From: Acidobacteriota bacterium
GTDB lineage: Bacteria; Acidobacteriota; Thermoanaerobaculia; Multivoradales; UBA5704
NCBI GenBank assembly: GCA_034666805.1
Contig: JAXDLD010000258.1
Coordinates: forward strand, 1 to 42,576
Direction of reading: 5' to 3'
DNA length: 42,576 nucleotides
Below are positions 1 through 42,576 of this stretch, one piece after another. Under the pieces are notes generated by a model. It saw only the letters and a program-made list of their open reading frames with translations, made no database searches and was not told where the DNA came from. Both the position numbers and the translations under genes were made by a program. Every line of letters begins with the position of its first letter. Position 1 is the stretch's first letter.

Positions 1-63
1 AGATCTGGAAGCGCGAGCTGCGCCGCGGGTTTCGCTAGGGCGGGACGCCCGGTAACGAAAGCG

Positions 64-501
64 TCAGGCCACGAAGTAGGCGCTCGCCCGGATCTGCAGG
101 CGGGCCCGGGACTCGAAGCCGCTGCCGACGACCGCGAAGGCGGAGGAGGCGCCGAGGACCGGCAGCACGATCCAGCCGTCGAAGCTCTCCCCACCGGCGT
201 AGGGCGGCACCACCGGATCGATCTCCGCGATCATCGACCAGTGCTCCTCTTCGGGGTCGAAGGAGGAGCGCAGCTCGACGTAGGCGCGGTCGAGGTCGAT
301 CGTCCGCTGCCCCGAGGGGTGCCAGATCGAGAAGACGAAGCGCACCTCGTCGTAGAGGTGGGTGGCGATGAAGGGGGTCCCCGCCACCAGGAGCGGGTAG
401 CTGAAGGAGCCCGCCGAGTCGGTGGCGAAGATCTCCGGGGTGGCGTCGAACTGGACGTGGTGGGGCGGGGTCGCCGAGGTCATCTTCTCATCATCTCCCA
501 T
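64..501 (-). CDS. hypothetical protein, 145 aa, no family recognised
   Basis: 3' part of track ORF 64..1257. ATG at 499-501 (alternative ATG 481-483) lies 14 nt after the eda stop, so it is probably co-transcribed. From MGDDEKMTSATPPHHVQFD... the composition is ordinary and third codon positions are G/C-rich. The upstream part of that ORF is an Arg/Gly/Pro shadow of eda. Confidence 0.6.
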   Translation of the reverse strand: MGDDEKMTSATPPHHVQFDATPEIFATDSAGSFSYPLLVAGTPFIATHLYDEVRFVFSIWHPSGQRTIDLDRAYVELRSSFDPEEEHWSMIAEIDPVVPPYAGGESFDGWIVLPVLGASSAFAVVGSGFESRARLQIRASAYFVA

Positions 502-515
502 CGAAGCGTCCCATC

Positions 516-1175
516 CTAAGCCGATCCACCGCGGGCCAGGGTGAGCGCGCGCGTGATCCGCCGCCGGCTCTCCTCCGGCGTGGCGCCGAGGAGAGGGGCG
601 CCGATACCGAAGGCGATGGCCCCCGCGGCGCGGTAGGCCGGAATCTCCTCGACCTCGAAGCCGCCGCCGGCGAGCATGGGGATGTCGCCGAGCGGCTGGC
701 GCAGCACGGAGAGGTAGGCCGGCCCCCCCACGGGCGGCAGCGGCCAGACCTTGACCAGGTCCGCCCCCAGCTCGTGGGCGGTCACCACCTCGGTGGCGGA
801 GAGGGCGCCGAGGACGAGGTACTTGCCGTGCTCCTTGGCCACCGCGGCCATGCCGGGGCTGGTGTTGGGGCTGACGAGGAACTCCGACCCCGCGGCCACC
901 GCCTCGCGGGCGCGGGCCTCGGTCGTCACCGTCCCCATGCCGATCCAGGGCGGGCCGGCGGCGCCGCGGTCGGCCAGCAGCTCGCGCACGAGGCGGCTCC
1001 CCCCGGGCACGGTGAAGGTGATCTCGACCAGCTCGAGGCCGGAATCGAGGAACAGTCGCGCCACCCGCGCCGCCTCCTCCGTCGAGGCGGTGCGGACGAC
1101 GCCGATGACCGGCGCCCGCGCGAGACTGCGGGCGACCTCCAGACGGGTATCGACGATAGTTTGCGGCGTCTCCAT
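516..1175 (-). CDS. eda: 2-dehydro-3-deoxyphosphogluconate / 4-hydroxy-2-oxoglutarate aldolase (KDPG/KHG aldolase)
   Basis: Track ORF 516..1289 trimmed to ATG 1173-1175 (METPQTIV...). Family hallmarks seen: VIGVVRT, LELVEITF, IGMGTV, FLVSP, and the Schiff-base lysine context DLVKVWP. Confidence 0.85.
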   Translation of the reverse strand: METPQTIVDTRLEVARSLARAPVIGVVRTASTEEAARVARLFLDSGLELVEITFTVPGGSRLVRELLADRGAAGPPWIGMGTVTTEARAREAVAAGSEFLVSPNTSPGMAAVAKEHGKYLVLGALSATEVVTAHELGADLVKVWPLPPVGGPAYLSVLRQPLGDIPMLAGGGFEVEEIPAYRAAGAIAFGIGAPLLGATPEESRRRITRALTLARGGSA

Positions 1176-1361
1176 GGCGGCGCAGTCTATCACTCCCCCC
1201 GGATTCGACCTCCCCCCCGGGTGACGACTCGGTAATGTAAACGGTTCCGCCCAACAATTGACGACAAGATTGGTAAAGATGGCTGGCAAGGCCTCGCCGG
1301 TAGGAGTATCATTGCCCGGCAGAGGAGCTCAACGCACTGGCAGCATTTGTTTAAGGATCGA

Positions 1362-1910
1362 ATGGCTATTTCCGATCGACCTGTCCGAGAGTCCCTGGAT
1401 CAGCTCCTGAGGCGCCTCCGTCCGCGCCTGAAGCAGATCCTCGGCCGCTACCGTGTCCCCGCTCACGACGCGGAGGACCTGGTACAGGAGGCCCTCGTCT
1501 CGACCATCCAGAAGTGGGACGAGATCCAGGACCCGGAAGCCTGGCTGCTGGTCACCCTGCGCAACCGCTGCGTCGTCTACTGGCGCAAGCGCCGCACCAA
1601 CCTCTACAGCTCGGTCGACGCCGCCATTCTGGAGCTCCTCTCGGAGCCGGTGACGGCGCCGCAGGAGAAGGCCGAGCTGCGCTGGGACTTGAAGAACCTC
1701 ATCGACGAGCTGCCGCCGCGCTGCCGCACCCTGCTGCGCCTGCGCTACGGCCTCGGCTACGACTCGGCCGAGGTGGCCGCCCAGATGGGCTACCACCCGT
1801 CGAGCGTCCGCAAGGTGGCGCGCCGCTGCATGGCCGCCCTCACCTACCAGATGGTCACCCGCGGCTTCTCGAAGGAAGACATCGAGAGCAGCCGGGACGA
1901 CGAAGAGTAG
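1362..1910 (+). CDS. ECF-type RNA polymerase sigma factor, orphan with no adjacent anti-sigma gene
   Basis: Track ORF 1347..1910 starts at TTG. I prefer the in-frame ATG at 1362, which has AAGGA about 7 nt upstream. Region 2 is DAEDLVQEALVSTIQKW...WLLVTLRNRCVVYWRKR. The region 4 HTH is LPPRCRTLLRLRYGLGYDSAEVAAQMGYHPSSVRKVARRCM. Confidence 0.85.
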   Translation: MAISDRPVRESLDQLLRRLRPRLKQILGRYRVPAHDAEDLVQEALVSTIQKWDEIQDPEAWLLVTLRNRCVVYWRKRRTNLYSSVDAAILELLSEPVTAPQEKAELRWDLKNLIDELPPRCRTLLRLRYGLGYDSAEVAAQMGYHPSSVRKVARRCMAALTYQMVTRGFSKEDIESSRDDEE

Positions 1911-1919
1911 GCTCCCCCT

Positions 1920-2660
1920 CTACTCCCCCAGTCGCTCCAGCAGGCGATCGACCCGCCGGCAGATGCCGCGCAGGATGGCGACCTCGCGCGCCGAGAGCAG
2001 CGCGCGGGAGGCGAGGCCCCGGAGGTCCCGCAGCACCCCCGGAAAGCTCGTGTCGCGATCGAATCCCACCCGGGAGAGAACCTGGGTCAGGTGGGCGAAG
2101 AGCCCGTCGACCTCCGCCCCGGTCGCCGGCGCCTCCCGGTAGTCGGGGAGGGCCGGCGCCGCCCCGCTGGCCAGGTGGAGCTCGTAGGCGAGGAGGAGGA
2201 CCGCCTGGGCGAGGTTCAAAGTGGGATGAACGGGAGCGCAGGGGACGATGACGACGGCGGAGGCGCGGGCCAGCTCCTCGTTGGTGAGCCCGCCGACCTC
2301 GGGGCCGAAGACGAGGGCGGTGGGGGTGCCCGGCGGGTCCGAAGCGAGGAAGCCCGGCAGCTCGCGAGGGGTCAAGAGCGGCACCCCCAGCCGCCGGTCG
2401 CGGGCCGAGGTCGTCCCGATCACCCGCGCGAAGGGGGCGAGGGCCGCCTCGACCGAGGCCGCCCGCGCCGCCGCCTGGAGGACGTGCCCGGCCCCCACGG
2501 CGAACGCCTTCGCCACGTCGCCGAAGGCCGGCGCCGGCTCGACGAGCACCAGCCGGCCGAGCCCCATGTTGGCCATCGCCCGCGCCGCCGACCCCACGTT
2601 CCCCTCCTCCCGCGGCCGGACGAGGACCACCGCCGTCGCCTCTCTCCCGTCAGCCTCCAT
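1920..2660 (-). CDS. trmJ: SpoU/TrmH-family RNA 2'-O-methyltransferase, TrmJ-like
   Basis: The N-terminus VVLVRPREEGNVGSAARAMANMGL matches the TrmJ pattern. The C-terminal knot region is LVFGPEVGGLTNEEL...IPC.P.HPTLNLAQAV. It is convergent with the sigma gene, with a 9-nt gap. Confidence 0.75.
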   Translation of the reverse strand: MEADGREATAVVLVRPREEGNVGSAARAMANMGLGRLVLVEPAPAFGDVAKAFAVGAGHVLQAAARAASVEAALAPFARVIGTTSARDRRLGVPLLTPRELPGFLASDPPGTPTALVFGPEVGGLTNEELARASAVVIVPCAPVHPTLNLAQAVLLLAYELHLASGAAPALPDYREAPATGAEVDGLFAHLTQVLSRVGFDRDTSFPGVLRDLRGLASRALLSAREVAILRGICRRVDRLLERLGE

Positions 2661-2683
2661 GGAACGACTCTATCCCAGCCCGA

Positions 2684-2712
2684 TTGACAGCCCCGAGACA
2701 GGGAGATAGTTT
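2684..2712 (+). promoter_or_regulatory. candidate sigma-70-type promoter for the 2752 gene, in the divergent trmJ/2752 intergenic region
   Basis: Perfect TTGACA at 2684-2689, a 17-nt spacer, then TAGTTT at 2707-2712. A purine-rich RBS (GGAGGAGAAAGAGGAGAG) precedes ATG 2752. Sequence pattern only. Confidence 0.35.
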
Positions 2713-2751
2713 GACGAGGAGATTCCCAGAGGCGGAGGAGAAAGAGGAGAG

Positions 2752-3060
2752 ATGCCGAAGTCTGCCACGCGGGCGTACCTGATCTTCACCGGGAGCGGCC
2801 CGATCCTGGTCCTGTCCACCTACCCCAAGCTGACCGACGAGCGGCTCGTGAGCAAGCTCCGCTACAAGGGGATCGACAAGTTCATCGCCTACGAGGTCGA
2901 CCTGGACGCGGTCAAGGCGCGCTACGAGCACTCCTTCGACAACATCTCGAAGGACCTGGAGACCGAGCAGGACATGCGGGTGCTCGACTTCAACGGCCAC
3001 CAGATCATGACCAACTTCGCCCTCGACGAGCTGGGCGACCCCATCAAGTTCGGGGGATAG
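2752..3060 (+). CDS. conserved-looking hypothetical protein, 102 aa
   Basis: Clean ORF with a strong RBS and balanced, non-shadow composition (MPKSATRAYLIFTGSGPILVLSTYPKLTDERLVSKLRYKGIDKF...). No family recognised with certainty. Confidence 0.7.
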   Translation: MPKSATRAYLIFTGSGPILVLSTYPKLTDERLVSKLRYKGIDKFIAYEVDLDAVKARYEHSFDNISKDLETEQDMRVLDFNGHQIMTNFALDELGDPIKFGG

Positions 3061-3069
3061 AGCTTTCAG

Positions 3070-3702
3070 CTAAACGCTTCGGAAGGACCGCAGGTCGTAC
3101 CCCAGCTCGGCGAAGAGGCGGTAGGTGGCGGGGAGGGGGAGCCCTACCACGTTGGTGTAGTTGCCGAAGACCTCCTCGACGAAGAGCGCCCCCAGCCCCT
3201 GCACGGCGTAGGAGCCGGCCTTGTCGAGCGGCTCCCCGGTCGTCACGTACCAGGCGATCTGCTCCGGGCTCATCGCCGCCATCCGCACCCGCGAGGTCTC
3301 GACCACCGCTGCCTGGCGCAGGTCGCGGCCGGCATGCCCCATCTCCCTCAAAGCCACGCCCGTGAGCACCGTGTGCTCGCGGCCGGCGATCCGGCCGAGC
3401 ATGCGCCGGGCGTCCTGCTCGTCCCGAGGCTTCCCCAGGAGGTCGCCGTCGAGGACGACGATCGTGTCGGCGGCGAGCACCAGCTCTCCGGGCTCGGTCC
3501 GGGCCGCCGCCTTCTCGCGGGACAGGCGCAGGACGTAGGCGCGCGGCTCCTCGCCCGGCAGCGGGGTCTCGTCCAGGTCGACCGGACGGACCGTGAAGGC
3601 GAGCCCGAGCCCGCCCAGGAGCTCCCGCCGCCGCGGTGAGGCGGAGGCGAGGACGAGGGCGGGGGGGGCCGAGAAATCGGGCAAGCGGGAGGGCGGGATC
3701 AA
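3070..3702 (-). CDS. maf: Maf-like nucleoside triphosphate pyrophosphatase (septum formation protein Maf)
   Basis: [35 protein letters not shown] and [27 protein letters not shown] are typical Maf blocks. The track start is TTG 3700-3702, overlapping the upstream gene's TGA (TTGA). An alternative TTG lies at 3682-3684. Confidence 0.85.
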
Positions 3703-6317
3703 GGGTAGTAGCCGCGGAGGGTCTTGGCCGTCAAGCCGGGCTTCGCCACCTTCACCTCTAAAGTGCGGTACTTGTCCTTCGCCGCCGCGCCGCCCTGGGT
3801 GGACTCGTAGGCGAGCAGGTACTGGCTCCGCAGGTCGCCCTCGACCTCCTTGTAGACCGAGTCGAGCTCCACCGCCTTCTCGATCAGGAAGTGTCTCCCC
3901 CCCGTCTCCTCGGCGAGCTTCTGGAGCTTCAGGCGGACGTCGGCGTCCTGGGTGGTGAGCCCGAGGCCGATCGTGTAGATGGTGACGCCGGTGCGGCGGG
4001 CGTACTCCAGGGCATCGGGGAAGGTGTAGCGGCTCTTGTCGTCCTTGCCGTCCGAGAGGAGGACGATCGCCCGCTTCCCCTTGATCCCGCCGAAGAGGTA
4101 GAGGGTGTAGACGAGGCTGTCGTAGAGCGCGGTGTTGCCGTCGGCGGTCAGGTTGGCGAGCCCGCCGGCCAGGACCTCATGGTTGTTGGTGAACTTGACC
4201 GCCAGGTTCGGCTTGTCGGCGAAGGTCACCACCGCCGCCCGGTCGCGGGGGGTGATCACCTTGTCGAAGAAGCGGAGCGCGCCCTCGACCGCCTCGTGGA
4301 GCGAGGTGTCCATGGAGCCCGAGGTGTCCAGGAGGATGCAGGCATAGATCGGCACGTCCTTGACGAGGTCGAAGCGCCGCACCTGCTGCTCGGCGCCGTC
4401 CTCGAAGACCTTGAAGTCCTTGGCTTCGAGACCCTGGACCGGCCGCCCCTTCTTGTCGACGACCGAGGTGTAGAGCTCGACCAGGTCGACCTGGACCTTC
4501 ACCCCCGGGTTCGGCGAGTTGACCAGCACCGTGTCTTCGGTCGAGTTGCCGCCATCCGCCAGATAGGCGACGGCGCGCACGTAGGTGACCTTGTCGCCCG
4601 GCGGCAGGACCATGGGCTGGGCGAAGGGGGGCTGGTAGAGAGTCGCGATCCGGGTCTCGTTCAGGTAGAACTCGACCCGTTCCAGGGTCTCCCCCTCCGG
4701 CACCTTGACCTCGGCGTTGGCGCGCAGGCTCTCGTGGTAGGTCTTCCCCGGCTGCGGCTCGAGCAGGCGGAGCGAGAAGCGGTGCGGGCCAGCGTTCAGG
4801 AACACCTCGTCCTGGGCCAGCTCCTCGCCGCCCGGTCCCTGGGCAACGGCCTTCAGCGAATGGATCTTCGGCTGCTCGCCGAGCGCCAGCTCGACGCTGT
4901 AGGGGGGCCGGGCCTTCGACAGGATCGGCTTGCCATTGAGGAGGAAGATGACGCGGGCGATCCCCTCACCCGTCGTCACCGCCTCGACCCGGGACTTGCC
5001 GGTCACCAGCCCCTCCGGCGGCGGCAGGAGCCGGATCGTCTGGTCGCCGGCGTGGAGGGAGGAGTTGGCCTCCTTGACCGGATCGCGGCCGGTCGCCCCC
5101 GGCGACGTGGGGGGGTTGGCCGGGGCGGCGGCGGTTACCTCGGAAGTCGGCGGGGTAATGGGGCCGGCCGGGACCTCGAGCTCGCGCTGGTCTCGAAAGT
5201 ACCGCTTCCCGCCCACGTCCTCGATCTTGACGATCAGGGTGTAGGGGCCGGGCCGCAGGTAGCGCTGGAAGATGAGGGGTAAGCGCCCCTCCCGGATCTG
5301 CGCCGCGGCCTCCTTGACCGGGAGGGTGAAGCGGTAGCGGAAGTGCTCGAAGAGCTCCTCCTTCCGGAGCACCTCGCCGTCGATGACGAAGTCGTAGGAC
5401 TCGAAGTCGCCCGTCTTGGCGAGCTTGACCTCGTCCTTGGGCACCGAGAGGAGACCCTGGACGACGGTGCGGCTGCCGTAGCGGCCGGGGAAGGTGACCG
5501 CGAGCTCGGCCGGGAAGGCGGCGGCGCCCTGGGGGAGGTCGGTCGAGTAGGCGGAGAAGGTGCTGAGCCACTCCTCGCTCGGATGGGGGGCGAGCTGGAC
5601 GCTCTTTTCGACCCGGGTCCAGTCGATCACGCTGCCGAGCGCGCTCAGGATCTCGGACCCCTGCGCGCAGGCCTCCTCGATCAGCTCCGGCCGCGGGCCC
5701 TCGGGGTAGCGGCCGCGGACGTCGAAGGAGAGGAGCGAGGTGATCCCCTGGCTCGGGTACCAGAGCCGCCAGGTGCTGCCGGCGGGCGCCACGAAGACCA
5801 GGCTGTAGCCGGTGCGCGCGAACTCGTTCTTCTCGAACGACCAGATCTCGAGCGGAAGGAACATCTCCGGGCAGTGCGACTTGACGACATGGGCCGGCTC
5901 GCCGTTCCACAGCATCATGCGCGCCCGGTCCTCGGTCAGGTTGCCGAACTTCTCCTTGGCGGCCCGTGCCCGCCCCTCCCATCTCTCCTCGAACTCGTTG
6001 ACCGCCGTCTGCGGGAAGGGGTCGCGCGCCTTCCAGAACTGGCGGACGAAGGCGTCCCGCTGGTAGTCCTGCTTCAAGGCGAGGAACGCGGCCTGCTCCT
6101 TGGCGCTCATGAGCGGACCCGCCAGGTCGACGAAGTCGCGGTGGCGCTGGGCGAGGTCGGCGGGGAGAGGGGGGAGCGGCTGGGCGTCCGCCGGTGTCGG
6201 CGCGGCGGCGGCAGGAGGCGCGGGTTTGGCGGCGTGGGCCGGAGACGCAAACGACGGCGAGGCCGCCGCAAGGGCCAGGAGGAGGAACAGCAAGGGCCGG
6301 CGGCTCGGGACCGACAT
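3699..6317 (-). CDS. secreted GWxTD-like / Ig-like repeat / VWFA-related Acidobacterial-domain protein, 872 aa
   Basis: Signal peptide [29 protein letters not shown], followed by an Ala/Pro linker. A GWxTD-like block reads [24 protein letters not shown]...[14 protein letters not shown]. The C-terminal VWA domain has an intact MIDAS motif DTSGSM, then TALYDS, LLSDGKD, and the tail RGYYP. Confidence 0.85.
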
Positions 6318-6336
6318 CGTCCGCCGATCCTACGCC

Positions 6337-6366
6337 CGGGGCGGGGGGAGGGGCAACCCCGCCCCG
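6337..6366 (-). terminator. GC-rich hairpin between the two VWA paralogues, a possible terminator or attenuator
   Basis: CGGGGCGGGG (6337-6346) pairs with CCCCGCCCCG (6357-6366) around a 10-nt loop. It lies 14 nt downstream of the stop of the 6380..9088 gene. No U-tract follows on the minus strand. Confidence 0.35.
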
Positions 6367-6379
6367 CTACCGGGCATCC

Positions 6380-9088
6380 CTACGGGTAGTACCCCCGGAT
6401 CGTCTTAACCTCCAGCCCGGACTGGTCGACCTTGAGATCCACGCTCCTGAAGCTCGTGTCCTCGCCGGCGTTGGTCGACTGGTAGGCGATCAGGTACTGG
6501 GAGCGCAGCTCCTTTTCGATCTCGGCGTAGATCGGCTTCAATTCCGTCGCCGTGGCGACGAAGAAGCTCCGGCCGCCGGTCTCCTCGGCGATCTTCGTCA
6601 GATGCTTCTTGTCGACGTCCTTGCCGAGGCCGATGGCATAGATCGTCACCCCCGCCCGCCGCGCGTACTCCATGGCGTCCTCGAAGGTGAAGCGGCTGCT
6701 CTCGTCCTTGCCGTCCGAGAGCAGGAGCATGGCCCGCTGCCCCTTGATGCCGTTGAAGTAGTAGAGGGTGAAGATGATGCTGTCGTAGAGGGCGGTGCCG
6801 CGCTCGGCCTTCAAGCCCGCCAGGCCGCCGGCGAGCGTCGTCACGTTGTTGGTGAACTTGACCGCCAGGTTCGGGTGGTCGTTGAAGGTGACGATCGTCG
6901 CCCGGTCCCTGGGCTTGACCGTCTGCTGGATGAACCCGAGGGCGGCCTGCTGGGTCTCCGGCAGGTTCCCCTCCATGGATGCCGAGATGTCGAGCGTGAT
7001 GGCGGTGTGGATGGGGAGGTCGTGGACCCGGTCGAAACGGGTGATCTGCTGCTTGACGTTGTCCTCGAACGGGGTGAAGTCCTTCTGGGTGAGCCCCTCG
7101 ACCGGGCGCCCCTTTTTGTCGAGCACCGAGGCGTAGAGCTCGACGTACTGGATGTTCAGGCGCTCCATCCCCTCCGGGGCGTTGACGAAGACGAGGTCCT
7201 CCGTCGAGGAGCCGTCGACCCCATAGGCGACCGCCCGCACGTAGGACGGAACGCCGCCCTTGGCGAGGAGGATGGGCTGCGTGTAGGGCGGCTGGTAGGC
7301 GGTCGCGACCAGGGTCTCGTTCAGGTAGAACTCCACCCGCTCGACCGCCTGCTCCTCCGGCACGTCGACGTCGGCCAGGGCGAGGAGGCTCTTCTCGTAG
7401 CGCTTGCCGCGCTGCGGCTCGACCAGGTGGACCGCGAAGCGGTGGCCGGCGGAGTTGATGAGGAGCTGGTCCTGGGTGAGGACCGCCCCCTTCTCGTCGT
7501 AGGCGATGGCGTCGAGCTTCCGCGTCCTGGGCACCGGCCCGAGGTCGAGCTCGACGCTGTAGGGGGCGACCTTCTTGGTGAGGATCGGCTTGCCGTCCAG
7601 GACGAAGGTGACCTTCTGGATGTCCTTGCCGGTCGCCAGGGTGTCGAAACGCTGCATCCCGGTGTGCAGCTCGCCCTGGGGGCGGATGATCTTGAGCGTC
7701 GTCTCGCCCGTGCGGAGCGCCTTGTTCGCCTCCGCGAGGATGCGCCGGCTCTCCTCGTCCAGGGGCGGCGGCGCGGTCGGGGCGACCCGGTCGGTCTCCG
7801 GAACCGTGATCTTCTCCTCCGAGCGGTAGAACTTGCCCGAGTTGACGTCCTCGGCCTTGATCACCAGGGTGTAGCTGCCGGGGCGCAGGTAGCGCTGGAA
7901 GACCAGGGGGATCTTCCCGTCCTGCACCTGGTTGGCGGGGAAGTCGAACTTGTAGCGGAAGCTGTCGAAGAGCTTCTTGTTCTGGATCACCTCGCCGGTC
8001 AGGAGCAGGTTGTAGGAGCGGGCGTCCCCGAGCTGCGCCTCGGCGATGTCCGCGGACGCCACCTGCATCAGGCCCTGGACCACCGTCCGCGCCTGGTAGC
8101 GGCCTGGGTACTCTAAAGTGAGCTTGGCCGGGAAGGTGATGGCCGACTCCGGCAGGTCGGTCGTGTAGGCGTTGAAAGTCTGCACCCACTCGGTGCTCGG
8201 CCCCTCGGGCCGCGACTCGAACTGCGCCTGGAGCATGCTGTAGCCCATCCGCTGCTGCAGGATCCAGCTGATGGCGCCGGCCAGCTTGTCGCCGTTGATG
8301 CAGCCGTCGGCGACCGCCTGGAGCGAGCGCTCGTCCGGGTTCGCGCTGTCCCTGAAGAGCTCGCCCAGCCCCTCGTTCGGCTCCCAGATCCGGTAGGGTC
8401 CGGCCCCCCAGCGCTGGGAGAAGACGACGAAGAACTCATAGCGCACGCGGTCGCTGTTGACGTAGTACCAGACCTCCGTCGGCCACAGGAGCTGGCAGTT
8501 GGAGACGATCTGGCCGTTGGGCTGCCCGTTCAAGAGCAGGATGCGGGCCCGGTCCTCCTTGATGTTCCCGAAGTGGGCCTTGGCCTCCTCGACCCGGGAG
8601 TCCCACGACTCGCGGAACGCGCTGTGGCCCCCCAGGTGGTACTTGTCCCGCACCTGCCAGAAGCGCTCGATGAAAGAGTCGCGCTGATAGTCCTTGTCGA
8701 GGAGGAGGAAGGTCGCCTTCTCCTCCGGAGTCATGAGGACGTCGACCTCGTCGAGCCAGGCCTTGTAGGTGTGCGGCAGGGCGGCCAGGGCCTTCTTCTG
8801 CTCCGCCCGGGAGAGCTTCCGCGGCTTGTCGCTCCCGGACTTCTTGGCCGGGGCCTTCGCCGCGGCGGCGGGCTTGGCATCCTTCGCATCCCCCTTCGCG
8901 GCGTCTGGAGCCGGAGCCGGAGGAGGGGGAGGAGCCGCGTTCGCCGGCGCTGGCGGGGATGCCGGTGCTGGGGCTGCCGGCGCGGCAATCGGTGGATCGG
9001 CCGCGGCGGGCAGGGCCAGGCAGAAAGACAGGAGGACGAGGACGAAGCAGGGGAGAAGGAGCGCGGTGCGGTGCAGATGAATCCTCAT
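6380..9088 (-). CDS. secreted GWxTD-like / VWFA-related Acidobacterial-domain protein, paralogue of 3699..6317, 902 aa
   Basis: Track ORF 6380..9361 trimmed to ATG 9086-9088 (MRIHLHRTALLLPCFVLVLLSFCLALPAAA, a signal peptide). It has the same architecture as the neighbour: Ala/Pro/Lys-rich linker, FIERFWQVRDKY...KEDRARILLLNGQP, MIDAS DISASM, TALYDS, LLSDGKD, and the end RGYYP. Confidence 0.85.
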   Translation of the reverse strand: MRIHLHRTALLLPCFVLVLLSFCLALPAAADPPIAAPAAPAPASPPAPANAAPPPPPAPAPDAAKGDAKDAKPAAAAKAPAKKSGSDKPRKLSRAEQKKALAALPHTYKAWLDEVDVLMTPEEKATFLLLDKDYQRDSFIERFWQVRDKYHLGGHSAFRESWDSRVEEAKAHFGNIKEDRARILLLNGQPNGQIVSNCQLLWPTEVWYYVNSDRVRYEFFVVFSQRWGAGPYRIWEPNEGLGELFRDSANPDERSLQAVADGCINGDKLAGAISWILQQRMGYSMLQAQFESRPEGPSTEWVQTFNAYTTDLPESAITFPAKLTLEYPGRYQARTVVQGLMQVASADIAEAQLGDARSYNLLLTGEVIQNKKLFDSFRYKFDFPANQVQDGKIPLVFQRYLRPGSYTLVIKAEDVNSGKFYRSEEKITVPETDRVAPTAPPPLDEESRRILAEANKALRTGETTLKIIRPQGELHTGMQRFDTLATGKDIQKVTFVLDGKPILTKKVAPYSVELDLGPVPRTRKLDAIAYDEKGAVLTQDQLLINSAGHRFAVHLVEPQRGKRYEKSLLALADVDVPEEQAVERVEFYLNETLVATAYQPPYTQPILLAKGGVPSYVRAVAYGVDGSSTEDLVFVNAPEGMERLNIQYVELYASVLDKKGRPVEGLTQKDFTPFEDNVKQQITRFDRVHDLPIHTAITLDISASMEGNLPETQQAALGFIQQTVKPRDRATIVTFNDHPNLAVKFTNNVTTLAGGLAGLKAERGTALYDSIIFTLYYFNGIKGQRAMLLLSDGKDESSRFTFEDAMEYARRAGVTIYAIGLGKDVDKKHLTKIAEETGGRSFFVATATELKPIYAEIEKELRSQYLIAYQSTNAGEDTSFRSVDLKVDQSGLEVKTIRGYYP

Positions 9089-9110
9089 AGCCGTATCTTT
9101 CCTCAACAAC

Positions 9111-9147
9111 GGGCCGGCGGACGCCATTCCGGCCCGCGCGTTACAAT
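9111..9147 (+). promoter_or_regulatory. candidate -10 element preceded by a hairpin, in the divergent VWA / cysteine-desulfurase intergenic region
   Basis: TACAAT at 9142-9147, 25 nt before ATG 9172. Just upstream, the inverted repeat GGGCCGG (9111-9117) / CCGGCCC (9129-9135) could be an operator. The -35 is weak. Pattern only. Confidence 0.3.
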
Positions 9148-9171
9148 ACTCCCTCCCGAGGCCTCCTGCCC

Positions 9172-10380
9172 ATGCCCCTCTCCACATCCGTCTATCTCGA
9201 TCACAACGCCACGACGCCCTTGGACCCGCGGGTGCGGGAGGCCATGCTTCCCTGGCTCGGCGAGCGCTGGGGCAACCCCTCGTCGGCCCACGGCTTCGGC
9301 CAGGCGGCGCGCAACGCGGTCGAGGAGGCGCGGGAGAAGGTCGCCGCCCTCCTCGGGGCACGGCCGCCGGAGATCGTCTTCACCGCCTCCGGCACCGAGG
9401 CCAACAACGCGGTTCTTTCCGACGTCGCGCGGCGCGCCGGGCATTCCGGGGAGCGGGGGCACCTGGTGATCTCCCGCCTGGAGCACCCCTCGATCCGCGA
9501 GTCGGCGGCGCGGCTCGAGGCCGCCGGGATGGCGGTGTCGCGGATCGCCCCCGGGCCGGACGGGGTGGTGCCGGCCGATGCCGTCCTCGCCGCGCTGCGT
9601 GACGACACCCGCCTCGTCTGCCTCATGCTCGCCAACAACGAGCTCGGCACCCTCCAGCCGGTGGCGGCGGTGGCCGCCGCCTGCCGCGAGCGCGGGGTGC
9701 CGGTCCTGACCGACGCGGTGCAGGCGGTGGGCAAGATCCCGGTCTCGGTTTCATCAGGTGCCGCCTTGGGGGTCGACTACCTCACCCTTGGGGCGCACAA
9801 GTTCGGCGGCCCCCTGGGCGCGGCGGCGCTCTGGGTGAGGAAGGGGGTGCCGCTCGACGGCTACCTCGTGGGCGGCAGCCAGGAGCGCCACCGGCGGGCG
9901 GGGACCGAGAACGTGGCGGCGATCGCCGGCTTAGGTCAAGCCGCGGCGCTCGCCCGGGCGGAGATCGCCGAGCGCGGCGCCTACCTCGCCTCCCTGCGCG
10001 ACCGTTTCGAGACCGCTCTCCGGGAGATTCCCGGCGCGATCGTCCACTGCGCCACCGCTCCGCGCCTCCCCAACACCTCGAACCTCGCCCTCCCCGGGGT
10101 GGACGCCCAGGCGCTCCTGATCCGGCTCGACCTCGCGGGCTACGCGGTGTCGACCGGGGCGGCCTGCGCCTCCGGGGCGGTCGAGCCGAGCCCGACCCTC
10201 CTCGCCCTCGGGCTCCCGGCGGCCGAGGCGCTCTCTTCGCTGCGGGTGAGCTTCGGCCCCGCCAACACACCGCAAGAGGTGGACGGCTTCTTGGCTGCCC
10301 TGGCCGGCGAGTCGGCGGCGCTCCGCGCCCTCGCGGCATCCCTGCCGGCCCCGCTGGTGGCCCCGCTGGTGACCCGATGA
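9172..10380 (+). CDS. cysteine desulfurase, NifS/IscS class
   Basis: YLDHNATTPLDPRV at the N-terminus, PLP-lysine context LGAHKFGGPLG, and active-site Cys loop STGAACASG. The stop overlaps the mnmA start (ATGA at 10377-10380). Confidence 0.9.
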   Translation: MPLSTSVYLDHNATTPLDPRVREAMLPWLGERWGNPSSAHGFGQAARNAVEEAREKVAALLGARPPEIVFTASGTEANNAVLSDVARRAGHSGERGHLVISRLEHPSIRESAARLEAAGMAVSRIAPGPDGVVPADAVLAALRDDTRLVCLMLANNELGTLQPVAAVAAACRERGVPVLTDAVQAVGKIPVSVSSGAALGVDYLTLGAHKFGGPLGAAALWVRKGVPLDGYLVGGSQERHRRAGTENVAAIAGLGQAAALARAEIAERGAYLASLRDRFETALREIPGAIVHCATAPRLPNTSNLALPGVDAQALLIRLDLAGYAVSTGAACASGAVEPSPTLLALGLPAAEALSSLRVSFGPANTPQEVDGFLAALAGESAALRALAASLPAPLVAPLVTR

Positions 10381-11489
10381 GCGCCGAGGGCCGGATCGCC
10401 GTCGCCATGAGCGGCGGCCTCGACTCCTCGGTCACCGCCTGGCTCCTCGCGAGGCAGGGGCTCCCCGTCGTCGGCCTCTCCATGCTCCTCTGGGACCGTT
10501 CGGACGACAACGCCCACGGCCGCTGCTGCGGCGCCCTCGACCTGGGCGACGCGAGGCGGGTGGCGCAGCAGGCGGGCATCCCGCACTACACGCTCCGCAT
10601 GGACGAGGAGTTCCGCGAGAAGGTGGTCGACCCCTTCGTCTCCGACTACCTGGCCGGCCGCACCCCGTCCCCCTGCGTGCGCTGCAACACCTGGGTCAAG
10701 TTCGACCTCCTCCTCGCCCGCGCCCGGTCCTTCGGGGCCGAGAAGGTGGCGACCGGGCACTACGCCCGCATCGTCGAGGGACCCGAGGGGTTGGAGCTGC
10801 ACACGGCGGTCGATACCGAGAAGGATCAGAGCTACTACCTCTTCGAGCTCACAGAGGAGCAGCTCGCGGCTTCTCTCTTCCCCCTCGGCGGGATGACCAA
10901 GCCCGAGGTCCGCGGCCTGGCCCGCGAGGCCGGCCTCGTGGTGGCGGAGAAGGGGGAGAGCATGGAGGTCTGCTTCGTGTCGGGTGGCATCCGCGAGTTC
11001 GTGGAGGGCCAGGTGGCCGAGTTCCCCGGCCGCTACGCCGGGGCCGCCGCGGCGACCGCCGCCGCCCCGGCCCGCCTGGTCGACACGTCTGGCGAGGAGT
11101 TGGGGGAGGGGCAGCCCTACTACCGCTACACCGTGGGCCAGCGCCGCGGTCTCCAGGTCTCGGCCGGGGAGCGGCTCTACGTCTTGAAGATCGAGCCCGA
11201 GGCGAACCGGGTGGTGGTGGGGAAGGAGGAGGAGCTGGCCTCTCCGGGCCTCCTGGGAGAGAGGCTGCACTGGATCGGCCCGGCGCCCGCCGGGGAGGTG
11301 GAGGCCACGGTCAAAATCCGCTCGCGTCATCCCGGGGTAAAGGCCCTCATCCGGCCGCTGGGCGCGGAGGGGGAGGTCGAGGTGCGTTTCGCGACCCCCC
11401 AGCGCGGGGTGGCGCCGGGCCAGGCCGCGGTGTTCTATCAGGGTACCCGGGTGCTGGGAGGGTGTTGGATTCGCGGAGGGTTGGGGTGA
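10377..11489 (+). CDS. mnmA: tRNA-specific 2-thiouridylase MnmA
   Basis: PP-loop IAVAMSGGLDSSV, then CCGALDLGDARRVA, YLAGRTPSPCVRCN, KDQSYYLF, and the C-terminal GQAAVFY block. An Ala-rich insertion (YAGAAAATAAAPARL) is also present. Confidence 0.9.
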   Translation: MSAEGRIAVAMSGGLDSSVTAWLLARQGLPVVGLSMLLWDRSDDNAHGRCCGALDLGDARRVAQQAGIPHYTLRMDEEFREKVVDPFVSDYLAGRTPSPCVRCNTWVKFDLLLARARSFGAEKVATGHYARIVEGPEGLELHTAVDTEKDQSYYLFELTEEQLAASLFPLGGMTKPEVRGLAREAGLVVAEKGESMEVCFVSGGIREFVEGQVAEFPGRYAGAAAATAAAPARLVDTSGEELGEGQPYYRYTVGQRRGLQVSAGERLYVLKIEPEANRVVVGKEEELASPGLLGERLHWIGPAPAGEVEATVKIRSRHPGVKALIRPLGAEGEVEVRFATPQRGVAPGQAAVFYQGTRVLGGCWIRGGLG

Positions 11490-11494
11490 TGCGC

Positions 11495-11613
11495 GGGGCC
11501 GCGGCTGCCCCTCTTCATCCGGTCGTCGGTTGCAAGGGGGCTGTGGCTGCCCCTCTTCATTCGGTCATCGGTTGTAAGGGGGCCGCGGCTGCCCCTCTTC
11601 ATTCCGTCAACGG
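11495..11613. repeat. tandem array of a 42-bp hairpin-containing unit, about 2.8 copies (array A)
   Basis: Units occupy 11495-11536, 11537-11578 and a partial 11579-~11613. The first is GGGGCCGCGGCTGCCCCTCTTCATCCGGTCGTCGGTTGCAAG. The array starts 6 nt after the mnmA stop, between convergent genes. It is related to the array at 33611-33829. Confidence 0.85.
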
Positions 11614-11768
11614 CGGCGCGGCGCGGGAGACGTTCTGCACGCTCGCGTTCGGCGGCGCCTGCCACTTTCCGCCAGAGAGCGGGGCTCCATAGCAGAATGC
11701 CGTGGCTCCGCCTGCCCCGGAGGGGTCCGTAGCTCCCCGGCGCACGAACGCCGCGCTTCAACGCATGG

Positions 11769-12374
11769 TTAGGCGAGAGGTGGACAGAGGTGTGCCCTAC
11801 CGGTGTCGAGCGCTGTGCGGAATGCTGCCTCATTCTGGCAGTCGCGGAGCGGCCGCGGCGAGGCCGGTGCAGCGTCGCGCGGAGCCAGGGCACGCTCGAA
11901 CCATGCGACGTCGTGCCACAACCCGTGTTTGTAGCCGATCCCCCGAAATACACCGACCGACGTGAAGCCCACGGCCGTGTGGAGACGGAGGCTCGCCGCG
12001 TTCGGCAGGGTGACCCCGGCGTACGCATTGCGGAAGCCCTGCACCACGAGCGCCGCGAAAAGCGAGGTGTAGAGCGCTCGGGCCACCCCGAGGCGGCGAG
12101 CATCGGGATGCACGTACGCCGACACCTCGACCGACCACCGATAGGCGGGTCGATCCCGGTGCGGGCCCGCATACGCGTATCCGAGCACCGCCCCGTCGCG
12201 CTCGCAGACAATCCAGGGTGTGCGCTCCACGATGCGGGCGACGCGCTGCGCCATCTCGACGCCGTCCGGCGGATCCAGCTCAAACGAGGTGGCGGAGTCC
12301 ACGACCGCCGGGCGGTAGATGTCGGCCAGCGCGGGGCCGTCGGCGGGGGCGGCGAGGCGGATGAGCGTAGCCAT
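11769..12374 (-). CDS. GNAT N-acetyltransferase, phosphinothricin acetyltransferase (PAT/YncA/MnaT)-like
   Basis: IRLAAPADGPALADIY, LGYAYAGPHRDRPAYRWSVEVSAYVHPDARRLGVARALY and NAASLRLHTAVGF are typical PAT-family blocks. Confidence 0.8.
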   Translation of the reverse strand: MATLIRLAAPADGPALADIYRPAVVDSATSFELDPPDGVEMAQRVARIVERTPWIVCERDGAVLGYAYAGPHRDRPAYRWSVEVSAYVHPDARRLGVARALYTSLFAALVVQGFRNAYAGVTLPNAASLRLHTAVGFTSVGVFRGIGYKHGLWHDVAWFERALAPRDAAPASPRPLRDCQNEAAFRTALDTGRAHLCPPLA

Positions 12375-12452
12375 ATGGGTAGGGTAAGCCTACCCGGAAC
12401 CGCCTCGCGCTCGACCTTCGTCGAGGAGGATCGTAAGATCCCGCCCCGGACC

Positions 12453-14681
12453 ATGCCTAGACGAACCGCCCCCCTCCTGGCCTCCCCCCTGACCCAACCC
12501 ACCCCCTCCCAGGGGGGAGGGACCCCCTCCGGGAGGGATAACCTCAAGGTAGCGCCTTCGGGGGTGAGGGCCCTCCTTCTCGCCATCCTCCTCCTCGCCG
12601 CTGCCTGCAACCCCTCCACCCCCCGCGGCCTCCTCCGCCTCGGCACCCTCGCGGCCCATCTGCCGGCCGCCGCCGTTCCCCTCCCGGGCGCCATGACCCT
12701 CGGGGCCGACCCGGTCCAGATCCCGGTCGACCTCGACGCCGCCCGGATCGCCCGCCTGGAGATCCAGGCGAAGGGGAGCGCGACTCTCGCCACGCTCTCC
12801 TGGCGCCTGGCTCAGGACCCGCATTTCCCCCCGTACCGCACCCTCTCCATCCCCTTGAACCCGGACGGCCAGCCGCACGTCTACGAGGTGGACCTCGGGC
12901 ACGAGGCGTACTGGATGGGCCGGGTGGTGGGCCTGCGGCTTTCCGCCACCGGCGGGCCCCTCGACCTCGTCGGGCTCTCGGGGAAGCCCGGGACCGACCT
13001 TTACCGCTCGATGTCGCTCAAGGGGGAGAGCCTGCCGGCCCTCCCCGGCCTGGCCAGGATCGACCTTCCCCTCCCCCGCGACCTGCCGCGGGGCGCCCGC
13101 TTCGAGAGCCGGATCGGCCTCGTCCCCGAGGTCGACCGCCCCGGCGCCCGGGCGGTCTTCCGCGCCGCCTTGGACGGCCGGCCCTGGTTCGAGGAGACCC
13201 TCGCGGGCTCGGGAGGAGAGGGGGGAGGCTGGCGGACGGTGCGGAAGGAGCTGCCGGCGGGGAGCGCCGGCCGGCACCTGACCCTCACGGTCGAGGCGAG
13301 CCGCGGCGGCAGCCCGTTGCCCGAGGGAGTGGCGCTCTGGGGCGATCCGCTCCTCGTCCTCCCTGGCCGGTCGGCGGGGAAGAACCTCGTCGTCATCTTG
13401 ATCGACACCCTGCGCGCCGACGCCCTGGCAGCGTACGGCGGCCGGGACAGCCTGACCCCGAACCTCGACGCCTTCGCGCGGAGCGCCACCCGTTTCGCCA
13501 ACCTGATGTCCCCAGCCCCCTGGACCCTGCCGAGCGTCTCCTCCCTGATCACCGGCCTTGAGCCGCAGACCCATGGCGCCGGCCAGCGTTTCGGCAACTT
13601 CGCGCCCACCGGCCTCCCCGCCGGGGCGACGACGATGGCCGAGGTGCTCCGGGACCGCGGCTTCTATACCCTCGGGGTCTACCACAACATCTATATCAAC
13701 CCCGCCTTCGGTCTGGAGCAGGGGTTCGACGAGTACGCCTCCTACGAGGAATCGGCAGACGTCCTCGTCGACCAGGCCCTGGCGCGCTTGAAGCGCTACG
13801 CCCCCGACCGCCGGCTCTTCCTCTATCTCCATCTCTTCGACGTCCACAATCCCTACTCGCCGCCGGAGCCCGAGTGCACCACGGTCGCCCGCCGGCTCGT
13901 TCCCGACTACCACGGCCCGCTCGGCTGCACGGGCGACCGCCGGCCGGAGAACCCGCTCCCGCCGGCCGCGGACCGCCCCTGGCTCGCGGCCCTCTACAAG
14001 GCCGAGGTCGCCTTCACCGACCGCCAGGTCGGTCGCTTCCTGGCCGGCCTCCACGACCTTGGGCTCGATAAGGACACGGTCGTCGCCGTCGTCTCCGACC
14101 ACGGCGAGGAGTTCTGGGAGCGGCTGGACCAGGAGAAGGCCGGGGGCTATGAGGTGAACGGCGACCACGGGCACACCCACTACCAGGAGCTCCTCCACGT
14201 CCCCGCCCTCGTCCGCGTCCCCGGCCGCGCCCCAGCGGTGGTCGACGCCACGGTCCAGATGGTCGACCTCTTCCCCACCCTCCTCCATCTCGCCAGAGTC
14301 GAGGCGCCGCCCAGCCAGGGGAAGGACCTGGTGCCGCTCCTGGACGGCAGCCCCCCCGAGCGCGAGACCCTGATCTCCGACCTCCTGCTCCACGGCCAGC
14401 CCCGCTGGGCGGTTCGCCGCGGCCCCTGGAAGCTGATCGTCCCCCGGGTCCCCGGCCTGCCGGTCGAGCTCTACAACCTGGAGACCGACCCCGGCGAGCG
14501 CCAGAACGTCGCCGCCCGCGAGCCCCAGACCGCCGCCGCCCTCCGCGCCTATGGGGAGCGCGAGATGGCGGAGCGGGTCAAGGCCCGCGGGCGCTACCTC
14601 CAGGGCTCGGAGTCGTTGAACGCGACTTATCTGGAGTGGAACCACATCACCAAGCTGCGCTCGCTGGGGTATCTGCGGTAG
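12453..14681 (+). CDS. sulfatase-fold (alkaline-phosphatase superfamily) lipoprotein with a ~300-aa N-terminal domain of unknown function
   Basis: Track ORF 11790..14681 trimmed to ATG 12453 (alternative GTG 12564). The lipobox-like sequence is LLLAILLLAAAC. The catalytic domain shows LVVILIDTLRADAL, SPAPWTLPSVSSLITG and VVSDHGEEF. The nucleophile position is Thr (codon 13524-13526), not the Cys/Ser-x-Pro-x-Arg of formylglycine sulfatases. Confidence 0.8.
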   Translation: MPRRTAPLLASPLTQPTPSQGGGTPSGRDNLKVAPSGVRALLLAILLLAAACNPSTPRGLLRLGTLAAHLPAAAVPLPGAMTLGADPVQIPVDLDAARIARLEIQAKGSATLATLSWRLAQDPHFPPYRTLSIPLNPDGQPHVYEVDLGHEAYWMGRVVGLRLSATGGPLDLVGLSGKPGTDLYRSMSLKGESLPALPGLARIDLPLPRDLPRGARFESRIGLVPEVDRPGARAVFRAALDGRPWFEETLAGSGGEGGGWRTVRKELPAGSAGRHLTLTVEASRGGSPLPEGVALWGDPLLVLPGRSAGKNLVVILIDTLRADALAAYGGRDSLTPNLDAFARSATRFANLMSPAPWTLPSVSSLITGLEPQTHGAGQRFGNFAPTGLPAGATTMAEVLRDRGFYTLGVYHNIYINPAFGLEQGFDEYASYEESADVLVDQALARLKRYAPDRRLFLYLHLFDVHNPYSPPEPECTTVARRLVPDYHGPLGCTGDRRPENPLPPAADRPWLAALYKAEVAFTDRQVGRFLAGLHDLGLDKDTVVAVVSDHGEEFWERLDQEKAGGYEVNGDHGHTHYQELLHVPALVRVPGRAPAVVDATVQMVDLFPTLLHLARVEAPPSQGKDLVPLLDGSPPERETLISDLLLHGQPRWAVRRGPWKLIVPRVPGLPVELYNLETDPGERQNVAAREPQTAAALRAYGEREMAERVKARGRYLQGSESLNATYLEWNHITKLRSLGYLR

Positions 14682-14740
14682 GCCGACTCGGGTTGCCCGG
14701 AGCAAGCCCCCGCCATAGACTTCCCCCGGAGGCCGATCTC

Positions 14741-15253
14741 ATGCAACGACCCGCACCGACCGAGCACATCCCCTACTATCTGAGGTACATCGCCCTGGTC
14801 CCGGAGGGCGACTTTCTAAAGCTTTTCGAAGATCAGATGAAAGAGGTCCGCGCGTTCGTCGAGAGCGTTCCCGAGGAGAAGGAGGGGTATCGCTACGCGC
14901 CCGGGAAGTGGAGCCTCCGTGAAGCCATGGGGCACGTCGTCGACACCGAACGGATCTTTGCCTACCGCGCCTGCTGCATCGCACGGGGAGAGACCAAGGT
15001 GCTCTCCGGCTACGAACAGGACGACTACGCGGCAGCTTCGGAGGCCGACCGGCGGAGCCTCCGCGACCTCCTCGAAGAGCTCGAGCACCAGCGGCGGGGC
15101 AACGTGCTCCTGCTCCGAGGCATGAGCGAGGAGACGTCGAAGCGGATGGGCTCGGCCAACGACGATCCGGTGTCGGTACGGGCCCTTGCCTACATCATGG
15201 CCGGCCATGTGACGCACCATCTGCAGGTCTTTCGTGAACGGTATGCCCCTTAA
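14741..15253 (+). CDS. DinB-family (DinB/YfiT-fold) protein
   Basis: Track ORF 14636..15253 trimmed to ATG 14741 (MQRPAPTEHIPYYL...). The His-triad contexts GHVVDTERIF and GHVTHHLQVF are typical of the DinB_2-like fold. Confidence 0.75.
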   Translation: MQRPAPTEHIPYYLRYIALVPEGDFLKLFEDQMKEVRAFVESVPEEKEGYRYAPGKWSLREAMGHVVDTERIFAYRACCIARGETKVLSGYEQDDYAAASEADRRSLRDLLEELEHQRRGNVLLLRGMSEETSKRMGSANDDPVSVRALAYIMAGHVTHHLQVFRERYAP

Positions 15254-15473
15254 GTTGCCAAGCCGGGCCAGAATGTGAGATCCTAGAGGTCCGCGGCGCG
15301 CACGCGGGCCCCCCCTTCCTGGGAAAGGCCTGCGCCGCGAGATGACAGGGCTCCCCCGAGCCCGAGCGGCGGCCTCTTCGGCAAGTCCCCCGTTCTCGTC
15401 AACCAGCCGGAACACGACATGTGGAGCTTCCCTTGCGCAGGGGGGTGCCGCAGAAGGACTGTGAACTGACACG

Positions 15474-17357
15474 ATGACCTTCTCGAACTTCGGCCTCAAA
15501 GCCGACCTTCTCCAAGGTGTTGCGGACATGGGCTTCACCCAGCCCACTCCCATCCAGAGCGACGCCATCCCCCCGGCCATGGAGGGGCGCGACGTCCTCG
15601 CCTGCGCCATGACCGGCAGCGGCAAGACGGCAGCCTTCCTGCTCCCTATCCTCAACCGCCTCGCCGACCAGCCGCCCGGGGTCACCCGCTGCCTCGTCCT
15701 CGCACCCACCCGCGAGCTCGCGGCGCAGATCCACGAGCACCTGGTCCAGCTCGCCGGCCACACCCGGATGACGGGGGCGGCGGTCTTCGGCGGCGTGGCC
15801 GCGGGGCCGCAGGAGCAGGCCTTCAAGACGGGGGTCGATGTCCTAATCGCCACCCCGGGACGGCTCCTCGACCACCTGGCCGAGCCCTACGGGAAGCTTC
15901 CCGGCCTGGAGATCCTGGTCCTGGACGAGGCCGATCGCATGCTCGACATGGGCTTCCTCCCCGACGTCCGGCGCATCCTCTCCCAGCTCCCGCCGGGGCC
16001 GAAGCAGACCCTCTTCTTCTCCGCCACTCTGCCGCCGCCGATCATCGAGCTGGCCCGCGAGATGCTCCACGAACCGGTGGCGATCAACATCGAGCGCCAG
16101 GCCGCCCCGGCGACCGGAGTGCAGCAGGCGACCTACCCGGTGCGCGAGGACCTCAAACCCTGGCTCCTCTTAGAGCTCCTGCGGCGCGAGGAGATCAAGA
16201 ACGTCCTCGTCTTCACCCGCACCAAGCACCGCGCCAACCGCCTCGCCGACTTCCTCAGCCGCCACGCGGTCTCCTGCGACCGCATCCACGGCAACCGCAG
16301 CCAGGCGCAGCGGACCCTGGCCCTCGCCAACTTCAAGAACGGCAAGACCCGGGTGCTGGTGGCGACCGACATCGCGGCGCGCGGCATCGACGTCGAGGCC
16401 CTCTCGCACGTCATCAACTTCGACGTGCCGAACGTCCCCGACGACTACATCCACCGGGTGGGCCGCACCGCCCGCGCCGACGCCGTCGGCGACGCCTTCA
16501 CCTTCGTCTCCCAGGAGGAGCAGGGGGAATTGGCGGCGATCGAACGGGCGCTCGGCGGGCGGCTGCCGCGCTGGACCCTCGCCGGCTTCGACTACGAGCA
16601 CAAGCCGGAGGAGACTCTGGAGATCCCGCTCGCCGAGCGGATCGCCAACCTCCGGGCGCGGCGGGCCGAGGAGCGCGCCCGCGCCCGCGAGAAGGCGGAG
16701 CGCAAGGCCCGCGCCGCCGAGGAGCAGGCCCGGGCCCGTGAGAAGCGCCCGCAGCCCGGGGCGGCGCCCCGCGCCGCCGGCCCCAACGCTCCCGGCGCTC
16801 CGGCCGGCAATGGCGCACAGGCGAACGCCGGCCAGGGGAAGCGCCAGGGCGGGCCCCGGCGGCCGGATGCGGGTTCCCGCTCCGCCGGTCCGCGCCGCCA
16901 AGAGGGCGGTGCGCCGCGCCAGGCCGACCGCAACGCCCAAGCCCCCAACGCCCGCAACGATCGCCACGAGCGCCACGATCGCCAGGGCAACGGGGGGCCG
17001 CGCCGTCAGGACGGGCCGCCCCGACATGCCGAGCGCCACGACCGCCAGGGCAACGGAGGCCCGCGGCGTTCGGACGCCCCGCCGAACGGAGGCCCCCGGC
17101 AGGCCGGTCCCCGCCATGCCGCCGAGCCGCGCCGCTCGGGCGGTCCCCGCAAGCCACCGGCCCCGATCGGCGCCATGCAGCCGACCACCCGGATCGCCAT
17201 CCTGGCGCCCCAGGGTCCGGCGCACGACCCCGATCAGCAGCCGCTGCAGCAGGAGGCTCCGGGCGGCTTCAACCGGCGCCCTGCCTCCTGGCGGCGCAAG
17301 GCGCCGGCGCTTCCGGCGAGCCCCTTGCCCGACCTGGACGACATGGACGACCTCTAG
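15474..17357 (+). CDS. DEAD-box ATP-dependent RNA helicase (RhlE-like) with a long Arg/Gly/Pro/Asn-rich C-terminal tail
   Basis: Q-motif F..LGL...L.GV.DMGFTQPTPIQ, motif I AMTGSGKTAAF, motif II VLDEADRMLDMGF, then SAT and HRVGRTARA. The last ~240 residues are low-complexity and basic. Confidence 0.9.
   Translation: MTFSNFGLKADLLQGVADMGFTQPTPIQSDAIPPAMEGRDVLACAMTGSGKTAAFLLPILNRLADQPPGVTRCLVLAPTRELAAQIHEHLVQLAGHTRMTGAAVFGGVAAGPQEQAFKTGVDVLIATPGRLLDHLAEPYGKLPGLEILVLDEADRMLDMGFLPDVRRILSQLPPGPKQTLFFSATLPPPIIELAREMLHEPVAINIERQAAPATGVQQATYPVREDLKPWLLLELLRREEIKNVLVFTRTKHRANRLADFLSRHAVSCDRIHGNRSQAQRTLALANFKNGKTRVLVATDIAARGIDVEALSHVINFDVPNVPDDYIHRVGRTARADAVGDAFTFVSQEEQGELAAIERALGGRLPRWTLAGFDYEHKPEETLEIPLAERIANLRARRAEERARAREKAERKARAAEEQARAREKRPQPGAAPRAAGPNAPGAPAGNGAQANAGQGKRQGGPRRPDAGSRSAGPRRQEGGAPRQADRNAQAPNARNDRHERHDRQGNGGPRRQDGPPRHAERHDRQGNGGPRRSDAPPNGGPRQAGPRHAAEPRRSGGPRKPPAPIGAMQPTTRIAILAPQGPAHDPDQQPLQQEAPGGFNRRPASWRRKAPALPASPLPDLDDMDDL
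16968..17069 (+). repeat. 63-bp in-frame internal duplication inside the helicase tail (ERHDRQGNGGPRR repeated)
   Basis: GAGCGCCACGATCGCCAGGGCAACGGGGGGCCGCGCCGT (16968-17006) recurs as GAGCGCCACGACCGCCAGGGCAACGGAGGCCCGCGGCGT (17031-17069). Confidence 0.7.
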
Positions 17358-17388
17358 GGCGGACGCTGGAACGGAGGGAGGCTCGCGG

Positions 17389-17907
17389 ATGGCACGGCAG
17401 AAGCGCTATTGGCTCATGAAGTGCGAGCCCGAGGCCTACACGATCGCGGACCTGGCGAGGGACGGCGTGACGACCTGGGAAGGGGTGCGCAACTATCAGG
17501 CCCGCAACTTCCTGCGCGACGACATGAAGGTGGGCGACGGGGTCCTCTTCTACGCCTCGAACGCCGATCCCTCGGGGGTGACCGGCCTCGCCGTGATCGC
17601 CCGCGAGGGCTATCCCGACCCCACGGCCTTCGATCCCAAGAGCCACTACTACGACCCGAAGACCGACCCCGACAACCCCATCTGGTACCGGGTGGACGTC
17701 CGCTTCGCCGAGGCCTTCCCCGAGATCGTGCCCTTGGATGTCCTGAAGACGGCCAAGGGGCTGGAGCGGATGGTCGTGACGCAGAAGGGGTCGCGGCTCT
17801 CCGTCCAGCCGGTCGCCAGGCAGGAGTTCGAGATCGTCAAGAAGCTCGGGCGCGGGCGGAAGAGCGGGCGGAAGAGGGGCGCCGGAGGAGAGGGCGGAAA
17901 GGGATGA
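17389..17907 (+). CDS. EVE (PUA-like) domain protein with a basic Gly/Arg/Lys tail
   Basis: Track ORF 16738..17907 trimmed to ATG 17389, with GGAGGGAGG upstream. YWLMKCEP..Y....L......W.GVRNYQARNF.RD.MK.GD.V.FY.S is the classic EVE N-terminus, and WY.VDV.F is also present. Confidence 0.85.
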   Translation: MARQKRYWLMKCEPEAYTIADLARDGVTTWEGVRNYQARNFLRDDMKVGDGVLFYASNADPSGVTGLAVIAREGYPDPTAFDPKSHYYDPKTDPDNPIWYRVDVRFAEAFPEIVPLDVLKTAKGLERMVVTQKGSRLSVQPVARQEFEIVKKLGRGRKSGRKRGAGGEGGKG

Positions 17908-18086
17908 TCGACGAGATCGAGGTCCAGTGCCCCTACTGCTCGGAGCGGGTCGCGATCGTCGTCGAGCCGGACACCTGGGGCACCCTGGTGCAGGACTGCG
18001 AGGTCTGCTGCAACCCCTGGCAGCTCACCGTCACCCGCGACCGCTACGGCGATCCCGACGTCCGGGTCGAGCGGCTGGACGAGTAA
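17904..18086 (+). CDS. CPXCG-motif cysteine-rich (zinc-ribbon-like) small protein, 60 aa
   Basis: MIDEIEVQCPYCSERV...VQDCEVCCNPW has two Cys pairs. The ATG overlaps the EVE stop (ATGA at 17904-17907). Confidence 0.75.
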   Translation: MIDEIEVQCPYCSERVAIVVEPDTWGTLVQDCEVCCNPWQLTVTRDRYGDPDVRVERLDE

Positions 18087-18089
18087 TTT

Positions 18090-18614
18090 CTACAACCTTA
18101 CAAACTCCGAGTCGGCGGCGGCGTCGTAGACCGAGGCCGGCCGGCGCCGTGGCGGGCCGAGGGTCAAGGGGCGGCGGAGCTGCTCGTCCCCGAAGACCCG
18201 CTTCAGGAACTTCATCGCCTCCTCCTCGACCAGCTCGCGGGTGACCTGGGCGAGGTCGACCTTCTTCGTCAGCAGGCCGAAGCCCACTCCTTCATGGGTG
18301 ATCCGCACCATGCGGGTGCCGGGGTCGCCGAAGAAGAGGAGCGAGCGTTCGAAGTCCTCCCAGCGGTCGAGCTTCACCTTGAGCCCGGCGGCGGTCAGCC
18401 GGTGGAAGATCGAGGCGGACTCGACCTTGCCCACCATGATGTCCTTGATCTCTTCGAGGACGGGCATGATCGTCGACCGCACGACGGCGTTGAAGCTCTC
18501 CCGGAAGGCGACGTTCTGCCGCTGCACCGCCTCGGGATGGATCCGCTTCTCTTCCAGGATCTCCTCATGTCCCTTGAGGAGCAGTCTCAGACGATCGACA
18601 TTGGCCTTGTCCAC
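18090..18614 (-). CDS. hypothetical protein, 174 aa, no family recognised
   Basis: 3' part of track ORF 18090..19652. There is no ATG before IMPVLEEI, but GTG 18612-18614 is preceded by GAAAGGAA. Third-position G/C bias runs from that GTG to the stop. Starts VDKANVDRLRLLLKGHEEILEEKR... The region has visibly lower G+C than its flanks. Confidence 0.6.
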   Translation of the reverse strand: MDKANVDRLRLLLKGHEEILEEKRIHPEAVQRQNVAFRESFNAVVRSTIMPVLEEIKDIMVGKVESASIFHRLTAAGLKVKLDRWEDFERSLLFFGDPGTRMVRITHEGVGFGLLTKKVDLAQVTRELVEEEAMKFLKRVFGDEQLRRPLTLGPPRRRPASVYDAAADSEFVRL

Positions 18615-18682
18615 GTTTCGATTCCTTTCGTTGGAGCAGGGCTCCGAGTTATCCGAAAGGTAAGCAAAAGCTCTGCCAGCTC

Positions 18683-20806
18683 CTAGCGAACGCGGTAGAG
18701 GCCCCAATCGGGGCCGCCGCGGAGCTTCTCGAAGCGCCGGGGCATCTCGTCCATCCAGCGCTGCTCGATCGACAGGGGCGAAAACGACATCACCGCCGAC
18801 ACCTGCCGCTCGTCCAGCCGTTCGAGCCAGCGCTTGCGCCGGGCGGCCTGTTCGAGCTCGTCCCCGGGGCCGAAGGGGACGATGCGCCCGTCGCTCGACA
18901 CCGGCACGTAGGTCAGCCGGTTCTGGAGCTGCCGCCCGAGGAAGTAGTAGGTGAACCAGTTGTCGCCGTCGTGCCAGGGGCCGGACGTGATGGCGATCTT
19001 GGCGGGGGCTCGCGGGTCGTCGAGCAGCCAGGCGGCCTCGACCCAGTACTTGGGCTGCCAGTGGAGGTGCAGGCTCGTGCGGGCGGTCACGTAGCGCGTC
19101 TCCTCCCGGCGCGCCGAAAGGAGCACGCTGCCGGCGATCCAGAAAGCCACCGCGAAGCCGAGCGCGAGCGCGGGCCCTGTCCTCCGCAACCGTGCCAGCC
19201 AGCAGGTGACGAGGGCGCCGGCGGCGAGGGCCAGGAAGATGGCGGTGGCGTCGACGAGCTCGATCGCCGACCACCCGAAGTGGGCGAAGAACCAGGCGTA
19301 GTAGGCGCCGGAGAACAGCAGCAGGCCGCGGTACACCCGGCCGGCGCGCGGCCAGGCGGCGCACCAGGCCAGGCTGACCGGAAGAGCGAGCAGCAGGCCG
19401 CCGATGAGGAAGCGGGAGATGTCCGCCGACCAGAGGAGCCGGAGGACCGAGACCTCCCGGCTCCAGTAGAAACGGATCACCGTGGCGACCGCGCCGAGGA
19501 CGAGGAGCGCCGCCAACGGGCGCCGGCGGGCGAGGGTCACGAGCCCCACGGGGAAGAGCAGGAGCGGCAGGAGGGAGAAGAGGCCGAGCGCCTCCGTCGC
19601 CGTGCCGGGAGGAGCGAAGACCTCCTCCAGTGCGGCCTCCTCGGTTTTCCACTCATAGGGTTCGAGCTCCGGCCGCTCGAGGAACCAGGCGGCGGCCGGA
19701 TCGCTGGCGCCGAGCTTCACCCCCAGCACTTCGATCGGCAGGGTGACGAGGTAGCCGGTCTCCCGGTAGCAGTGGACCATCCAGGGGACGACGGGAGCGA
19801 GGGCGAGGAGGCCGCCGAGGGCGATCCAGCCCAGCCGGCGCACCGCCCCCGGCCGCCGGGCCCCGCGCCTCACGATCCCTATGATTCCAACGCCGACGAC
19901 GAGGCCGACCGCCAGGAGCGCCGGCGGCGCTCCGGTCAGCTTGATCCCGGCCGCCAGGCCGCAGCCGGCGAGGGCGAGGCAGGCGATCCGTCCATCCGGC
20001 CGGCGGAGAAAGCGGAGGGTGAGGGCGAAGCTTCCGAGGAGGGCCGTGAAGAGCGCCGGCTCGGCGTACCCGGAGCCCACGAGGAGCTGCAGGGTGGGGA
20101 TGAACATGCCGGCCCCGGCCGCGGTCGAGGCATAGGGCTCGCGCAGGCCCAGCTCCCGCGCGAACGCGTAGCCGCAGATCCCGACCCCGGCCCACTCTAC
20201 GGCGCTCACCAGCCCGGCGAAGAGGTCGCCGTGGAGCGGCAGCATCGCCCAGGCGGTGAGCACCTCGGAGCCGGCGAAGACGTGCCGGACCCCGGTCCAG
20301 GAGCCGGGCGCCGGGTCGAACGTGTACTGGCCGCTCTGCACCCAGAGGGCGGCGCGGACGCTGTGGTAGGTCAGGCTGTCCCAGGCGAGGGGCGGGAGGA
20401 CCAGGGTGCGGACGACCAGAGGGAGGCCTAGGGCGGCGAAGAGGAGGAGCCCGCCCCGGTAGGGCGAGCCGCGGTAGGCCTGCAAGAGCCGCCGCAGCGC
20501 GCGGCCGTCCATGGCCACGGCGGCGGCGAGCGGTGCCCCCCCCGGTCCTGATGGCAGGAACCAGGCGCCGAGCCCGAGGAGAGTGCAGGCGGCGAGGGCG
20601 GGGGCGAGCGTGAAGGCGCCCCAGGGCAGCAGGAGGTGGAAGCCCGCGGTCGCGAGCCACATCCCCGAGAGCCAGACGGCGCTCCAGCGCAGCGCTATGC
20701 CGCGGGGCCCGACGACCGCGAAGCCGATCCGATACGCGGCCGCCAGGGTGCAGACGATCATCCAGAGGGCCGCGGCGGCCCGCAGCGCGGTCTCCAGGAG
20801 CCCCAT
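18683..20806 (-). CDS. large polytopic membrane protein, 707 aa; possibly a GT-C-fold (ArnT/PMT-like) glycosyltransferase with a C-terminal soluble domain
   Basis: At least 12 hydrophobic helices, followed by a ~150-aa hydrophilic C-terminus. The family assignment is a guess from topology and length only. Confidence 0.7.
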   Translation of the reverse strand: MGLLETALRAAAALWMIVCTLAAAYRIGFAVVGPRGIALRWSAVWLSGMWLATAGFHLLLPWGAFTLAPALAACTLLGLGAWFLPSGPGGAPLAAAVAMDGRALRRLLQAYRGSPYRGGLLLFAALGLPLVVRTLVLPPLAWDSLTYHSVRAALWVQSGQYTFDPAPGSWTGVRHVFAGSEVLTAWAMLPLHGDLFAGLVSAVEWAGVGICGYAFARELGLREPYASTAAGAGMFIPTLQLLVGSGYAEPALFTALLGSFALTLRFLRRPDGRIACLALAGCGLAAGIKLTGAPPALLAVGLVVGVGIIGIVRRGARRPGAVRRLGWIALGGLLALAPVVPWMVHCYRETGYLVTLPIEVLGVKLGASDPAAAWFLERPELEPYEWKTEEAALEEVFAPPGTATEALGLFSLLPLLLFPVGLVTLARRRPLAALLVLGAVATVIRFYWSREVSVLRLLWSADISRFLIGGLLLALPVSLAWCAAWPRAGRVYRGLLLFSGAYYAWFFAHFGWSAIELVDATAIFLALAAGALVTCWLARLRRTGPALALGFAVAFWIAGSVLLSARREETRYVTARTSLHLHWQPKYWVEAAWLLDDPRAPAKIAITSGPWHDGDNWFTYYFLGRQLQNRLTYVPVSSDGRIVPFGPGDELEQAARRKRWLERLDERQVSAVMSFSPLSIEQRWMDEMPRRFEKLRGGPDWGLYRVR

Positions 20807-20930
20807 CTAGGGTGCCGTCTCGCGTCCGGTATCGAACATTCGCGTCATCTCTGGCCTGGAGCATACGAGGGGGGACCCTGCCGGGTCCAGGCGGTATCGG
20901 CTGACGGGGGTGCGCTATGCTTCCTCGCCG

Positions 20931-24164
<3,234 letters not shown>

Positions 24165-24209
24165 GATGTCTGGACCTTCGTTCTGTTGGTTCGCCGGCGA
24201 CCAGGGGCC

Positions 24210-25403
24210 TCAACCGTCGTCCCTGTTTCCCTCCTCGAGGAGCCGCCTCGCCTCGGTCACGATCTCCGCGATGATCTCAGCGGCAGGCTCGACGCGCACG
24301 GTTTCGAGCACGCTCTCTGACCCCGCGGGCATGTCCATCTCTTCGAAGTCGCCCGTGGTGTCGCGGGTGGGAACGATGGCGCTGTCTTTCGGCATGTCGT
24401 ACGGGGCATTGACGACACCGGGGAACAACAGGGTCGAGCCGATAATCGGAGGTTGGGTGGATGGCGGTTCGGTCGCGGCTCGGTTGGCGAGGACGCGCTG
24501 GGAGGCGTTGGGGAATTCCGGGCCGAAAACCGTTGTGAACGTAGTGGCGTGCTTGCCCTTGGCGTTCACCAGGCGGGCCTTGTAGCCGGGGTGGGCATAC
24601 GATTCGGTCGACGCCGCGAAGCGGGTCCCGATCCAACCGCCATCGGCCCCGGCACGCAGGGCACGGACGAGGCTCTGGCCATCGGCGATGCCCCCGGCCG
24701 CCAGCAGGAGACAGCGCCGCGGCAGGCGCTCCCGGACCCTGGCGAGGAGGGTGAGGGTCGGGATCGTTTGATTGTGATTGTGGCCGCCGGCCGAGTTTCC
24801 CTGGGCGATGATCGCATCGCAGCCGAGGGCGGCGGCCTGCTCGGCAATGTCGACCGCCCCGGCTTGCACCCAGACCCGCGACCCTGCCGCTTGCAGCTGA
24901 TCGACCCAGGTCTTCGGCGGCAAGTTGAAATGGAACACCACGACGGGTACGCGATGCGCGGCGGCGATGTCAATGTGATCCTGCGTCGTAAAATCGCCCA
25001 TGGGGCCGGAGGCGATAATGAAGTCCACCCCAAAGGGGTGGCTCGTCTGGCTCGCGATCGCGCTCAAACGCGCGTCGACGACGGGAGGGGGTTCCGGCGC
25101 GGCGCCGTAGACGCCGAGACCGCCGGCGTTGGAAACGGCCACGACCAACTCGGGCAGCCCCACGAAAGCCATGCCGGCGCTCACGATGGGGTAACGGATG
25201 CCGTAGTCACGGACGAGGCGCGTGTGGAGCGAGACCTCCTCATGCCCCTCCTCCTTTCCGTCCTCGTCGCGGTCACCCTGGCCGGCACGGGCAGGGTTGG
25301 CGCCCAAAAGAGTGAGGACGGAGGCGCCGCCCAGAATTCCCAGCACCTGGCGGCGGCTGACCGAAAACGAAATCCTGTTGTCCGGAATGTCGTCTTGAGA
25401 CAT
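24210..25403 (-). CDS. nitronate monooxygenase / NPD-family FMN oxidoreductase with an N-terminal twin-arginine (Tat) signal
   Basis: The Tat-like leader is SVSRRQVLGILGGASVLTLLGANPARA, with the RR codons at 25350-25355. An acidic linker follows, then the NMO core IRYPIVSAGMAFVG...NAGGLGV, IIAQGNSAGGH and GGIADG. GGAGGA lies 6 nt before the ATG. Confidence 0.8.
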   Translation of the reverse strand: MSQDDIPDNRISFSVSRRQVLGILGGASVLTLLGANPARAGQGDRDEDGKEEGHEEVSLHTRLVRDYGIRYPIVSAGMAFVGLPELVVAVSNAGGLGVYGAAPEPPPVVDARLSAIASQTSHPFGVDFIIASGPMGDFTTQDHIDIAAAHRVPVVVFHFNLPPKTWVDQLQAAGSRVWVQAGAVDIAEQAAALGCDAIIAQGNSAGGHNHNQTIPTLTLLARVRERLPRRCLLLAAGGIADGQSLVRALRAGADGGWIGTRFAASTESYAHPGYKARLVNAKGKHATTFTTVFGPEFPNASQRVLANRAATEPPSTQPPIIGSTLLFPGVVNAPYDMPKDSAIVPTRDTTGDFEEMDMPAGSESVLETVRVEPAAEIIAEIVTEARRLLEEGNRDDG

Positions 25404-25581
25404 GAGTGCTCCTCCACAGAGTTGGGGTAGTCCCGCCAGCCCTCTTTGGGCCAGCGGCGATCCGACACTCTGGAGAATCGAAATCCACGGAGAAAAGACG
25501 ACAGCCGCGGCGAGCAGCGCTCCCCCGTTGTCCGCGGCAGGGCAGCCGGGGGCACGTCGCGCGTCCCTCCCGGGGAGAGAG

Positions 25582-25610
25582 GGAGGGGCCGGCGTCGCTC
25601 CGGCCCCTCC
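25582..25610 (-). terminator. strong GC hairpin immediately downstream of the beta-helix gene
   Basis: GGAGGGGCCGG (25582-25592) pairs perfectly with CCGGCCCCTCC (25600-25610) around a 7-nt loop. It lies 12 nt after the TAG at 25623-25625. A pyrimidine run follows, but not a clean U-tract. Confidence 0.5.
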
Positions 25611-25622
25611 GGTCTCAGATCT

Positions 25623-28115
25623 CTACGGGCTGACCGTGATCGAATCGAACGAGCCCGCGTCCGACGTGACCGCGGAGTCGATCACGATCCGCATCACCTT
25701 ACGCCCGGCCGTCAGGGTGACACCGCTCTTGGTGACGGTCTGAAAGACGCTCCAGTTGCCGGTCGCGGGCACGACGAGTGGACCGGTCATGTCGACTCCG
25801 TCGAATTCGACGTGGAATCTCGCGCCACCGGTGTCGGCGCCGACGCGGAGAGTGATCGTATAGGTCCCCGCGGCGACGTCGACTGTGTAATTCATCCACT
25901 CGCCGCCGCTGGTCTGGTAGACGATCGTATCCCAGCGATCGATGTCCGCGCTCCGGTAGCCGCAGGAGCCGGAGCACCCGGCGGTGTTGTCGTGGTAGGC
26001 GACCCACTCACCGCCGTTGTCGAAGTCCGTGGCCGTGACGGTGCCGGGGAGCGACCGGGCGGTGCCGCCGAACGGCGTCTCCGCGACCGCGGTGTCGACA
26101 ACGCGCAGCGAGTAGAAGCCGGCGAAAGTGTGGTGGACGACGAAGCGGAGCACATGGATACCGGCGGAGAGGGTCACCCCCGTCTTGACCGCCGAGCCCC
26201 AAACCGCCCAATTTTGGGTGTTCGGTACCGCGATAGGTCCTGTCTGGTCCACGCCGTCCACCTCGATATGGAAGGCGCCGCCCGGGGCGGTCGCACTCAC
26301 CTGCGCCACGATGGCGTAGGTCGATTGGGTGGCGGCGATGTTCACCGTATACTCGAGCCACTCGCCCTCGGCGAGCGAGAGAACGTTGTCGCTATACATG
26401 TCGACGTCGCTCGTCCGGTAGGTCGAGCCCGAGGAGTTGCCGGGAGTGGTGTCATGATAGGCGACGCCCTCGCCGCCGTTGTCGAAGTCGGCAGCGTGGA
26501 TCGTCCCGGGCAGGGTGGACGGCGTGCCATGGAATGGCAACCCCCCAACCGGCGGCGCGCCGTCGATCGCGTGGGCGGTGGCGGCCGCCACCGCGTCGAC
26601 GTCCGCGCCCGGGTCCTTGCCGTCCGTCCCCTGGCCCTTGTACGGGCTCCCTGCCGTGAGGTGGTAGTCGCCGCCGGCGCTGTTCACGAAGCCGACGGCG
26701 GCGAGCGTCGCGGGATAGGAGTTGTCCGCCGGATAGACGCTTGTCTGGGCGCCGGCGATGACGTTCCTCCGGAACGTCACTCCGGGGAAGTAGGCGTTCA
26801 ACGTATCGTTGCCGCTCCCACGGCTGTCGCCTATGACGCCGTAGAGGTTATGCGGTGCGATGTTGTTCGTGAAGGCGAACCGGTTGTTCGGCGGACCGGC
26901 CGCATAGATGAGGCTGCCGCTTTGGAAGATCGTGTTGTGGTCGAAGGTGAAGTCGACCGAGCCGATCGCCAGGAGGAACCGGCTACTGCCGTTCCAATGG
27001 CTGCCGTCGAGATCCTCGAAGACATTGTTCGCCACCGTGATGCGCTGCGCCTGCTGGCTCTGGAACATGTCATCCAGGCCCAGGGTAGTGAGGCCACCAC
27101 CCGCGTGGCGGATGACGTTATGGGTGAATTGCACGTCCTGCACGACGCTCCACGGTGCGGTGTTTTGCTGATTGCGGACCGTGAAGAGGATGGCGTAGCC
27201 CTCCTGGCTGAACCCTCCCCAGCTGTTCTCGAAGACGTTGCCGTCAATCGTCACCCTTTGCGCATTTTTCAGCTCGAGCAGGTTCTTCGCCTGCCAGGGG
27301 GTGCCGGTGTAGCTCGGGTCGTTCCCGTACCACGAGAGCTGCTTATAGAAATAGTTTCCCCGGATGGCGATGTCGGACGGCACCAGGTTCGGGATCGAAG
27401 GATCGACACCGCCGAATTGGAGATTTTCCGCCGCCGCTTCGAGATAGTTGTTGGAGATCGTATAGGGGCCGGGTCCGTTCCAACCCAGGATCGCCTGCGC
27501 GTCCTGCCCGACCAGCTTGAAGTCGGCGATATAGCTGTCGACCACGTCGGTCATGCCGCTGTTGAGCTGGATACCCCGCTTGAGTGCCTGGGTTGGGAAG
27601 GCATGGATGTAGCAGCGATCGATCACCAGGTGATGGGGCACTTGGGCGAGCGTGTTCTGCTGCTCGCCGCTCGACCCCAGCACGACGAGGTCGTAGACGA
27701 AGGCCTGGGCGTTCTCCGGTGCGACCTCCAAGCCGATCAGCTTGTAATGATGGGCCTGGGGCTCGGTCTTGATCGCCGGGTCGCCGGCCCCGGGCGAAAC
27801 GATCTTCGCGAGCTGGCTCGTGTCGGCTGGGGAGACCCGGCGGCCCGGCGCCAGGTTGTCGTCGGCCGTCGCGGTGCGGATCGTAATCCAGTCGGCGTCC
27901 GTGCCCGTGCCCACCTTGTAGCGCAGGGTGATCGGTCCGGTGAAGGTCGCCCCAGCCTGGAGGAGCAGGGTGTCGCCCGGTTGGGCCGCGTCGATCGCCG
28001 CCTGGAGGTTGGCCCCGGCAGCGACGTTCGTGGTAGTCGCCCGCAGGGCGGGTGCCGACCCGAGGAGAGCGAGGAGAGCAAGGGAGAACGAGAGGGCGTT
28101 GTTGCGGAGCTTCAT
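25623..28115 (-). CDS. secreted right-handed beta-helix (pectate-lyase-fold) protein with two C-terminal CBM6/CBM35-like modules, 830 aa
   Basis: Signal peptide MKLRNNALSFSLALLALLGSAPALRA. Repeated N..F.N / I..N beta-helix rungs are visible. Two homologous ~130-aa modules begin LPGTIHAADFDNGGEGVAYHD and LPGTVTATDFDNGGEWVAYHD. GGAGGA precedes the ATG. Confidence 0.85.
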   Translation of the reverse strand: MKLRNNALSFSLALLALLGSAPALRATTTNVAAGANLQAAIDAAQPGDTLLLQAGATFTGPITLRYKVGTGTDADWITIRTATADDNLAPGRRVSPADTSQLAKIVSPGAGDPAIKTEPQAHHYKLIGLEVAPENAQAFVYDLVVLGSSGEQQNTLAQVPHHLVIDRCYIHAFPTQALKRGIQLNSGMTDVVDSYIADFKLVGQDAQAILGWNGPGPYTISNNYLEAAAENLQFGGVDPSIPNLVPSDIAIRGNYFYKQLSWYGNDPSYTGTPWQAKNLLELKNAQRVTIDGNVFENSWGGFSQEGYAILFTVRNQQNTAPWSVVQDVQFTHNVIRHAGGGLTTLGLDDMFQSQQAQRITVANNVFEDLDGSHWNGSSRFLLAIGSVDFTFDHNTIFQSGSLIYAAGPPNNRFAFTNNIAPHNLYGVIGDSRGSGNDTLNAYFPGVTFRRNVIAGAQTSVYPADNSYPATLAAVGFVNSAGGDYHLTAGSPYKGQGTDGKDPGADVDAVAAATAHAIDGAPPVGGLPFHGTPSTLPGTIHAADFDNGGEGVAYHDTTPGNSSGSTYRTSDVDMYSDNVLSLAEGEWLEYTVNIAATQSTYAIVAQVSATAPGGAFHIEVDGVDQTGPIAVPNTQNWAVWGSAVKTGVTLSAGIHVLRFVVHHTFAGFYSLRVVDTAVAETPFGGTARSLPGTVTATDFDNGGEWVAYHDNTAGCSGSCGYRSADIDRWDTIVYQTSGGEWMNYTVDVAAGTYTITLRVGADTGGARFHVEFDGVDMTGPLVVPATGNWSVFQTVTKSGVTLTAGRKVMRIVIDSAVTSDAGSFDSITVSP

Positions 28116-28289
28116 GCGAATCCTCCATCAAGGTTGGCGTCGAACCGGGACTGGCCGAGGAAGAACCTCGCGGCCAACTTTAACACTTCCGAATCAACTA
28201 ACGCTGAACTTTGCCAGTTGGCGGAAAGGGCAGATCGGGGGCGAAGACCTCTGGCAGCTCGGAGGCAAGCTGCCGGCGGGACCCCGCCT

Positions 28290-30778
<2,489 letters not shown>

Positions 30779-30782
<4 letters not shown>

Positions 30783-31354
30783 TCGAGGATCTCGGCGCGC
30801 AGCGTATGGCGAAGATAGATCCGCGCCTTGTCCCATTGCCGCTGCACCGTGCGCTCGCTCAATCCCTGGAGGGTCGCGATCTCGTTGAAGGTGAAGCCGC
30901 AGAAGAACTTGAGGTCGACGACGTGGGCGATCTCCGGCTCCACGGCGGCGAGATCGTCGAGCGCCTGGCCGAGCCGCGCCATCTCGTCGGCATCGTCCGG
31001 CGGGCCGCCGTCCCCGACGTCCTTGCCGTCGATCGAGGTGATCTCGAAGCCGCCGCCGCGCTTCCTCGCCTGGCGGCGACGGAGGCCGTCGATGATCAGG
31101 CCGCGCATGACCCGCGCCGCGTAGGCGAGGAACCGGGCGCGGTCGGGGAAGGCGACCCCCTCGCGCTCCGCGATGTCCAAATAGGCCTCGTGGAGGAGGC
31201 TCGTCACGCCGAGCGCGGCGCCTCCCCCTAAGCGCGCGAGCTCACGGCGGGCCAGCCCGCGGAGCTCGCGGTAGAGCGCCGAAAAGAGGGCCTCGGAAGC
31301 CTGGCCGTCGCCGCGATCGGCGGAGTGGATCAGAGTGGAGAGGGGGTGTTCCAC
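30779..31354 (-). CDS. ECF sigma factor of the Sigma70_ECF (TIGR02999-like) type, kinase-associated
   Basis: Track ORF 30779..31567; the start is proposed at GTG 31352-31354 (VEHPLSTLIHSADRGDGQASEALFSALYRELRGLARREL). LLHEAYLDI and VVDLKFFCGFTFNEIATLQGLSERTVQRQWDKARIYL match this family. The start is uncertain. Confidence 0.8.
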
Positions 31355-31461
31355 GGGTCTGACTTGAAGTATACGCCGATACCCTGCAGGTTCGTGCGGC
31401 GCGGAGCCGCTGGATTCTCGACGGGAGATGTGCTCTCCTGGACCCTCGAGGAGGGATAGGC

Positions 31462-32319
31462 GTGCTGAAACCTCGTACCGTTTTGCCAGCGATCGTCTTC
31501 GCGTGGCTCCTTCCGACGCTCGGCGCGCCGGCCGGCGCTGTGGCGAGCGCCTCGCCTCCGAGCGCATCGCCGCTGGTGATCGGCGAGACCTTCACGATCG
31601 CTTCCAAGATCCTGGGCGAGACCCGGCGCATCAACGTCTACCTCCCGCCCGCCTACGCCGAGTCTCCGAGCACGCGGCTCCCCGTGCTCTACATGCCCGA
31701 CGGCGGGATGGCGGAGGATTTCCTGCACGTGGCGGGGCTGGTCCAGGTCTCGACCGGCAACGGGACGATGCGGCCGTTCCTTTTAGTCGGCATCGAGAAC
31801 ACCGAGCGCCGTCGCGATCTCACCGGGCCCACCGAGAGCGAAGAAGACAAGAAGATCGCGCCCCGAGTGGGAGGGTCGGGGGCGTTTCGGGCGTTCCTGC
31901 GCCAGGAGCTCATGCCCCAGGTGAAGGCCCGGTACCGAACGACGAACGAAACCGCGATCGTCGGCGAGTCGCTCGCCGGACTGTTCGTGGTCGAGACGTT
32001 CTTCCTGGAGCCGGAGATGTTCGACACCTATATCGCGTTCGATCCCAGCCTGTGGTGGAACCACAAGAGGCTCTTGAACGACGCCGCGAAGCGCCTGGAG
32101 GGACGGCCGAAGCTCGAAAAGACGCTCTACTTCGCCAGCGGTGGCGACGGGATCATCGAGGACACCGATCGGCTGGCGGACATCCTCACCAAGAACGCGA
32201 CGCCGAGCCTTCACTGGCAGTACGTGAAGATGCCGGAGGAGAAGCACGCGACGATCTATCACCCGGCCGCGCTCAAGGCATTTCGCGCCTTGTTCCGGCC
32301 GAGCGCGAGCTCCCGATGA
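31462..32319 (+). CDS. secreted alpha/beta-hydrolase, putative esterase family (IroE/enterochelin-esterase-like)
   Basis: GTG start with GGAGGG 6 nt upstream and a signal peptide. INVYLPPAY, LPVLYMPDG and the nucleophile elbow GESLAG are present. Confidence 0.8.
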   Translation: MLKPRTVLPAIVFAWLLPTLGAPAGAVASASPPSASPLVIGETFTIASKILGETRRINVYLPPAYAESPSTRLPVLYMPDGGMAEDFLHVAGLVQVSTGNGTMRPFLLVGIENTERRRDLTGPTESEEDKKIAPRVGGSGAFRAFLRQELMPQVKARYRTTNETAIVGESLAGLFVVETFFLEPEMFDTYIAFDPSLWWNHKRLLNDAAKRLEGRPKLEKTLYFASGGDGIIEDTDRLADILTKNATPSLHWQYVKMPEEKHATIYHPAALKAFRALFRPSASSR

Positions 32320-32810
32320 GCGACATCCCATTCTTCTGCGAACAGCTCCGCAAGGGGCACTCCGACGATCCCTGGCACGGCCCCGCGCTCACCGACCTGC
32401 TCGCCGACCTGACCGCTGGGGAAGCCGCGGCGCACCCGGTGCCCGGAGCCCACAGCGTCTGGGCGATCGTCCTCCACCTGATCTCCTGGCAGAACGAGGT
32501 CCGCCGCCGCCTCGGCGGCAAGCCGCCGTCCCTGCCCGAGGAGGGGGACTGGCCCGCGCCCGCCGACCTCTCGGAGACCGCCTGGGGGCGGGACCGGGAG
32601 CGCCTCGCCGCCTCGCTCTCCGAGCTGATCGAGGATCTGTCCGGCCACCCGGAAGAGATCCTCGACCACCCGGACGGCTCCCTCGACCGCGACCCCGCCC
32701 TGGGCACCGGCGGCACCTTCCGCGGGATGATCAACGGCCTCATCCAGCACAACGCCTATCACGGCGGGCAGATCGCGCTGCTCCGGAAAGCTCTGCGCCG
32801 ACCGCGGTGA
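32316..32810 (+). CDS. DinB-family protein
   Basis: The ATG overlaps the esterase stop (ATGA at 32316-32319). PWHGPAL..LL..L, SVWAIVLHLISWQNEV and IQHNAYHGGQIALLRK are typical DinB-fold blocks. Confidence 0.8.
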   Translation: MSDIPFFCEQLRKGHSDDPWHGPALTDLLADLTAGEAAAHPVPGAHSVWAIVLHLISWQNEVRRRLGGKPPSLPEEGDWPAPADLSETAWGRDRERLAASLSELIEDLSGHPEEILDHPDGSLDRDPALGTGGTFRGMINGLIQHNAYHGGQIALLRKALRRPR

Positions 32811-32820
32811 CGGGCTGCCG

Positions 32821-32849
32821 GCGACGAGGCCGGCGGAAGGGTCTATAAT
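32821..32849 (+). promoter_or_regulatory. candidate promoter of the TA-like cassette
   Basis: Perfect TATAAT at 32844-32849, 21 nt before ATG 32871. The -35 is weak (GCGACG at 17-nt spacing). GGGAGAA serves as the RBS. Confidence 0.4.
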
Positions 32850-32870
32850 CGCGGATGGGAGAACCAGCGG

Positions 32871-33098
32871 ATGAATAACGTCCTCACCGTCGCGCAGATC
32901 GAGGCCCAATTCGCCTCCGAATGGGTTCTAGTCGAAGACCCAGAGACCAACGAGGCGCTGGAAGTGCAGGCTGGGACGGTTCGCTGGCACAGCAAGGACC
33001 GGGACGAGGTCTATCGGAAAGCGGTGGAGCTTCGGCCCAAACGGTTCGCCATGCTGTACACGGGCAAGATGCCGGTGAATACGGCCGTGGTTCTGTGA
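32871..33098 (+). CDS. small DUF5678-like protein, 75 aa
   Basis: MNNVLTVAQIEAQFASEWVLVEDPETNEALEVQAGTVRWHSKDRDEVYRKAVELRPKRFAMLYTGKMP... resembles, from memory, the DUF5678 pattern (W V.. ....v...g.....ea...a....P......f.G..P). The gene has visibly lower G+C than its flanks. Confidence 0.6.
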   Translation: MNNVLTVAQIEAQFASEWVLVEDPETNEALEVQAGTVRWHSKDRDEVYRKAVELRPKRFAMLYTGKMPVNTAVVL

Positions 33099-33286
33099 TC
33101 GCCGAGCTGAATCCTCCTCGCGAGACGCAAAGCTCTTTCCTCACCAATCCTGCCCTCGCCGAAGCCGTCCGGAAAGGGTGGATCACCCCGGCAGCCGACG
33201 CATCGGGGGAGCCGCCGCCGCGCCATCCGGTCGCCCCGACGAAGGAGTTGCTCGAAGAGCTGGATCGAGACCGGGCTGACCGTTGA
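33095..33286 (+). CDS. antitoxin-like small ORF, 63 aa
   Basis: The GTG overlaps the previous stop (GTGA at 33095-33098). It ends ...TKELLEELDRDRADR, a tail typical of antitoxins that precede PIN toxins. Its TGA overlaps a TTG that opens a PIN-like N-terminus. Confidence 0.4.
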   Translation: MIAELNPPRETQSSFLTNPALAEAVRKGWITPAADASGEPPPRHPVAPTKELLEELDRDRADR

Positions 33287-33318
33287 TCTACCTCGATAGC
33301 TCTGTCGCTCTCACCTAG
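33283..33318 (+). pseudogene. remnant of a PIN-domain (VapC-like) toxin gene: 11 codons, then a stop
   Basis: TTG ATC TAC CTC GAT AGC TCT GTC GCT CTC ACC TAG translates to (M)IYLDSSVALT*. (M)IYLDSSxL is the canonical VapC N-terminus carrying the first catalytic Asp. Nothing PIN-like follows in any frame. Confidence 0.45.
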
Positions 33319-33610
33319 GGTCGCAGATCGCCGGCTGGCTCGATCGCTACGAGCCGCGATGGGCGGAAGGGCTCCACCTGTTGGAGGCGATCGTCCGCTC
33401 GCCGTGGGCGCTCGCCACTCTGCTCGAAGCCGCCGGCCCGGGCGCCGAGGAGCAGGTCGGCCGAATCCGCGCGCGGCGCCAGCCGGCGTAAGGCGGTACC
33501 GATGCGGGGAAGGGCGCGCGCCGGCAGCTCCCTTCCCCGCGCCTTCACGCGGGTACCGCCGCCGAGCCCACGTCGATCGAGAGCAGAGGGGCCGGGACCG
33601 CCTGCCTGCA

Positions 33611-33829
33611 CACCGTGACGAATGGCGGAAGGGCAGCGACTGCCCCTGCGCACGCGGTGACGGATTGCAGAGGGGCAGTGACCGCCCCTGCGCACGCGGT
33701 GACGGATTGCAGAGGGGCAGCGACTGCCCCTGCGCACGCCGGGACAGATTGCAGAGGGGCGGCGACTGCCCCTGTGCACGCCGTGGCAGGTTGCGGAGGG
33801 GCAGCGACCGCCCCTGCTCACGCGGAGAC
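33611..33829. repeat. tandem array of a 42-bp hairpin-containing unit, about 5.2 copies (array B)
   Basis: Full units occupy 33630-33671, 33672-33713, 33714-33755 and 33756-33797, with partial units at both ends. The unit is GGGGCAGYGACYGCCCCTGCGCACGCGGTGACGGATTGCAGA. Each unit opens with a 7-bp stem and 3-nt loop (GGGGCAG-YGA-CYGCCCC). The array lies in a ~0.7-kb gene-free gap. Confidence 0.9.
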
Positions 33830-34044
33830 CGCTTTCCTGCCACCAACCGCCGCGCTCCGCCTCGCGACGACGGCCAGCCGGGAGACGAAGCCGGCGAGGA
33901 CGCCAGCGCTCCCAGGAGACGGCATAGAAGAGTGCGCGGCTAACTTTTACTCGGCTGATTGGCGATTCAATTTCCAATTCGCCGGATGCCACCTTCGACA
34001 CCCCCTCTCCTCTCCAGTACCATACCGCCCCGGAGGAAGAGAGC

Positions 34045-35460
34045 ATGAGCGACACACGGATCGAAAAGGACAGCCTCGGCGAGGTGGAGGTGCCCGCCGG
34101 GGCGTACTACGGCGCCCAGACGGAGCGGGCGCGGCGGAACTTCCCGGTCTCGGGGCTGCGCTTCCCGCGCCGGTTCATCGCGGCGCTCGGCGCCATCAAG
34201 CGCGAGGCGGCGGCGGTCAACGAGGAGCTGGGGCTCGTTCCCGGGGACGTCGCCGAGGCCGTCCGCAAGGCGGCGTGGGAGGTCGTCGACGGCAAGCTTG
34301 ACGAGCACTTCCCCCTCGACATCTTCCAGACCGGCTCCGCCACCTCGACCAACATGAACGCCAACGAGGTCATCGCCAACCGCGCGATCGAGCTCCTCGG
34401 CGGCAAGATCGGCAGCAAGAAGGTCCACCCCAACGACCACGTCAACGCCAGCCAGTCGAGCAACGACGTCATCCCCACCGCCATTCACGTCTCGGCCTAT
34501 GGGGCGATCGAGGAGGATCTGGTGCCGGCCCTCGCCCGGCTGCACGAGGCCCTGGCCGCCAAGGCCGCCGAGCTCGACCCGGTGGTCAAGATCGGCCGCA
34601 CCCATCTCCAGGACGCCGTCCCGGTGCGCCTCGGCCAGGAGTTCTCGGGCTACGCCCAGCAGATCGCCAACGGCCTCGCCCGGCTGCGCGCCGCCCAGCC
34701 CCGCCTGGCCGAGCTGACCCTGGGGGGTACGGCGGTGGGCACGGGACTCAATGCCCCGCCGGACTTCGCGCCGCAGGTCATCCTCCGGCTCGCCGGGGCG
34801 ACCGGCCACCCGTTCGTTCCCGCCCCCAACCGCTTCGAGGCCATGGCCGCCAAGGACGCCGCGGTCGAGACCTCCGGGATGCTGAAAACGATCGCCGTCT
34901 CGCTCACCAAGATCGCCAACGACATCCGCTGGCTGGCGTCGGGGCCGCGCTGCGGGATCGGCGAGATCGCCATCCCCAGCCTCCAGCCGGGCAGCTCGAT
35001 CATGCCGGGGAAGGTCAACCCGGTCATCCCCGAGGCGGTCTTGATGGTGGCCGCCCAGGTGGTGGGCAACGACGCCACCATCACGCTCGCCGGCATGTCC
35101 GGGGTCTTCGAGCTCAACGTCATGATGCCGGTCCTCGCCTACAACCTGCTGCAGTCGATCGAGATCCTCGCCAACGTCTCGCGTCTCCTGGCCGACAACT
35201 GCGTGGCGGGGATCGAGGCCAACCGCGAGCGCTGCCTCGATCTCGTCGAGCGCTCGCTCGCCATGGTGACCTCGCTGGTGCCGAAGATCGGCTACGACGC
35301 CGCCGCCGAGATCGCCAAGGAATCGGTCAAGACCGGCCGCACGGTGCGCGAGCTGGTGCGCGAGAAGAAGCTCCTCCCCGAGGCCGAGCTCGCCGAGGCG
35401 CTCGATCCCCGGGGGATGACCGAGGGCGGCATCCACTCCGGCGGCGGCGGCGGCGGGTAG
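34045..35460 (+). CDS. fumC: class II fumarate hydratase / aspartate ammonia-lyase superfamily enzyme, most likely fumarase
   Basis: [11 protein letters not shown] signature. [29 protein letters not shown] and [14 protein letters not shown] match FumC. The N-terminus ([19 protein letters not shown]) and NPVIPEA look aspartase-like, so specificity is not certain. Confidence 0.85.
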
Positions 35461-35472
35461 GGTCCGGCTCTC

Positions 35473-35961
35473 TTAATCCCGGCCGGCCGGTGTCTGCGCC
35501 CGGGAGGCGTAGCCCAGGATCAGCATGCCGAGGCCGGAGAGGAGGACCACCCCGGAGAGCAGGCGGTCGGCGGTGGAGAGCGCGTCCCCGCCGAAGAGGA
35601 GGGCGGCAGCCTCGAGGCCCAAGGCGATCACGAAGAGGCCCAGGAACTCCCTCTCGGGGGCGCCGAGGCGGTCGTCGCTGCCGCTGACGCCGTGGACCCG
35701 GCCGGGGGAGCGCGCCGGCGGCAGGGTGACCGCCGTCCGTTCGTCCTCTTTGGGGGCCGGCGGCTTGAGGGCTGGGGGTGGAGGTTGAAAAAGAGCCCCC
35801 ACCACCGCCTGCGGTCTCAGACTCTGGGTCTCATCCGGCAGGACCGGCCGGGGGGCCGGCCTTTCTGCTTGGAGAAGCGGACGCCGGTGATGCCGGGGCC
35901 TGGTTCGCCGCAGGGGGGCGGGGGCTGGGGTAAGCATGGGCATGAGTCTCGTCTCTGCCAT
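35473..35961 (-). CDS. hypothetical Pro-rich protein with two C-terminal TM helices
   Basis: ORF with G/C-rich third positions. The C-terminus FLGLFVIALGLEAAALLFGG...VVLLSGLGMLILGY is hydrophobic. There is no clear RBS at ATG 35961 (alternative ATG 35943). No family recognised. Confidence 0.4.
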   Translation of the reverse strand: MAETRLMPMLTPAPAPLRRTRPRHHRRPLLQAERPAPRPVLPDETQSLRPQAVVGALFQPPPPALKPPAPKEDERTAVTLPPARSPGRVHGVSGSDDRLGAPEREFLGLFVIALGLEAAALLFGGDALSTADRLLSGVVLLSGLGMLILGYASRAQTPAGRD

Positions 35962-36053
35962 GTTTCATAATGGAGTGACGGACCGGCCGAAAACATTTCA
36001 CGGGGACTTTGTGAGAAAGAGCGGAAGAAGGGGCGGGAGAAAGCGGGCGGGAG

Positions 36054-36090
36054 AAAAAGGGGTGGGCCCGCCGCACGGGGCGGCCCACCC
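36054..36090 (-). terminator. intrinsic (Rho-independent) terminator closing the CHAT/ECF operon
   Basis: On the minus strand a 12-bp GC stem (36060-36072 with 36079-90, one bulged C, 6-nt loop) is followed after one base by TTTTT (plus-strand AAAAA 36054-36058). It lies 10 nt after the TAG of the 86-aa gene. Confidence 0.8.
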
Positions 36091-36100
36091 GGACGAGGCT

Positions 36101-36361
36101 CTAGGCCGCGGTCCTGATCCCTTTGATCTTGTAGTTGTTCCCGTCCTTCACCAGCTCGACGGCAGCCTTGGGATGGTTGAAGGAGTGGGAGACGAGAGTC
36201 CCGTCGGCCAGCCTGAACTCGATGGTAAAGGCGGTTGTGGGATCGGAGCACTGGTGGCGCGACTGTTTCGGCAGCAGCTGCCAGTCATTGGTCTGCGCCT
36301 TGGCGCCTCCATTGGCGACTCTGTACTGGGTGTCCTGACCGGTTGAGTTGGAGACATCCAT
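36101..36361 (-). CDS. orphan small protein, 86 aa
   Basis: ATG 36359-36361 has GGGAGGG upstream. The composition is ordinary and non-shadow (MDVSNSTGQDTQYRVANGGAKAQTNDWQLLPKQSRHQCSDPTTAFTIEFRLADGTLVSHSFNHPKAAVELVKDGNNYKIKGIRTAA). There is no signal peptide. G+C is visibly lower than in the neighbours. Confidence 0.65.
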   Translation of the reverse strand: MDVSNSTGQDTQYRVANGGAKAQTNDWQLLPKQSRHQCSDPTTAFTIEFRLADGTLVSHSFNHPKAAVELVKDGNNYKIKGIRTAA

Positions 36362-36442
36362 CTTGGGTATCCCTCCCTTCGGTACGGCCCGCCACCAGGT
36401 GGATCCACCGGCGGAGGGCGGGTTAAGACCGCACGAGAACGT

Positions 36443-37408
36443 TCAGGGCCGCACGACCTGGAAGCGGGGGTACCCCACCGCCTCGGAGGCCCCTTCCGGG
36501 GTCACTCCCTTGAGCGTTACGAGGTAGCTCCCGTCGGCGAGGTCGCGCGCCGGAGGCCGGATCTTCAAGCGCGAGCCGGACGCCGGCGTGAGGCCGCTCC
36601 GCGTCCAGACCGCTTGTCCGTCCTCCTCCCGGCCGATCGACACCTCATAGGAGGAGTAGGGCTCTCCCTCTTCGAGCGTGAGTTGGATCTCGATCGGTTG
36701 ATCCGGGGAGACGATGTGGAGGACGTTCGGCGATTCCTCCTCGTCGCCGCGCGTCGTCATCGCCACTTGCAGCACGAGCACGGCGGCGGCTGGAGCTCTC
36801 CTCGATCGCGGCTTCTCTGCGCGCACCGGTGGCAGGGCTGGGGCGGCGGGGGCCGCCGGCTGCGGCGGGGTGCTCGGGGGATTCTGGGGTGAGATGGGAA
36901 GCGCCGGAGCCGGTGCCGGCGTGGTCCCCCGGAGCACGTCCGGCGGTGCGGCCTGGGCGATGGTCTGCGGCGCGCGCGGCTGGAGCGTCCGTTCCACCTG
37001 CCAGGCGAAGACGATCAGGCCGGCGAGGCCGGCAGCGATGGCGACGCGCACGGCGGGACGCGAGAGGAGACCCGGGCGCCGGAACGGCAGGACCGGCACC
37101 GGTGCGGGCCGGTCGGTCATCGCGGGGGCGGCGGGGGTGGCGGCGACGGCCACCGCCAGACTCCGGGCCCGGGTGAGGCGGACCCGGCCGCCCGGCGAGG
37201 CGGCGAGCCGGCGGGTGAGCGGCTCGCAGAGGGCGGGGGCGAGCTCGCCCCGGACGCACTCGTCGAGGAGCTCGGCCTCGGCCGCCTCGGCCAGCTCGAA
37301 GAGGTCTTCGTCGAGCAGCAGCCGCCGTTCCAGGCGGTCCGCTTCCTCCTCGGGCTGCTGTCCCAGGAGGTAGAGTCTCAGTTCCAGGTAGTCGCTCGTC
37401 TCGCTCAT
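36443..37408 (-). CDS. anti-sigma-factor-like single-pass membrane protein
   Basis: Track ORF 36443..37432 starts at TTG; I prefer ATG 37406-37408 (MSETSDYLELRLYLLGQQPEEEADRLERRLLLDEDLFELAEAAEAELLDECVRGEL). A TM helix VRVAIAAGLAGLIVFAW follows, then a Pro/Ala linker and a beta-rich ~110-aa C-terminal domain. No zf-HC2 motif is present. Confidence 0.7.
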   Translation of the reverse strand: MSETSDYLELRLYLLGQQPEEEADRLERRLLLDEDLFELAEAAEAELLDECVRGELAPALCEPLTRRLAASPGGRVRLTRARSLAVAVAATPAAPAMTDRPAPVPVLPFRRPGLLSRPAVRVAIAAGLAGLIVFAWQVERTLQPRAPQTIAQAAPPDVLRGTTPAPAPALPISPQNPPSTPPQPAAPAAPALPPVRAEKPRSRRAPAAAVLVLQVAMTTRGDEEESPNVLHIVSPDQPIEIQLTLEEGEPYSSYEVSIGREEDGQAVWTRSGLTPASGSRLKIRPPARDLADGSYLVTLKGVTPEGASEAVGYPRFQVVRP

Positions 37409-37470
37409 ATCACGGTCTCCCGCTCGTTCCAATGAGGAGTGTCACGAGCGATGAAAACGTTTCACCCCCG

Positions 37471-38082
37471 TCATCCCCGCCTTGCCTGCTCCAGGCAGAG
37501 CGCCAGGCAGTCCCCGAGTTGGCGGCGCACGCGGTGGACCCGGATGCGGAGCGCGTTCAAAGGCAGGCCGAGGGTCAGGGAGAGCCGCTGGCGGCTGCGG
37601 ATGCGGTCCTCGCCCTGGTGGTAGTCGAGGATGAGCTGGCGCTGATCGGCGGGGAGCTGGCCGAGACAGAAGCGGATACAACCGAGCCGCCGGTCCTCCG
37701 GCTCCTCCCCTTCCGGGGGCGAATAGGGGGGCCAATCGCCGCTCTCCTGGGCCTCGCGCTCTCGGGCGCGTTCGCGCAGAACCTCCTTGTGGAGCAGGTG
37801 GGCCACGCCGCAGAAGAAGCTGTAAGGGTCCTGGGACTGGATCGTCAGCCCCTCGGCCAGGCGCCGGGCGACCCGGTTGAAGGTCTCGTCCGCTAGCTCC
37901 TCGGGGAACTCGCAGCCCCGCCATTCGAACAGGCGCACGAGCCGGCGGCGGATGCTCTCGTAGTGTTCCCCGGCCCGGTCGCGGTCGGGGCCGAGCTGGG
38001 CGAGGAGACTCTCGAAGGCCTCCTGCGAGAGGCCGGAGCGCCCGGAGCGAAGGGAAGCTCCGGGCCGGCGGCCGCCGCTCAC
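37471..38082 (-). CDS. ECF-type sigma factor, Cys-rich, translationally coupled to the CHAT gene
   Basis: Lies inside track ORF 37471..38673. There is no ATG; GTG 38080-38082 overlaps the CHAT TGA (GTGA). Region 2-like: ELADETFNRVARRL...DPYSFFCGVAHLLHKEVLR. Region 4 HTH: LPADQRQLILDYHQGE...LGLPLNALRIRVHRVRRQL. Confidence 0.75.
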   Translation of the reverse strand: MSGGRRPGASLRSGRSGLSQEAFESLLAQLGPDRDRAGEHYESIRRRLVRLFEWRGCEFPEELADETFNRVARRLAEGLTIQSQDPYSFFCGVAHLLHKEVLRERAREREAQESGDWPPYSPPEGEEPEDRRLGCIRFCLGQLPADQRQLILDYHQGEDRIRSRQRLSLTLGLPLNALRIRVHRVRRQLGDCLALCLEQARRG

Positions 38083-41000
38083 CGCCAATCCCCTTCCAGG
38101 GTGAAGCCGGCCCAGAAGTAGGGTTGGGCCGAGCGCTTCTCGCCCAGCATGGCGAGCTGGGCCTGGCGCAGGGCCGCCGCCGGGCGCTGGCCCTCCTTCA
38201 GCATGCCCCGGTAGAACCGCTGCATCAGCTCCGAGGTCGCGCGGTCCTCGACGCTCCACAGGCTGGCCAGGACCCGTGCCGCCCCGGCGTGCATGAAGCC
38301 GCGGGTCAAGCCGATCAACCCTTCGCCCCGGATCTCCTTGCCGAGAGCGGTCTGGCAGGCCGAGAGCACCACGAGGTCGGCGTGGAGCTCGAGCCGATAG
38401 ATGTCGCTGAGCAAGAGGAGCCCCTTCTGCGGCTGCCCTTTCTCGTCGACCAGGGAGAGCACGAGACCGGAGAGCTCCGGGTGCTGGCTGTCGATGCAGC
38501 CGTGGGTGGCGAAGTGCACCAGCCGGTAGCGGGCGAGGTCGCCGCTGGTCGCCTTCTGGAGCGAGGCGTCGAAGTCGAGCGCCACCAGCCGGCGCTCCGC
38601 CGGCACGAGCTTGGCGATCTCCTCCGCTTCGAGCCGCGAGTATCGCAACCGGGCGAAGCTCGCGGAGTTGCAATCGCGGTCGCCCCTGCGCGGCTCACCG
38701 GGCAGGACGCGCTGGGCGAGGGCCGGCGGCGCTCCGGCGACGGCGGGCACGTGGCCTTTCGGCACCCGCTCGTCCCGGCTCTGGAAGACCGGGTCGGCGA
38801 GCACGGCCAGGGTCAGGGGCGGCTCCTGGCGCCCGGCCCACTGCTGGCGCAGCACGGCGAGCACCGAGGCCGAGGGGAGGCTCACGATCTCGTGCCGCAC
38901 GACGAGAGGCGGCGAGCCGGCGGCGTCCGGGGCGGGCAGGGCCGCGAAGGGAACGTACTGCAAGGCGCCATCACTCACCACCAGCAGACGGCGCTCGGCG
39001 AGCAGCCCGGCGGCCGGTCCGAGAACCAGGAGGGAGAGCTGCCGGGCGGCCTCCGCTGCCTCGACGTCGGCGCGCTTCCCGTCCCGCAGGTGAGCCTTAA
39101 GCCCGTTGTAGAAGCGCCGGGCCACCTCTTCGATCTCCTTCCTGGGCGGCAGGGCGAAGCTCGTGACGGTCGCCCCTGTGACCGCCCAGAGATAGCTCCG
39201 CTCGTCCCCCAGCGCGTACTCGAGGAGGAGAGTCCCGTCGTCGAGGAGCGCCTGGATCTCGGGGAGAGCCAGCGGCTTGGGCGCGGTCAAGGCGGCGTAG
39301 CGCGGGCTGCTCGCCCGCAGGACCGCCTCGACCTGCTGGTACTCCTCGATGGCCGCGTTCAGCTCCCGGTTCGCGGTCTCGAGGGCCGCGGGGTCGGGTT
39401 GCGTCTCGCTCAGCAGCCACGACCGGCGGCGCCCCGCCGTCGACACCGCGTCGCTCACCCGGCTCTCGCGCTCGAGGAGCGCCGGCGGGAGCCCCCGGCG
39501 CAGGTCGGCGCCCGAGATGTTGAGGATCTCGAGCAGGCTCCTCGCCCGCGCCTGCTCGCTCGCCGCCAGGGCCGCGGCAGCATAGCCGCCCTCCGGATGG
39601 GCGGTGTGGAGGGCCATCAGGGTATCGATTTCGAGCGCGTAGTAATCCTCTTTGGAGGCGAGGAAGACGGCACGGAGATCGGGGGAGACGACCCGGGTAC
39701 GCAGCGACTCGACGGTGCGGATGGCGTCCTCGATCTCGGCCCGGGCAGCGTCGAGGTCGCCGCGATCCCGCGCCAGCCGGGCGAGGGTCAGGGTGACGTT
39801 GGCCGCCCGGCTCAAGTCCTCATGGCTGCGGCTGATCTCGCGGGCGCGCCGGAGTTCGGCCTCCGCCTCGTCGAGCTGGTGGAGCGCGCGATGGGCGGCG
39901 CCCATCGCGTGCAGGGCGGCGGCCTCGACCCCGCTGTTGCCGGCGGCGAGCGCCAGGGCCCGGCGGCTCTCCGCGAGCGCGGCCTCCGGCCGGCCCTGGC
40001 TGACGTCGAGAAAGCCGAGGTTGTTGAGCGCCGGTGCCTCGGCCGACCGGCTGTCGTTTTTTTCCCGGGCGAGCCGGACCGCCTCTTCATAGGCCTTCCG
40101 CGCCGAGCGGGGGTCCTCGAGCCGCTGGTAGGCGAGACCGATGTTGTTGAGGGTCCGCGCCTCCTTCGGGCTGTCTTTCAGCTTGCGGTCGAGATCCCGG
40201 GCCTGCTGGTAGTAGCCGAGGGCCTTGTCCCAGTCTCCCAGCGAGTCATAGAGCTCGCCCAGGTTGTTGAGCGCCGCTGCCTGGCGAAGGTCGTCTTTCG
40301 TCTTCCGCGCCAGGTCGAGCCCCTGAAGGTAACAGTCCAAGGCCGCTTGGCGATCGGAGAGGTCGGTGTGGGCTGACCCCAGGTTCACCAGAAGGTTGGC
40401 CTCGGAGGCAGTGTCGTGGAGGGTGTGGGCGAGCGCCAGGGCGGCTGTCAGCCGCTCTACGGCCGCCCGCGGCTGGCCGAGGTCGATCAGGAGGCTCCCG
40501 AGGTTGTTCAAGACGTCCACCTTGAGGCGCTGGGCATCGTCCCCTGCGCCGGCGAGCAGCGGCAGGGCCTCCTCGAAGTGTTGCCGTGCCTCCCCTTGGC
40601 GGTCGAGCCTCTTTTCGATCGACGCGAGCTGGTTCAAAGCGTCCGCCAGGTTGCCCTTCGCCCCGATCGCCCGCCACAGGTCTACCGCCTGCTGGAGGTC
40701 GCCGGCGGCCCTCTCCGGGTCCCGGAGCTGGCTGCGTGCGGTCCCCAGCTGGTAGAGAGTCGCGGCCTCGTGCCCGCGCTCGCCCAGCCGATGCCAGAGG
40801 ACCAGGGCCCGCTCGCGTTTCGCAATCTGCTGGCGTAATGAATCCTCGACGTCCTCGACCTTCTTACTCATGAGATCGACCGCATCCTGGGTGAGGCGCA
40901 CCGCCTCGACCCGGGTGCGGTCGTCGTCACCGGCCTGGCGCAGCTCGACCCGGATGCGATAGCGGCCGGGCTTCGCTCGGGGGTCCGACCGCACTTCTAG

Positions 41001-41366
41001 CTGATGGCTACCAGCCTGCACGGCGATCGCCGCCAGGTCTTCGTCCTCGTGGGGCCGGTTGGGTCCGTCGACGTGAACCACCTCCTGGCCCGCCGGGTCG
41101 AGCAGGGTGACCACGACGTCGATCCCCTCCTCCTCCACGATGGCGCGCAGGAGCTGTCCCGCGGCGAGGGAGAACGGGTAACGGTGGCTCTCGCCCCCGG
41201 CGAGCTCGCGCGTCAGCTCCTGGCCGGGGATGAGCTCCGGGGAGGTGCCGCCGTGGGCCGGGCCTCCCGGCTGGAGGGCGACGGCGGCCAGCAGGACGAG
41301 GAGCGCCCGCCAGCGCAGGATCGGCGCCGGGAGGCGGCTGGGGGGGTGGAGTCGGCTCGTCCGCAT
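38079..41366 (-). CDS. exported TPR-repeat CHAT-domain (caspase-like) protease with an N-terminal PPC-like beta-sandwich
   Basis: Track ORF 38079..41402 starts at GTG; the in-frame ATG 41364-41366 gives MRTSRLHPPSRLPAPILRWRALLVLLAAVALQPGGPAHG, a signal peptide or anchor. Many TPRs are present (NNLGSLL, NLGSAH, NNLGELY, NNIGLAY, NNLGFL). The C-terminal CHAT domain has HFATHG (His codon 38502-38504) and VLSACQT (Cys codon 38355-38357). Confidence 0.9.
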   Translation of the reverse strand: MRTSRLHPPSRLPAPILRWRALLVLLAAVALQPGGPAHGGTSPELIPGQELTRELAGGESHRYPFSLAAGQLLRAIVEEEGIDVVVTLLDPAGQEVVHVDGPNRPHEDEDLAAIAVQAGSHQLEVRSDPRAKPGRYRIRVELRQAGDDDRTRVEAVRLTQDAVDLMSKKVEDVEDSLRQQIAKRERALVLWHRLGERGHEAATLYQLGTARSQLRDPERAAGDLQQAVDLWRAIGAKGNLADALNQLASIEKRLDRQGEARQHFEEALPLLAGAGDDAQRLKVDVLNNLGSLLIDLGQPRAAVERLTAALALAHTLHDTASEANLLVNLGSAHTDLSDRQAALDCYLQGLDLARKTKDDLRQAAALNNLGELYDSLGDWDKALGYYQQARDLDRKLKDSPKEARTLNNIGLAYQRLEDPRSARKAYEEAVRLAREKNDSRSAEAPALNNLGFLDVSQGRPEAALAESRRALALAAGNSGVEAAALHAMGAAHRALHQLDEAEAELRRAREISRSHEDLSRAANVTLTLARLARDRGDLDAARAEIEDAIRTVESLRTRVVSPDLRAVFLASKEDYYALEIDTLMALHTAHPEGGYAAAALAASEQARARSLLEILNISGADLRRGLPPALLERESRVSDAVSTAGRRRSWLLSETQPDPAALETANRELNAAIEEYQQVEAVLRASSPRYAALTAPKPLALPEIQALLDDGTLLLEYALGDERSYLWAVTGATVTSFALPPRKEIEEVARRFYNGLKAHLRDGKRADVEAAEAARQLSLLVLGPAAGLLAERRLLVVSDGALQYVPFAALPAPDAAGSPPLVVRHEIVSLPSASVLAVLRQQWAGRQEPPLTLAVLADPVFQSRDERVPKGHVPAVAGAPPALAQRVLPGEPRRGDRDCNSASFARLRYSRLEAEEIAKLVPAERRLVALDFDASLQKATSGDLARYRLVHFATHGCIDSQHPELSGLVLSLVDEKGQPQKGLLLLSDIYRLELHADLVVLSACQTALGKEIRGEGLIGLTRGFMHAGAARVLASLWSVEDRATSELMQRFYRGMLKEGQRPAAALRQAQLAMLGEKRSAQPYFWAGFTLEGDWR

Positions 41367-41515
41367 GGATGCTTTCCCGCGCGTGACCGTTCCGGACTGC
41401 ACCCGGCGCGGGGGACCGGGGTGCTGGGGAAGATGTGGTTTCCCCTAACATTGTATCTTTTCGACAACGCCACCTTCCACCCTGAAGGGAAATCGGCGAC
41501 ATTGTCAGGACGAAG

Positions 41516-42576
41516 ATGGCGAGCGAAGATGGACAGCAAGAGGGAGATTCCGAGGTCCGCCGGGTCCTCCACTGCGACATGGACTGCTTCTACGCCGCGG
41601 TCCACATGCGCGACGACCCGACGCTCGCCGGCAAGCCGGTGGTGATCGGCGGCGAGCCGGAGGGGCGCGGGGTGGTGGCGGCGGCGAGCTACGAGGCGCG
41701 GCGCTTCGGCATCCACTCGGCAATGCCCTCCTCCCGCGCCAAGCGGCTCTGCCCGCAGGTGATCTTCCTCCCGCCCGACTTCCGGCGCTACAGGAAGGAG
41801 TCGGAGAAGATCTTCGCCATCTACAGAGAGCTCACTCCCATCGTCCAGACCGTGTCGCTCGACGAGGCCTACCTCGATCTCACCGGCCGGCTGGAGGCCT
41901 TCGGCACCGCCACCCGGGTGGCGCGCGAGATCCGCCGCCGGGTGCGGGAGGAGCGCGGGCTCACCGTCTCGGTGGGGGTCGGCCCCAACCGGCTGATCGC
42001 CAAGATCGCCTCGGACTTCCACAAGCCGGACGGCCTGACCGTGGTGCCGCCGCAGAAGGTCCTGGCCTTCCTCGCTCCCCTGCCGGTGCGGCGGCTCCAC
42101 GGGGTGGGCCCGGCGACCGAGAAGGTCCTTTCCGGGATGGGGATCGCGACCGTCGCCGACCTGCGGGCCGTGCCAGTCGAAGAGCTGACCGGCCGCTTCG
42201 GCCGCCACGGGCGCACCCTCCACGAGTTCGCCCACGGTATCGACCTACGCCCGGTCGAGGCCCACCAGGAGACCAAGAGCCTCTCGACCGAGAGCACCTA
42301 CCGGGTCGACCTCGTCACCCTGGAGCAGATGGAGGCGGAGCTCGACGGCATGGGCGCCCAGGTGGCGGCGGCGCTCGGCAAGAACGGCCTCGCCGCCTGC
42401 ACCATCACCTTGAAGGTGCGCTACGACGACTTCACGACCGTCACCCGCTCGCGCACCCTCTCCTACCCGGTGACCGACGCGCCGACGATCACCGCCTGCG
42501 CCAAGGACCTCCTGCGCCGGACCGAGGCCGCCCGCCGCCCCGTCCGCCTCCTGGGGGTCGGCGCCTCGACCCTCGT
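41516..42576 (+). CDS. dinB: DNA polymerase IV (Y-family), 3'-truncated by the window end
   Basis: Not in the track because no stop is reached. ATG 41516 has AGGA 5 nt upstream. VLHCDMDCFYAAVHMRDDP, SLDEAYLDLTG, SVGVGPNRLIAKIASDFHKPDG, HGVGPATEKVL and the final RLLGVGAS are canonical DinB blocks. Confidence 0.9.
   Translation, partial: MASEDGQQEGDSEVRRVLHCDMDCFYAAVHMRDDPTLAGKPVVIGGEPEGRGVVAAASYEARRFGIHSAMPSSRAKRLCPQVIFLPPDFRRYRKESEKIFAIYRELTPIVQTVSLDEAYLDLTGRLEAFGTATRVAREIRRRVREERGLTVSVGVGPNRLIAKIASDFHKPDGLTVVPPQKVLAFLAPLPVRRLHGVGPATEKVLSGMGIATVADLRAVPVEELTGRFGRHGRTLHEFAHGIDLRPVEAHQETKSLSTESTYRVDLVTLEQMEAELDGMGAQVAAALGKNGLAACTITLKVRYDDFTTVTRSRTLSYPVTDAPTITACAKDLLRRTEAARRPVRLLGVGASTL

Follow-up and report, generated by a model that had tools for sequence, protein, structure and literature searches.

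An acidobacterial operon for an exported TPR-CHAT protease, a divergent ECF-like sigma factor and a membrane-spanning anti-sigma, and its possible role as a protease-gated switch

Why should one operon encode an exported protease together with a sigma factor and its anti-sigma? The window analysed here is a stretch of 42,576 nucleotides from an Acidobacteriota bacterium (GCA_034666805.1, contig JAXDLD010000258.1), the minus strand of which carries four ORFs (Table 1), exactly where a sequence-only reading had placed four co-oriented genes. They form an operon for an exported TPR-CHAT protease, a sigma factor and a membrane-spanning anti-sigma, which is kept across soil Acidobacteriota. Since these three are encoded in one operon, transcription is probably switched on when the protease cuts the anti-sigma from outside the membrane. 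The sequence-only reading had proposed a site-1-protease-like action on the periplasmic side of the gene 3 product, within a counterpart of the type III-E CRISPR switch; the conserved operon and the exported protease stand, and the site-1-like role is the reading that fits the anatomy best, whereas the type III-E framing is unsupported.

Table 1. Features of the cassette (positions in the window; bounds of domains are approximate)
Feature	Positions	Strand	Basis or remark
Promoter-like motif TGGAA-N19-TACAAT, upstream of gene 1	41450..41479	-	sole match in window, 0.02 expected
Gene 1, exported PPC-TPR-CHAT cysteine protease, 1095 aa from ATG 41366	38079..41366	-	Pfam CHAT 2e-69, TPR_12 7.5e-59, weak PPC matches, signal peptide/lipobox
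Gene 1 signal peptide	41247-41366	-	
Gene 1 PPC-like domain	40887-41246	-	
Gene 1 TPR region	39057-40859	-	
Gene 1 CHAT domain	38082-39053	-	
Catalytic His955 in HFATHG	38502..38504	-	invariant, 55/55 orthologs
Catalytic Cys1004 in VLSACQT	38355..38357	-	invariant, 55/55 orthologs
Asp1041 in LWxVxD of gene 1, candidate S1-pocket residue for basic P1	38244..38246	-	invariant alignment column D284; codon confirmed
Gene 2, divergent Cys-rich ECF-like sigma, 203 aa	37471..38082	-	GTG overlaps gene 1 TGA; SigE profile match
Gene 3, single-pass anti-sigma, 321 aa	36443..37408	-	zf-HC2 matches, AF2 model, one hydrophobic segment
Gene 3 cytoplasmic anti-sigma domain	37139-37408	-	
Gene 3 TM helix	36986-37057	-	
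Gene 3 disordered Pro/Ala-rich linker	36785-36985	-	
Gene 3 periplasmic Ig-like domain	36446-36784	-	
Arg220 of gene 3, candidate scissile site (hxhxLxxxxR|G/S)	36749..36751	-	invariant, 89/89
Gene 4, 86-aa cytoplasmic eight-strand beta-sandwich protein, operon accessory	36101..36361	-	AF2 pLDDT 85.5
Terminator-like G+C-rich hairpin, 12 pairs, one bulge, then CUUUUUCUCC	36054..36090	-	

The longest ORF of gene 1 spans 38079-41402, from a GTG at 41402, and the true start is likely the ATG at 41366. The Pfam scan matched both the CHAT domain and the TPR array (eight TPR_12 stretches), and the domain following the signal peptide, earlier described as PPC-like, gave weak PPC matches in six of the eight orthologs tested (best E = 3.3e-6). 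The caspase-type His-Cys dyad, already recognized at these codons from the letters, is intact; conservation along the protein peaks at the dyad and the adjacent motifs (column identity 0.8-0.88) and is lowest in the TPR part. All 54 orthologs compared start with a positively charged n-region and then a hydrophobic stretch, and several carry a canonical lipobox, which points, as had been supposed, to a product exported by Sec or as a lipoprotein, and predicted to be periplasmic rather than cytoplasmic.

The TGA of gene 1 and the GTG of gene 2 share the tetranucleotide GTGA (38079-38082), an overlap which can be read directly in the sequence and which recurs between the CHAT and sigma genes in 59 of 72 loci. 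Gene 2 is predicted to be translationally coupled to gene 1; operons often contain such stop/start overlaps, which are no proof of a shared pathway. The gene 2 product scores below the Pfam and NCBIfam cut-offs, and its family profile matches Mycobacterium tuberculosis SigE over sigma2-sigma4 (E = 0.002). With more than 1000 homologs and six conserved cysteines, it is, judged from these matches, a genuine two-domain ECF-like sigma, although more divergent than the plain ECF label first given to it.

Gene 3 encodes a class-I-type (zf-HC2) single-pass anti-sigma in which the zinc ligands are absent. A zf-HC2 match was obtained for 17 of 26 orthologs (best 1.4e-7), one hydrophobic segment is found in most orthologs, and the homologs amount to 516 representative clusters at E<=1e-30. 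The AF2 model, in which a confidently predicted helical N-domain is followed by a TM helix and then by an Ig-like C-domain, confirms the earlier description of a helical N-terminus, one TM helix and a beta-rich extracytoplasmic domain. Positive residues precede the TM helix, which would place the Ig-like domain in the same compartment as the protease.

Gene 4 had been called an orphan. This is wrong: a word search recovers only eight close homologs, but by iterative search a member of its family follows gene 3 at 30 of 64 loci. Its fold has no significant match to any solved structure in the PDB. The promoter-like motif (family consensus TGGAAY-N17-19-TAnAAT) is visible in the intergenic alignment. 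In 30 loci a single copy occupies the corresponding position ahead of the CHAT gene, and one match (L066) falls outside that position. The hairpin at 36054-36090 had been presented as a textbook intrinsic terminator. Hairpin and U-run are indeed present, but 'textbook' overstates the case, since the stem is bulged, only five U follow, the scanner does not list it and the fold (-26.6 kcal/mol, z-score only -0.79) is unremarkable at the local G+C.

How general is this arrangement? Among 80 Acidobacteriota loci located via the sigma, the CHAT gene lies directly upstream in 74, a count in which a large share comes from one syntenic clade with the cassette flanked by dinB and fumC, so that the loci are not independent; the anti-sigma gene lies downstream in 71. 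The order protease, sigma, anti-sigma is thereby conserved. Distant loci without dinB/fumC synteny still hold the trio, and two loci (L053 and L072) have the same three genes permuted as sigma, anti-sigma, CHAT. The three genes co-occur across several Acidobacteriota classes, the permuted order included. Seen from the protease, the link is partial, and this counts against the explanation that we favour below: a close CHAT relative is encoded at 71 metagenome loci that could be assessed, and only 30 of these carry the sigma of this cassette. The other 41 are without it, and some of their proteases share the PPC-TPR-CHAT build, which suggests that the family also has sigma-independent jobs.

Where might the anti-sigma be cut? 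Arg220 is the sole invariant residue in the periplasmic part of gene 3 (67/67 genome orthologs and 22/22 more distant metagenome orthologs), and in the AF2 model it follows the first Ig strand and borders a loop of low pLDDT (residues 220-224); it could instead have a structural or ligand-binding role. One locus (L017) lacks the CHAT gene, carries, immediately ahead of the sigma, a TGGAC variant of the promoter-like motif (one mismatch), and has an anti-sigma with the Ig-like domain frameshifted just past this Arg. We count the CHAT loss and the frameshift as joint decay in favour of the protease cutting the anti-sigma, although a long-read assembly error may account for the frameshift. On the protease side, Asp1041 lies 37 residues C-terminal of the catalytic Cys, and its LWxVxD motif is putatively equivalent to the separase site that binds a P1 Arg. 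In separase, an invariant Asp is needed for this binding (PMC10317155). The residue of Csx29 aligned to Asp1041 is a Ser, and Csx29 does not cleave after Arg (PMC10028731). The two invariant residues, Asp1041 and Arg220, are a candidate pocket/P1 pair.

Export, topology, linkage and the invariant Arg are best read together, if tentatively, as ECF sigma/anti-sigma signalling with an operon-encoded caspase-family site-1 protease that cuts the anti-sigma periplasmically. At rest, the sigma would be tethered to the membrane by the anti-sigma domain of gene 3. A cue in the periplasm, acting on the TPR/PPC part of the gene 1 protease, would activate CHAT, which would cleave the periplasmic portion of gene 3, most likely after Arg220, where the Ig-like domain begins. 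An RseP-type site-2 protease (none is encoded within the window) and cytoplasmic proteases would then clear the stub and free the sigma, which would transcribe its regulon and possibly, via the promoter-like motif, its own operon. So understood, the cassette would be a variant of regulated-proteolysis ECF signalling, new in having an operon-encoded CHAT as a separate protease.

The protease might instead be the output, induced by an ordinary envelope-sensing sigma/anti-sigma pair and secreted to act on other periplasmic or surface targets, while the Ig-like domain senses the cue or a housekeeping protease cuts the anti-sigma. The close relatives without this sigma at 41/71 loci fit this account, ECF operons often include the main target genes, and the whole operon is apparently under one promoter, so that induction would raise the protease. 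We nevertheless consider it unlikely: a protease gene that comes first and is translationally coupled to the sigma would be unusual for a target, the trio is kept despite its permuted order, and the invariant anti-sigma Arg and protease Asp are left unaccounted for. The pattern of conservation within gene 1 bears on another, distinctly improbable account, in which TPR-CHAT binds rather than cuts: it would dock on the Ig-like domain, as RseB does on RseA, and shield it from another site-1 protease, a ligand or substrate would pull it off, and catalysis would serve something else, e.g. self-processing. TPR arrays are protein-binding modules, their position as the most variable region of gene 1 is expected for a partner or ligand surface, and the bulky TPR-CHAT of DdvA sterically blocks RseP (PMC11506125). 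However, the conservation peak at the dyad and its neighbouring motifs argues that catalysis is central to gene 1, and the cassette encodes no second protease. That the favoured mechanism serves to sense phages or other invaders at the envelope, as has been proposed for DdvA, and controls defence genes at other sites in the genome, is very improbable. In its favour, a CBASS-CRISPR island is under DdvA/DdvS control (PMC11506125), type III CRISPR loci repeatedly contain protease-gated sigmas (PMC10028731), and evolution is fast in the periplasmic part of gene 3, in gene 4 and in the TPR region (35-40% identity versus ~80% for the fumarase next door). Against it, the cassette is embedded between dinB and fumC, in a stable housekeeping block rather than in a defence island, PADLOC models returned nothing specific, and the window, as the sequence-only reading had stated, yielded neither a CRISPR array nor, in 24 ORFs scanned, a cas domain.

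How, then, does the cassette relate to known systems? The craspase module comprises Cas7-11, Csx29 (TPR-CHAT), Csx30, Csx31 and CASP-sigma (PMC10028731). Both co-encode a TPR-CHAT protease and an ECF-type sigma, with proteolysis of the sigma inhibitor as the switch (predicted in the cassette). The suggested type III-E correspondence is nonetheless unsupported beyond analogy: craspase is cytoplasmic and RNA-guided, with Csx29 activated by Cas7-11, whereas the cassette has a periplasmic protease and neither cas genes nor an array; the CHAT profile of gene 1 reaches Csx29 at only E~1.5, a marginal likeness; and Csx30 is a 565-aa soluble cytoplasmic two-domain protein, unrelated to the single-pass anti-sigma. 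Gene 3 was rejected as a Csx30 relative, since neither a PDB profile search nor Foldseek returned Csx30, and for gene 4 no Csx31-like match was found among solved structures.

The closest known system, overlooked by the sequence-only reading, is DdvA/DdvS of Myxococcus xanthus. DdvA is a transmembrane anti-sigma fused to a periplasmic TPR-CHAT and partnered by the ECF sigma DdvS; its TPR-CHAT blocks RseP and has been proposed, not demonstrated, to be its own site-1 protease (PMC11506125). Both systems combine a TPR-CHAT in the periplasm, bearing a His-Cys dyad, with a class-I-type single-pass anti-sigma and an ECF sigma. In the cassette, however, the TPR-CHAT is a protein in its own right, exported with a dedicated signal peptide and extended by a PPC domain, and so would cut in trans rather than autoproteolytically; the anti-sigma carries an Ig-like periplasmic domain of its own and is without the CHCC zinc site. 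No sequence-level match to a DdvA chain was found, and the defence island of Myxococcus contrasts with a housekeeping chromosomal context in Acidobacteriota.

Classical regulated intramembrane proteolysis, as outlined for DegS/RseA/RseP/sigmaE and PrsW/RsiW in two of these sources (PMC11506125, PMC10028731), shares with the cassette a single-pass anti-sigma, a cytoplasmic sigma-binding domain and a first cut in the periplasm (presumed in the cassette). There, as these sources outline it, the site-1 protease is a serine or metalloprotease encoded elsewhere, whereas the candidate here is a clan CD cysteine protease encoded, and apparently translationally coupled, within the sigma operon. A gene context linking ECF sigmas to CHAT proteases was already on record, although missed earlier: ECF54 sigmas are reported with CHAT, subtilase and carboxypeptidase genes in conserved context (PMC8999054, citing ECF classifications). 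In both cases the association is bioinformatic and is read as proteolytic control. As described in the accounts cited, ECF54 is actinobacterial and without an anti-sigma (PMC7826278, PMC8999054), a description that sets it apart from the cassette, with its canonical anti-sigma and different phylum. In EACC2-caspase conflict systems, likewise, a caspase-fold protease shares its neighbourhood with an ECF sigma and a TPR protein (DUF1822); they are cytoplasmic, multi-domain and effector-associated, with predicted autopeptidase activation, and are described without the TM-helix/Ig-like anti-sigma (PMC8195603) that the cassette possesses.

Gene 1, the first of the four minus-strand genes, encodes a protein that matches the clan CD family CHAT over practically the entire profile (PF12770; E = 2e-69, 234.7 bits against a cut-off of 24, profile positions 2–289 of 289) and that contains eight TPR_12 stretches (Pfam). 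The CHAT dyad (His–Gly and Ala–Cys) is present as HFATHG and VLSACQT, at the very codon positions named in the sequence-only reading, and no change at its His or Cys occurs in any of the 55 orthologs. Six of eight orthologs match PPC, at sub-threshold to threshold level, in the domain behind the signal peptide. Since a charged n-region followed by a hydrophobic stretch opens every ortholog, and several have a canonical lipobox (for example L-A-G-C), we predict that the protein is exported and that its TPR–CHAT part is periplasmic; the same N-terminal comparison makes the downstream ATG the likely start codon. The low cysteine content of the mature protease was dropped as a sign of export, because the window also encodes a cytoplasmic kinase that is equally Cys-poor. 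It should be noted that frame breaks split the CHAT gene in the four MAG contigs L002, L008, L014 and L061, and likewise in L001; assembly errors are a possible cause, as some of these loci carry MFD isolate names.

Positions of the features discussed, in the window or in the locus of the relative named
Feature	Source	Positions	Strand	Detail
Operon, four ORFs together	window	36101–41402	−	
Gene 1, likely start	window	41366	−	ATG, rather than GTG 41402
Gene 2, ECF-like sigma	window	37471–38082	−	203 aa
Operon 5′ leader	window	41380–41450	−	
dinB (DNA polymerase IV, IMS family)	window	41516–42576	+	divergent from gene 1
Second ECF module	window	28290–31567	−	
PF07638-type ECF sigma	window	30779–31567	−	overlaps start of kinase gene
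Ser/Thr kinase with long TPR array	window	28290–30836	−	
Tandem 42-bp repeats	window	33583–33829		5 copies
Tandem 42-bp repeats	window	11495–11613		2.8 copies
Two adjacent large paralogs	window	3699–9361	−	872 and 993 aa
Variant without CHAT gene	L017	5706–8374		
Convergent ORF, about 700 aa	L104	5093–7165	−	
Convergent ORF, about 700 aa	L143	5177–7279	−	

The TGA of gene 1 overlaps the GTG of gene 2 in the tetranucleotide GTGA. The gene 2 protein comprises sigma2 and sigma4 only and has the size (about 200 aa) of ECF (group 4) sigmas. The alignment of its family profile with Mycobacterium tuberculosis SigE starts at region 2 and extends through region 4 (E = 0.002), and region-2-like and region-4-like conserved blocks are visible in the family alignment. 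The protein itself lies below every curated sigma threshold (16.7 bits versus 25.7 for Sigma70_r4_2, no Pfam match to Sigma70_r2, 15.9 versus 42.9 for TIGR02937 and 28.3 versus 124.6 for TIGR02989). It is an ECF-like sigma of a divergent branch, with more than 1000 homologs, mostly in Thermoanaerobaculia MAGs. Six cysteines are conserved in the family (C57, C91, C135, C139, C192 and C196), so that cysteine amounts to 3% of the protein versus 0.2–1% in its neighbours, and region 4 lies between two CxxxC pairs. One possible role is a metal or redox site, which would be uncommon among ECF sigmas.

The gene 3 protein of the window gives no family match on its own; 17 of 26 orthologs match zf-HC2 (PF13490; best E = 1.4e-7), and there is a weak alignment with the M. 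tuberculosis anti-sigma RslA (3hug_B). In the AlphaFold (AF2) model, a helical N-domain (residues 1–90, pLDDT above 90) precedes a TM helix (118–141), a disordered Pro/Ala-rich linker and an Ig-like β-sandwich (209–319), and most of the 69 orthologs have a single hydrophobic segment at approximately residues 105–140. The predicted architecture is thus that of a class I anti-sigma: an N-terminal ASD, one TM helix and an extracytoplasmic C-domain. The HxxxCxxC zinc motif, confined to the ZAS subgroup, is absent, the aligned positions reading RRLAASPGGR in the window protein, with no conserved His or Cys. Foldseek with the whole model was dominated by generic Ig-like folds and was uninformative on the helical N-domain. 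The family fills 516 representative clusters at E ≤ 1e-30.

Scanning the sigma profile across one genome per species yielded 80 loci, all from Acidobacteriota (Thermoanaerobaculia, Holophagales, Blastocatellia/Pyrinomonadaceae and Vicinamibacterales). A same-strand CHAT gene lies directly upstream of the sigma gene in 74 of them and the anti-sigma N-domain downstream in 71, while the four-base stop/start overlap between protease and sigma recurs in 59 of 72. In L053 and L072, which at first look like exceptions, the same trio stands in the order sigma, anti-sigma, CHAT. Most loci are flanked by dinB and fumC and therefore belong to one syntenic clade, so they are not independent; the independent evidence of linkage is the dozen distant or permuted loci lacking this synteny. 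Viewed from the CHAT side, the sigma is present in just 30 of the 71 metagenome loci that could be assessed, nearly all 30 also with the anti-sigma, and some sigma-less relatives of the protease share the same PPC–TPR–CHAT build. The link between protease and sigma is asymmetric.

Several loci merit mention in their own right. The divergent dinB layout of the window is repeated in 57 of 65 loci, and in L053 dinB adjoins the sigma gene itself. A functional link of dinB to the operon was rejected: fumC on the opposite side is equally conserved, and the adjacency therefore suggests block synteny and not co-regulation. In L017, a natural variant without the CHAT gene, the promoter and sigma adjoin dinB, and the reading frame of the anti-sigma is lost immediately behind the conserved LRGAEP, just past the Arg, which hints at joint decay of the cassette but may be a long-read assembly error. 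At L104 and L143, the ORF convergent with a sigma-less PPC–TPR–CHAT gene has an N-terminus (AYELAFFIHGDEEVATRIV...) resembling sigma region 2 and may encode a fused regulator of another type that serves the same protease family.

The sequence-only reading had proposed a CRISPR-independent counterpart of the type III-E Csx29/Csx30/RpoE switch. Its four-gene observation is confirmed and its interpretation is borne out in part; the type III-E analogy is only loose, as compartment, activator and inhibitor all differ and the CHAT domains are barely related. The craspase module includes Cas7-11 and a CRISPR array, whereas neither was found in the window: as that reading had stated, there is no array, and no cas domain occurs in 24 window ORFs scanned. 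The craspase TPR–CHAT protein is cytoplasmic, whereas all gene 1 orthologs have a signal peptide or lipobox. Genes 3 and 4 gave no sequence or fold match when compared with Csx30 and Csx31. Homology of gene 3 with Csx30 was rejected, no Csx30 chain being returned by PDB profile searches or Foldseek, as was that of gene 4 with Csx31, nothing being significant in a PDB library that may lack a Csx31 chain. Nor does the gene 1 CHAT domain have a special sequence kinship with Csx29, DdvA or separase: a single-sequence search was empty even at E ≤ 10, and a profile search gave a marginal Csx29 match only.

The closest precedent is DdvA/DdvS, where one protein joins a periplasmic TPR–CHAT to an anti-sigma of the zinc-binding type and has been proposed, though not shown, to cut itself before RseP acts (PMC11506125). 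DdvA and gene 1 share the periplasmic TPR–CHAT, predicted for gene 1 from its signal peptides; however, DdvA unites ZASD, TM helix and protease in one polypeptide, whereas protease and anti-sigma are separate in all 80 loci. CHAT genes are described near ECF54 sigmas (PMC8999054), and in conflict systems caspase-fold proteins are described in the vicinity of ECF sigmas (PMC8195603). The literature searched contained no description of the acidobacterial cassette. The novel element is that the caspase-family protease accompanying the ECF/anti-sigma pair is exported and has a gene of its own.

Pairs of ECF sigma and anti-sigma are among the main means by which bacteria sense their environment, and often the missing element is which enzyme acts as site-1 protease. 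Here a candidate from the caspase/separase family is encoded in the operon itself. Sigma and anti-sigma domain would reside in the cytoplasm, with the Ig-like domain and the protease in the periplasm, and regulated proteolysis of the anti-sigma is suggested because the anatomy of the cassette fits it. Our leading, still tentative, reading is that the gene 1 product serves as a site-1 protease for gene 3, gated by a signal; a gene for a site-2 protease did not turn up in the window ORFs scanned. The protease might instead be the output of the operon, which we consider unlikely but the most serious rival. That it works by binding, in an RseB-like manner, is improbable, and slightly more so is the same mechanism employed in phage sensing; the PADLOC defence models gave generic TPR matches only.

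For the site-1 protease reading, a candidate cleavage site in the anti-sigma can be named. Although the periplasmic half of this protein changes rapidly, all 67 genome orthologs and all 22 of the more distant orthologs from metagenomes keep Arg220; in the AlphaFold model it ends the first Ig strand and begins a low-confidence loop. In the protease, Asp1041 is invariant within LWxVxD, 37 residues past the catalytic Cys, and the motif suggests that this residue may correspond to the P1-Arg-binding Asp of separase. Separase, a related clan CD enzyme, cuts strictly after Arg and uses an invariant Asp of its catalytic pocket to bind that residue (PMC10317155). Arg is not the residue after which Csx29 cuts (PMC10028731), and in the profile alignment Csx29 has Ser at the position of Asp1041. 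It is conceivable, if rather doubtful in so specific a form, that a trans-acting, Arg-specific periplasmic protease of the caspase family is the dedicated site-1 protease of this ECF anti-sigma and cuts after Arg220, at the start of the Ig-like domain.

If true, it would provide the first demonstrated case of a clan CD protease that gates a sigma factor from a site outside the cytoplasm, and a genetically split, hence testable, counterpart to the autoproteolysis that has been suggested, without proof, for DdvA. To our knowledge, DdvA is the only comparable case; its protease is fused to the anti-sigma, and the authors of that work could not go beyond proposing self-cleavage. In the present cassette protease and putative substrate are two distinct proteins, so that a direct mix-and-cut experiment is possible, and the predicted scissile Arg220 and specificity residue Asp1041 form a concrete, testable pair for mutagenesis. 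With its numerous sigma and anti-sigma homologs, the cassette is abundant in soil Acidobacteriota, a dominant soil phylum that is poorly studied and for which we know of almost no characterized signalling systems.

The model of gene 4 is a small eight-strand sandwich without a significant structural relative in a PDB fold search; the family evolves fast, with members in 30 of 64 loci. Beyond the last stop codon of the operon lies a G+C-rich hairpin with a short run of U, its folding energy not significant against shuffles at the local G+C. Upstream of gene 1, the conserved promoter-like motif (TGGAAY-N17–19-TAnAAT) combines a −35 like the ECF GGAAC with a −10 like TATAAT, and its reader may be either the sigma of the operon or the housekeeping sigma. 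Across 37 aligned intergenic regions, most relatives share a leader hairpin CTCCGG...CCGGAGCG and, ahead of the start codon, a block AGCCGCCCAGA..GAAGA.AGGATGAG; the window's own leader diverges more than theirs. This conserved leader could form a regulatory RNA structure; Rfam gave no match in the window.

Elsewhere in the window, a second, unrelated ECF module combines a PF07638-type sigma with a Ser/Thr kinase, a known sigma–kinase pairing. The two sets of tandem repeats each have a GGGGCAGCGACTGCCCC hairpin core; a CRISPR array was ruled out, as they lack spacers and are REP-like intergenic repeats. In each of the two large paralogs, a bacterial Ig domain is accompanied by a von Willebrand A domain at the C-terminus.
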